Both the position numbers and the translations under genes were made by a program. From positions 1 through 33,988 of the forward strand of contig JAEORO010000121.1 in the NCBI GenBank assembly GCA_016840855.1: 33,988 nucleotides of DNA. Reading direction: 5' to 3'. Each line of letters starts with the position of its first letter. The stretch's first letter is position 1. The notes beneath the pieces are model-generated. The model saw only the letters and a list, made by a program, of their open reading frames with translations. It searched no databases and was not told the DNA's origin. This stretch comes from Candidatus Thorarchaeota archaeon (GTDB lineage Archaea; Asgardarchaeota; Thorarchaeia; Thorarchaeales; Thorarchaeaceae). Shown in pieces: positions 1 through 33,988 of this stretch.

Positions 1-387
1 TCGTACACCATCTACTTTGGATGACAAACCAGGGCTGATTAGAAGAGCTTCGGGAGCAACCTTTCTAATCAGATTCTCCATTCCTTTGACACCTCTCGAT
101 TGTTTGCCCAACATGTATGTACCAAATGAGGAAACAACCTTCCCGTTTAGTCCTATGCGAGATGCAATTTTGATAGCATTCAGAGAACCTCGAGTCGCTC
201 TGAATGCTCGAGTAGGACCGCCAAAAAGAACAGCATCATATTTTGAGAGATCCTCTGAATCCAATCCATTTCCATTCACGACCTTTGTGGTGATTTCTCC
301 TATTTCTTGGATTGCTGCAGCTATCTCAAGTGCGAGTTTCCTTGTATTTCCAAACTGCGTATCATATATGATTAGTACTCTCTTCAT
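1..387 (-). CDS. Flavodoxin-family protein, 3' end runs off the window (not in the ORF track)
   Basis: Manual translation from ATG at 387 gives MKRVLIIYDTQFGNTRKLALEIAAAIQE...YDAVLFGGPT, with the flavodoxin FMN phosphate-binding loop (T-x-x-G-N-T) and G-x-P-T motif. GGGGAG lies upstream and the frame is open to base 1. Confidence 0.85.
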   Translation of the reverse strand, partial: MKRVLIIYDTQFGNTRKLALEIAAAIQEIGEITTKVVNGNGLDSEDLSKYDAVLFGGPTRAFRATRGSLNAIKIASRIGLNGKVVSSFGTYMLGKQSRGVKGMENLIRKVAPEALLISPGLSSKVDGVR

Positions 388-546
388 TGTGTATCATCTC
401 CCCCTATGTGTTAGAAAACATAGGTGGCGCGTGTCCAGTTTTTAATTTGAAAGAATTTAAACGTTTGGCACTAATATAACGTTTGGCTTTTACCAAACAA
501 TTTATAAGGTTTCTATGGGCAATATAAAACACGCGCCACCACGAAG

Positions 547-1755
547 TTGAGTAGTAAGATGATAACAACAGTAAAGGAGCACGCAAATGGGATATCATCC
601 CCCAGACAAATGAAGAAGGTCCTTGATGGACTTGATCCCAACATGTCCCGTCTATTTGTCCCTTGGGTATTTCGTAATCCTAGATACATTCGAGCAGGAA
701 TAAGACTCGCCCGGTCTTACAAGAAGACTGAGAAGCTTAGAAGAGATGCCAAGAAATCTGGTCTAAGTGTACCTCCCTTTCTGATCCTCAGTATCACCTC
801 TAGATGCAACCTGAGCTGTGCTGGTTGTTACGCTGCAGCTGTTGGTACACTTGATAAAACCCCACGTGCTAATTGTTCTGAATCTAGATCGACACTTGAC
901 TGGAATCAGTGGTACGACATCATTAAGGATGCAAGTGAGATGGGTGTCTTTGGTTTCATTATTGCTGGAGGCGAACCATTTCTTTTCCGTGGATTACTTC
1001 AGTTGTGTGAGTCCTTCAAAGATAGATTCTTCATCATCCTGACCAATGGAACTGCTGTTACTGGCAGTGACTATGAAATTCTACGATCAACCAAGAATGT
1101 TGCTGTGATTGTTAGCGTTGAGGGCACCGAAGAAGCGACTGATGCACGAAGAGGTCGAGGTGTTCACAAACAGGCTATTGATACGTTAAGGCACTTGAAG
1201 TCTATTGGTGTTCCAACTGGTATCTCAGTAACGATTACTAATGAGAACTACAGATTTTGGATGCAGAACGATAATCTGGATAACTATGTGAAACTTGGTG
1301 TACTGGTAGGTGTCTTCATCGAGTATATTCCTATAATGACTGAAAACCTCGCCGGAGATGCCAGCGGATCCTACGATAGGTCTCTGATGCTGACACCTCA
1401 AGAGCGTGAGGAATTTCGTTCGAGGATTCTTGAATACCGCAGAAAGAATTCACTCTATGTCATTCACTCACCTGGAGATGAGGACTACTTTGGTGGATGT
1501 GTTTCCGCTGGTCGTGGGTTTGCACATGTCACACCCACTGGGGACCTCACTGCGTGTCCAGTTTCGAACTTAGCAACACATAATCTCTCATCCTCCTCAT
1601 TCAGAGATGGTCTAGCAAGTCCGTTGTTCACAGCTATTCGAGATAATGAGAATCTTCTAACAAATGAGGACACCCCCTGCGCCCTCTTTGGTCATCCTGT
1701 TGAGGTTCAGGAAATCGCTAGAGCAGTTGGCGCATATGCCACCGACGAAGTATGA
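547..1755 (+). CDS. Radical SAM protein with C-terminal SPASM/twitch-type Fe-S region
   Basis: CNLSCAGC (CxxxCxxC), GGEP, TNG, and a C-terminal C-x-S-A-G...G-D-L-T-A-C-P motif. Start uncertain (TTG 547, ATG 559 or ATG 610). Confidence 0.9.
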   Translation: MSSKMITTVKEHANGISSPRQMKKVLDGLDPNMSRLFVPWVFRNPRYIRAGIRLARSYKKTEKLRRDAKKSGLSVPPFLILSITSRCNLSCAGCYAAAVGTLDKTPRANCSESRSTLDWNQWYDIIKDASEMGVFGFIIAGGEPFLFRGLLQLCESFKDRFFIILTNGTAVTGSDYEILRSTKNVAVIVSVEGTEEATDARRGRGVHKQAIDTLRHLKSIGVPTGISVTITNENYRFWMQNDNLDNYVKLGVLVGVFIEYIPIMTENLAGDASGSYDRSLMLTPQEREEFRSRILEYRRKNSLYVIHSPGDEDYFGGCVSAGRGFAHVTPTGDLTACPVSNLATHNLSSSSFRDGLASPLFTAIRDNENLLTNEDTPCALFGHPVEVQEIARAVGAYATDEV

Positions 1756-1798
1756 GTCTAGCCCCACGTTCTCCTGAGGCCTGTCAGGTATCTTCACC

Positions 1799-1815
1799 AC
1801 AATCCTCACTGGTTT
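1799..1815 (-). repeat. Degenerate copy 3 of a 17-bp repeat encoding KPVRIV
   Basis: + strand acaatcctcactggttt, 15/17 identical to the copies at 2348 and 2741; both differences are synonymous in the KPVRIV frame. Confidence 0.75.
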
Positions 1816-1929
1816 CCGGGTCGCTAGTCTGAATAGCCTTTCACAAGAATTGCAATACAATCTACCAAAAATGTGCATCATCTTTATTTATCTTCGAGAA
1901 AAGTAAAATTGTAAGGGGAATTTCATAAG

Positions 1930-2328
1930 TTGTCTAAAGGTCAAGATAATACATCACTCACCATAATAAGAAGTACACATCTCGCTCGAGATGCAGTCCT
2001 TTTCAGTTTGGTTGGTGTTTTTTCAATGGTTTACTATCCTGAAACAATGGACACAAACATAATGTTGCTGTGGCTTTTGCTTGATCTTATAGGACTCGTT
2101 CTTTTCTGGATTCCAAAAGAACTGGCGCGGCAAATTGGATTTGCCTGGGCTATCATGATGAGCCTTGCTCTGTTCTTCCCTGTCTTTACATACTTTGGTA
2201 TGGGATACTTTGTGGGTGGCCTCGTCATGATTCTTTTGTTGTGCATTATTGAATTACTTGTGCTAATCAAGATTGGCTATGATATTTTCATCAAGGAAGT
2301 CCATTCGTGGACAAATGATACTAAGTGA
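1930..2328 (+). CDS. Small hypothetical membrane protein (about 4 TM)
   Basis: 132-aa ORF with four hydrophobic stretches; TTG start preceded by AAGGGG. Confidence 0.7.
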   Translation: MSKGQDNTSLTIIRSTHLARDAVLFSLVGVFSMVYYPETMDTNIMLLWLLLDLIGLVLFWIPKELARQIGFAWAIMMSLALFFPVFTYFGMGYFVGGLVMILLLCIIELLVLIKIGYDIFIKEVHSWTNDTK

Positions 2329-2347
2329 GACATCGATTTGTTATTCC

Positions 2348-2364
2348 ACAATCCTGACTGGCTT
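2348..2364 (-). repeat. Copy 2 of the 17-bp repeat (reads MKPVRIVE* on the minus strand)
   Basis: + strand acaatcctgactggctt, identical to 2741-2757, with a stop codon at the same relative position as in copy 1. Confidence 0.85.
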
Positions 2365-2378
2365 CATGTCTTTCGTAA

Positions 2379-2657
2379 CTATCGAGTTATGAGATAGTAA
2401 ATGACAGCTATGACGGCTGGGACAAGTAGAATCGCTAGAACCACAGGATATGCTTCTCTATCGAGGGACATGAAATATCCAGCAGTACCAATGATTCCTC
2501 CAACAATCATAGCACCCACCACTAGAAAAATGAAGGCTGGTTGGAGTTCCAAAGGTATGAAATTGGTCAAAGCGGCTATGGTCAAGACTGCCATACAGAC
2601 AAAGACTGTCCAAAGTCCCCAAGCGAAAGCTGGATGATAGCTTCTGCCATATTTCAA
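2379..2657 (-). CDS. Small hypothetical membrane protein (about 3 TM)
   Basis: 92-aa ORF with three hydrophobic segments; TTG start preceded by AGGCGG. Confidence 0.7.
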   Translation of the reverse strand: MKYGRSYHPAFAWGLWTVFVCMAVLTIAALTNFIPLELQPAFIFLVVGAMIVGGIIGTAGYFMSLDREAYPVVLAILLVPAVIAVIYYLITR

Positions 2658-2733
2658 ATCTCAAATCCGCCGCCTACTGATTCTACCCACTACTAATGGT
2701 GGTGTCGAGTCTTGAATCTTGCGTTTTCTCTTT

Positions 2734-3090
2734 CTAAGCTACAATCCTGACTGGCTTTAGGTTCACAACCTTGTGCTCATCCTCGATGCTGTCATACTCA
2801 ACCATGCCCACGAGCTCGCCCTCAGCACCAGGCTGCAGTTCGAACTCGATCTGCGCTATCGAAACGGTGTCTGGCTCTACTGTGCCAAGGTTCTGTGTCT
2901 TAATCTGATCAGTCAAATCAGGCACGCCAAGTATCACCTGCACATTGTGCATAGCATTCTTAGCTCCATTCCGTACAACCACGCCAAAGATGACTCGACC
3001 ATCACGGATCTTGTATTCAACTGCGATGTCCATACCCGGCTCAAGCCCCAGGCTCGCGGGCTCTGCTGTGGTCACAAACTCCTTTACCAT
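2734..3090 (-). CDS. Ig-like beta-sandwich protein (adaptin-ear/GAE- or CARDB-like); possibly the split-off cytoplasmic domain of the upstream giant protein
   Basis: Alternating beta-strand pattern VIFGVVVRNG...MHNVQVILGVP...LGTVEP...IEFELQP...GMVEY. In frame with 3094..9567 across a single TAG. Confidence 0.7.
   Translation of the reverse strand: MVKEFVTTAEPASLGLEPGMDIAVEYKIRDGRVIFGVVVRNGAKNAMHNVQVILGVPDLTDQIKTQNLGTVEPDTVSIAQIEFELQPGAEGELVGMVEYDSIEDEHKVVNLKPVRIVA
2741..2757 (-). repeat. Copy 1 of the 17-bp repeat, forming the last codons (KPVRIV) of the 118-aa ORF
   Basis: + strand acaatcctgactggctt. Confidence 0.85.
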
Positions 3091-3093
3091 CCG

Positions 3094-6000
3094 CTAGTCA
3101 CGGTAACGTTTCACTCCGACAGCTCCCACAAACGCAAGCGCAATGAGTCCGGCAACTGGGAATATCCAGTGAATGGTTGGTAGGAAGTCTTGGCCATCTG
3201 GTATGCCATCGCCATCGGTGTCTCTGTTGTTGGGATCAGTTCCCAGAACCACAACCTCTGTGTAGTCGTCGAGACCATCCCCATCACTATCTGCTTCTCT
3301 AGGATTAGTATGGTACGTGTGCACTTCTACTCCATCAATCAGGAGATCAAAATCGGTGTCGTTGTTCATCGGCTGAGTGAAGTATGCTGTCTTCTCTTGA
3401 TAGTCGTTAAGCCCATCTGAATCGCTATCTGAGATGGTAGGGTCAGAGTACGGGGTCTCGAAAAGCTCCCTATAGTCACTCAACCCATCAAAGTCCATAT
3501 CATCTTCTAGGGGGTCTGTAGCAATGCCTAGTGGGTTGATGCCCCAAACTTCATCATAGTCGCTGATGCGATCCTCGTCAGTATCCTCCTCAAGTGGATC
3601 TGTGTCATAGACCATCACCTCTTCGAAGTCACTGAGCCCATCAAAGTCACTATCCGGTAACAACGGATCTGTGTCATAGATCAGGTACTCCTCTCCGTCT
3701 GTCAACATGTCAAAATCAGTGTCAGAACCATTGATGTTCGTACCCAGTATAATTTCAAGTCCATCAATGAGGTCATCGTTATCAAAGTCTGGATCGTTAG
3801 GTAGAGTGTGCCAGACTCTCAACTCAACCCAGTTTGTGAGGCCATCTGAGTCACTATCCCAATCTCTATCAAGTGTACCAGGATGAGTCATGTTGGTCGT
3901 CGGGTCCGTTCCAGTCAGGATGACTTCTTCATAATCGCTCAACCAATCTGAATCAGTGTCATTGGAGTCTGGTAGTGTGTGCCATGTGTTTACCTCGGGA
4001 CCGTCCTCTAAACCATCTCCATCACTGTCTTTGTTGAGTGGGTTCGTTCCCCAGTCTTCAACCTCTTCATTATCATAGAGACCATCTCGGTCAGTGTCTC
4101 TGTTCCTCGGGTCTGTTCCATAGATCTTGCACTCTTCTCCATTTGATAGCGTGTCACCATCTTCATCATCATTGTAGTCTGAGATTCCGTTATCATTACT
4201 GTCAGGGTCTCTCGGGTCCGTCTTTGTCAGAACGCACTCCCAATAATTAGTGAGTAGGTCTCTATCCTCATCGTCAGCGCCATCGTTCTTGCCATCAGAG
4301 TCAGTGTCGAACATTCTTGGGTCTGTCTTGGTGAGTCGAATCTCCTGCTGGTTCGTTAGAAGGTCCCCATCTATGTCCCAGTCTGCATCTGATATGTTAT
4401 TGCCCTGAGTACTGTAGAGGGTTGGGTCTGTGTTGGTCATATTCACCTCTTCGAAATCTGTCAGTGAATCTTTGTCTGTATCACTAACTCGTGGATTTGT
4501 ATACACCCATCTGCTGCTCACTACACCACTGATATTGAAGGTCATGTAGAAGCCGTTTATCTCCTGTCCATCCAGAAGTTTGTCATTGTCTGTATCTTCT
4601 CGCAGAGGTGAAGTGTTGTAGATATTCAGCTCGGCTCCATCTCCGAGAGAGTCACCATCTGTGTCAAAGAGCAATGGATCTGTTTCGAAGACCTTGATTT
4701 CATCATAATCGGTAAGGTTGTCTGAATCTGTATCTGTATTATTCAGGAGAGTGTGCCATGTGAGCGCTTCTTCTGAGTCTTCTAGTCCATCATTATCGGT
4801 GTCCCTGTCATTGGGGTCACTTGACCAGTAGAATAGCTCGTCCCAGTCTCCGAGACCATCATCATCACTATCGAATTTGGTAGGTGATGTTTCCCAGACA
4901 AAGATTTCAGCATAATCACTGAGTAAGTCTAGGTCTGTGTCAACCATTGTACAGTTGGTTTCATAGAGATAGATCTCATCATAGTTGTTGAGTCCGTCTG
5001 CGTCTTGGTCATCTAGGTCATCAGGGATTGTGTCACCGTCTGTATCAAGCATAAGTGGATCTGTATGACTGTTGAACAGCTCGTCTGCATCAGCTATGTT
5101 ATCTGAATCAGTGTCATCATTGATTGGCGAGGTCTTGTAGATGTTCACCTCATCTCCATCACTAATGGTGTCAAAGTCTGTATCCCAGTTCTCCCAGTCA
5201 GTTCCATTCTCTAATTCCTCAGCATCATTTAATCCATCTTGATCTTTGTCGGCTTGAGTTGGATCCGTGTCATAGAGAATCCATTCCTCCCAGTCTGAGA
5301 GTGTATCTCCATCAGTATCATTTAGCAGTGGATCTGTTCCAATGTCTAATTCCAGTTTATCACTAAGGAGGTCGTCATCTGTGTCAATCGAGTTTGGGTT
5401 AGTCCCGTACGTGTTCCATTCATCACCATCGGACAACGTATCTCCATCACTGTCCCATGATGTTGGTGATGTTATTGAGAAGTATACCTCAAAGTAGTCA
5501 TCGAGTCCATCAGAATCGCTATCTGTGCCACTTGGGTCTGTGTGATAGATCCAGTACTCAACATAGTCACTTAGTTGGTCATTATCGCTATCTTGATCGG
5601 TAGGTGATGTGCCTGACACATACACCTCAAAACCATCTTTTAGCCCATCCAAATCGGTGTCCGGGGCTGTAACGTTTGAGTGGTAACCGTATATCTCCAA
5701 TGCGTTAGACAGACCGTCAGCATCATGGTCAAGTTGTCCATCAAGTGTGCCATTTCCATAAGTTGATGCCAGTAATGGGTTTGTTCCTAGAAGCTTTACC
5801 TCGACATAATCGTCCAGTTGATCTCCATCTGTGTCTTGTATGTTGATGTTAGTCCCATAGAACAACTCATCATCATCTCGAAGTCCATCACCATCACTAT
5901 CGCTCGAGAGCGGGTCAGAGAAGTAGACGAGAACCTCATACCCATCTCCAATATTGTCGTTGTCGCTATCAAAATCTCCGGGGTTTGTTTCGTAAACATC

Positions 6001-9000
6001 GATCTCATCGCCATTAGACAGTAAATCATTATCACTGTCAATCTGATAGTCTGTGTGTGTGGCATTGTACCACATGTTGTTCGGATTGGTGTGAGTAAGC
6101 TCGACTTCAACGTAATCTGAAAGTAGGTCTGAATCGGAGTCTGCCTTTAGAGGATTAGTACCATAGTCGTTCACTTCCTCTCCATCTAGGAGTTCATCTC
6201 CGTCAGTATCGTCCTTTAACGGGTTAGTGCCATAGAGGTACTCTTCACCATCTTCTAATCCATCAGAATCGCTGTCTGGCTCAAATGGCGAGGTTTCGCC
6301 TATATTTACAACGCCATTCGCATTGACATCCTCTCCGCGTTCTCCCAAGAGCGGTTCATAGATGCCATTGTGATTTGTGTCGTTCCAACCATCATACAAA
6401 CCGTCGTTATCACTATCTGGGTCTGTAGCATTAAGACCGACATCAATCTCCAGACCATCTCTAAGTCTATCTCCGTCTGTGTCCCAAAGGGTGACGTTGG
6501 TACCATAGGTCCTCAGTTCCTCAAGGTTCGTGAGACCGTCGTTATCTTGGTCATCCTGTCCATCGAGGATTCCGTCATCGTCGTCGTCGCTATCTGTGGG
6601 GTCAGTGTAGGTGTAGAGTACTTCTTCTCCATCAGTAAGCTGGTCTGAATCAGTATCAGCTGCTAGTGGGTCGCAGTCATTGAGGAACTCCTCTAAATTG
6701 TTCAGTTTGTCATTATCAGGGTCTTCCTCCCAGTCGTAAGTTCCGTTATCGTTCGTATCGTTATACAAGGGGTCAGTACCTGTCATCTCAACTTCGAACC
6801 AGTTGGGGAGGAGGTCCGCATCCTCATCGTCATTATAATCAGAGATGCCATTATCGTTACTGTCTGTATCATTGTAAATGGTATGTGTGATATACAGCTC
6901 TATCCCATTGCTAAGCCCATCGCCATCATCGTCCTCATCATAATCTGAAATACCATTATCGTTACTGTCCTCGTCGTTAGGATCGGTGCCCAGGATGGAA
7001 TATTCATCACCATCCTTAACATTGTCTCCATCAGTGTCTGGATTTCTGGGATGTGTGAATGTCACGTTCAACTCTTCAAAATTAGTTAGTCCATCGAGGT
7101 CGCTATCCTCGAGATCATCAGTAAGAGCTGATCCTCCAGAGTCTTTTAATGTAGGATTAGTCCGTGTCAAGTAAATCTCTTGATAGTTAGTAAGGGTATC
7201 ATTATCATAATCCCAGTTTCCATCCAATACTGTAGCGTTGAAAGTATGCGGATTTGTAGCATTCCAGAAGTACGGAGCACCTCTATACTTGACTTCATCT
7301 GGATCAAGAATCAAGTCAAAATCAGAGTCAACTAAAGTGGCGTTTGTTTTGTATGTAAAGACTTCCAAACCATCTCCCAGAGTATCTCCATCCGTATCAC
7401 TTTTCGTCACATTTGTGAAATAGACATAGCACTCCAAATAGTCATTCAGATTATCAAGGTCTGTGTCAGCAGAGTTCGGGTCAGAGCCCCAGTAATTGAC
7501 CTCGAGTCCATCTGTGATATTATCAAAATCTGTGTCATTATTTAGAGGGTCAGTGAAGTACGTGTTTACTTCTGCGCCATCATTCAAATCATCATCATCG
7601 CTATCGCTGTCTGACACACTAGTACCATACACGACATATTCGTCATAATCTGAAAGCCCGTCTCCATCTCCATCAGCTTTGAGAGGATTGGAGTGTACAA
7701 TCATGACTTCCTCATAATCAGTCAATGAGTCTCCGTCTGTGTCTTCATTGAGCGGCGAGGTCTTGCTGATTTTTACCTCATATCCATCGCTCAATAGGTC
7801 GTCATCGCTATCTGGGTCATAGACACCAGTTCCGAGCTGAATCTCTTTCCAGTTTGCGAGGTTGTCCCCATCCTGGTCATCATAGTAATCTGAAATACCG
7901 TTCCCATTTGTGTCCACATCATTAGGGTCTGTCTTAGTAATTCGCACCTCTTGGATATTAGTGAGCCCGTCCCCATCGTTATCATCCTGCGCGTCATTGA
8001 TATCATCAGAATCGCTGTCTGGGTCAGTTGGTAGAGTCAGGGTGACGTTGTTTTCCTCATAGTCTGTTAGTGAGTCCCCGTCTGTGTCTGCCTGATTCGG
8101 ATTGGTGCCAAGATATATCTCCTGCCAGTCTGTGAGTTTATCATTATCTGAGTCTTTTGCATTGGGGTTGGTTCCAAATGTAATGACCTCTGCGAAGTCA
8201 GATAGCTTGTCTCCATCTGAGTCCACCTTGAGAGGATTTGTACCATAGGTCAATACCTCTTGTCCATCATTCAGATTGTCGTTATCAGAATCGGGGTCGT
8301 TATACAACGTGCCCTCCATGACAATCTCACGCGCATCTGCAAGACCATCTTTGTCATAGTCTCGCCCGTACACGGAAACACCTCCTATGTTGGTGCCAAA
8401 TGCATACTCCTGACCTCCGAAATTGTCGAGGTCTCCAATGGCTAAAGCACCTGCGAACCCGTTTGCAGTGAGCTGATTGACTCTCCATCCTGTGGAGTTG
8501 TATATCGTTAGGGTGTTGGGTGTCCCAACAAGGACCTGTGCATTAGGCGGCGTATCTCCGATGTCGGGGAACCTTATATCATTGGGTTGCCCACCCATGG
8601 TCTTGTTCCATGCTAATACGCCAGAGGAAGAATATACCCTCAGTTGATTTGACGCAGTGCCCAGAGCAAATTCGTGCTCCCCACCCGCCACAAGATCTCC
8701 AACCCTGAGGGCAGAGATACTGCTACCAAGCTCGAGTTTGAACTCAAGACTCCCAGTGTCAGACCAGACATTGAGAGTACCATTAGTGTTCCCGTACAGC
8801 ATTTCCCAGTTCGATGTGAACGAGAGGTTTCCCATAGCAACGACCCTAATTGCTGTAGGACTCGTCTTCTCGAACACAATTGTGCCTGTGTCTTGTAAGA
8901 GAGTGAACCGCCTTCCATCAGAGGCCACTACAAACTCAGTTCGAGAGTCTGCGTCTATGTCCGCACCGGAAATCAATCGTACCTTGCCATTGCTCAGGTA

Positions 9001-9567
9001 GCTCCAGAGTGGAGTGGTGTTGATCTCGAAGGTGTAGACATAGAAGTCGTCACAGCCCACAACGACCTCCTCAAATCCGTCCCCATCGAGATGTCCGCCT
9101 GCAACAGCATAGACTGGCTCAGGAAGTGACATGTTCATTTGAACTGCCTTATCTGCTCCAATCACAACGATGCCATAGTCTGTACCTATGAGGATCTCCT
9201 GACCGGAAGCAGCAGTGCCATCGATAGCTGCAATTGCGTGTGGTGTCGAGCCAAGTCTCAGCTTCCACAAGAGTGTGCTATTGTCATCGAAGAGGTACAG
9301 TGTACCATTCTGGGTGACAACCGCAACCTCATCTCGCAGGTCTGCATCGAAGTTGTCAACAACAAGATCCACGACCTGATTTCCTGTCGTGGTCGACCAA
9401 ACAATGGCTGTGTTGAACGGTGCAATCTCTGCGAGTGAGTGCGGAACCTCTTGAGCCTGTGGGCTCGTGATTGTGACGGGCTGTAAGCCTGTATCTGTTG
9501 TCTGGATTTGTAGTCCTGCGAGTGCGCAGACAACCAGTAGGGCTATGATCACATGATAGGTCTTCAT
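3094..9567 (-). CDS. Giant cell-surface protein: signal peptide, FG-GAP/BBS2-like beta-propeller, long TSP3-type Ca-binding repeat array, C-terminal TM anchor
   Basis: N-terminal MKTYHVIIALLVVCALAG; blades with D-x-D-x-D-G-x-x-E-hydrophobic-G motifs; about 1700 aa of D(S/T)DxDGLxDxxE...TDP repeats; C-terminal WIFPVAGLIALAFVGAVGV-KRYR. GGAGG RBS and ATGA overlap with the upstream ATPase. Confidence 0.9.
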   Translation of the reverse strand: MKTYHVIIALLVVCALAGLQIQTTDTGLQPVTITSPQAQEVPHSLAEIAPFNTAIVWSTTTGNQVVDLVVDNFDADLRDEVAVVTQNGTLYLFDDNSTLLWKLRLGSTPHAIAAIDGTAASGQEILIGTDYGIVVIGADKAVQMNMSLPEPVYAVAGGHLDGDGFEEVVVGCDDFYVYTFEINTTPLWSYLSNGKVRLISGADIDADSRTEFVVASDGRRFTLLQDTGTIVFEKTSPTAIRVVAMGNLSFTSNWEMLYGNTNGTLNVWSDTGSLEFKLELGSSISALRVGDLVAGGEHEFALGTASNQLRVYSSSGVLAWNKTMGGQPNDIRFPDIGDTPPNAQVLVGTPNTLTIYNSTGWRVNQLTANGFAGALAIGDLDNFGGQEYAFGTNIGGVSVYGRDYDKDGLADAREIVMEGTLYNDPDSDNDNLNDGQEVLTYGTNPLKVDSDGDKLSDFAEVITFGTNPNAKDSDNDKLTDWQEIYLGTNPNQADTDGDSLTDYEENNVTLTLPTDPDSDSDDINDAQDDNDGDGLTNIQEVRITKTDPNDVDTNGNGISDYYDDQDGDNLANWKEIQLGTGVYDPDSDDDLLSDGYEVKISKTSPLNEDTDGDSLTDYEEVMIVHSNPLKADGDGDGLSDYDEYVVYGTSVSDSDSDDDDLNDGAEVNTYFTDPLNNDTDFDNITDGLEVNYWGSDPNSADTDLDNLNDYLECYVYFTNVTKSDTDGDTLGDGLEVFTYKTNATLVDSDFDLILDPDEVKYRGAPYFWNATNPHTFNATVLDGNWDYDNDTLTNYQEIYLTRTNPTLKDSGGSALTDDLEDSDLDGLTNFEELNVTFTHPRNPDTDGDNVKDGDEYSILGTDPNDEDSNDNGISDYDEDDDGDGLSNGIELYITHTIYNDTDSNDNGISDYNDDEDADLLPNWFEVEMTGTDPLYNDTNDNGTYDWEEDPDNDKLNNLEEFLNDCDPLAADTDSDQLTDGEEVLYTYTDPTDSDDDDDGILDGQDDQDNDGLTNLEELRTYGTNVTLWDTDGDRLRDGLEIDVGLNATDPDSDNDGLYDGWNDTNHNGIYEPLLGERGEDVNANGVVNIGETSPFEPDSDSDGLEDGEEYLYGTNPLKDDTDGDELLDGEEVNDYGTNPLKADSDSDLLSDYVEVELTHTNPNNMWYNATHTDYQIDSDNDLLSNGDEIDVYETNPGDFDSDNDNIGDGYEVLVYFSDPLSSDSDGDGLRDDDELFYGTNINIQDTDGDQLDDYVEVKLLGTNPLLASTYGNGTLDGQLDHDADGLSNALEIYGYHSNVTAPDTDLDGLKDGFEVYVSGTSPTDQDSDNDQLSDYVEYWIYHTDPSGTDSDSDGLDDYFEVYFSITSPTSWDSDGDTLSDGDEWNTYGTNPNSIDTDDDLLSDKLELDIGTDPLLNDTDGDTLSDWEEWILYDTDPTQADKDQDGLNDAEELENGTDWENWDTDFDTISDGDEVNIYKTSPINDDTDSDNIADADELFNSHTDPLMLDTDGDTIPDDLDDQDADGLNNYDEIYLYETNCTMVDTDLDLLSDYAEIFVWETSPTKFDSDDDGLGDWDELFYWSSDPNDRDTDNDGLEDSEEALTWHTLLNNTDTDSDNLTDYDEIKVFETDPLLFDTDGDSLGDGAELNIYNTSPLREDTDNDKLLDGQEINGFYMTFNISGVVSSRWVYTNPRVSDTDKDSLTDFEEVNMTNTDPTLYSTQGNNISDADWDIDGDLLTNQQEIRLTKTDPRMFDTDSDGKNDGADDEDRDLLTNYWECVLTKTDPRDPDSNDNGISDYNDDEDGDTLSNGEECKIYGTDPRNRDTDRDGLYDNEEVEDWGTNPLNKDSDGDGLEDGPEVNTWHTLPDSNDTDSDWLSDYEEVILTGTDPTTNMTHPGTLDRDWDSDSDGLTNWVELRVWHTLPNDPDFDNDDLIDGLEIILGTNINGSDTDFDMLTDGEEYLIYDTDPLLPDSDFDGLSDFEEVMVYDTDPLEEDTDEDRISDYDEVWGINPLGIATDPLEDDMDFDGLSDYRELFETPYSDPTISDSDSDGLNDYQEKTAYFTQPMNNDTDFDLLIDGVEVHTYHTNPREADSDGDGLDDYTEVVVLGTDPNNRDTDGDGIPDGQDFLPTIHWIFPVAGLIALAFVGAVGVKRYRD
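3180..8365 (-). repeat. Coding tandem array of bacterial-type thrombospondin type-3 (TSP3_bac-like) repeats
   Basis: Units of about 22-23 aa (DTDGDGLSDGEE...GTDPLN), roughly 70 by length estimate, diverged at DNA level. Confidence 0.9.
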
Positions 9568-10562
9568 GGTGTGGTTCCTCCTATTTCACCAGGATTGTGT
9601 TTCCAGGGTTTTACCTGGAAATAGTCAAAGAAGTCAGCCTCAACCAGACTGACCTCTTCAAATGGTAGTTTCATTTCGTTGAGTCTCTTGATGATTGGTA
9701 GGATTTGCTCATCTGGGTCATCGATGAAAAGCTTCATCGCATTCCTACCAGCTGGCGCAGTGTACTGAACTCCTGGCAATGCATTGATTCGCCTGATAAT
9801 CTCGGGTGTCATGGCATGCATTACAAGACGGATGCTCTCACCCCTACCCGGGAGTGTTGAGATTAGTTCCTGTGGTGTGCCAAACTGACTCACATCACCT
9901 TCCTCAAGAAGGCATACTCGTGTACAATAATCAACAATCTCAAGGTCATGGCTGATGATGACCATGGTCGTGCCCAGTTCATAATTAAGTTCTTTCAGGT
10001 AGTTAAGGGTTTCATGCCGCAGATGTGCGTCTAAACCTGTGGTGGGCTCGTCAAGTAATAGCACGGGAGGGTTGTGTATCATCCCAAGGCAGATGGACAC
10101 TCTCTTCCGTTCTCCACCCGACAATCTGTCCACTCTCTTTGTGATGAGCTCCTCATCGAATCCTAGGATGGTGAGGATGTTTCTGGCTCGCTTCTCAATC
10201 TCCTTAGGTCTTAAACCGAACATTCGACCGAAGAACTGGGCGTTCTGAAGTGGGTTAAAATCATAATAGAGGCTCAAATGTTCCAGCTGTGGTACATATC
10301 CTACAAGGAGGCTTATCAGTCGAGCCTTTTTCGTGACATCATATCCGCCAACGAATGCCTTTCCATCAGTTGGGCTTATTTGACCGGTAAGCACTCTCAG
10401 CACTGTCGTCTTGCCAGCTCCCGAGGCTCCTATGATTCCCAGAAACTCCCTCTTGTTTGCGAAAAACGATGCTCCTTTCAGAGCGAAGAAATTCCCAAAG
10501 GCTACTTTGAGGTCGATGATGTCAATCTCCCTGTGCGTTTCCTTGGCATCAGGTTTTCCCAC
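9564..10562 (-). CDS. ABC transporter ATP-binding protein (ABC-2/DrrA/GldA-like)
   Basis: Walker A GASGAGKT, Q-loop GYVPQ, signature LSGGE, Walker B LLLDEP, H-loop ISH; C-terminal accessory domain; GGAGG upstream. Confidence 0.95.
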   Translation of the reverse strand: MGKPDAKETHREIDIIDLKVAFGNFFALKGASFFANKREFLGIIGASGAGKTTVLRVLTGQISPTDGKAFVGGYDVTKKARLISLLVGYVPQLEHLSLYYDFNPLQNAQFFGRMFGLRPKEIEKRARNILTILGFDEELITKRVDRLSGGERKRVSICLGMIHNPPVLLLDEPTTGLDAHLRHETLNYLKELNYELGTTMVIISHDLEIVDYCTRVCLLEEGDVSQFGTPQELISTLPGRGESIRLVMHAMTPEIIRRINALPGVQYTAPAGRNAMKLFIDDPDEQILPIIKRLNEMKLPFEEVSLVEADFFDYFQVKPWKHNPGEIGGTTP

Positions 10563-10563
10563 A

Positions 10564-13500
10564 TCACACGCCTCCTACCTTGTCGCTCACGCGATCAAAC
10601 ATCTTGCGTCCTTCCTCAATGTCTTGCATGAGCACACGCAACGCCTCGATCTTCTGAATACGATCAAGGTCTTCTCTCTGTATGAGTTCTTCAAGCTGAG
10701 TGAATGCTGCCAGCAGTGCCATCAACGTGTTGTCAATCTCACGAACAAGATCAGTATCAATCTCCGGAATCCTGAGCCGCTTTCTCATCCTCCTACGGTT
10801 CCAAACTAAATAACCAATTAGTCCACCAAATATGCCAAGAGATGTCAATAGCGCAAACTCAGCCATGGTCAAGAATTGAGTTGTGGGTTCAGTGGGTGGA
10901 GTTGGTTCTAGTTCGTAGAGATAGAAACTTACACTCGCATATGTCATAGCGTATTTCTCATCACCCAAGATGAGGAATATGCCATTGATTTTTCCCTCCC
11001 TTCTCCAGTAACTTGGTGCAAATTGAGAGGAGTAGAGACCATCCTCCACAAAACCTGCAATAAAGAATGTAAGGCTTCCATTAGGTAGCTCATATGCAAT
11101 GGCAACGAACAAGTCATTTACAGGATTTCCATAGTAATCCTTCAAATTCAGATTTACATAGACACTTCGACCAGCTTCATAGTAGATTGTGTCCTCCGAG
11201 AGGCTTGTCGAAGTTGTAAGAGTGTTACGAAGCAAGAATTGATTCAGGTTATCGAGCAGTTTTCTGTTGTTGCACTTCACCAGATTCTTGTTCATGAATA
11301 TTTTAGATGATCCGAATATTGCGAGTTCTGGGTCAGTTGTATCTAGAACAATGACGCTGTTTCCATTGAGTCTGGCATTTGCTTGGGACTGGTTGTTCAT
11401 AATATAGGTGCCACCACCCAACCAGATGCAGTCCAGACCGAGACCCAGAGGTTTGGTTGTTACAATGTCAGTTGTGTTCTCTTCGTCATGACTTCCTGCA
11501 AGGAAATATCCATACTTTGTTAGCAACGGGTTGAGTATAGTCGTATTTGCATTATCATCATTATCGCCAAGAACGACGAGCGTGCCACCATTTTGGGAGA
11601 AGTCCCGTAAAATATCAATCTCTGTCTGATTGAACTCCTCAGTTGGCGCAATTATAAAGACAGTTGAGAAAGTCGTCAATAGACCTTCACTTAGCTCCAC
11701 TCCTGGAGTTTCGATGAGGTCCAGACCGACATCAGCCATTATTTTCTTCATATTTGAGAGACCTGAAAATGTAGTCATTCTGAAGGAGTCGAAGAGACTA
11801 GTGATTGATCCCAGGCTATCGAGATCATTCAAACTAAAGTCCATCCCCACAGAGCTATCATCTACGAAGTCTTCCTGAGCTAATGGAAAACCGAATCCAG
11901 TATCTCCGGTAAGATTTCCAGTGTCACCTAAGCCACCAATGTCTCCCATAAGCGACCCAAATCCACCTCCATGGGATGTATCAAGTAGCATCATCGCTCG
12001 TGGATATTTCAACACTCTTTCGAGTGTGATATTTGTACTCCATCCTAACTCAGTTTCAAGCACATAATCACACCTATGATACCCATCCATTCCAATTGGC
12101 GGAGCCATCAGAAACAGTGAGAAGTCATAGTATCCTTCGATTGTTTCAGCGCTTGTCAAGGACATGTTACCCCACTCTGTCGCATTCCCATAATTTGAGA
12201 TAGTGAGATTTCCTAATGATTCAGTGGTTGATAAGACAAAACTGTAAAGTCCAAAGTCTGCTGGGAATCGAATATCAAATGGGGCAAATGGTAGCTGCTT
12301 TGGAAATACTGATGTTGATGATATCGGAGTTATTATGAATACATCTCGCAGCAAAAAGTCGTCTAGGATTCCGACTCCTGCTGTAAGTAGTAGTTGCGTC
12401 GGATTAGAAACGAGATTCACAATTTGATCTAGTCCTGTGGAAACCGCCCAAGCTGCAGTTCTGATGCCCTCTGTTTCTGGTCGCCAATCTGTGACGAGCA
12501 CCTTTGCTTTGAATGGTTCTATCACATCATATGAGAAGTACTTTCCAAACATAGTTCCCTGATCTGCAGAACCCTCTACCACCAACATGGCTCCTATTGC
12601 TGTGGAATTCTCTTGTCCGATGTTCATAATTACAGCTCTCGATTGATATGTTTCACCTGCTTTAGCTATTCGTGGGACATCAGCTTCTACAACCATTAGG
12701 TCTCCTTGAGATAATGCCCCTGCAGGAATGCCATATTGCCACATGGCATTAATTGAAGCATCAAGAACTGTACGATTTTCTCCGAAGCCCATAGCTATCG
12801 TCACATTAACGAGCTCATCAGCGTCTAGAGTGCCAAAATCCCATTGCATTGCCAAACCAACGTCACCATCAAAAACAGTTGTTCCTGTCAGGTTATTATT
12901 TGACACGTGATTGGCAATATTGGAAGAGTTGCCAACTTCGAAGGCAGAAAGTGGAATACTTGAGTTCATTCCAACGTAAAAGTTGCCGTAACTCTCTGAA
13001 AGACCATATGCGAAAAGCTGCTGGTCATCAAGGTCATATTTACCATGATCTGCTTCACCATCAAGATAGAGGTCCATTGAATACGACACATACAGACTCA
13101 CATTCTCAACAGGGTCACTACCAAGATTGAGGATGAATGGAGTTATTCTGAATGCTGTTAAAGGCAGAGGTGAATAGAATGTGAGATTATATGACTCTAC
13201 CAATAATGTGACATAGATTGAGTCATTGAATGATAATACTCCTACATATCGGTTGTAAGGGACCGTGAGCGACTGTGAAACAACCTGGTGTAACTCTCTT
13301 TTGACATCAAACATCATCAGATTCATCGGGTCTTCGTTGTTCCATTTTAACGAGAACATTCCCATCATCAGGTGAATTCCTGAATCCTGAGGATTTCGTT
13401 GATCGAGGGCTACAAGAGTTGTTCCGAAACTGCTCATCAGCATCGTAGTTGATGCATCTGTTCCACTTGCAGTGACAAGTCCTAATGCAAGAAGAGGTAG

Positions 13501-14946
13501 ACTTGTAGTTCGCGTGTGTGGGTCTCCAGGTGTTTGCTGTGTACTTAGATAGTCGAATGCAGCTTGTAAATTGAGAAGCCCTGCTCCTCCATCATTTGCT
13601 CCATATCCGATTTGAGTCGCAGTATCTCTAAGTACATTCGCTAGGGTTATTGGAGTAGCTCTATCGAAAGCTTGTAGTAGGATTGCTACAGCTCCAGCGG
13701 TGATAGCAGCAGATGCTGCTGTTGTGTCTGCAATTGTATAGTTTTCATCTATAGTTTCACCAAGTGAACCTCCGAGTAATCCTCCGAGTCCTCCTAGGTC
13801 TCCAAGATCACCCAGCGATAGGTCGCCGAAACCAAGACTACTAAGACCAACTCCTGCTTTCGCTCCAACCACGCCAACTCCGGGAGCTACAAGATCTGGC
13901 TTTGTTAATAGTGAGAGAGAGGGGCCTCTCCCTGAGAAATCAGGAATCTCCTGATTTTCTGTGTCATATGCTCCCACGCAGAATGATGCGGCACTTCCTC
14001 CAGGTGACATTACTGTCAAATAGTCTGGTCCATCATCACCTGCTGCAGCTATTACGAGGATGCCCTTGTTGGCAGCAATCTCAATCGCCTCAGAAACCGC
14101 ATCATCAGGCGCACCAAGAGTATTGAATGGGAGCAAGATGATATCAGCGCCACGACTACTTGCCCAATCTATGCCTGACACAATCCAGCTAGGAGCAGCA
14201 AAGAGACCTCCCAAAGTCACCTTCGCAGAGAGCAGAGTCGCACCTGGAGCAATGCCTGCATACACTCCTCCTGACATGTTTCCCGTTCCTGCTGCAACCG
14301 AAGCCGCATATGTTCCATGTCCAACAAGGTCCAAGGGTAATGTGTCTGCCTCTACAAAGGATGCAAACGAAGAAACACTAAAGTCAGGATGGAGGGGGTC
14401 AACTCCAGTATCAAGAACTGCGATGACAGTACCAGTTCCATTATATCCTGCATCCCAAAGGTCTCTCGCTCCAATTCGGTCAATTAGGGGTACATAATCT
14501 TCTGAAGATGATGCCGAAGTCACAATATTTTGCGTTTGTTGAATAGCTGAAACCTCATTTGACCAAATTTTTGTGATGAATGACTCCTTAGCCAAGTCCA
14601 CGATAGAAGAACCTAACATCCTCACATGGAGCATCCCTATTGATTCAAAGGCTTCAATCAATTCCGCAGTTCGGTCTGCAAACAATATTGCATTCTTAGC
14701 TTTGAATGCTCCTACCTGTTCGTCATACCCCACAAGAACATCAGTATACTGGTTTAAGGAGGTCTGGTTGAGTAATGAATCATCAATCTTATCCATCGGT
14801 TCTACCAAATCTGGACTGATTGCAATAGCAGGTGGGAAAACTGATAGTCCACTGACTATAATGATACATACAAGAATGTATGCTACCACTTTCTGGGTCA
14901 GATGCACCATCGTATGTTTCAGTCCAGCCATCAAATCACTTCTCAA
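10564..14946 (-). CDS. Membrane-anchored S8 subtilase-like protein, probably catalytically inactive, with GIFT-like and Ig-like domains, TM and helical cytoplasmic tail
   Basis: IAVLDTG (Asp), GHGT (His), FSGRGP and KPDLVAPG are present, but GTSMA is replaced by TTAAS. Later come LLDTSH...FIIAPTEEF...EIDILRDFSQNGGTLVVLGD...LNPLL (GIFT/DUF4350-like) and the TM FALLTSLGIFGGLIGYLVW-NRRR. True start probably ATG 14931 or 14910. Confidence 0.85.
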   Translation of the reverse strand: MRSDLMAGLKHTMVHLTQKVVAYILVCIIIVSGLSVFPPAIAISPDLVEPMDKIDDSLLNQTSLNQYTDVLVGYDEQVGAFKAKNAILFADRTAELIEAFESIGMLHVRMLGSSIVDLAKESFITKIWSNEVSAIQQTQNIVTSASSSEDYVPLIDRIGARDLWDAGYNGTGTVIAVLDTGVDPLHPDFSVSSFASFVEADTLPLDLVGHGTYAASVAAGTGNMSGGVYAGIAPGATLLSAKVTLGGLFAAPSWIVSGIDWASSRGADIILLPFNTLGAPDDAVSEAIEIAANKGILVIAAAGDDGPDYLTVMSPGGSAASFCVGAYDTENQEIPDFSGRGPSLSLLTKPDLVAPGVGVVGAKAGVGLSSLGFGDLSLGDLGDLGGLGGLLGGSLGETIDENYTIADTTAASAAITAGAVAILLQAFDRATPITLANVLRDTATQIGYGANDGGAGLLNLQAAFDYLSTQQTPGDPHTRTTSLPLLALGLVTASGTDASTTMLMSSFGTTLVALDQRNPQDSGIHLMMGMFSLKWNNEDPMNLMMFDVKRELHQVVSQSLTVPYNRYVGVLSFNDSIYVTLLVESYNLTFYSPLPLTAFRITPFILNLGSDPVENVSLYVSYSMDLYLDGEADHGKYDLDDQQLFAYGLSESYGNFYVGMNSSIPLSAFEVGNSSNIANHVSNNNLTGTTVFDGDVGLAMQWDFGTLDADELVNVTIAMGFGENRTVLDASINAMWQYGIPAGALSQGDLMVVEADVPRIAKAGETYQSRAVIMNIGQENSTAIGAMLVVEGSADQGTMFGKYFSYDVIEPFKAKVLVTDWRPETEGIRTAAWAVSTGLDQIVNLVSNPTQLLLTAGVGILDDFLLRDVFIITPISSTSVFPKQLPFAPFDIRFPADFGLYSFVLSTTESLGNLTISNYGNATEWGNMSLTSAETIEGYYDFSLFLMAPPIGMDGYHRCDYVLETELGWSTNITLERVLKYPRAMMLLDTSHGGGFGSLMGDIGGLGDTGNLTGDTGFGFPLAQEDFVDDSSVGMDFSLNDLDSLGSITSLFDSFRMTTFSGLSNMKKIMADVGLDLIETPGVELSEGLLTTFSTVFIIAPTEEFNQTEIDILRDFSQNGGTLVVLGDNDDNANTTILNPLLTKYGYFLAGSHDEENTTDIVTTKPLGLGLDCIWLGGGTYIMNNQSQANARLNGNSVIVLDTTDPELAIFGSSKIFMNKNLVKCNNRKLLDNLNQFLLRNTLTTSTSLSEDTIYYEAGRSVYVNLNLKDYYGNPVNDLFVAIAYELPNGSLTFFIAGFVEDGLYSSQFAPSYWRREGKINGIFLILGDEKYAMTYASVSFYLYELEPTPPTEPTTQFLTMAEFALLTSLGIFGGLIGYLVWNRRRMRKRLRIPEIDTDLVREIDNTLMALLAAFTQLEELIQREDLDRIQKIEALRVLMQDIEEGRKMFDRVSDKVGGV

Positions 14947-16627
14947 TAGTACCTTGAATCAGACCTCGTGTGATCGCGACATAGTAGTCTACCATGTCTG
15001 CTACTGACTTTGTTTTAACAATCTTAACTGCGATATCCTGGTCTTTTAGAGCTATTACGCATCTCTCAGCAACCACTTCCAAAGGCTCATCCGTGAAGAT
15101 TTTCAGGAGTTCCCCACGCTGAAGCACGAAGCGAACTCCCTTTACAGTTTCTAGAGTTCTTCTTGCTCTCGGGTCAACCTCCTCCAGCACAATGCCAACA
15201 GCAAACCCTCTAGAGGGCATTGACTCCTTTAACGAGGCTGGGCTTCCGAATGCAACTAGGCTCTTACCTCGCATGAATACCGCTACCTTGTCGCAGAACT
15301 CTGCTTCAACAGGATAGTGTGTAATGACTATGATTGAAGTTCCATACTCCTGATTGATATACGAAAGATAACTCCAGAGCTCATTTCGATTATCTGGATC
15401 CAAACCTGATGTGGGTTCATCCATGAGAAGCACTTTGGGCTTATGTGCTAAGGCAATTGCAATAGAAACCCGTCTCTGCTGTCCACCACTTAGTTCTCGG
15501 GTAGCACTATTTCCCTTCTCTAGGACGCCAAAGTCTCTGAGAAGTGTCTTTCCTCTTTGAATGAGTTGCCATTCTGGAATGTCATACTGCTTTCCAAAGG
15601 CAATAATATTCTCGAGAGGTGTGAAGGTTTCGTACATGTACGAAAGGTCCTGAGGGCAGTATCCAAAGAAGTGTCTGACTTTCTGTGTCTGTCTTGAGTC
15701 AATACCCGCGATTCTCGCAACTCCAGTACTAGGAATGTCACCAATTAACGCCTTCACAGTTGTGGATTTCCCTGCACCAGACTCGCCAATGATGGCTAGC
15801 ATCTCCCCTTCTCGCATCGAGAATGAAACATTTTCAATGAGTTTCTTTCCACTCTTGATTGCCACAGTCAGGTTTCTTGCTGCAAGTACATCCCTATACT
15901 CGGGAGCTTGTTTCCAAGCAAAGGGCATTATGTAGACCTTGTTCGCCAGAACTGTGAGGTTTGGATTATAACTGGGTCCAATCAGAAGCTGCGGCTGTGC
16001 AACCATGTAGATTTTTGGATCTCCAACCTCTTCCTCCGGAGCAACTCTTACTTCAAGAGTCCCCTCTGGGAGAATAGGAGATGGTTTAGTTGTTGCACCG
16101 ACAATTGATCCTTTGATCATGATTAAGGTCTTATCAGACCCTCTTCGACCCCATACAGTGCACTCGACTTCTTGGCTCTTCATTTTTTCAAGATCTTTCA
16201 CTGCTTGCTGTAAATCTCGACCATCATAATACAAGTCATCCGCCATATTCCTTTTCAAGTAGTTCTGGACGGTGATTTGTGTCGCAGCTACATCATCCTG
16301 AGATGAGCTCTCTCCGCCCACTGTCAGAACTTTATCAAGCTCTCCTGCTCGTTGCCTTCGAAGATCTTCTTCAACATAGATGGCAATTCTTCGTGTGAGG
16401 ACACCTTTCTTGACTTTCAAGACTCGACCCTTGAACTTCACTTCTTTGCCTGTTGATGTCAGCTTTCCTTCGACCTCGCAGTGCAATTCGCGGGTCTGTC
16501 GAGTGATGCACCAATCAATGGCCTCACCTACTCGAGCTCCTGAGAAGTATGCTTCTTCAACAAAAGCAGGCTTTTCTTCTTCAGGCAAATCTCTACTATC
16601 TGTGTCGAGAATCATCTTCATAATCAC
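14936..16627 (-). CDS. ABC transporter ATP-binding protein with a ~240-aa N-terminal extension (two TrmB C-terminal-like subdomains)
   Basis: Walker A GESGAGKS, GYCPQ, LSGGQ, LLMDEP, ITH. The extension contains EVEGKLTSTGKEVKFKGRV...LTVGG...DDVAATQITV. True start may be ATG 16621 or 16615 after the GGTGA motif. Confidence 0.9.
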   Translation of the reverse strand: MIMKMILDTDSRDLPEEEKPAFVEEAYFSGARVGEAIDWCITRQTRELHCEVEGKLTSTGKEVKFKGRVLKVKKGVLTRRIAIYVEEDLRRQRAGELDKVLTVGGESSSQDDVAATQITVQNYLKRNMADDLYYDGRDLQQAVKDLEKMKSQEVECTVWGRRGSDKTLIMIKGSIVGATTKPSPILPEGTLEVRVAPEEEVGDPKIYMVAQPQLLIGPSYNPNLTVLANKVYIMPFAWKQAPEYRDVLAARNLTVAIKSGKKLIENVSFSMREGEMLAIIGESGAGKSTTVKALIGDIPSTGVARIAGIDSRQTQKVRHFFGYCPQDLSYMYETFTPLENIIAFGKQYDIPEWQLIQRGKTLLRDFGVLEKGNSATRELSGGQQRRVSIAIALAHKPKVLLMDEPTSGLDPDNRNELWSYLSYINQEYGTSIIVITHYPVEAEFCDKVAVFMRGKSLVAFGSPASLKESMPSRGFAVGIVLEEVDPRARRTLETVKGVRFVLQRGELLKIFTDEPLEVVAERCVIALKDQDIAVKIVKTKSVADMVDYYVAITRGLIQGTIEK

Positions 16628-17806
16628 CTAATCCAATGTTGGCTTCTTTGAGAATATGTAAGTAGCAACCAAAATCGCTACAACTGAGAATCCAAACAGA
16701 GTGAGAACTCTGTCAATAACCTCAATCAGGGATAGTCCTTTGAAAGCTGTGTCAATCAGAAGGTTAAGTCCTTGATTCATTGGCAAGATTGAATCTAATA
16801 TTCCTACATCAATGAAAAATCCTGAAAGAATCAGAGTAGCAAATAATACGAAGAGAAACATCTGATTCGCTTGTAATCTAGTACCTGCAACTGCTGAAAT
16901 TAATATCCCTGTGGCTGAACCTGTGAGTGAACTCAGGCTCATAATGATCACAAGAGAGATGAAACTTGTATTGAGATTAAGATCGAATGCTAGTACCCAC
17001 AAGGTAACCAATAGAAGTGACTGGAAGAAACCAATGATAACATATCCAAACACTTTAGCTACTATTACCTCCAGTCTACTAGTTGGTGTTAGAAGCATTC
17101 TTCGAAGTGGTGTATCACCTACGATTGATTGTGCTGATGTCATTGCAATCCCAAGATAGCTTGAAAAAATAACAATGAAACCTCCAAACACACTCTCTAG
17201 GTACCCCCCTTCTGGTGTGAACTCAATAGTCACGCCGGGAAACACCTCTGATCGAATCCAGAGTTTTGATGCTCTGAATAGGATAGTTCCTGCTTGCACA
17301 ATTCCTTGAATGGAAGCTGATCCCAGTAAATCGTTGCCATCATAATGCACTTCGATGTATGTTGGCTCATTTATTGTGAGGTTGGCTTCAAATCCGTCAG
17401 GAATAACGATGTATGCGTCAATTAATTGGTCGTACAGTGCTCTATATGCATCAGCTGTACTATTATAGAGTGTCACATTTGCCAATTCATCAAAGAAACC
17501 AGTCAAGTTCTCAGAAAGGTCATCTCCGTCATAAGTTCTAGTTGTATCTAAATCCACTACACCAAGCAAAATTCCACTTCCTGTAGTGGTTTCATTGTCG
17601 TCGCCACCACCACCTATACCTCCCCCTCCTCCAAGCCCCATACCCCCCATGCTACTGGACTCTGTCACATACCAGAGCATGCCAATAAGTGCAGCTGGGA
17701 GCATGAAAATCAGAAGCAGTGCAACTTTATCCTTTACTATTAATCGAAGTTCTTTCACTACCATATTTCTGATGCGTCGGGATGGTTTTGTGAGAACTTC
17801 TGCCAT
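16628..17806 (-). CDS. ABC-2 type transporter permease (YhhJ/GldF-like) with large extracellular loop
   Basis: N-terminal KELRLIVKDK plus TM1, extracellular loop (GVVDLD...YIVIPDGF), LRRMLLTP...VIVAK coupling region, five further TMs, LSGFF and LPM motifs. Confidence 0.9.
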   Translation of the reverse strand: MAEVLTKPSRRIRNMVVKELRLIVKDKVALLLIFMLPAALIGMLWYVTESSSMGGMGLGGGGGIGGGGDDNETTTGSGILLGVVDLDTTRTYDGDDLSENLTGFFDELANVTLYNSTADAYRALYDQLIDAYIVIPDGFEANLTINEPTYIEVHYDGNDLLGSASIQGIVQAGTILFRASKLWIRSEVFPGVTIEFTPEGGYLESVFGGFIVIFSSYLGIAMTSAQSIVGDTPLRRMLLTPTSRLEVIVAKVFGYVIIGFFQSLLLVTLWVLAFDLNLNTSFISLVIIMSLSSLTGSATGILISAVAGTRLQANQMFLFVLFATLILSGFFIDVGILDSILPMNQGLNLLIDTAFKGLSLIEVIDRVLTLFGFSVVAILVATYIFSKKPTLD

Positions 17807-18014
17807 TATGCTTCCCTCTTTTTTGTGGTGGCTCTAGAACCAACTCTGGTTTCTACAATTATACTTGACGAAGGCAACCTTTGGTTTAACTCTATTAAGG
17901 ATTTAGCACTTATCATCTAGCTCATGATTAGGGGCTTAAGTCGTTTTTTCGGTAGCTAACCTAGACATACAAATAAATGACGATGGCAGTAAATCTTTTG
18001 TATTATTATAAGAA

Positions 18015-20375
18015 GTGAATATCTTCCAAACGAGGTTCCTTGAATTGGTTGTTGATGATTCTGCCCGTTTGCAGCGTTTTAGAAGAGTGGCACAGAATCA
18101 TAGATTACAATTACCAACCGCTAAGATGCCTGCAGGTTTGGAGATAAGTCATTTAAGAGATCAAATCAACGCTTCCGTTTATCTTGAGGCTAAGCCCTGG
18201 ATGCTTCCCTCTTGGGTAAACCTCACCTTGAAAGGCTTGGACAGGGAAAAAACACTATTATCTACACTACCAAATAACACCTTTCGGAATTGGTCACTGA
18301 TAGGTGGAGTGGGTACTAAAAACTTCGGCATGACTGACTCACGAGGATTAGTAACAGGTATTCCAAGCTGTGGCGCAATAGATGTCTGGGTTCTTGGACC
18401 AGATGGTATCATTTTTCCTGCACTCATGGGGAAAGACGAACCACAGCTAGAACTTGTTTCGACGGAAGATCAGCTCTATGAATGGAAGACATACATTCAA
18501 TCAGTCGAGTTCACCAGACTTGTCTACCATGTTGAAGACCAAGGTGTTGACTTCCTTTACAACGAGGTAGTTATGAAGAACATCTCGCTTGAATATGCGA
18601 AATTGACCTTCTATTTTACTCTGAGACCCATGTCTGTGTTAGGCTTTGAGCCGATTGAAACAATAGAATTTGATGCCAAGACAAACCAGATTAATGTCAA
18701 CGAACTTCTAGCGCTTCAGCTTGATACTGCGCCATCGTCATTCTATCTGGTTAATGCAAACGACAGCTCTATTCCGGAGATTATTCAGTCTGACAAAATC
18801 AGGTATGATAACAAGATTTCATCTAAAGAAATGTTAGGAACCGCTATTCTGAAATTTGATGTTGAGCTTCCCCCTGCAGGAACTAGGTCTATGCTCTTTG
18901 CTTCACCTCTTGAATTAATCCCCAAAGATGTATCTACAAAACATAGACCCGATAGTCATAATCGAGACATTTCGATCAGAAAATGGTATGAATTTTCCAA
19001 GAAACGTGGTGAAGCTCTCTTCCCAGATGGGAAGCTGGATACTGTCCTATCACAGGCTTCTGCTTGTCTTGCCATTCAAGCTTGTTCAGTCCTATTTCCA
19101 GATGCTTCAGATAATACACAACTCATCTTGAATTGGAAGGATCGAATGAGAGTTCTCCTTGCATTGATTAAGTCTGGCGGAATTGATGTGGTCCACCAAA
19201 TTACACACAACATAATCCTAACTTTTCAGAGCTCGAAAGGCATCTCAGAAGCTACAATGGTTTCCCCAATGCTATGGGGGCTTCTAAAAATGCAAGGATA
19301 TTCGTTAAAGAGGGAATCTCTTCAAGATGTGCATAAGTACCTTGTATCTCTTGTTGAAAACTTAATTACCAAACTTACTGCGGACTATTCTGGAAACCTA
19401 AGAGCCCGCAGCATTTCTAATGAGTTGTCTGAAAGTGAAGCTGAAGATGTACCACTTGAACACTATCGTCTTCTGAATACCCAATTATTGACAGAGTTCA
19501 ATGAAGCACTTTGGGATCTAGCAGCGCTTAAGGAGAGTCTAGCCTACTTTGTACTGACTGAAGTGGCCCTATCTTCAAAAATCAAAAATACAATATCCCT
19601 TGTTGAAAAACATGCGCAAGAGCAACTTTTCGAAATTCAAACAGCAAGATGGCCACGTCGCAATGACTCTCGCATGCCTGAAATTGATAGGACATTACTG
19701 GACATATTGACAAGTGTTATTCAACTCACAAACTATGGATTTGACAAGGCTCTTCTCAGATCTCTGTGTAAGGATATATCCAAAAGGCGCCTTGTACGAG
19801 GTCTTTGGAAAACGCATGAAACTGATGAATTTCCCTCAAGTCATCTTGCTCTGAGACTTGCGCAGTTCCATGTTTGGGATAAACAGCGTGATCTAGCTGA
19901 ACCTCTTCTCCAAAGGGCTCTTCAATTTCTCTCTGAAGATTATCTCCTGCCCGATTTTGTAAACCCTCGAACTTTTGGAGGTGCTAATGGAGATGGGGCA
20001 AGCGTACTAGCAGCTGCAGACCTCATTTTGCTTATCAGTGACATGCTTGTTCACGAAGACCAAAACAACCTTGTCTTTCTTGCGGGCATACCAAGTGAAT
20101 GGTTTTCAGCAAAGAAACCCCTTCTGATAGGTGGACTTCCCACTCGGTTTGGAAAAGCGCACATTGACATAGGAATGTCCGCAAATCAACACCAGATTGA
20201 AACTGGAATGGAAATTCTCCCTGATGAGATTGAAATTCATCTACCTGATAGCGTCCCGATAAGGATGGTGAAAGCATATGGTGGAAGTATTGTTGACAGA
20301 GCTGAGAACGACAGCTCCCCTTACATTCGACTAATTCCCTTGTCAAATGATGTTGTACTAACATATCACCGATAA
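18015..20375 (+). CDS. Six-hairpin (alpha/alpha)6 glycosidase-like protein, motifs appear degenerate
   Basis: N-terminal beta-rich region (RNWSLIG...DSRGLVT...IDVWV), helical middle, and C-terminal LVFLAGIPSEWF...LPTRFGK resembling six-hairpin glycosidase C-termini. Confidence 0.6.
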   Translation: MNIFQTRFLELVVDDSARLQRFRRVAQNHRLQLPTAKMPAGLEISHLRDQINASVYLEAKPWMLPSWVNLTLKGLDREKTLLSTLPNNTFRNWSLIGGVGTKNFGMTDSRGLVTGIPSCGAIDVWVLGPDGIIFPALMGKDEPQLELVSTEDQLYEWKTYIQSVEFTRLVYHVEDQGVDFLYNEVVMKNISLEYAKLTFYFTLRPMSVLGFEPIETIEFDAKTNQINVNELLALQLDTAPSSFYLVNANDSSIPEIIQSDKIRYDNKISSKEMLGTAILKFDVELPPAGTRSMLFASPLELIPKDVSTKHRPDSHNRDISIRKWYEFSKKRGEALFPDGKLDTVLSQASACLAIQACSVLFPDASDNTQLILNWKDRMRVLLALIKSGGIDVVHQITHNIILTFQSSKGISEATMVSPMLWGLLKMQGYSLKRESLQDVHKYLVSLVENLITKLTADYSGNLRARSISNELSESEAEDVPLEHYRLLNTQLLTEFNEALWDLAALKESLAYFVLTEVALSSKIKNTISLVEKHAQEQLFEIQTARWPRRNDSRMPEIDRTLLDILTSVIQLTNYGFDKALLRSLCKDISKRRLVRGLWKTHETDEFPSSHLALRLAQFHVWDKQRDLAEPLLQRALQFLSEDYLLPDFVNPRTFGGANGDGASVLAAADLILLISDMLVHEDQNNLVFLAGIPSEWFSAKKPLLIGGLPTRFGKAHIDIGMSANQHQIETGMEILPDEIEIHLPDSVPIRMVKAYGGSIVDRAENDSSPYIRLIPLSNDVVLTYHR

Positions 20376-20434
20376 AGGGAAGTATGTCCATCAGGTAGTA
20401 AAGAATCGAGAGAGTGAAGAACCTACCATGTTTC

Positions 20435-20457
20435 CATAACGCGGAAGAGGCGTTATG
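20435..20457. terminator. Hairpin between convergent genes, possible bidirectional terminator
   Basis: cataacgc-ggaagag-gcgttatg, a perfect 8-bp inverted repeat. Confidence 0.5.
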
Positions 20458-20460
20458 AAT

Positions 20461-21336
20461 TCATATATCGATACGTACTGGTGTCTGGTCATCATGCCAT
20501 TCCCAGACATCTAAAATGCATTTGGTGTCTTTTGGAATCCCCTTTAATTTAAAGCCTGCAAAGAGATACGCGCCGTCTATATACCTCCTGTCTTTTCCTT
20601 GAGGTAATTTCTTGAGAAATTCAATAGCGGCACTATCATACTCTCTTGCTACAATTATGGCTCTTGCTGGAAAATACGGTTGGACCAACATCTCATCCTT
20701 TCTCATGGTTAAGACAGCAAAATTGTCCAACGAGTCAATGAAGTCGATTATATGCGCCCTTCCAGCTCGTGTATCAATAACCTTGACAAAACTATAGTTC
20801 TCCCCAAAATGTCCCGCTGAGTCACTTCCGTTTGAGTCTTTTCTTCCAGCATCAATTAGTAAATCCACAGTGCCTTGAGAACCATCTTGCTTCATTAGAC
20901 TAGGTCTGATTGAAACTTTCCCATCATACTCATTTTGAATGAATTCTGAAACTCTAGTTATGAAGGGATTCTGGATTTTTCGAAGGTATTGGTCAGCAAC
21001 CTCTGTGAACTCGCTGTATAACGTTGTTGAAGCTTCTGAACTCAAACCACTCTCTTCAAACTGTCTTCCTAACTCATCTGCCAAGGAATAGGCTTGTTCG
21101 TATTCTTTTTTCTTAGGTGCAATGAGTGCAGTTACAATCTTGTCTCTAGGAGCTAAATAAATCACCTTTTCCTCAGTGGTGAAGGATGATAATCCTCCAA
21201 ATTTCATCTCTTTCGTGAAATGTGCAATAGCTGCTATGAAACTAGAAAATAACGAAGGGTCTGTCTTTGTCTTCATTCTGGAAAATAAAGGAACTCCTGC
21301 TGCTGCGTCGAATATGACTATTCCTTCAATATCCAC
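20461..21336 (-). CDS. Longin-like domain fused to a restriction-endonuclease-like fold
   Basis: N-terminal GIVIFDAAAGVPLFSR...DPSLFSSFIAAIAHFTKEM...LSSF is a typical Asgard longin pattern. The C-terminal VDLLID...FVKV...IIDF...RAIIVAREYDSAAIEF resembles an Mrr-type PD-(D/E)xK fold. Confidence 0.7.
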   Translation of the reverse strand: MDIEGIVIFDAAAGVPLFSRMKTKTDPSLFSSFIAAIAHFTKEMKFGGLSSFTTEEKVIYLAPRDKIVTALIAPKKKEYEQAYSLADELGRQFEESGLSSEASTTLYSEFTEVADQYLRKIQNPFITRVSEFIQNEYDGKVSIRPSLMKQDGSQGTVDLLIDAGRKDSNGSDSAGHFGENYSFVKVIDTRAGRAHIIDFIDSLDNFAVLTMRKDEMLVQPYFPARAIIVAREYDSAAIEFLKKLPQGKDRRYIDGAYLFAGFKLKGIPKDTKCILDVWEWHDDQTPVRIDI

Positions 21337-21403
21337 ACGAGCCAGCTCCGAGATGAATTCAAATATTTAATATTTAACCATATCTGAGATTACAATCCAG
21401 TAA

Positions 21404-22117
21404 TTACGGTTCGGTCTCTGAAACAGGCGTGTACGGCATTGCTACAAGTGTTTTGAAGAGTCTCTGGTCATAGAATGGGGCTTGTCTGTTTAGGCATGCT
21501 ATTATGGTGCACCGAGAGCATACGAATTCCACTAATACTTTCATATCTGGATTATTGCCTACTGAAATCTCAAACAGTTTCTTTGATGGAACGAAGAAGG
21601 TGGTCTTCTTTTCACCGAGTGTACCGATGGCTGTGCTGTAAATGGTGTCGAGAAATCCTGGCTTTGTTCTCTGCGTTGCATGAAGGTTGGCCATCAAGAC
21701 CATGATAGTAGCAACAGAACAAGAGAGTGCATAGTTCTTAGGATCCCATGATTTCTCATATCCTTCTTCTATCACCCCTGTTTCCCACAAACGGAACATC
21801 TCGAGTCCTGGTTTTTTCTCGTGTTCTAATATGGACGTAACTATCTTTCCTCCTTCTTTTTTTGGACCTGCACGATAGGAAACACCCCGTGGAACATGTG
21901 AAGACCGTCCGCAGAAGCAATACCATCCACCCTGTCTAGCCTGTTTTCCAATCAATTGGAGAAGTGCTTGATTCTCATCCAGTGGTCGGTCAATCTCATG
22001 TGCTGGAACCCAGATTGTATGATCCTCACACCTTAGTTCTCCACAGAGTGCACATGGAAACACTACCTGATTGGTTCGAGAATATCCATATCGTATACAT
22101 TCTGCGCAGTTTGTCAT
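21404..22117 (-). CDS. Hypothetical protein with N-terminal AN1-like zinc finger and additional Cys motifs
   Basis: C-x2-C-x14-C-x2-C-x4-C-x2-H-x6-H, then CFC and CSRC-x4-C. Confidence 0.65.
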   Translation of the reverse strand: MTNCAECIRYGYSRTNQVVFPCALCGELRCEDHTIWVPAHEIDRPLDENQALLQLIGKQARQGGWYCFCGRSSHVPRGVSYRAGPKKEGGKIVTSILEHEKKPGLEMFRLWETGVIEEGYEKSWDPKNYALSCSVATIMVLMANLHATQRTKPGFLDTIYSTAIGTLGEKKTTFFVPSKKLFEISVGNNPDMKVLVEFVCSRCTIIACLNRQAPFYDQRLFKTLVAMPYTPVSETEP

Positions 22118-22229
22118 TATTCATCAGTCCCTTCTATTGAATAAGTGCAATGATTGTGTTAATGTCTTCCTACGACATTCACGAAGCCTTATGAGTTAAA
22201 TAGGATGACCAAAACGAGGAGAAATCACG

Positions 22230-23825
22230 ATGACAAGATCTGCTGAAAAAATCTATTCATCGGATTTTCTGGTGATTGGTAGTGGGTTGGCTGGTCAGTT
22301 ATTCTCTCTCAAGGCTTCTGAACTCGGAACAGTCAACATAGTTACCAAGGACCGTCTCACAGAGTCTGCCACCATAAGAGCTCAGGGTGGAATAGCGGCC
22401 GTTGTTTCTGCTGAGGACTCGATTGAATTGCATGTCGCTGATACTATCCGTGTTGGAGATGGTCTCTGCCATCGTGATGTAGTGGAGCAGATTGTAACAG
22501 ATGGCCCAGCAAGAATTCAGGAACTAGTGACTTTAGGTGTTGATTTCTGTGACGAAGAGTCCACTGGAGAGTATGAGCTTGGACTTGAAGGAGGCCATAG
22601 TAAACGTCGAGTTTTACATGTGAAAGATCATACTGGCGAAGACATCGAACTTGCACTAGCAAAGAAAGTAGAACGCGCATCTGGCATTACCATATACGAA
22701 AACCATATGGCTGTAAACCTCTTCGTACGAAACAATCGTGTCTATGGTGCATATATTCTCGACCTCAACACAAACGAGGTCGAGCGGTTCACCGCTAAAG
22801 TTGTTATCTTAGCAACTGGTGGGGCGGGCCGAGTCTTTCTCTACACGAGCAATCCTGACGTAGCCACTGGCGATGGCATCGCTATGGCTTTCCGTGCTGG
22901 CGCTACAGTAATGAATCTTGAGATGGTCCAATTCCACCCAACACTTCTGTATCATCATAAGATTCGTTCCTTCCTCATATCAGAAGCACTACGGGGTGAG
23001 GGTGCACGTCTCTTGGGACCTGATGGAAAGAGGTTCATGCAAAACTACCATGAAGATGAAGAACTTGCGCCTCGCGATGTTGTTGCTAGAGCAATTGACA
23101 CAGAACTAAAAAAGACTGGAGCCGATCATGTTTGGCTTGATATCACATTCAAAGATCCTGATTATATCAAAACCCGATTTCCACACATCTACGAAACCTG
23201 CCTTCAAGCTGGTATCGATATAACAAAATCTCCAATTCCAGTAGTACCCGCTGCACATTATATAATGGGTGGGGTTAAGGCTGACATCAATGGACGAACA
23301 GACGTGTCTGGTCTCTATGCGATTGGTGAAACTTCGTGCACTGGCTTTCATGGTGCAAACAGACTAGCTTCCAATTCGCTCCTTGAAGCTGCAGTCCTCG
23401 CGCACAATGCATCAGTTACTGCAGCTGAGGAATCAAAAACCATAATTGATCCTGTTGAGATTCCTCCGTGGGACCCAGGTGAAGCAACAGACCCTGATGA
23501 ATTAGTCGTCATCTCTCATTTATGGGAAGAAATACGGCGAATGATGATCAATTATGTTGGAATTGCCAGGTCGAACAAGCGACTTATTCGTGCTCGAAAT
23601 CGGATTGAGTTCATCCAGAAGGAGATAAACGAGTTTTATTGGGACTTCAAAATCACTCCGGACCTTGTCGAGCTCAGGAATATAGCTCTAGTCGCAGAAC
23701 TCATTATCAGGATGGCTCGGATGCGTCGAGAGAGTAGAGGCGCTCACTACAACATTGACTTTCCTGAGAAATCAAAAGAGATAGTTGATACTATCATGCG
23801 GAAAGGATACGCCGCCATCGAATGA
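22230..23825 (+). CDS. nadB: L-aspartate oxidase
   Basis: GSGLAG FAD motif, AQGGIAAV, EGGHSKRRVLH, QFHPT, LISEALRGEG, ELAPRDVVARAI, HGANRLASNSLLE, ESRGAHY. Confidence 0.95.
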   Translation: MTRSAEKIYSSDFLVIGSGLAGQLFSLKASELGTVNIVTKDRLTESATIRAQGGIAAVVSAEDSIELHVADTIRVGDGLCHRDVVEQIVTDGPARIQELVTLGVDFCDEESTGEYELGLEGGHSKRRVLHVKDHTGEDIELALAKKVERASGITIYENHMAVNLFVRNNRVYGAYILDLNTNEVERFTAKVVILATGGAGRVFLYTSNPDVATGDGIAMAFRAGATVMNLEMVQFHPTLLYHHKIRSFLISEALRGEGARLLGPDGKRFMQNYHEDEELAPRDVVARAIDTELKKTGADHVWLDITFKDPDYIKTRFPHIYETCLQAGIDITKSPIPVVPAAHYIMGGVKADINGRTDVSGLYAIGETSCTGFHGANRLASNSLLEAAVLAHNASVTAAEESKTIIDPVEIPPWDPGEATDPDELVVISHLWEEIRRMMINYVGIARSNKRLIRARNRIEFIQKEINEFYWDFKITPDLVELRNIALVAELIIRMARMRRESRGAHYNIDFPEKSKEIVDTIMRKGYAAIE

Positions 23826-23841
23826 AAGGAAGATTTTCATC

Positions 23842-24363
23842 ATGAGTGGTCGTGAACATGCAATCTCATTCATGCTACCAGTGACTGTCATGATTTTCAT
23901 TCCTTGGCTCTTGATGTGGATTTCTGAAGATGCGACGATAGGTTGGTTTCTTCCATGGCCTCTTGACTTGGTAGTTTTGTTGATTGGTATACTCCTCCTC
24001 CTCCTAGGTATGGCTCTATTGGTGACCTGCATTAGGATGTTCGCCATTATTGGCAAAGGGACTCTTGCTCCATGGGCTCCAACTCAGAAGCTTGTTGTGG
24101 TTGGTATCTATCGGAACATGCGTAATCCTATGATCACTGGAGTGCTCATTGGATTGTTTGGAGAATCCATAATCCTCTCTAGTTATGCAGTGTTTCTATG
24201 GACTATGTTTTGCTTCCTAGGAAATCACATCTACTTCATCAAATCTGAGGAACCTGGACTATTGAAACGGTTTGGGGATGAGTACAAGACATATTTTGAA
24301 AATGTGCCAAGATGGTGGCCTAGAAGAACTCCTTGGATACCATTTGAAACACAAAGTGACTAG
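23842..24363 (+). CDS. Isoprenylcysteine carboxyl methyltransferase (ICMT/PEMT) family membrane protein
   Basis: GKGTLAPW, LVVVGIYRNMRNPM, EEPGLLKRFGDEY...VPRW. ATG 23842 avoids the long overlap with nadB that the ORF-track start 23785 would create. Confidence 0.9.
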   Translation: MSGREHAISFMLPVTVMIFIPWLLMWISEDATIGWFLPWPLDLVVLLIGILLLLLGMALLVTCIRMFAIIGKGTLAPWAPTQKLVVVGIYRNMRNPMITGVLIGLFGESIILSSYAVFLWTMFCFLGNHIYFIKSEEPGLLKRFGDEYKTYFENVPRWWPRRTPWIPFETQSD

Positions 24364-25067
24364 AATGGGTCCGAGTGTGGTGCGTTTCTCCATCGGTTAT
24401 TGTATTCGTTCGCTGGTCCTCTTGGTGCTTTCTTGTCACCCCATCTCCCTTTGAAATTACTAAAATTCGTCTGGTCTAGCAACTTGAGATTCTCTTGCGT
24501 GTTCCAGACAAATCCTCCTTCTGCTATCTTGTCACAGAAAAATCTAGCATAGCATCGAGGTCTACTCTTTGAGGACGGATAGTTTGCGTGTGTACCTAAG
24601 GCTACCCAGATATTGATTTGTTCATCGCTCAGAATCGCATCTTCTCGAGCAAAACCCTCCAGAGTCTTCGAGAGTGAAGCAAGTCGAGCTTCAAAGTGGT
24701 TTGAAAGAATCCAAATTGTGTCCTCCATCTTAGTTGATTCATAAAACCGAACCTCAAGATTCTCCCAGTCTCCAACATGTTTACCAAGGCGAAGTGGTGC
24801 GCCTGGAAAATCATTGTAACGATACCAGAACCAATATCGAATCTGGATGAGTTTCGCATCTATCCAAAACTCATAGTAGCAGGGCGTGGATGAAACCAAT
24901 TCCTTGGGGGCTCTGTCTTCAACAAAAAGATTCCAGTTTCTACTATACTTCGAATATGTTTCCTCTGCATCAGATGGATAACAGCAGAACTCTCCCTCTT
25001 TTGGATGGAAGTGTAATAGCGGCGCAAATCTCCTCGCAAGACTCTGGATGTCAATGGAATTGTCCAT
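24360..25067 (-). CDS. Vps62/DUF946-like protein
   Basis: FAPLLHFHPKE, YWFWYRYN, GKHVGDWE, ALGTHANYP, FKGRWG and PRGP motifs. Confidence 0.8.
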   Translation of the reverse strand: MDNSIDIQSLARRFAPLLHFHPKEGEFCCYPSDAEETYSKYSRNWNLFVEDRAPKELVSSTPCYYEFWIDAKLIQIRYWFWYRYNDFPGAPLRLGKHVGDWENLEVRFYESTKMEDTIWILSNHFEARLASLSKTLEGFAREDAILSDEQINIWVALGTHANYPSSKSRPRCYARFFCDKIAEGGFVWNTQENLKLLDQTNFSNFKGRWGDKKAPRGPANEYNNRWRNAPHSDPF

Positions 25068-25076
25068 TCCACATCT

Positions 25077-28016
25077 TCACTCCTCTTCAGTCAGAGCTAA
25101 CAAAACTGTTCGGATCTCTTTTGGACTAAGGCGCATCTTCAAAATATGGTCATCAACCAATTGAAGTTCATACCTATGACTGGGTGTTTCGTCAGCTCTT
25201 GCTCCGATAGCCTCGATAACATCAAAGCCGAGATCAATGGTGCAATGTTTTTCCTCTTCTGAAATATTCCAAAATCTAAGAACAAGATATTTTCTGTCTT
25301 CAGACTGCTTAAAGGCTGATAACAAAACATCCTCTTGTTCGATATTTAGACCGGTCCAATTGTACATGCCTTGTTTTGACTCGCCCGGTGATACGAATCG
25401 AGCCGTGAGCGGATTAAAGTATTCCTCAACATATCTATGAATACCTGCATCCTTCCAATGACTCGCGTGAGGTGTAATTGAAATTTCAAACATCTGTGGA
25501 CCAATGCATTGTGCACCGGGAGTTTCTAGATATGGTCCAGCTCCTCCATTTCGTGTCGTCAGGTTGGTCTTTGATAGCCAACCAACTGAGCGTAACAGAG
25601 TTACTGCTAGTGTTCCACCTGATTCTTCTAGCACCTCGTATTCTATTAGTCCCTTTGTAGCAATTGTGATACCCCGTTTCTTTGATGATACACTGACAAA
25701 GCTTCTCATTGGGTATGTAGGAGCAACTGGTTGGAACCAGTCCTTTCCCTCTCGTGGTCTGACTGGTCTCTCAATCATATCAAATGCTGAGTCTGCAACA
25801 CAAGTTTTGGCTCCTGTACCTGTGGGAAATAGCACTCGTAACCTATGGTCCTCCGCAAGATTCTCAAACTCAATATTGATGTGAACAGTCGGACTATTGG
25901 CAAATATTGAGAGTTCCATTGAAAAAGGACATATAACACGCTCATTTGATCTCGCAAGAGAATCGTTTGTCGCTGCCTCTGGGATTTCCAACTCACCATT
26001 AGCTATAAGGGAGCCAATTAGAGGTCCTGTGTGGCCTGTTTCAATAGACGCCGAGATGTCAGAATATCTTATGCTCTGATGATTAACAGCTGGGCAATAG
26101 TCATATGAGTCTCCAACATCTTCGCTGTCCTCGAACCCAATCAAACTAGTATATACTTCACCAGATTTCTTGTCAACGAGAGTAATTGTTCCATTGGAGG
26201 CAATCTCAACTTTTACAAGTTCATTTTCAATGCAATTCTCCTTGCATTTGACGCCATTCTTCATTTCTAAATCTGGTTCCTTTTCTGAAATGTTCAGGTC
26301 ATATCTCTTAAAGCCCAAACCTCCTACATCATCAGCCCGGAACGCTAAGGTCAGGAAGTTTTCTCTATCGGGTGCAAGTCTAGAGAGAGGGTCTCTTTTT
26401 GAGTTGACATCAAGCACTTGTAAAGGAACCAATTGTCCCAATTCATCAGACAGAGTATGGAATCCTTTCATGATATCGTCTGCATAATGCTTTCTTGCCC
26501 AAACTTCTACAATCTTGTTGTCAGAATTTACGCGAATTCTAAACGCAGTGGATGTATGTCCCAGTTCTCTCTTCATTTGCGGGAATAGCATCGCGAGCGC
26601 TGAGAAATCAAATTCAAATTCTGTTAACTTCCCTTGGGAAGTGGTTATCTCTCGAACGGCCGCTGGTTGAGGATCGAATCCATGTTTCCTAACGAAGTCA
26701 ATGTGAACTTCATTTTTCGCGGCTTCTAAAGGGGAAGATGGTGTAAATCCTAAACTCCCTAATGCAATCTCAGCAAGTCTACTATACTGAACATCTGATA
26801 ATGGGAACTCTACTACCGCAATACCAGTCCTCTCGTATGGAGATGGGTTTACTACAATGACACCCGGTCTTTCAGTTGTAGCTACTTGTTTAACACCATC
26901 TATGGCTTTTTCTAATAATGGTTCAGCAATCTCATTCACCCACCTGAAGCGATGCACCATGTCTTCATGAACAGCATCAATACTGCAGCCACATATGTCA
27001 TCATGAGGATGATTTCTCAAGAGATACTTCCATGCTAGTCTGAGTTGGTTTAGTGGGTATTCAAAACCATGTAGAAGACTGACTGCGGAGAATGGTTCAA
27101 CACTCCTTTCTAATAACCGTTGAATATACTCGTTCATTTGTTTAAGATAAACTCGTGCGGAGTAAACTCCACTCAAAAGGTTCTGGAATTTAGACCCTCT
27201 AAATTCGCCCCGATATCGTCTCAGTTCGCTTCGTTTCTCTCTAATCCTATCAACAAACTGTGGGAGTGTTCCCATTGTAATTTTATCTTCATTCTTTGAA
27301 TTGTATACATTAATGACATCTGGAACATGTGCTTGTGGCTCATCATGGTCTGATCCATTCATCAACAAGACAGTTCCAACCCTTGACCAAGGTCTAAGTT
27401 TTCTTACAGTGTCTTCTAATACAGAAACTGCATCATCAATGTCCAGAGGTAGTTTGGCTGAATTTCCATATGATAATGGTAACCAATGAGCAAGAACTTC
27501 ACTTCCTCCTCCTGCTTCCCAAATGAACTCTGACCCCAGTTCATCGATTTCATCCCCCCCGCCTCTAGCAAAGATTACCGAATCGCATCTAAATTGTGAG
27601 AGTATCTGAGGTAGCTGGCTGATATGTCCGAATGGGTCTGGAATATAACCCACATTCATAATAGGTCCAAAACCGCTTGCTACAGATTTTCCCATCAGTA
27701 GGTTCCTGATGAGTGCTTCGCCAGAAACTAGATAGACATCAGGTAAAACATACCAAGGACCAATCAATATTCGTCCATCTTGAATGTGCTTAGTCAGTCG
27801 CTCACGTCTCTCCGGTTTAATCTCAAGATAATCCTCAAGAACTACTGTCTGCCCATCAAACGTGAAATGTGTAAATCTGGGGTCTGTATCGATTATATTC
27901 AGAAGATTATCCACAAGTTTTACCAATCGCAATCTGAATTGTTGAAATGTCTGATACCATGCTCTATCCCAGTGGGTTTCGCTGATTAGAATTGAATCAT
28001 CCTTCGTATTTGTCAA
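25077..28016 (-). CDS. Glycoside hydrolase family 38 alpha-mannosidase (MngB-like)
   Basis: HWDRAWY, DGQ, GPWYVLPD, GYIPDPFGH (nucleophile Asp), NGSDH, HPHDDICGCSIDAVH, DHRLRV, TLLRSVG. TTG start. Confidence 0.95.
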   Translation of the reverse strand: MTNTKDDSILISETHWDRAWYQTFQQFRLRLVKLVDNLLNIIDTDPRFTHFTFDGQTVVLEDYLEIKPERRERLTKHIQDGRILIGPWYVLPDVYLVSGEALIRNLLMGKSVASGFGPIMNVGYIPDPFGHISQLPQILSQFRCDSVIFARGGGDEIDELGSEFIWEAGGGSEVLAHWLPLSYGNSAKLPLDIDDAVSVLEDTVRKLRPWSRVGTVLLMNGSDHDEPQAHVPDVINVYNSKNEDKITMGTLPQFVDRIREKRSELRRYRGEFRGSKFQNLLSGVYSARVYLKQMNEYIQRLLERSVEPFSAVSLLHGFEYPLNQLRLAWKYLLRNHPHDDICGCSIDAVHEDMVHRFRWVNEIAEPLLEKAIDGVKQVATTERPGVIVVNPSPYERTGIAVVEFPLSDVQYSRLAEIALGSLGFTPSSPLEAAKNEVHIDFVRKHGFDPQPAAVREITTSQGKLTEFEFDFSALAMLFPQMKRELGHTSTAFRIRVNSDNKIVEVWARKHYADDIMKGFHTLSDELGQLVPLQVLDVNSKRDPLSRLAPDRENFLTLAFRADDVGGLGFKRYDLNISEKEPDLEMKNGVKCKENCIENELVKVEIASNGTITLVDKKSGEVYTSLIGFEDSEDVGDSYDYCPAVNHQSIRYSDISASIETGHTGPLIGSLIANGELEIPEAATNDSLARSNERVICPFSMELSIFANSPTVHINIEFENLAEDHRLRVLFPTGTGAKTCVADSAFDMIERPVRPREGKDWFQPVAPTYPMRSFVSVSSKKRGITIATKGLIEYEVLEESGGTLAVTLLRSVGWLSKTNLTTRNGGAGPYLETPGAQCIGPQMFEISITPHASHWKDAGIHRYVEEYFNPLTARFVSPGESKQGMYNWTGLNIEQEDVLLSAFKQSEDRKYLVLRFWNISEEEKHCTIDLGFDVIEAIGARADETPSHRYELQLVDDHILKMRLSPKEIRTVLLALTEEE

Positions 28017-28141
28017 CTAACATCGCCCTGAATATTATCAACAACCTCACAAAACATATGCCCAATATGAATCGTTTGAATTATTTGGGGGTTATGAGCT
28101 ATACAATACAATGATTTGCAAATAATCGGGGGCATTGTGTC

Positions 28142-28894
28142 TTGATAGACCAATCACAAATCATTGAACTGGAACAAGTAGCTTCCAACGCTTGGGTTGC
28201 TGAAGAAATAGAACGTCTTGGTGGATGGTTTCTCCGCGCAAATGGCGGTGTGACACGACGTGCCAATAGTGTTCTTCCGCTCGGTCCGCCTCCTCCACCT
28301 CTTGAAGAGTCAATTGAGAAAGCAATCTCATTCTACAGAGAGAGGGGCCTAAAACCGCGATTTCAAATGACTGAAACTAGCAAGCCTATCGAACTTGATC
28401 GAGACCTTTCTGAACTTGGTTTTCTAGTAGGTCTTCAGGTAGAGGTTCATACTGCAGCAATCAACCATCTGATTCAGAAAGATACACCAATTGATGTGAT
28501 GACATCCAATGATATTTCAGATGGTTGGATGTCTGTGTATAGCGAAGCATCTGGATATGACTCTTCAACCATGGAAACTCGTAAGAATCTAATGAAACGT
28601 ACATCTCTGCCAAAAGCCTTTGCTCTAGCCAAAATAGACAGAGAACTTGCTGGTGTTGGCTTTGGTGTCGTAGAAGGCAAATGGCTAGGTCTTTTCAATA
28701 TAGCTAGTCATCCCTCTTTTCGTGGTCGTGGAGTTGCTCTTTCGGTCAACACAGCTCTAGCAAAATGGGCTCATCAGATAGGCGCACGCTCAGCATATCT
28801 CCAAGTTGAATCCGAAAACATTCCTGCTCAGAAGCTCTATGACAAACTAGGTTTCCAACATCTGTACACTTACTGGTACCGTAAATTGGACTGA
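28142..28894 (+). CDS. GNAT family N-acetyltransferase
   Basis: GVTRRANS N-terminal motif, acetyl-CoA motif FRGRGVA, and AYLQV...N..A..LY.KLGF. Confidence 0.9.
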   Translation: MIDQSQIIELEQVASNAWVAEEIERLGGWFLRANGGVTRRANSVLPLGPPPPPLEESIEKAISFYRERGLKPRFQMTETSKPIELDRDLSELGFLVGLQVEVHTAAINHLIQKDTPIDVMTSNDISDGWMSVYSEASGYDSSTMETRKNLMKRTSLPKAFALAKIDRELAGVGFGVVEGKWLGLFNIASHPSFRGRGVALSVNTALAKWAHQIGARSAYLQVESENIPAQKLYDKLGFQHLYTYWYRKLD

Positions 28895-28932
28895 AAATTG
28901 AAGAAAATTTTCGAATTCCGCAGAGATTTGCA

Positions 28933-29766
28933 TCATAACTTACTTACTAGACCTTCGTATTCAGATTTTATCTTGCGTCCTGTGTCAGAACCTCCAAAGT
29001 CTCCGGGTGTGACTGTTAAATCGTTACCATCTAGTACTGCTTCGATGACCAAGATTCCTGGAGATTCGATTTTCAAGCCAGACTTTCCATCACGTTCAAA
29101 ACGTTCAGTATAGACGAGCTCAGAATTTCGCGTGACTGAGAGCATGAGATATGCCATCTTCTTTTCCGCGAGTGAAGCCGAAGGTGCGGGCGGAGGAGCT
29201 GCATCTTCTATCGTTTCTGCGACGAGTGTTGGCATCGGTTCGGGCTTTGGTTGTGGTGCTCCTGCAATTGGTTCTGGCTTTGATTCCAGCTTCGGTGTTG
29301 GTTTTAGTGTTGGTCTAACAGGTTCCGCTTCTAGTAATGTCTTCTTTTTAGGAGCTCCAGCGATCGGTTCAGAAACTTTCTCTTCACCTTTGTATGCAAG
29401 TACTCCATCATCAAAAGACCATCGACCTTCTAGGACAGTTCTGAATTCCGCAATATTATTAGCTACATCTTGATCCGCATCATCTTTTTCCATCATCTCA
29501 ACAAACCTAGAGGTTGCCATCCCAATTGTCGTAATCCCAACTTGATGCCCTGACTTCTGCAACCCCCTAGCAATTCTTATTGCGTGCATACGTGTTGGCA
29601 TATTGACTCTGCGACCAATCCAAGTCCAGCAAGTGTCATTGATCTCATCCAGCACAATGAGTGCATTATCACTATTGACTAAAGTCGAATCTAATTTTAT
29701 AGTGGTTACTTCGCCAGAATCGTCTTTTAACATCAGCATGTATGGTTTTCTTGAAAGCGTCTTCAT
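28933..29766 (-). CDS. Gelsolin-like domain protein with Pro-rich linker and unknown C-terminal domain
   Basis: LVNSDNALIVLDE...CWTWIG...RMHAIRIARGL matches the gelsolin-repeat core. GGAGG precedes ATG 29766 (ORF-track start is 29799). Confidence 0.7.
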   Translation of the reverse strand: MKTLSRKPYMLMLKDDSGEVTTIKLDSTLVNSDNALIVLDEINDTCWTWIGRRVNMPTRMHAIRIARGLQKSGHQVGITTIGMATSRFVEMMEKDDADQDVANNIAEFRTVLEGRWSFDDGVLAYKGEEKVSEPIAGAPKKKTLLEAEPVRPTLKPTPKLESKPEPIAGAPQPKPEPMPTLVAETIEDAAPPPAPSASLAEKKMAYLMLSVTRNSELVYTERFERDGKSGLKIESPGILVIEAVLDGNDLTVTPGDFGGSDTGRKIKSEYEGLVSKL

Positions 29767-29853
29767 ACGAATCAGATGCCTCCTAAAATATAATCCCACT
29801 TACCTTTTGTCAGTCTATTGCATAAAAGAAAATATGCGATGTAAAGAATCCTT

Positions 29854-30132
29854 CTATGAACCTAGACTTGTAGCGGTCATATCGATTTCTGTGTCTATAA
29901 CGAGAATCGATTGAGTATCTTCAATGCCCTTTATTTTCCGGACCTTCTCTGTGATGATTTCAACGAGCGTTTCCATGTCGCGGCCTTTGACCTCAGCTAC
30001 AATATCATAAGGTCCAAAGACCTTGTGAGCCTCCTCGGTAACTGAAAGTGCTAGCATGTCTTTGAGAACTGCGTCTTCATGTCCCACCGCGGCTTTGATT
30101 AAGATATAGGCTTTTACCATGTCCATCACCAC
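29854..30132 (-). CDS. Stand-alone Lrp/AsnC ligand-binding (RAM) domain protein
   Basis: KAYILI...EAHKVFGPYDIVAEV...VRKIKGIEDTQS, with no HTH. Confidence 0.9.
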   Translation of the reverse strand: MVMDMVKAYILIKAAVGHEDAVLKDMLALSVTEEAHKVFGPYDIVAEVKGRDMETLVEIITEKVRKIKGIEDTQSILVIDTEIDMTATSLGS

Positions 30133-30263
30133 TGAACATTCCGCTCTCGAGCTAAGAGAACTGATAACTCTTGTCCTTAGCCTGGAAAAAAGATAGGAGA
30201 ATGACTATCGGAACTTCGAATGTCATTCATCCATCATGGATTCTCAGAATCCTATTTTGGTCT

Positions 30264-31067
30264 TCAATCCTCTCTTCTAAGATAGAACATTCTAAATCCT
30301 TGTCGAGTGATGATTGGAAGCAGTAGAATTGCTAGAATGATTATTAGAGCTGAGCCCATGGCTGCAAAATAGATGATGGGAATTGCGCTCTGACTGGTAG
30401 CAATTCCTGTTGTCGCCCATACAACCACTAACCCAAATGCTGCATCACGACGAATCACCAACATCAGCATTGTTATGGCTAGCGCCACTATAATCACTAC
30501 TGCAGTCCAAAGCTCTTGGGTGGGCATTGGAATCCCCGGTATAATCGCATTGAGGACTGAGGCGATATTTGCTATCACAGCTAAAGTTACCCAGCCAGCA
30601 TACACGCTAATGGGCAGATGTACCGCAATCTTTTGGTTTGTCGGCACATTGACAGCACCAATCTCCAGCTTAACATATGTATATAACATTAGAACAAGGA
30701 ACAATCCGATTAAGATTGGTGTGAATGCATAGATTCCTGGTTGTCCGTAAGAATAATGGAACAGGATAAGCCATGATGTATTGATCAAACCACCAAGTAC
30801 AAAGAACAAAACAGTTGGCTTGAGATATGCGGCCTCTCTTTGACTTGGACGAGCCTGATAGATCATAAAGACGATGAGTAGTGTATAGATAACGCTCCAT
30901 ATTGAAAAGACATAGCCCGGAGGTGTAAACAGACTCGGATACGAATCTGATACATCTTTGGAGGTCACACCATTCACTGGAATGATTTCTGCAACGGCAT
31001 TGACTACTATTGTGCTGATAATCGCAATTATATTCACTATTTGAAGGATACTAGATCTGTAACTCAA
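30264..31067 (-). CDS. TspO/MBR-related multi-pass membrane protein
   Basis: VSDSYPSLFTPPGYVFSIWSVIY, N..W...F, PISVYAGWVTLA..AN; about 8 TM; GAGGAG RBS before the TTG start. Confidence 0.8.
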   Translation of the reverse strand: MSYRSSILQIVNIIAIISTIVVNAVAEIIPVNGVTSKDVSDSYPSLFTPPGYVFSIWSVIYTLLIVFMIYQARPSQREAAYLKPTVLFFVLGGLINTSWLILFHYSYGQPGIYAFTPILIGLFLVLMLYTYVKLEIGAVNVPTNQKIAVHLPISVYAGWVTLAVIANIASVLNAIIPGIPMPTQELWTAVVIIVALAITMLMLVIRRDAAFGLVVVWATTGIATSQSAIPIIYFAAMGSALIIILAILLLPIITRQGFRMFYLRRED

Positions 31068-31104
31068 AAGTCATCTCCTCAAAAGGTACAGGTGAAATAT
31101 GCAT

Positions 31105-31112
31105 ATATATAA
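31105..31112 (-). promoter_or_regulatory. Putative archaeal TATA box for the TspO-like gene
   Basis: TTATATAT on the minus strand about 40 nt upstream of the start codon. Confidence 0.45.
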
Positions 31113-31204
31113 TTAACTATTGTTACCTTTTCACATGGATTTCAAGGAGTACTCATATAATCAAAACTCAAGTGAAGAAAGATATAGAATAGAAAGAATT
31201 ACTG

Positions 31205-31224
31205 TGGGCAGCCAAAGCTGCCCA
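31205..31224 (-). terminator. GC-rich hairpin followed by a T-rich tract on the minus strand
   Basis: tgggcagc-caaa-gctgccca, a perfect 8-bp inverted repeat downstream of the small Cys-rich ORF; could alternatively be an operator. Confidence 0.5.
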
Positions 31225-31258
31225 ATATCTTAAGACAAAAGAAAAGTTTGGTTGTGGT

Positions 31259-31396
31259 CTAACCAGACATAGCAAACCTTGGGCACTTATCCTTGTTAAT
31301 ACCAGGGGTTTCACAAGGTTTGTTCATCCCAGTGTAGAACTTGAAACCATCAACACCGCATTTTCCTTCAGACTCATTATACTCTGGACAGGTCAT
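31259..31396 (-). CDS. 45-aa Cys-rich small protein, putative metal-binding (not in the ORF track)
   Basis: MTCPEYNESEGKCGVDGFKFYTGMNKPCETPGINKDKCPRFAMSG*: four Cys with CPxY and CPxF ends. It fills an otherwise empty intergenic gap and is followed by a T-tract. Confidence 0.7.
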   Translation of the reverse strand: MTCPEYNESEGKCGVDGFKFYTGMNKPCETPGINKDKCPRFAMSG

Positions 31397-31526
31397 TGCA
31401 CATACTCTCAAATTTGGTCGTTCTTTAGCCCGCGGTCCCTAAGTCCCTGGACTATTAACCCGACCTGACGACCTGCGCATATTAAGCTATTTCGGCTGAT
31501 TTCATTCTAGTATAGGTCTTCTCGAA

Positions 31527-32333
31527 TTACAAATAGCCACGTTCACGAAGGACCTCACGAAGAATCGCAGGATAATCAGTGAATATGCCATTTATTTCCA
31601 TGCTCAGTAGTCTTTCCATGTCCTCTCTGTTATTGATTGTCCAGACATGAACTGCAATGTCTCTGTCGTGTGCTGCTTTGATGAACTTCGATGTCACAAT
31701 GTGAACTGATTCACTTCTCTCTGGGACCTGGAATGCTTTGTATTGGACTGACCTTACAAACATCCCCAACATTCTCATATTGACTCCTATGACAAAATTC
31801 CGAATCTCATTTGGATGGGCAGATGTTGGAATCATCGGAGCATACTCTCTGAACCTCTTCAATTGAGGGGGAAGGAATGAAGCTATCATGATCTTCTCAG
31901 TTCTTTTATTCTCAAGTAAAACCCGTGCGACTTCAGCAGGTGCTTCACGGAAGTTATCTTTGATATCCAGATTGAGGATGGTGTCTGGGAATCGTTGTAG
32001 TGCTTCTTCTAAAGTTATAACTTTCAATCCCTTTCCTCGAAACGGATAGGTCCGGCCGCCATCTGTTGTGAATGTATGTCCAAGATCAATCTGCAATAGC
32101 TCATCTAAGGTCTTCTCCCTTATTGAACCAGAAACCCCTGTCGTTCGCGTAAGGTCCTCATCATGGAATAATATTGGAATATCGTCCTTTGTGAATCGAA
32201 TGTCTGACTCGAGGACATCCACTCCAATCTTTACAGCAGCCTCCAGAGCAAGAATGGTGTTCTCTGGAATATTACCAGATTCTCCACGATGAGCCATGAC
32301 CAATGGTCGCCCTATATCAAAAATCAGTTTCAA
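31527..32333 (-). CDS. Glycerophosphodiester phosphodiesterase (GDPD/UgpQ family)
   Basis: AHRG, PENT, ESDIRFTKD, HDEDLTRTT, VHVWTIN, GIFTDYP. Confidence 0.95.
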   Translation of the reverse strand: MKLIFDIGRPLVMAHRGESGNIPENTILALEAAVKIGVDVLESDIRFTKDDIPILFHDEDLTRTTGVSGSIREKTLDELLQIDLGHTFTTDGGRTYPFRGKGLKVITLEEALQRFPDTILNLDIKDNFREAPAEVARVLLENKRTEKIMIASFLPPQLKRFREYAPMIPTSAHPNEIRNFVIGVNMRMLGMFVRSVQYKAFQVPERSESVHIVTSKFIKAAHDRDIAVHVWTINNREDMERLLSMEINGIFTDYPAILREVLRERGYL

Positions 32334-33575
32334 TCACATCCTAAAATCAAATGCAACCTTTATTGCACCATTCTGTCCTTTGTTAGAGGCGATAGTGAAA
32401 GCTGTCTTGTACTCATCAATGCTATACTTGTGTGTAACAAGCCCTGCAAGTAAAGGATGATTTTTCTCAATCAACTCGAAAGCCAGTTCCATGCTGTCAA
32501 TCGATGTTCCATCATGATATTCTATGCCATGCATCATTGAACCTATAATGTGTACCTGTTTGTAGACCGTTAATATCCAGTCAGTCTTCTTTGTAACTCC
32601 AAAACTCATACCAACTATCACAAGAGTCCCATTATTTCTGACAAGACGCAGCGAGTCATCCAATGTTGAATCTGTTCCAACACAATCAAAGATAATGTCC
32701 GGCCCACTTCCTCCATAGAGTATCTTGTTTCCAATTGCAGGTTTTAGTAGATGGCCACCCGTAAAATCCGCAACCTTTTGAAAGAGCGCATCTTTCTTCC
32801 CCTCAGATATCACTTCATCTGCACCGAGGCGCTTGGCAACCTCTTCTTGAAATGGATATCTAGCTATGACAAGTATCTTACACTTCGACCCAAGCCCCCT
32901 GATTGCCATGACCGTCAATAACCCAATAATTCCAGCTCCAAGGACAATAACTGTATCATCATCCGAAGGCAGCTTTTGGCTTACAGCATGAATCGCTACC
33001 GCTAGAGGTTCTGCAAGGAGAGCTGCGTCTTCAGGAACAACTTCTGGTATTTTCTGCAATTGACCTGCATATGTAACAAAGTATTCGCTAAATGTACCAC
33101 TACCAAACCCTCCAAAGTTCAAACGCCCTCCATATGTTTCCTCAAGGTCAGAGCTGTCCCCAATTCCCACAATTGCTTGACACGTTTCAGGTCTGCCCTC
33201 TCTACAACTCTCGCAGTATTCAAAACCATAGCACTCACAAGAAACCACCGGAGAGTGACCTACTCTATCCCCAACCTTTAATCCGTCAACCTCGCTACCA
33301 ACTTCCTCTACAACACCTACTACTTCGTGACCCAGAGGAAATGGATTGTCTTTTCTCGCAAGAATAGTAGCTGAATAAGAAAGATTGACATCAATTTGGT
33401 TAACATCTGATGCGCATATACCTGACATGATAGGTCTAACGATTACCTGTCGTGGATACTTAATCTCTGGTTTTGGCCAGTCCTCTCTATATTTTATCAT
33501 CGCATATTTTCCAGCAAGCTTCATCTTCTTTCTAATGACCTTACTGATTTTGAGGTCGTACATTATCGCCTTCAT
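32334..33575 (-). CDS. Zinc-dependent medium-chain alcohol dehydrogenase
   Basis: GICASD, GHE, structural Zn Cys cluster, EPLAVAIHA, GAGIIG, IKVAF. ATG 33575 (MKAIMY) is preferred because the ORF-track start 33659 lies inside the upstream terminator. Confidence 0.92.
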   Translation of the reverse strand: MKAIMYDLKISKVIRKKMKLAGKYAMIKYREDWPKPEIKYPRQVIVRPIMSGICASDVNQIDVNLSYSATILARKDNPFPLGHEVVGVVEEVGSEVDGLKVGDRVGHSPVVSCECYGFEYCESCREGRPETCQAIVGIGDSSDLEETYGGRLNFGGFGSGTFSEYFVTYAGQLQKIPEVVPEDAALLAEPLAVAIHAVSQKLPSDDDTVIVLGAGIIGLLTVMAIRGLGSKCKILVIARYPFQEEVAKRLGADEVISEGKKDALFQKVADFTGGHLLKPAIGNKILYGGSGPDIIFDCVGTDSTLDDSLRLVRNNGTLVIVGMSFGVTKKTDWILTVYKQVHIIGSMMHGIEYHDGTSIDSMELAFELIEKNHPLLAGLVTHKYSIDEYKTAFTIASNKGQNGAIKVAFDFRM

Positions 33576-33634
33576 CAGAGAACACCTTGAAGTAACAGAA
33601 ACTAACAAAGGTTCACCCAGATATATGCATCGGC

Positions 33635-33668
33635 AAAAAGAGAAGAAAAGGAGCACCAACGTGCTCCT
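33635..33668 (-). terminator. Hairpin plus U-tract terminator after porB
   Basis: Minus strand aggagcac-gttg-gtgctcct followed by tttcttctcttttt. Confidence 0.75.
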
Positions 33669-33676
33669 AGAACGAG

Positions 33677-33988
33677 TTATTCAACTCCACAACGCTTCTT
33701 CAAGAAATCCCAGTCATGATTGACCTGTTCTTGGATTCTCTTTCTGAAGTCTTCCCACTCTGGTTTGAAGAGGTGCTTGAACTGTCCCTGAGTCTTGAAG
33801 TACTCATCAACAGGTTTCAGACCTGCCTCTGCGACTCGTTTGCTCGGAGCTGACATGATCCATTCCTCACCATCTATGACTTCGTAGAGAGGATGGAGTC
33901 CAGTTTCCACAGCAAGTCTAGACAGCGAAATGGTGTCCCCTGTTGCAGAACGCCAACCTCTGGGACAAGGTGAGAACGCGTGCACGAA
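33677..33988 (-). CDS. porB: C-terminal part of a pyruvate/2-oxoacid:ferredoxin oxidoreductase beta subunit (5' end outside the window)
   Basis: FVHAFSPCPRGWR, LAVETG..PLYEV, KPVDEY.K.QG.FKHL. The frame is open to the window edge. Confidence 0.88.
   Translation of the reverse strand, partial: FVHAFSPCPRGWRSATGDTISLSRLAVETGLHPLYEVIDGEEWIMSAPSKRVAEAGLKPVDEYFKTQGQFKHLFKPEWEDFRKRIQEQVNHDWDFLKKRCGVE

Follow-up and report, generated by a model that had tools for sequence, protein, structure and literature searches.

The window, by which we mean the whole stretch of 33,988 nucleotides analysed here, belongs to a Thorarchaeota-type Asgard archaeon; this assignment, already thought likely in a preliminary description of the DNA, agrees with the names of the homologues (Thorarchaeota and Promethearchaeota). 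Its minus strand carries a large and tightly packed gene cluster with open reading frames at 17806–16628 (392 aa), 16627–14936 (563 aa), 14946–10564 (1,460 aa), 10562–9564 (332 aa), 9567–3094 (2,157 aa) and 3090–2734 (118 aa). In this order, successive frames abut (0 nt), overlap by 11 nt, lie 1 nt apart, overlap by 4 nt and lie 3 nt apart; if translation begins at the ATG codons used by orthologues and by the database, the 11-nt overlap turns into a gap of about 4–25 nt. An ABC-2 permease, two ABC ATPases, a subtilase with a GIFT domain and a giant repeat protein had been proposed as the products, and this domain content is borne out by Pfam and NCBIfam scores. The co-orientation and the coordinates of the six reading frames likewise hold, but not their count as genes: the sixth frame is the tail of the giant, split off by a TAG, and the operon consists of five genes.

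The permease (16628..17806, minus strand) has ABC2_membrane_3 as its best Pfam family (104.7 bits; ABC2_membrane_2, 35.3 bits). Its first transmembrane (TM) helix is followed by an extracellular domain of about 150 aa, which opens with a glycine-rich stretch, and then by five further TM helices (hydropathy segments at residues 28–46 and 203–382). For both ATPases, the best NCBIfam match is the DrrA subfamily. The long ATPase (14936..16627, minus strand) scores 97.8 bits with ABC_tran and 172.6 bits with the DrrA model, the latter below its cut-off, and combines an N-terminal extension with a canonical nucleotide-binding domain in whose translation Walker A, signature, Walker B and H-loop can be read. 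The short ATPase (9564..10562, minus strand) also has canonical motifs (ABC_tran, 90 bits; DrrA subfamily, 178.5 bits). The locus thus contains what defines an ABC-2 type transporter, namely an ABC-2 permease and a separate DrrA-like ATPase with Walker A and B motifs, signature and H-loop. The extension of the long ATPase (residues 1–245, nt 15893–16627) is an internal duplication (BLASTP E 6e-4) and matches the end of the TrmB C-terminal domain (34.2 bits, cut-off 22.2), while a profile search of the PDB with it gave nothing.

Between the two ATPase genes lies the gene for the S8-GIFT membrane protein (10564..14946, minus strand; likely ATG start at 14931 or 14910). From its N-terminus, the protein comprises a signal or anchor, a propeptide-like region, the S8 domain (nt 13507–14496; Peptidase_S8, PF00082, 130 bits), three beta domains (nt 11977–13506) that begin with a GH15/GH94-type beta super-sandwich and continue with further beta-sandwiches, a glycine-rich linker, the GIFT domain (nt 11224–11811), another beta-sandwich (nt 10912–11220), a TM segment (nt 10807–10872) and a conserved, helical cytoplasmic tail (nt 10567–10794). 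Hydrophobic segments are found at both ends of this protein (residues 20–38 and 1359–1377) and of the giant (residues 6–24 and 2134–2152), in line with the topology first suggested. The S8 domain is the best-conserved part of the protein, with a mean pairwise identity of 72%, compared with 61% for GIFT and 59% for the cytoplasmic tail.

Despite this conservation the active site is dead, as the term pseudo-protease in the preliminary description had implied. Aligned to Tk-SP (3afg), the window protein has Asp in place of the oxyanion Asn and Ala in place of the catalytic Ser, so that it lacks the combination of Asp-His-Ser triad and oxyanion Asn that marks an active S8 peptidase. A survey of 30 other genomes, one locus each, shows Asp instead of the oxyanion Asn in all 30 loci; the Ser position holds Ala in 16, Thr in four, Ser in four, Gly in three and Val, Leu or Asp in one each; the catalytic His is lost in six loci and the catalytic Asp in two. 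Judged by these residues, the subtilase domain is catalytically dead and most likely now serves as a binding module, although some lineages may have residual protease activity because four of the 30 loci keep the catalytic Ser. Databases label the protein “S8 family serine peptidase”, which it cannot be. The genome of the dead, ABC-linked form also encodes an intact paralogue of 983 aa with the build S8, P-like sandwich, GIFT, TM and tail.

The IFT52_GIFT profile scores 36 bits on the whole window protein and 41.6 bits on the corresponding piece (cut-off 27.2), and it matches 20 of the 21 members of the S8-GIFT family. Conversely, the family profile retrieves IFT52 from the PDB at E 1.5e-14, and an AF2 model (pLDDT 79.3) superimposes on IFT52 (5fms_A) with a Z score of 22.7 and an rmsd of 2.0 Å over 192 of 228 residues. 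ABC_transp_aux (PF09822, the GldG family) reaches 25.2–28 bits on the window protein, below its cut-off of 34.7, but matches 18 of the 21 members at E ≤ 0.01, five of them above the cut-off (44.3, 39.9, 39.7, 36.9 and 35.2 bits). The GIFT region postulated earlier thus finds its counterparts in the IFT52_GIFT, ABC_transp_aux and DUF4350 profiles and in the structure of IFT52, and by both profile and predicted fold the GIFT domain is real.

The giant (2734..9567, minus strand, interrupted by a TAG at 3094–3096) is a type-I membrane protein. A signal (nt 9496–9567) and a beta-propeller-like head (about nt 8368–9450), to which beta-propeller matches are weak, precede a stalk of about 1,700 aa of TSP3-type Ca-binding repeats (nt 3193–8361), a TM segment (nt 3112–3168) and a cytoplasmic domain of 118 aa (nt 2734–3090). 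TSP3_bac scores 145.8 bits, Asp makes up 18.9% of the residues and there are 54 DxDxD motifs; the model of the adhesin CglD reaches 372.5 bits (cut-off 400) in 14 stretches that all fall inside the repeats. The 118-aa frame, once listed as a gene of its own, is in frame with the giant gene and separated from it by a single TAG (3096–3094). The junction is one continuous reading frame in all 15 orthologous loci that hold it, and, of four public runs, the contigs of the two that cover the site have G at window position 3096, giving CAG on the coding strand; a separate gene was rejected on these grounds, and the frame is the giant's cytoplasmic tail domain, cut off in the assembly. Among 14 database proteins that are homologous to the 118-aa piece and longer than it, 12 also have TSP3 repeats. 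Recoding of the TAG was set aside since near-identical contigs read CAG. A PDB profile search with the tail domain gave chance-level matches only. With the gene model for this genome corrected in this way, the giant is a TM protein whose cytoplasmic domain is conserved (mean column identity 75%), an arrangement suggestive of outside-in or inside-out coupling.

Upstream of the permease gene, a divergent intergenic region (17807..18014) contains a TATA-like AT-rich box, and GAGGG stands right before the permease ATG; from this reading of the sequence, it is presumed to be the promoter region of the cluster. It is followed by a divergently transcribed gene for a 786-aa protein (18015..20375, plus strand) of no known family, without a match in Pfam, NCBIfam or the PDB. 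By tblastn this gene adjoins the permease gene in nine loci of family f1, where it is a conserved neighbour, while its membership in the system is only a candidate one. Rfam detected no family in the window, and Tandem Repeats Finder no DNA-level tandem repeat in the cluster region. A radical SAM gene lies near the cluster in the window.

Co-localisation of the orthologues in related genomes was confirmed for the ABC genes and the S8-GIFT gene. The ABC genes, including the permease orthologue, adjoin the S8-GIFT gene in 24 of the 30 loci (families f1, f2, f12, f21, f24 and f9), and the linkage holds despite differing gene orders; it was also present in both of two further loci (f26 and f27). 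In the six other loci (f7 and f22), the S8-GIFT gene is not beside the ABC genes, and in all five of the unlinked loci examined the ABC trio is clustered elsewhere. The cluster is conserved over several Asgard classes. Of 400 Asgard genomes, 118 contain the C-terminal part of the S8-GIFT protein and 135 the profile of the long-ATPase extension, in the same families, and 116 of the 118 S8-GIFT-positive genomes have both, although related genomes are not independent and such co-occurrence counts overstate the support. Across these comparisons, the core of the system is the permease, the long ATPase, the dead S8-GIFT protein and the short ATPase. The giant joins the cluster only in the window's own gene order (f1 and f2), where it occupies the same position in 14 of 14 loci and is full length in 13; the remaining one, an f1 locus, encodes only 818 aa and no tail domain. 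The suggested link between the ABC machine and the giant thus stands for the window's order and fails for four other families, in which the ABC and S8-GIFT genes occur together without the giant, and the giant is for this reason not a general client of the machine.

At about even odds, we propose that the operon encodes a heteromeric ABC-2 transporter with the S8-GIFT protein as its outer accessory subunit, driving glycan or lipid export or conformational work and serving the giant. The transporter would consist of a permease dimer with one long and one short ATPase, and the 1,460-aa bitopic S8-GIFT surface protein would be its dedicated accessory subunit. The ATPases would power either export, with a surface precursor of glycan or lipid type as the cargo, or conformational work across the membrane, and the accessory protein would receive or transmit their output outside the cell. 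On the cytoplasmic side, regulation or docking may fall to the long ATPase through its tandem TrmB-C-like extension. In the window's gene order the giant would be co-transcribed, and it is probably a surface structure that the ABC machine serves or anchors.

Part of the same evidence would also suit a signalling or sensing device rather than an exporter. Here, the S8/GIFT ectodomain would bind an external ligand or the giant, and the ABC module would act as a transducer like flux-sensing or mechanotransmitting ABC systems, with the conserved tail and the TrmB-C-like extension carrying the signal into or out of the cytoplasm. Such a role is consistent with the conservation of the S8-GIFT tail and of the giant's cytoplasmic domain, with the extension occurring alongside the S8-GIFT protein in nearly all genomes that have the latter and with its resemblance to the C-terminal domain by which the sugar sensor TrmB binds its ligand. 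However, the cluster has no conserved gene for a regulator, kinase or DNA-binding protein, and ABC-2 permeases of the ABC2_membrane_3 family are generally annotated as exporters, and we regard sensing as unlikely. We give very little chance to a generic DrrAB-type efflux pump that merely neighbours an unrelated surface protein: the DrrA subfamily is the best match of both ATPases and the S8-GIFT gene is unlinked in six loci, yet the linkage outlasts rearranged gene orders in eight families, the extension and the S8-GIFT protein have nearly the same phyletic distribution, and the S8-GIFT gene stands between both ATPase genes in f1, f2 and f12.

An adhesion or motility apparatus, with an ABC/GIFT module like GldAFG of gliding Bacteroidota and the giant as a substratum adhesin like CglD of Myxococcus, could draw on the ABC_transp_aux matches in the S8-GIFT family and on the giant's score with the model of CglD, which 10.1101/2023.10.19.562135 describes as an integrin-like gliding adhesin. 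That score is below 400 and rests on TSP3 repeats, the equivalog tests for GldA, GldF and GldG failed, four of the six ABC-linked families lack the giant in their cluster, and the window showed no further gliding genes. Moreover, GldG-type ABC systems occur in non-gliding organisms too, and we consider a motility apparatus improbable. Even less plausible, to the point of being extremely unlikely, is a subtilase that still works as an enzyme, with Thr or another nucleophile, and processes the giant or other surface proteins while the ABC transporter exports the product, as in LanP/LanFEG-type clusters. Asp and His are kept in most sequences, eight of the 30 loci have Thr or Ser at the Ser position and a radical SAM gene is nearby; against this, 22 loci have Ala, Gly, Val, Leu or Asp at that position, the oxyanion Asn is replaced throughout, and neither precursor peptides nor modification enzymes were seen to be conserved. 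Among the 30 loci searched, the radical SAM gene turned up in just two; it is not conserved with the cluster, and a lantibiotic or RiPP-type reading was rejected.

The cluster ties an ABC-2 transporter to the GIFT domain, whose other known carriers are bacterial GldG and the eukaryotic proteins IFT52, OST48 and site-1 protease, and thereby offers a concrete, testable prokaryotic setting for this domain. The preliminary description knew of no report of the gene combination, and our search, too, found no published account of the cluster and no paper joining either the GIFT domain or site-1 protease with Asgard archaea; the supplementary tables of PMC10307638 and of the preprint 10.64898/2026.10.28.762692, which lay outside the search, may list the proteins.

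The closest counterparts in layout are the GldA/GldF/GldG and ABC_transp_aux systems, which likewise combine an ABC-2 permease, an ATPase and a bitopic membrane protein with a GIFT-superfamily domain in its large outer part. The name “GldAFG-like” is therefore apt for the layout but not for membership. With the GldA equivalog (TIGR03522, cut-off 402.6), the long and the short ATPase score 100.7 and 127.2 bits; among the NCBIfam models, RbbA and DrrB alone matched the permease at E ≤ 0.01, and GldF, a model of which is presumably in that library, did not; and the S8-GIFT protein had no NCBIfam GldG match at E ≤ 0.01. The cluster further differs in the Pfam family of its permease (ABC2_membrane_3), in having two ATPases that are unlike each other, one of them with a TrmB-C-like extension of 245 aa, in the size of its auxiliary protein (about 1,460 aa, with a dead subtilase and extra beta domains) and in its archaeal host, as opposed to Bacteroidota. 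To our knowledge, bacterial GldG has no established mechanism, and the analogy therefore predicts little.

CglD (NF033765), the TSP3-repeat adhesin of Myxococcus xanthus, shares with the giant a long run of bacterial TSP3 Ca-binding repeats. The giant nevertheless stays under the equivalog cut-off and is no lipoprotein but a type-I TM protein that has a propeller-like head as well as a cytoplasmic domain. An S8 fold under selection without a working catalytic site is also found in CspC and CspA of Clostridioides difficile and in PCSK9, non-cutting S8 proteins that act by binding. They bear no specific relationship to the S8-GIFT protein, on which CspC_non_triad and CspBA of NCBIfam score weakly and far below cut-off, and they differ in architecture, location and partners.

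IFT52 and OST48/Wbp1 share the GIFT fold, and OST48 also has the succession of GIFT, beta-sandwich and a single C-terminal TM segment (alignment of the model with OST48: Z 18.8 over 282 residues, rmsd 13.8 Å), but neither has an S8 domain. OST48_N matched one of the 21 family members, below its cut-off. PMC10307638 reports Asgard WBP1 homologues only from Heimdallarchaeia.

In domain order the S8-GIFT protein resembles site-1 protease (MBTPS1/S1P/SKI-1; PDB 8UW8 and 9CSD), whose signal, pro-region, S8 domain, beta-sandwich, GIFT domain, TM segment and short tail, with limits taken from PMC11231238, follow the same sequence of S8, P-like sandwich, GIFT, TM and tail; this source also confirms the earlier remark that site-1 protease has a GIFT domain. 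S1P residues 480–874 align with the modelled beta-sandwich and GIFT domain at Z 18.4 over 308 residues, and the S8-GIFT family profile finds S1P at E 0.007. MBTPS1_4th matches five of the 21 family members at E ≤ 0.01, one orthologue at 40.1 bits (cut-off 27), and finds nothing in the window protein at E ≤ 1. That the Asgard build represents the archaeal stock of eukaryotic site-1 protease seems quite unlikely to us; if it were true, eukaryotic GIFT-domain membrane proteins would trace back to outer accessory subunits of ABC-2 transporters in archaea. In contrast to S1P, the S8-GIFT protein has lost the catalytic Ser and the oxyanion Asn of an active protease and has an insertion of two domains (about 390 aa) that separates S8 from the P-like sandwich. 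Its S8 domain is nearer in sequence to Tk-SP and subtilisins, with S1P absent among the best 60 PDB sequence matches of the whole protein, and, unlike S1P, the S8-GIFT protein is encoded in an ABC operon.

Contig C58 of a 3.36 Mb genome assembled in 259 contigs carries six minus-strand open reading frames from 17806 down to 2734, with junctions of 0, −11, 1, −4 and 3 nt. Domains were assigned by Pfam and NCBIfam searches of the window proteins. An ABC-2 permease (16628-17806, 392 aa; ABC2_membrane_3, 104.7 bits) is followed by a long ABC ATPase (563 aa), whose nucleotide-binding domain begins near residue 250, and by a protein of 1460 aa (10564-14946) that joins a subtilase domain (Peptidase_S8, 130 bits, residues 170-452) to a GIFT domain (IFT52_GIFT, 36 bits, cut-off 27.2, residues 1052-1148) and is called the S8-GIFT protein here; its Pfam matches to DUF4350 and ABC_transp_aux are sub-threshold. 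The cluster's second ATPase, a short one of 332 aa, comes next, and a giant of 2157 aa with bacterial TSP3 repeats (145.8 bits) precedes a last ORF of 118 aa, for which neither Pfam nor NCBIfam returned a family. Walker A, signature, Walker B with its glutamate and H-loop are normal in both ATPases, and the homologues of the 1460-aa protein are nearly all named Thorarchaeota or Promethearchaeota archaeon, which identifies the source as an Asgard archaeon. The permease, two ATPases, subtilase-GIFT protein and repeat giant of the preliminary description were all matched in these searches; its count of six genes has to be reduced to five, as the sixth ORF belongs to the giant gene.

The 118-aa ORF is in frame with the giant gene, and a single TAG (3096-3094; ...KRYRD*RMVKEF...) is all that separates them. 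In all 15 loci that hold the junction, 13 of the window's family and order and two more of its genus, the reading frame is open; at a further locus (L042) the giant gene is shortened to 818 aa and lacks the junction part. When contigs of four public sequencing runs were compared with window positions 2700-3500, two runs from two studies reached the site and two missed it. Both covering runs carry G at 3096, so that the coding strand reads CAG there, and each differs from the window in this one letter only over the whole aligned stretch. Among longer database proteins related to the 118-aa piece, 12 of 14 also contain TSP3 repeats. Taken together, the open frame, the CAG codon in both covering runs and the TSP3-bearing relatives define a cluster of five genes, and the window's TAG is either a mistake in the assembly or a rare variant. 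Single in-frame stops also interrupt otherwise full-length S8-GIFT orthologues in three other genomes (G024:C106:7485-11861, TAG; G016:C6:3671-8056, TGA; G145:C72:5034-6011, TAG), and these, like the window's TAG, may be assembly errors.

As corrected, the giant is predicted from its sequence to be a type-I membrane protein, consisting of a signal peptide, a beta-propeller-like head with only weak Pfam and PDB matches, about 1,700 residues of Ca-binding-type repeats (54 DxDxD motifs, 18.9% Asp), a TM helix and a cytoplasmic domain that is strongly conserved (75% mean column identity).

The subtilase domain of the S8-GIFT protein had been taken for a pseudo-protease, and this reading is borne out. 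An alignment with Tk-SP, a Thermococcus subtilase (3afg), shows that the window protein keeps the Asp of the DTG motif and the His of HGT, but the oxyanion Asn is replaced by Asp (AAGDDGP) and the catalytic Ser by Ala. The Asn-to-Asp exchange recurs without exception in 30 loci, one from each of 30 further genomes in ten Asgard families, and the Ser position varies among them (A16, T4, S4, G3, V1, L1, D1), as it does in 15 database orthologues (A6/T6/S3), of which 12 keep the His and 14 the Asp. Even so, the S8 domain is the best conserved part of the protein, with a mean pairwise identity of 72% compared with 61% for the GIFT domain and 39% for the propeptide-like region. Lost catalytic residues in the best conserved domain form the pattern of a pseudo-enzyme, and the S8 domain would accordingly appear to be kept for binding rather than to be decaying.

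The remainder of the protein was approached with a structure model of residues 480-1365 (22-row alignment, mean pLDDT 79.3, pTM 0.53). Residues 480-746 are modelled as a beta super-sandwich of the type found at the N-termini of glucodextranase, glucoamylase and GH94 phosphorylases (1ug9: Z 21.7, rmsd 3.3 Å, 237 residues), followed by two more beta-sandwiches, a disordered Gly-rich linker, the GIFT domain (about 984-1241) and a final beta-sandwich before the TM helix, past which about 80 conserved residues with helical propensity form a cytoplasmic tail. The modelled GIFT domain superimposes on IFT52 (5fms_A: Z 22.7, rmsd 2.0 Å, 192/228 residues), and a profile of GIFT plus sandwich retrieved IFT52 (E 1.5e-14), site-1 protease (S1P; E 0.007) and Wbp1 (E 0.053) from the PDB. 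Among the profile's 21 members, Pfam matched IFT52_GIFT in 20, ABC_transp_aux in 18, DUF4350 in 14 and MBTPS1_4th in five. With an above-cut-off IFT52_GIFT match and the IFT52 fold, the proposed GIFT region is substantiated. Gly/Leu-rich low-complexity stretches of the GLGG type occur at residues 365-395 (inserted into the S8 domain) and 995-1050 (the linker preceding GIFT), and at residues 52-68 of the permease (outer domain); they are kept in orthologues.

The first 245 residues of the long ATPase form an extension with a match to the final part of TrmB's sugar-binding C-terminal domain (34.2 bits, cut-off 22.2); internally, a module of about 100 residues is duplicated in it (E 6e-4), and a sequence-profile search of solved structures gave no match. 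A search of 1.84 billion cluster representatives with the C-terminal 886 residues of the S8-GIFT protein gave no more than 61 relatives at E<=0.001, and all named ones are Asgard (Promethearchaeota, Helarchaeota, Lokiarchaeia, Ranarchaeia). Within the phylum, 118 of 400 genomes have an S8-GIFT match, concentrated in few families (the window's own, f1, 78/85; f2 1/1; f12 17/19; f7 5/5; f21 6/6; f22 3/3; f24 1/2; f9 4/135; f26 1/14; f27 1/4), and families such as f5 (0/31), f18 (0/22), f14 (0/12) and f20 (0/12) have none. In a profile search of these 400 genomes, the extension turned up in 135, which belong to the same families; comparison of the two lists places it in 116 of the 118 S8-GIFT-positive genomes, the exceptions being G378, which is 81% complete, and G160, whose ATPase carries a different extension. 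These co-occurrence counts describe a pattern and carry no statistical test, because related genomes are not independent.

Gene linkage was followed through 30 loci from 30 genomes, searched with the window's proteins. Permease, long ATPase, S8-GIFT protein, short ATPase and giant stand in the window's order in all 14 loci of f1 and f2, and the four loci of f12 keep the first four genes in this order without the giant. In one of these (L032, genome G035), a Ras-family small GTPase (7848-8372, minus strand, 162.9 bits) is encoded immediately after the short ATPase and, with an aminotransferase, occupies the giant's place. The three ABC genes are divergent from the S8-GIFT gene in f21 (two loci), f24 (one locus) and f9 (three loci) have different linked arrangements, that of f9 with two permeases and one long ATPase, and in f26 and f27 (one further locus each, beyond the 30) ABC genes adjoin a more divergent S8-GIFT gene. 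All six loci of f7 and f22 lack an ABC gene near the S8-GIFT gene; there, long ATPase, permease and short ATPase cluster elsewhere in the genome (5/5 further loci). Co-localisation of the orthologues in related genomes is found in f1, f2, f12, f21, f24, f9, f26 and f27, but the proposed tie of the giant to the ABC module stands only for f1 and f2, and the giant is a lineage-specific addition to the core.

Upstream, a 786-aa protein (18015-20375, plus strand) without a match in Pfam, NCBIfam or PDB is encoded divergently from the permease, a position kept in nine f1 loci. Proteins of 291 aa (20461-21336, minus strand; weak longin-domain match, Fuz_longin_1, 20.3 bits, below cut-off) and 237 aa (21404-22117, minus strand; no family) may be Asgard trafficking-type proteins. 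Further neighbours are an SdhA/FrdA-type flavoprotein (22230-23825, plus strand), a GH38 alpha-mannosidase (25077-28016, minus strand) and a glycerophosphodiester phosphodiesterase (31527-32333, minus strand).

Beyond gene linkage, we infer the working, partners and client of the cluster. The four-part core is most likely one functional unit, in which an ABC-2 transporter with two unlike ATPases would be served by a dedicated non-catalytic outer subunit, combining sugar-enzyme-type sandwiches, a non-catalytic peptide-binding cleft and a GIFT domain. We interpret the GIFT domain as a scaffold in the matched GIFT-containing complexes IFT-B, OST and S1P-SPRING; this domain set would point to the handling of a surface polymer or glycoprotein. 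ATP hydrolysis might either move a substrate or perform conformational work only, and where the window's gene order is kept, the giant suggests itself as the candidate client or partner.

The combination had been presented as undescribed, and a literature search covering main texts found no published description of the cluster or of an Asgard S8-GIFT protein. What the analysis newly contributes is a corrected gene model of the giant, including its cytoplasmic domain, the finding of a duplicated TrmB-C-like extension that is distributed together with the S8-GIFT protein, and the counts over loci. The cluster bears in an interesting way on the biology of the Asgard cell surface and on how the GIFT domain has evolved. 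PMC10307638 reports WBP1/OST48 homologues within Asgard archaea only for Heimdallarchaeia.

The S8-GIFT protein and eukaryotic S1P share their domain order; in S1P, PMC11231238 delimits a P-like subdomain at 479-616 and assigns 617-998 to a GIFT subdomain, and the modelled sandwich plus GIFT aligns with S1P 480-874 (Z 18.4, 308 residues, rmsd 6.8 Å). S1P is absent from the 60 best PDB matches of the S8-GIFT protein. A 983-aa paralogue in the window's genome (G000:C257, L074:6205-9156, plus strand) corresponds to eukaryotic S1P in size and build: its triad and oxyanion Asn are intact (AAGNSGP, GTSAS), and it has a GIFT domain, a TM helix, a basic cytoplasmic tail and a below-cut-off MBTPS1_4th match (21.8 bits). 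The family of this paralogue centres on Thorarchaeota, and the adjacent, convergent gene encodes a second S8 protein (1064 aa). The genome holds seven GIFT-profile matches in all, and elsewhere encodes a stand-alone 364-aa ABC_transp_aux/GIFT protein (G000:C158, L070:1342-2436, minus strand; 43.7 bits, above cut-off) without adjoining ABC genes. The name GldAFG-like holds for layout but not for family membership, since the ATPases fall short of the curated GldA threshold and the NCBIfam search gave no GldF or GldG match for the cluster proteins. In layout, the cluster resembles GldA/GldF/GldG as well as the "ABC-type uncharacterized transport system", which is widespread and includes an ABC_transp_aux (GldG family) protein, and it can be placed with ABC-2 transporters whose auxiliary protein has a GIFT domain, a kind already known.

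Follow-up and report, generated by a model that had tools for sequence, protein, structure and literature searches.

Activity of S8 peptidases requires a catalytic Ser, and GldG, of the GldA/GldF/GldG-type transport system of bacteria, has a role in gliding. Family S8 also includes proteins that no longer cut. In C. difficile the pseudoproteases CspC and CspA retain their prodomains and have a regulatory function; as soluble proteins of the bacterial spore, the Csp proteins work in a germination cascade with the active CspB (excerpt of PMC7200643). The eukaryotic site-1 protease (MBTPS1/S1P/SKI-1) has the active residues D218, H249, S414 and N338 (excerpt of PMC11231238).

The gene described here lies in the window, the whole stretch of 33,988 nucleotides of Candidatus Thorarchaeota DNA that was analysed. 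It encodes a membrane-type protein that resembles CspC and CspA in the loss of triad residues from a subtilisin fold, and resembles GldG and S1P in much of its remaining architecture. The protein and its many relatives carry the database label "S8 family serine peptidase", and because of this label metabolic reconstructions that count extracellular peptidases in Asgard genomes would overstate the capacity for protein degradation. Literature searches of titles and abstracts, covering part of the matches, returned no publication describing the pseudo-subtilase family; the topics were archaeal subtilisin-like pseudoproteases, Asgard GldG/GIFT/IFT52, and Asgard oligosaccharyltransferase/OST48/Wbp1.

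Architecture and catalytic positions

A reading made from the DNA alone (the sequence-only reading) had described an intact 1460-aa frame, and this frame is open on translation of 10564-14946 on the minus strand. The database-called form of the protein, P0002, has 1448 aa and fits a start at Met13. The gene and the parts of its product are as follows.

10564..14946 (-): whole ORF, pseudo-subtilase/GIFT membrane glycoprotein, 1460 aa, start TTG
14812..14910 (-): N-terminal hydrophobic signal peptide or anchor, about residues 13-45, ending in AIA with IS following (hydropathy segment 12-45)
14497..14811 (-): subtilase-type prodomain, residues 46-150 (phmmer alignment to 3afg_A from residue 69; model)
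13507..14496 (-): Peptidase_S8-fold domain, catalytically degenerate, residues 151-480 (Pfam E 1.4e-37; fold match)
13771..13851 (-): 27-residue Gly/Leu/Asp-rich insertion, residues 366-392, directly ahead of the former Ser helix
11947..13506 (-): beta-rich region including a super-sandwich, residues 481-1000 (model fold matches)
11806..11958 (-): disordered Gly/Asp-rich linker, about residues 997-1047 (pLDDT <50, model residues 530-580)
11227..11811 (-): GIFT domain (GldG/IFT52/OST48/S1P-type), about residues 1046-1240 (Pfam IFT52_GIFT; fold)
10915..11220 (-): Ig-like beta-sandwich, about residues 1243-1344 (model secondary structure)
10774..10866 (-): C-terminal transmembrane helix, about residues 1361-1391 (model helix 894-924; hydropathy 1364-1382)
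10567..10773 (-): basic stop-transfer stretch and helical cytoplasmic tail, residues 1392-1460 (0 sequons)

Membership of the S8 fold family is clear from the Pfam Peptidase_S8 match (PF00082), which covers residues 170-452 and profile positions 1-282 of 288 with 130 bits against a cut-off of 21.8 (E 1.4e-37). The 27-residue insertion corresponds to the gap between the aligned stretches 69-364 and 392-446 in the search against PDB sequences; it is modelled with low confidence (pLDDT 51-66) and is partly conserved in orthologs. The protein contains 23 N-X-S/T sequons, compared with 11.1 +/- 3.0 in shuffled sequences. Thirteen of the 23 fall in the beta-rich region (residues 481-1000) and none in the tail, a distribution that fits an outside orientation of the protein.

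Four positions of the S8 domain carry the argument for loss of catalysis.

14410..14412 (-): Asp179, retained catalytic Asp (BPN' Asp32), in AVLDTGV
14317..14319 (-): His210, retained catalytic His (BPN' His64), in VGHGT
14035..14037 (-): Asp304 replacing the oxyanion-hole Asn (BPN' Asn155), in AAAGDDGP
13717..13719 (-): Ala410 (GCA) replacing the nucleophile Ser (BPN' Ser221), in TTAASAAITAG

The sequence-only reading had assigned all four, with Asp and His retained, AAGN changed to AAGD and Ala at the nucleophile in an ungapped TTAASAAITAG, and its coordinates proved exact. Translation, Pfam and the HMMER alignment to PDB sequences agree on Ala410, and the HMMER search pairs Asp179, His210 and Asp304 with Asp32, His64 and Asn155 of subtilisin BPN'. 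In the gap-free alignment, the query ADTTAASAAITAG lies on APGTAMATPHVAG of 3afg_A (ProN-Tk-SP), a construct that presumably carries an engineered Ser-to-Ala change at the nucleophile. The Asp-His-Ser triad of an active S8 peptidase is thus incomplete, with Asp179 and His210 kept and Ala410 at the Ser site, and Asp304 stands where the oxyanion-hole Asn is expected. Since Ala occupies the nucleophile position and Asp that of the oxyanion Asn, no serine-protease cycle should be possible, and the domain has probably lost its activity, judged from residue identity and established S8 chemistry. The G-T-S and A/S-A-G-N motifs are intact in five further S8 genes of this genome (loci L001, L003, L004, L005 and L006/L008); at another S8 locus, L007, a pattern search found neither motif.

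An AF2 model of residues 46-600 (mean pLDDT 86.5, pTM 0.84) has a complete subtilisin fold. It superposes on BPN' chains with Z of about 40 and an rmsd of 1.8 A (271/275 aligned), on unautoprocessed pro-subtilisin E (3whi_A) with Z 45.7 and 2.5 A (348/355 aligned), and on ProN-Tk-SP (3afg_A) with Z 46.1 and 2.4 A (370 aligned). In the model pose the prodomain is docked on the S8 domain as in these two unprocessed zymogens, which suggests that it may remain uncleaved. A long helix of the model begins at Thr409, so that Ala410 lies at the helix N-terminus, the nucleophile's place in subtilases.

A Ser two residues downstream (TTAASAA) and a Thr directly upstream of Ala410 raise the question of whether the alignment is out of register and an active enzyme uses Ser412, or Thr409, as its nucleophile. 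This is very improbable. The alignment to the PDB subtilase signature is gap-free, the flanking AG-A-LL helix motif fits this register alone, and the model helix begins at Thr409, which pairs with the Thr ahead of Ser in the G-T-S of canonical subtilases. No alternative hydroxyl is conserved: Ala replaces Ser412 in 14 of the 121 near orthologs and, in the distant set, in 23 of 32. Alignment, model helix and this non-conservation rule out a shifted register with Ser412 as nucleophile, and the oxyanion Asn is absent whatever the register.

The Ala codon viewed alone, and nothing else, would suit recent decay, whether as a pseudogene, a strain-specific inactivation or a sequencing or assembly error. 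Near-identical DNA is present in sequencing runs of six studies, one of which may be the window's source. A contig from a different study (run X2) spans 13545-13783 with 0 differences, the Ala codon included, and the codons for Asp179, His210 and Asp304 are identical in every covering contig. The open 1460-aa frame, the dN/dS values and the matching independent contig rule out a pseudogene or an assembly error at the Ser codon. Recent decay in any form has a negligible likelihood, given also the loss of the Ser throughout the family, dN/dS of 0.04-0.16 along the gene and the monophyly of the pseudo-protease clade, described below.

Loss of the serine across the family

Retention of GTSM in close orthologs had been named beforehand as one of two observations that would count against a pseudo-protease, the other being a modelled Ser or Thr hydroxyl in triad geometry. 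The motif occurs in none of the 121 near orthologs, which are mostly from Thorarchaeota. Their nucleophile position is Thr in 62, Ala in 50 and Ser in nine, and changes among these three states number at least 22 on a tree of 120 orthologs that excludes P0002, the same protein as the window's but called from a different start. Such flipping, with GTSM absent throughout, is the behaviour of a small-residue structural site and not of a nucleophile. Full-length orthologs from seven other Asgard families have Ala, Leu, Asp or Gly at this position. The loss is ancient and family-wide, not strain-specific, because GTSM is absent from all near orthologs and the other families have these residues instead.

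The remaining catalytic positions differ in their conservation. The oxyanion position is Asp without exception in the 121 near orthologs, and it is Asp in 28 of the 32 distant ones. The Asp179 position is Asp in 117 of the 121 and a gap in the other four; it is Gly in one genome of family f7. The His210 position is His in 114 of the 121, with Pro or Ser in five Thorarchaeota orthologs, and among the 32 distant orthologs it is His in 14, Arg in 11, Ser in four and Glu in two, the Arg being found in families f2, f9 and f24.

The S8 tree, a quick search with SH-aLRT support only on 83 hand-picked rows from about 280 proteins, places all 38 sampled pseudo-domains in one clade (SH-aLRT 99). Its sister, P0190, retains D-H-N-S, and the nearest S8 relatives in the tree are Asgard S8-GIFT proteins. 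The dead clade has a single ancient origin.

The gene is under purifying selection, with dN/dS between 0.04 and 0.16 in a set without L013 and L027 (one in-frame stop was reported in each). The lowest of eight regions is residues 151-365 (0.043); the S8-fold domain (residues 151-480) gives 0.043 and 0.063 and the prodomain 0.163, values of which the ranking alone is reliable because dS is near saturation (medians 1.3-2.0). Genome searches within the Asgard phylum returned a match at E <= 1e-20 for 75 of the 76 genomes sampled from the same family; some of these matches are partial or limited to the S8 domain. The ancient loss of the Ser throughout the family, the conserved fold and the purifying selection together support the probable pseudo-protease proposed in the sequence-only reading.

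The same conservation could instead reflect a non-canonical activity, in which Thr or Ser at position 410 is the nucleophile in some orthologs, or Asp179, His210 and Asp304 activate water or bind a metal. These three residues are near-invariant in the Thorarchaeota clade, dN/dS is lowest in the S8 core, and nine of the 121 orthologs formally have a complete Asp-His-Ser triad. Thr or Ser is present at the nucleophile position in 71 of the 121, so residual weak chemistry is possible in those orthologs. The near-invariance of Asp179 and His210 in Thorarchaeota is not obviously required by a purely structural role. However, the window's protein and 50 of the 121 orthologs have Ala at the nucleophile position, which flips repeatedly among close relatives, and distant orthologs in which His has become Arg, Ser or Glu and Ser has become Gly, Leu, Asp or Phe keep the whole architecture. 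Most families with such further triad decay also retain the operon. A carboxylate at the oxyanion position of subtilisin drops kcat by orders of magnitude. A non-canonical activity is therefore improbable, and a pseudo-protease kept by selection is preferred.

The GIFT domain and the beta super-sandwich

The C-terminal part of the protein belongs to the GIFT fold. The Pfam profile IFT52_GIFT (PF23355) scores 36 bits with the whole protein and 40.5 bits with the C-terminal piece, against a cut-off of 27.2, and matches all 18 orthologs tested. The modelled domain superposes on 5fms_A with Z 23.1 and an rmsd of 2.1 A (193/228 aligned), and a profile of the C-terminal part finds IFT52 with E 1.6e-13. 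The ABC_transp_aux profile (PF09822) matches the 18 orthologs at E <= 1 (best 5e-11), but it scores 25.2-27.5 bits in the protein itself, below its gathering score of 34.7. The MBTPS1_4th profile likewise falls short of its cut-off in the protein (13.3 bits against 27); it matches nine of the 18 orthologs at E <= 1, with a best value of 5.6e-5.

In structure comparison, the Ig-like sandwich aligns with OST48/Wbp1 jointly with the GIFT domain and the membrane helix. The match to 8b6l_N has Z 18.8 with 320/410 aligned at an rmsd of 14.3 A, and that to 6ezn_G has Z 18.1; the C-terminal profile gives E 0.0056 against Wbp1 and 0.85 against OST48. The super-sandwich resembles the N-domains of glucoamylase, glucodextranase, GH94 and GH116 (Z 18-22, about 240 aligned).

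A conserved operon with ABC-2 transporter genes

The gene is encoded together with an ABC-2 permease, two ABC ATPases and a very large protein.

16628..17806 (-): ABC-2 permease, the operon's first gene (Pfam ABC2_membrane_3 E 7.4e-30)
14936..16627 (-): ABC ATPase with N-terminal extension, abutting the pseudo-subtilase gene (Pfam ABC_tran E 1.1e-27)
9564..10562 (-): second ABC ATPase (Pfam ABC_tran E 2.6e-25), beginning 1 base past the pseudo-subtilase stop
3094..9567 (-): 2157-aa protein with TSP3 calcium-binding repeats and beta-propeller matches (TSP3_bac E 2.8e-43)

The N-terminal extension of the first ATPase has a weak TrmB C-terminal-like match, and the start of the 2157-aa gene overlaps the stop of the second ATPase by 4 bases. 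The order ATPase, pseudo-subtilase, ATPase is found in 20 loci of the genus, two of which end before or within the second ATPase; the flanks of these loci are short, and the permease lies beyond their reach. The N-terminus of the 2157-aa protein is syntenic in 18 of the 20 (the other two end too early) and also in family f2. Linkage to an ABC-2 permease and ABC ATPase is conserved in families f1, f2, f12, f19, f9 and f24, and in the last five the permease is likewise adjacent. The flanks retrieved for the f7 and f30 orthologs (loci L032, L034, L041 and L042) showed no ABC genes, so the linkage is not universal.

These f7 and f30 loci are one reason to consider a role independent of the ABC genes, either as a regulator or decoy of active S8-GIFT subtilases, comparable to CspC and CspA acting over CspB, or as an adhesin or envelope protein. 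Active S8 paralogs that carry GIFT domains occur in the genome itself (L001, L003 and L004), an active family combining S8, GIFT, a membrane helix and a zinc ribbon is present across Asgard archaea, and the Csp proteins provide a precedent (excerpt of PMC7200643). Against such a role, an ABC ATPase gene stands on either side of the gene, separated from it or overlapping it by a few bases, the same order is seen in each of the 20 genus loci and, together with the permease, in f2, f12, f19, f9 and f24, and GldG-type GIFT domains are ABC-2 accessory modules by Pfam annotation. An ABC-independent role is accordingly unlikely. Complex prediction for the ABC-2 permease with the C-terminal GIFT/Ig/membrane-helix part gave a score of 0.00 in both runs, which were made without controls and have no bearing on binding either way.

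Discussion

The observed purifying selection, fold, residue identities, domain content and conserved synteny are best explained by a selected pseudo-protease that acts as the binding or scaffold head of a GldG-like ABC accessory subunit, a reading to which we give a probability of roughly 0.7. The S8 domain, with its full subtilisin fold and prodomain, would be kept by selection as a structural or ligand-binding head, and a binding, chaperone or sensor role such as the sequence-only reading suggested may apply to it. The protein is probably a glycosylated type-I membrane protein whose GIFT/Ig/helix part resembles GldG-type ABC auxiliary proteins, and it is most likely an extracytoplasmic accessory subunit of the co-encoded ABC-2 transporter. 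The dead cleft, the docked prodomain and the super-sandwich of carbohydrate-binding type could together keep a protein or glycan partner bound and intact. The giant calcium-binding surface protein of the downstream gene is one candidate for this partner.

It is possible to go further, although the wider proposal as a whole is doubtful. FtsEX drives the catalytically dead EnvC, and by analogy the protein could be the outer moving arm of a new archaeal mechanotransducing ABC machine. ATP hydrolysis by the ATPases would be transmitted through the permease and the GIFT domain and membrane helix to the pseudo-protease head, which would grip and release a surface partner, for example the giant calcium-binding protein, and leave it uncut. 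In the same proposal, S1P would have a common ancestor with the family and with its active S8-GIFT sisters in Asgard archaea, and the S1P body plan would predate eukaryotes.

The preferred reading of a selected pseudo-protease has several implications. The domain lost its catalysis ahead of the divergence of several Asgard families, and yet it is the most conserved part of the protein. Its catalytic residues decay stepwise in separate lineages, which makes the family a useful comparison to the Csp pseudoproteases. The protein also marks an uncharacterised ABC-2 cell-surface system that is near-universal in sampled Thorarchaeota genomes. Finally, a build shared with eukaryotic site-1 protease bears on which surface and secretory-pathway modules were already in Asgard archaea.

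Comparison with described systems

With CspC and CspA the protein shares a subtilisin fold, a substituted triad, a prodomain that is kept (here at the level of gene and model) and maintenance by selection, and it would also share binding or regulation in place of cutting, a function that is proposed here. As described for CspA, the substituted residues differ among homologs, some of which have a formally intact triad (excerpt of PMC7200643). The listed PDB sequence and structure matches include no Csp structure, and no specific relationship to the Csp proteins within S8 was shown. Coming from an Asgard archaeon and encoded next to ABC-2 genes, the protein falls outside the clostridial Csp clade and its cspBA-cspC/SleC germination context. 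Unlike the Csp proteins, it is an archaeal membrane glycoprotein of 1460 aa in which the S8 domain is fused to a super-sandwich, GIFT domain and membrane helix, and its gene lies in an ABC-2 operon.

The closest match of the prodomain and S8 domain, in both sequence (E 2.1e-41) and structure, is Tk-SP of Thermococcus kodakarensis (PDB 3afg, 9ues). Tk-SP is secreted and proteolytically active and has a beta-jelly-roll C-domain, whereas the Thorarchaeota protein has a GIFT domain, a membrane anchor and the 27-residue Gly-rich insertion, none of which is present in Tk-SP.

The bacterial GldA/GldF/GldG-type transport system, named 'ABC-type uncharacterized transport system', is similar in that a GIFT-type auxiliary domain lies between N- and C-terminal hydrophobic segments and the gene stands beside those of an ABC-2 permease and ABC ATPase(s). 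GldG lacks a protease-like head, whereas here about 1000 extra residues, comprising the prodomain, the dead S8 domain and the super-sandwich, precede the GIFT domain. The locus further differs from the bacterial system in its two ATPase genes, its archaeal host and a PF09822 score under the gathering cut-off.

Eukaryotic site-1 protease shares the order of signal peptide, prodomain, S8 domain, beta-sandwich, GIFT subdomain, membrane helix and short basic tail. The S8 part superposes on S1P (PDB 8uw8, 9csd) with Z 40.7 and an rmsd of 1.4 A over 278 residues, the part after the protease aligns with chain residues 478-873 (Z 18.9, 308 aligned), and the C-terminal profile matches S1P with E 4e-4. 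In sequence, the S8 domain is nearer to Tk-SP and the bacillar subtilisins than to S1P; the S8 tree was built without eukaryotic sequences. Unlike S1P, the protein is catalytically dead by its residues (Ala410, Asp304), has an extra beta region of about 500 residues and is linked to ABC genes.

Results

Active-site residues and gene context

Translation of the ORF at 10564-14946 (-) gives the 1460 residues of the pseudo-subtilase without interruption, so the intact frame described in the earlier sequence-only reading was confirmed. Its coordinates for the Asp, His and Ala codons proved exact; with the oxyanion Asp, the positions are:

14410-14412 (-), Asp179, in AVLDTGV
14317-14319 (-), His210, in VGHGT
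14035-14037 (-), Asp304, in the oxyanion motif AAAGDDGP
13717-13719 (-), Ala410 (GCA), in TTAASAAITAG

Residues 170-452 match Pfam Peptidase_S8 (profile positions 1-282 of 288, E 1.4e-37). In HMMER comparisons with PDB sequences, ADTTAASAAITAG of the pseudo-subtilase pairs without gaps with APGTAMATPHVAG of 3afg_A (ProN-Tk-SP), which presumably carries an engineered Ser-to-Ala change. Asp32, His64 and Asn155 of subtilisin BPN' correspond to Asp179, His210 and Asp304. These pairings bear out two claims of that reading: that a gap-free alignment places Ala at the catalytic Ser, and that the oxyanion AAGN reads AAGD. Positions 13545-13783 have 0 differences in a contig from a separate study; the Ala410 codon is therefore not an assembly artefact. 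Five other S8 genes of the same genome keep the G-T-S and A/S-A-G-N motifs.

Five co-directional genes abut or overlap here, with the pseudo-subtilase in third place (assignments from Pfam):

16628-17806 (-), ABC-2 permease
14936-16627 (-), ABC ATPase with an N-terminal extension
10564-14946 (-), pseudo-subtilase
9564-10562 (-), second ABC ATPase
3094-9567 (-), 2157-aa protein with TSP3 repeats and beta-propeller matches

By tblastn, the pseudo-S8 gene lies between the two ATPases in the 20 loci of the genus; two of them stop short of the second ATPase or inside it, and the flanks of the 20 are too short to include the permease. The permease also adjoins in families f2, f12, f19 (rearranged), f9 and f24; for the f7 and f30 orthologs, no ABC genes appeared in the flanks fetched. 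A giant protein of the 2157-aa type lies downstream in f1 and f2 only.

Several neighbors have features of their own. The ~240-residue N-terminal extension of the ATPase at 14936-16627 (-) weakly matches the C-terminal domain of TrmB, an archaeal regulator (E 2.1e-7; 30.9 bits, cut-off 22.2). Orthologs in several families keep this extension, and their tblastn alignments begin near residue 18-20. The 2157-aa protein at 3094-9567 (-) carries 8 or more TSP3 calcium-binding repeats as well as beta-propeller matches; its match to the middle region of BBSome BBS2 (28.4 bits, cut-off 27), in which no single stretch passes alone, may be only a generic propeller resemblance. Outside the operon, a 291-aa ORF at 20461-21336 (-) is possibly an Asgard longin-type protein: it matches the first longin domain of FUZ/MON1/HPS1 below threshold (E 6.9e-4; 20.3 bits, cut-off 26.1). 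The divergent 786-aa ORF at 18015-20375 (+) has no Pfam match at E <= 0.01.

Loss of the nucleophile among orthologs

Searching 5.8 billion proteins gave 202 homologs, of which 120 were listed. These have ~1450 residues and 57-100% identity, and nearly all that carry a source name are from Thorarchaeota. In a MAFFT alignment of 121 proteins the oxyanion position is Asp in every one, the Asp position is Asp in 117 (gap in 4), and the His position is His in 114 (Ser in 3, Pro in 2, gap in 2). The nucleophile position is Thr in 62, Ala in 50 and Ser in 9, and GTSM occurs in 0 of the 121, so the Ser loss is not confined to one strain. A FastTree phylogeny that includes 120 of them requires at least 22 state changes at the nucleophile position and 8 at Ser412. 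Within the genus the codon at the nucleophile position is GCA, GCT, ACA, ACT or TCA, with single first-base differences. The pattern is the one expected of a position that merely has to hold a small residue.

Deeper relatives were sought in a phylum sample of 301 genomes. Of the 76 genomes from the window's own family, 75 had a match at E <= 1e-20, and full-length orthologs (31-42% identity, 1400-1790 aa) were present in seven other families.

Residues at the Asp/His/oxyanion/Ser positions in fetched loci
f2: D-R-D-A
f12: D-H-D-A
f7: D-H-D-A (G-H-D-A in one genome)
f19: D-H-D-L
f30: D-H-D-D
f9 and f24: D-R-D-G

The matches in f3, f15, f18, f20 and f28 cover S8 only, have the canonical D-H-N-S and are different proteins. 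The S8 domain also served as the query of an exhaustive phmmer search. Of the best 149 representatives of 50% clusters, 110 are canonical (Asn with a G-T/S-S motif) and 33 have the oxyanion Asp, 30 of these without any G-T/S-S motif; 4 more keep Asn with Gly at the Ser site and lack the His. A quick IQ-TREE analysis of 83 S8 domains separates all 38 pseudo rows by one branch (SH-aLRT 99). Their sister (support 97), P0190, contains a GIFT domain, still has D-H-N-S and may be a transitional form. The Ser helix of P0190, AWGTSPATAIVSG, is already like that of the dead clade. The simplest history for these sequences is a single ancient Ser loss, followed by lineage-specific further decay of His and Asp.

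Nei-Gojobori dN/dS was calculated for 18 genus-level orthologs, leaving out two with in-frame stops. Since dS is near saturation (medians 1.3-2.0), the values are trustworthy as a ranking only.

dN/dS by region
S8 residues 151-365: 0.043 (lowest of eight regions)
S8 residues 393-480: 0.063
Middle, GIFT and tail regions: 0.054-0.086
Gly-rich insertion: 0.12
Prodomain: 0.163

By this ranking, no other part of the protein is kept as well as the dead S8 domain. Single in-frame stops within otherwise full-length matches occur in three orthologs from other genomes, G293:C6 (locus L013, TGA), G200:C106 (locus L027, TAG) and G005:C73 (TAA); sequencing error, recent inactivation or recoding could explain them.

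Predicted fold and topology

Residues 46-600 were modelled with AF2 from a 46-row alignment (mean pLDDT 86.5, pTM 0.84). The modelled catalytic domain aligns with BPN' chains (Z ~40, rmsd 1.8 A, 271 of 275 residues), and together with the prodomain it aligns with unautoprocessed pro-subtilisin E (3whi_A; Z 45.7, rmsd 2.5 A, 348 of 355 residues) and with zymogen ProN-Tk-SP (3afg_A; Z 46.1). A long helix starts at Thr409, placing Ala410 at its N-terminus. The linker between prodomain and S8 domain has low confidence (block pLDDT 54), as do two Gly/Leu/Asp-rich low-complexity segments with GDLG-like repeats:

13771-13851 (-), 27-residue insertion (366-392) beside the ex-active site, directly before the ex-Ser helix (pLDDT 51-66), partially conserved among orthologs
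11806-11958 (-), ~50-residue linker before the GIFT domain

A second model (residues 468-1392, pLDDT 81.6) begins with beta-rich domains, their core being similar to the super-sandwich at the N-terminus of glucodextranase, glucoamylase, GH94 and GH116 enzymes (Z 18-22 over ~240 aligned residues). Next, after a Gly/Asp-rich linker predicted to be disordered (residues ~997-1047), come an alpha/beta domain that matches the GIFT domain of IFT52 (5fms_A; Z 23.1, rmsd 2.1 A, 193 of 228), an Ig-like sandwich and a transmembrane helix. A profile built from 18 orthologs over their C-terminal 420 residues matches IFT52 (E 1.6e-13), site-1 protease (4e-4), Wbp1 (0.0056) and OST48 (0.85). Pfam matches among these orthologs are IFT52_GIFT and ABC_transp_aux (each 18/18), DUF4350 (17/18) and MBTPS1_4th (9/18).

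The N-terminus has a hydrophobic segment, and the C-terminus has one membrane helix and a basic helical tail. N-X-S/T sequons number 23 (11.1 +/- 3.0 in shuffles), with 0 in the tail. Given these features, the pseudo-subtilase is a large type-I surface protein and probably glycosylated.

Discussion

S8 chemistry requires a Ser nucleophile and an Asn oxyanion hole. With Ala and Asp in their place, the pseudo-subtilase is predicted to be incapable of the serine-protease cycle. Ala410 and Asp304, the family-wide Ser loss and the conserved fold support the earlier interpretation as a pseudo-protease. The conserved fold, docked prodomain, carbohydrate-binding-type sandwich, GldG-type GIFT module and ABC-2 operon point to an S8 domain that would serve as a non-cutting binding or scaffold head, carried by an extracytoplasmic accessory subunit of the ABC-2 transporter and presumably holding a ligand.

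An S8 pseudoprotease is itself a known kind; the fusion and operon context are new. Among the papers listed on archaeal subtilisin-like pseudoproteases, Asgard GldG/GIFT/IFT52 and Asgard OST48/Wbp1, judged by title and abstract, none gives a description of this family. The relevant part of Eme et al. 2023 places WBP1/OST48 homologs in Heimdallarchaeia only (PMC10307638). Analogous in function are two C. difficile pseudoproteases, CspC and CspA, which are described as retaining their prodomains and serving in regulation, not cutting, with substituted residues that can differ between homologs (PMC7200643). The context analogue of the operon is the GldA/F/G-type ABC system.

Eukaryotic site-1 protease is an architectural look-alike. 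According to the portion of PMC11231238 that covers its parts, its prodomains precede an S8 domain (D218, H249, S414, N338), which is followed by a P-like sandwich (479-616) and a GIFT subdomain (617-998), then by a membrane helix and a tail. In the window's own genome, S8 paralogs at loci L001, L003 and L004 also have GIFT domains. A second Asgard S8 family, with D-H-N-S, has the GIFT domain (~570-830) directly after the protease, then a membrane helix and usually a cytoplasmic zinc ribbon (members at L039:6002-9862, L040:6513-10328, L045:6183-9923, L046:4095-7925 and L047:4258-8040). The members of this membrane S8-GIFT family are apparently active subtilases, and their layout is even closer to that of eukaryotic site-1 protease than is the layout of the pseudo-subtilase.

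Follow-up and report, generated by a model that had tools for sequence, protein, structure and literature searches.

ABC ATPases with built-in ligand sensors are already known, mostly on importers and with other folds than the one described here. MalK binds MalT and EIIA-Glc, the C2 domain of MetN senses methionine, ModC senses molybdate, and OpuA carries CBS domains. These regulatory domains are C-terminal, of TOBE/OB, ACT-like or CBS type, sit on importers and form inter-subunit dimers; to our knowledge, the known ligand-sensing domains of ABC ATPases are all C-terminal. The ABC-2 class, which includes Wzm-Wzt and TarGH, offers another comparison: in O-antigen exporters of this class, a C-terminal jelly-roll module of Wzt recognises the capped end of the lipid-linked polymer. 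GldA/GldF/GldG of Bacteroidota and the PF09822 'ABC-type uncharacterized transport system' combine an ABC-2 ATPase, a permease and a large extracytoplasmic GldG/GIFT-like protein in one operon. We know of no annotated Gld system that has TrmB barrels, a second ATPase, a subtilase fusion or a giant TSP3 protein.

TrmB (Pyrococcus furiosus and Thermococcus litoralis; 3QPH, 2F5T) carries a barrel known only from archaeal sugar-responsive transcription factors. Passages of PMC4158304 on the effector-binding domain describe its second subdomain as a strand, a helix and a barrel of seven strands, flattened and irregular, that grips the non-reducing glucosyl residue. They list as sugar contacts Gly320, Met321, Val324, Ile325 and Glu326 in one loop, together with Asn305 and Ser229; Gly320 and Glu326 are the contacts also kept in TrmBL1, Tgr and MalR (PMC4158304). 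Full-text searches of the literature turned up no description of a TrmB-domain ABC ATPase, and the main text of an Asgard transporter survey (PMC7997004) contains 0 occurrences of either 'TrmB' or 'GldG'.

The window analysed here is a 33,988-nucleotide stretch of a Candidatus Thorarchaeota contig. It contains a gene (14936..16627, minus strand) encoding an ABC ATPase with an N-terminal double barrel, listed as an open reading frame of 563 aa from a GTG. The true start is probably the ATG of M5, giving 559 aa: M5 is almost invariant in the alignment of homologues, most of which have this length. The gene is single-copy in its own genome. Its nucleotide-binding domain (NBD; residues 246-470; 15218..15892, minus strand; ABC_tran E 1.1e-27) has intact motifs, namely GESGAGKS at 281 (Walker A), LSGGQ at 379, LLMDE at 399 (Walker B and catalytic Glu) and THY at 436 (H-loop), and the Q-loop reads CPQD. 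The nearest solved NBDs are those of ABCA7, ABCA3 and ABCA1 (E 1.9e-57 and below). The C-terminal ~90 residues (471-563; 14939..15217, minus strand) have no Pfam match of their own and presumably form a DrrA/ABC-2 ATPase-type domain; the TIGR01188 (drrA) alignment spans residues 264-541. The protein falls short of the cut-offs for drrA (172.6 versus 312.45 bits) and GldA (TIGR03522; 100.7 versus 402.6 bits), and judged by these profiles it is related to both equivalogs and a member of neither named family. A 268-nt metatranscriptome contig, 100% identical, spans 15771-16038, from a library that may hold DNA; the gene is otherwise without RNA cover.

The genes around the ATPase recall the Gld operons in combining an ABC-2 ATPase, a permease and a large GldG/GIFT-like protein. 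Directly upstream, and abutting the ATPase gene, lies an ABC-2 permease of 392 aa with a long loop after TM1 (16628..17806, minus strand; ABC2_membrane_3 E 7.4e-30). On the other side is a membrane-anchored S8/GldG-like protein of 1460 aa (10564..14946, minus strand; Peptidase_S8 1.4e-37, IFT52_GIFT 5e-9, DUF4350, ABC_transp_aux). It joins an S8 subtilase domain that lacks the Gly-Thr-Ser-x-Ala serine motif to a GldG/GIFT-like domain, and ends in a TM helix and a cytoplasmic tail of 78 aa, which five Asgard families have in conserved form. A second ABC ATPase of 332 aa follows (9564..10562, minus strand; ABC_tran 2.6e-25), barrel-less and with all catalytic motifs intact; it is likely the NBD partner of the barrel ATPase, as the co-occurrence of the two genes suggests. 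Last comes a giant surface protein of 2157 aa (3094..9567, minus strand; TSP3_bac 2.8e-43, beta-propeller matches) with a signal peptide, a beta-propeller, TSP3 calcium-binding repeats and a C-terminal TM anchor. The ORF at 18015-20375 had no match at E <= 1 among PDB sequences. The archaeal GldG-like system arCOG01314 was considered and set aside, since its partners, as given in the relevant section of PMC5898192, are vWA and AAA+ proteins and not ABC subunits.

The order permease, barrel ATPase, S8/GldG-like protein, second ATPase and giant surface protein is conserved. The permease adjoins the barrel ATPase in all 14 related loci examined, and all 13 informative loci contain an orthologue of the second ATPase. 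The fused gene is always accompanied by an ABC-2 permease and a second, barrel-less ATPase. The S8/GldG-like protein is matched in 11 of the 14 loci (none in L034 and L035, and a partial match, cut by a gap, in L027), and the giant surface protein is found downstream in the loci of families f1 and f2. Searched with this query, its own family yields the ATPase in 80 of 85 genomes and the phylum in 126 of 400. One genome (G140) encodes a free-standing double barrel of 247 aa with no ABC gene adjoining, which speaks for the autonomy of the barrels. Single-barrel paralogues also occur and bear Arg-rich tails.

An earlier note on this DNA had proposed that two repeats of ~100 aa precede the NBD. 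The repeat peptides it quoted are present in the translated ORF, its region of interest (15925-16555) corresponds to residues 25-235 of the ATPase, and the duplication proves to be far beyond chance in both hhalign profiles and an AlphaFold model, with the NBD starting at 246. Y27 opens repeat 1 and Y133 opens repeat 2; Walker A follows at residue 281. Plain BLASTP finds only a marginal likeness between the repeats, at 24% identity across 78 residues and with E 0.005 for a tiny search space, so that profiles are needed to see it. The family profile of repeat 1 (residues 22-127; 16247..16564, minus strand) aligns with that of repeat 2 (residues 128-240; 15908..16246, minus strand) at an hhalign probability of 98.4% and E 4.4e-15 over 96 columns; a column-reversed template gives 0.1%. 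The AlphaFold model of residues 1-245 (pLDDT 79.8, pTM 0.74) has the same order of elements twice, with strand 22-29, helix 30-42 and five strands followed by strand 132-135, helix 136-148 and five strands.

The same note had assigned the repeats to the sugar-binding subdomain of TrmB, and this assignment is borne out by profile and by structure. PF11495 matches residues 43-121 at 30.9 bits (cut-off 22.2; E 2.1e-7), aligned to positions 162-231 of the 233 in the profile, and is again above the cut-off at the same site in a whole-genome scan (24.9 bits). It is also matched by 7 of 11 distant relatives, in repeat 2 in the case of P0129. In VIA superpositions, repeat 1 (model residues 22-127 on TrmB 247-342) fits 3qph_A with Z 14.9 and 1.8 Å rmsd over 93 aa, and 2f5t_X with Z 14.3. 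Repeat 2 folded alone (pLDDT 75.4) has the same two chains as its top PDB matches (Foldseek E 1.0e-3 and 1.5e-3 for 3qph_A and 2f5t_X), with VIA Z 12.8 to each (3.0 Å over 95 aa for 3qph_A). Among 48,161 representative chains, TrmB is the sole match with Z of at least 8 for both repeats; the best other fold matches reach Z 7.0 for repeat 1 and 6.2 for repeat 2. TrmB is followed, at Z 5-7, by the Pelota N-domain, by WYL domains (PafBC, BrxR, CapW) and by LSm/Hfq; the fold tool terms this range a common arrangement. Two-barrel lookalikes of the double barrel (Foldseek ranks 3 to 50) were HtrA/DegP proteases and PilZ, rejected at rmsd 12-20 Å and E of at least 2e-3, and integrase-like clusters in the ESM Atlas had a best score of 0.81, in the range of noise. 

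At the level of sequence, the relationship between the ATPase barrels and TrmB is remote. A phmmer search with residues 1-245 found no PDB sequence at an E below 0.18, and an hmmsearch of the same set with the family profile of the extension returned no TrmB (best match E 0.46). Thus, the sequence link comes from the Pfam model and from profile-profile comparison with Asgard TrmB proteins. Against seven genuine Asgard TrmB C-subdomains, hhalign gives 97.1% (E 6.9e-11) for repeat 1 and 95.8% (E 8.1e-9) for repeat 2, and the controls, a reversed template and 20 shuffled templates, are all at or below 1.1%. An 18-residue motif aligns without gaps between the loop region of repeat 1 and TrmB. In residues 1 to ~240 of the ATPase, the second subdomain of the TrmB effector-binding domain is duplicated in tandem. 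The strand-helix-flattened-barrel fold is shared with TrmB, as is the loop motif V-G-G-x5-[ED]-D-[VI]-x-A, in which Gly320 and Glu326 have their counterparts. Each modelled repeat has five barrel strands by DSSP, against the seven of the TrmB barrel. Unlike TrmB, the ATPase has neither the winged-helix DNA-binding domain nor the first subdomain, made of a sheet plus helices: PF11495 finds no match over its positions 1-161, and no HTH family is present among the 21 Pfam matches. The barrel is instead duplicated in tandem and fused N-terminally to an NBD, in a protein that is not a transcription factor. No other protein of the genome has the TrmB second subdomain.

The earlier note had also equated a GG...ED loop of repeat 1 with the TrmB sugar loop. 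The loop T102-V-G-G-E-S-S-S-Q-D-D112 (16292..16324, minus strand) is indeed the counterpart of the sugar-contact loop K317-D327 of TrmB, and G105-D111 align with Gly320, Met321, Val324, Ile325 and Glu326 as listed in the passages of PMC4158304. The segment V-G-G-x5-D-D-V-A-A-T-x-I-T runs ungapped onto 'VGGRDASIEDVEATTIT' of an Asgard TrmB and through it onto 3qph_A 318-333, making G104 the counterpart of Gly319, G105 of Gly320, D111 of Glu326 and D112 of Asp327. Among 132 relatives, 86 have G and 40 have S at the Gly320 position; at that of Glu326, 53 have E, 27 have D and 46 have Q (E or D in 80/132). Four of the six barrel contacts are not conserved, Asn305, Met321, Val324 and Ile325 being replaced by I81, E106, S109 and Q110; according to the comparison in PMC4158304, these four are not kept in TrmBL1 and Tgr either. 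With the first TrmB subdomain, the ATPase also lacks the part that closes the sugar cleft from the opposite side (helix E-alpha-3, with the seventh contact Ser229). T102, G104 and D112 are each present in 132/132 relatives. Judged from the alignments, repeat 1 keeps the TrmB ligand loop, with absolute conservation at these three residues; they differ from the published contact residues and could have a purely structural role.

Repeat 2 had been described as having lost the acidic loop, which holds for the Thor-type lineage; in this protein, it lacks counterparts of both Gly320 and Glu326. The GG...ED loop is replaced by a strongly conserved A-Q-P-Q-L-L-x-G-P-x-x-N-P-N-L-T, and K230 is found in 131/132. 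In other Asgard families, repeat 2 retains (I/V)-G-G, and in L033 also N-D-V-A-A, indicating that both copies originally had the loop.

We infer that the barrels may bind sugar and gate transport. The best explanation of the whole, to which we give a probability of about 0.5, is that the gene product serves a conserved Asgard transporter of the ABC-2 class (type V, ABCA/DrrA-like) as one of its ATPase subunits and that the double barrel is the subunit's cytoplasmic ligand-sensing regulatory module. Repeat 1 would bind a small metabolite of the cytoplasm, for which a sugar or sugar derivative is most plausible, in a candidate pocket lined by T102, G104, G105, D111 and D112. Repeat 2 would fill the place of the first TrmB subdomain or of a second protomer's regulatory domain. 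A heterodimeric NBD pair would then receive its regulatory unit, a pseudo-dimeric one, from a single chain, an arrangement suggested by gene co-occurrence. Ligand occupancy would shift the barrels against the NBD and so tune both ATP hydrolysis and the membrane machine's work. A model for such tuning is provided by MalK, MetN and ModC, whose C-terminal regulatory domains tune their transporters. As these proteins and OpuA are generally described, they share with the barrel ATPase an accessory non-catalytic domain on a cytoplasmic ATPase that could couple a signal to ATP hydrolysis, whereas the barrels are N-terminal, TrmB-type, duplicated in one chain and on an exporter-type ABC-2 ATPase.

Binding of a small molecule may have been lost, leaving the barrels as a protein-protein or assembly module that docks the ATPase to a partner; the candidates are the second ATPase, which has no barrels, the permease and the S8/GldG-like protein with its cytoplasmic tail. 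This is unlikely in our judgement, yet it has several observations in its favour: of the seven TrmB sugar contacts only two remain, one of them variable; the conserved surface motif of repeat 2 (AQPQLLxGPxxNPNLT), with K230, resembles an interface; the 78-aa tail is conserved in five Asgard families; and the wider fold class at Z 5-7 (Sm-like, WYL, Pelota N-domain) is rich in interaction domains. A predicted complex of the N-extension with the tail scored 0.01 against a mark of 0.32, which gives no answer. However, the invariant T102, G104 and D112 fall exactly in the ligand-site loop of TrmB, and a double barrel that stands free of ABC operons, as in G140, is less expected of a pure docking module.

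Less probable again is that the barrels act in substrate recognition as in Wzt, reading a sugar head group on whatever is transported or processed, for example a lipid-linked glycan, at the cytoplasmic face, so that transport begins only with the right glycan; this would be selection and not metabolic regulation. The transporter is of the ABC-2 class and the operon products are large surface proteins, both as this proposal would have it. By the usual description of Wzt, each system has a beta-rich module on an ABC-2-class ATPase, with sugar recognition established for Wzt and putative here. But the Wzt module is C-terminal and of a different fold, whereas the barrels are N-terminal. The fold matches include no Wzt chain. 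The permease, with its large outside loop, belongs to the ABC2_membrane_3 type and not to the Wzm type. The grip of the TrmB barrel on a non-reducing glucosyl residue, as worded in the binding-site passages of PMC4158304, would suit glycan reading, and an entry in PMC5898192 reports a piece of the TrmB sugar-binding domain in arCOG03414, an archaeal family predicted for lipopolysaccharide biosynthesis or glycosylation. Against this, the conserved module holds no glycosyltransferase, lipid-carrier or polymer-synthesis gene.

That the barrels, like Sm-like and WYL domains, bind a nucleotide, second messenger or nucleic acid and tie the transporter to a stress or signalling input seems very improbable. 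The Pelota N-domain, WYL and LSm/Hfq are the next fold matches and the single-barrel paralogues have their Arg-rich tails, but TrmB scores twice the Z of these common arrangements, and the conserved loop is acidic (D111, D112) and poor for phosphate or nucleic acid. A chance resemblance of small beta-barrels, a common kind of fold, with the extension an unrelated lineage-specific domain, would fit the failure of single sequence and family profile to reach a TrmB chain in PDB by sequence, but we dismiss it almost entirely given the PF11495 score above its curated cut-off, the profile-profile matches to real Asgard TrmBs with clean controls, the ungapped 18-residue motif and the standing of TrmB as the sole Z >= 8 match for both repeats.

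What stands out here is a barrel of archaeal transcription factors that is duplicated and N-terminal on an exporter-type ATPase, in a gene that is nearly universal in one Asgard family (80/85) and forms part of a conserved operon for giant surface proteins. If, as in the ligand-sensing reading, the barrels bind a metabolite, they would give a direct handle on the signal behind an uncharacterised Asgard surface machine, the TrmB barrel would prove portable as a sensor module, and the invariant T102/G104/D112 triad would be a ready mutant set. The barrel protein can be made in E. coli, so that ordinary biochemistry is feasible although the organisms are uncultured. A bolder form of the ligand-sensing reading, which we put forward as a speculation with the odds well against it, is that one half of a heterodimeric ATPase pair carries a pseudo-dimeric sugar reader, which gates an Asgard cell-surface machine by the level of a cytoplasmic glycan precursor or by a lipid-linked glycan head group. 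The machine would combine an ABC-2 motor with an inactive subtilase/GldG-like protein and a giant stalk that binds calcium. If true, this would be a new coupling of envelope assembly to sugar supply, in which a TrmB-type sensor acts on a transporter without a transcription step.

The barrel-ABC ATPase is encoded at 14936..16627 (-) by an ORF of 563 aa with a GTG start. M5 is nearly invariant across the aligned relatives and the usual length of relatives is 559 aa, and thus the real start is probably the ATG at residue 5. Positions 15925-16555, where the earlier note had placed two repeats ahead of the nucleotide-binding domain (NBD), correspond to residues 25-235, with repeat 1 from Y27, repeat 2 from Y133 and Walker A at 281, and all peptides cited there are found in the translated ORF. 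The NBD (Pfam ABC_tran; E 1.1e-27, residues 265-407) has all catalytic motifs intact. Its nearest solved structures are ABCA-type NBDs (8edw_A, E 1.9e-57), and its nearest NCBIfam model is DrrA (172.6 bits, under the cut-off of 312.45; alignment residues 264-541).

Plain BLASTP links the two repeats only marginally (E 0.005, with 24% identity across 78 residues). Relatives were drawn from two sets: 150 proteins at E <= 1e-3 among 2501 candidates (best 120 of 150 listed), and 16 matches among 1.84 billion cluster representatives. Among the matches listed, nearly all relatives have 555-566 aa, and the named ones are Thorarchaeota plus single Loki-, Odin-, Hod- and Promethearchaeota labels. Profiles of the repeats cut from A1, an alignment of 31 family sequences, match each other in hhalign with a probability of 98.4% (E 4.4e-15, 96 columns), against 0.1% for a reversed template, and in the AlphaFold model (residues 1-245; pLDDT 79.8, pTM 0.74) the order strand, helix, barrel occurs twice. 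The tandem duplication ahead of the NBD is thus established, as had been claimed from the sequence.

The proposed likeness to TrmB regulators was confirmed by both profile and structure. Pfam places Regulator_TrmB (PF11495) at residues 43-121 (E 2.1e-7; bit score 30.9, curated cut-off 22.2), covering positions 162-231 of 233, just the final third of TrmB's effector domain. None of the 21 Pfam hits is a DNA-binding family. Seven genuine full-length Asgard TrmB genes (PF11495 positions 2-230; open frames of 364-396 aa) served as reference, and their last ~90 residues were compared with each repeat. Repeat 1 reached 97.1% (E 6.9e-11, 70 columns) and repeat 2 95.8% (E 8.1e-9, 83 columns); the controls, 1 reversed and 20 column-shuffled templates, all stayed at <= 1.1% (E >= 0.048). 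In the distant relative P0129 the PF11495 match falls in repeat 2. The TrmB chains of the PDB were not reached directly by the single sequence or by the family profile. The kinship is remote, yet consistent.

On the predicted models, both repeats rank TrmB entries first. Foldseek of the whole N-extension against the PDB gave two matches at E <= 1e-3, both TrmB (3qph_A, 5.4e-6; 2f5t_X, 6.8e-5). With VIA-align, model residues 22-127 superpose on TrmB 247-342 of 3qph_A (Z 14.9, rmsd 1.8 A, 93 residues), the second TrmB chain reaches Z 14.3, and the best non-TrmB chain is the Pelota N-domain (Z 7.0). When 48,161 representative chains were searched independently of Foldseek, the same two TrmB chains and no others reached Z >= 8. 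Repeat 2, modelled alone from its own alignment (A4; pLDDT 75.4), also has the two TrmB entries on top in Foldseek (E 1.0e-3 and 1.5e-3; next 1.9e-2) and in VIA (both at Z 12.8 over 95 residues, with rmsd 3.0 and 2.6 A; next Z 6.2).

According to PMC4158304, maltose or sucrose is held at its non-reducing glucosyl by Asn305, Gly320, Met321, Val324, Ile325 and Glu326 of the second TrmB subdomain, the seventh sugar contact is Ser229 on helix E-alpha-3 of the first subdomain, and only Gly320 and Glu326 are common to TrmBL1, Tgr and MalR. Aligning one Asgard TrmB to 3qph_A gives a matching numbering (N305, V318-G-G-M-F-A-V-I-E-D327), and the loop of this Asgard TrmB (K-I-A-V-G-G-R-D-A-S-I-E-D-V-E-A-T-T-I-T) pairs ungapped with that of repeat 1 (V-L-T-V-G-G-E-S-S-S-Q-D-D-V-A-A-T-Q-I-T). 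Asn305, Gly319, Gly320, Met321, Val324, Ile325, Glu326 and Asp327 of TrmB correspond to I81, G104, G105, E106, S109, Q110, D111 and D112, respectively. The loop is conserved: T102, G104 and D112 are each kept in 132/132 relatives, the G105 position is G in 86, S in 40 and other in 6, and position 111 is E in 53, Q in 46, D in 27 and other in 6. The loss of the loop from repeat 2, also noted earlier, holds for the Thor-type proteins, which have a conserved A-Q-P-Q-L-L-x-G-P-x-x-N-P-N-L-T instead; K230 in this repeat is kept in 131 of the 132. Other Asgard families retain (I/V)-G-G there (locus L033 also N-D-V-A-A), so the loss is lineage-specific.

Barrels also occur without an ATPase. The N-extension family profile (A2) recovered two 247-aa proteins, P0148 and P0150, that are the double barrel alone. 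In genome G140, a 247-aa double-barrel ORF (L057, 1501-2244 (+)) has an unrelated opposite-strand gene after it and no ABC gene beside it; the genus also has a fused 639-aa form (G142), and in G143 a copy is interrupted by stop codons. Single-barrel ORFs, ~130 aa from the likely Met and with Arg-rich or Arg/Asp-rich low-complexity tails, lie at 9784-10281 (-) in L039, 1904-2407 (-) in L040 and 9702-10181 (+) in L041, and in all three I-G-K-P replaces V-G-G. Because such free-standing double- and single-barrel ORFs occur, the barrel unit is, judged from gene sequences, a mobile, autonomous module.

In minus-strand order, the operon comprises an ABC-2 permease (16628-17806 (-)), the barrel-ABC ATPase, a 1460-aa S8/GldG-like protein (10564-14946 (-)), a second ATPase without barrels (9564-10562 (-)) and a 2157-aa protein (3094-9567 (-)) that combines TSP3 repeats with a beta-propeller. 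In the 1460-aa and 2157-aa proteins alike, a hydrophobic segment lies at the N-terminus and a TM helix at the C-terminus. Intact motifs show both ATPases to be, by prediction, catalytically competent. The operon is conserved among 14 loci compared from eight families: the permease adjoins the barrel-ABC ATPase in 14/14, and the second ATPase lies inside the locus in 13/13 informative loci (L027, broken by scaffold gaps, is outside this count). The S8/GldG-like protein is matched in 11/14; of the other three loci, L034 and L035 have no match and L027, cut by a scaffold gap, has a partial one. Both loci of family f21 have two permease genes.

In the 1460-aa neighbour, the subtilase domain retains the Asp motif (DTG at residue 179) and the His motif (HGT at residue 210). 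The catalytic serine motif, Gly-Thr-Ser-x-Ala, is absent from this domain, with A-D-T-T-A-A-S-A at the expected place, and the protease is for this reason probably inactive. The protein also has a GldG/IFT52-GIFT-like domain; an archaeal GldG-like system described in PMC5898192 has different partners. After its TM helix follows a 78-aa cytoplasmic tail (10567-10800 (-); R-I-P-E-I-D ... I-D-N-T-L ... E-D-L-D-R-I). Ten loci from five Asgard families share this tail, and N24 and D46 do not vary among them. Divergent from the operon is a 786-aa ORF (18015-20375 (+)) without Pfam, NCBIfam or PDB sequence match, which also stands beside the operon in L025, L026, L028 and L029. A 291-aa ORF (20461-21336 (-)), found within the operon's 20-kb stretch in three related loci, weakly matches the first FUZ/MON1/HPS1 longin domain (E 6.9e-4, under cut-off) and is a possible eukaryote-like trafficking protein. 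About 7 kb from the operon, 25077-28016 (-) encodes a GH38 alpha-mannosidase, for which four domains were matched.

The ATPase is single-copy in the host genome (3.36 Mb, 259 contigs, 92% complete, 6% contaminated). With the window's N-extension as query, matches occur in at least 126/400 genomes of the phylum: 80/85 in its own family (f1), 17/19 in f14, 5/5 in f15, 6/6 in f16, 3/3 in f17, 4/4 in f23 and 5/14 in f21, with 0/135 in f22, 0/31 in f8 and 0/22 in f11. The total is a lower bound, since a family-specific query raises f21 to 11/14. PF11495 is present in 228/400 genomes, mostly as the first subdomain only (positions 2 to ~137; proteins of ~250-290 aa); many of these matches have in-frame stop codons at their end. 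Outside the ATPase barrels, only the seven full TrmBs have the second subdomain among the matches listed, and in the host genome only this ATPase has it. At the junction of repeat 2 and NBD (15771-16038), one 268-nt soil-labelled metatranscriptome contig is 100% identical, and DNA of this region was found in marine-sediment, mangrove and soil metagenomes from six studies.

Full-text literature searches found no description of a TrmB-barrel/ABC ATPase fusion, and 'TrmB' has 0 occurrences in the text of a survey of Asgard transporters (PMC7997004). In PMC5898192, part of the TrmB sugar-binding domain is reported from another archaeal non-regulator family tied to glycosylation. PF11495 is already annotated on many relatives in the databases, where one fragment bears the name of a TrmB sugar-binding-domain protein; the architecture is thus detectable but uncharacterised.

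The main weaknesses of a ligand-sensing reading are that the absolutely conserved loop residues differ from the published contacts, that the Glu326 position is frequently Gln, and that, unlike TrmB, the ATPase lacks the first effector subdomain. The barrels could instead be a protein-docking module, which we consider unlikely, and Wzt-like substrate recognition is somewhat less likely again. Binding of nucleotide or nucleic acid seems highly improbable. Chance resemblance to TrmB is scarcely credible beside the concordant profile and structure matches.

ABC ATPases with an accessory sensor domain are a known kind: in MalK, MetN and ModC, occupancy of the regulatory domain modulates ATP hydrolysis. 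We favour, at about even odds, a reading in which the double barrel is a regulatory unit that senses a ligand in the cytoplasm. Repeat 1 would hold a small metabolite, quite probably a sugar or a compound derived from one. Repeat 2 would form a second wall of the site or stand in for the second protomer's regulatory domain of homodimeric ATPases, a role that makes sense if the barrel-ABC ATPase pairs with the barrel-less one. Ligand occupancy would then modulate ATP hydrolysis by the transporter.
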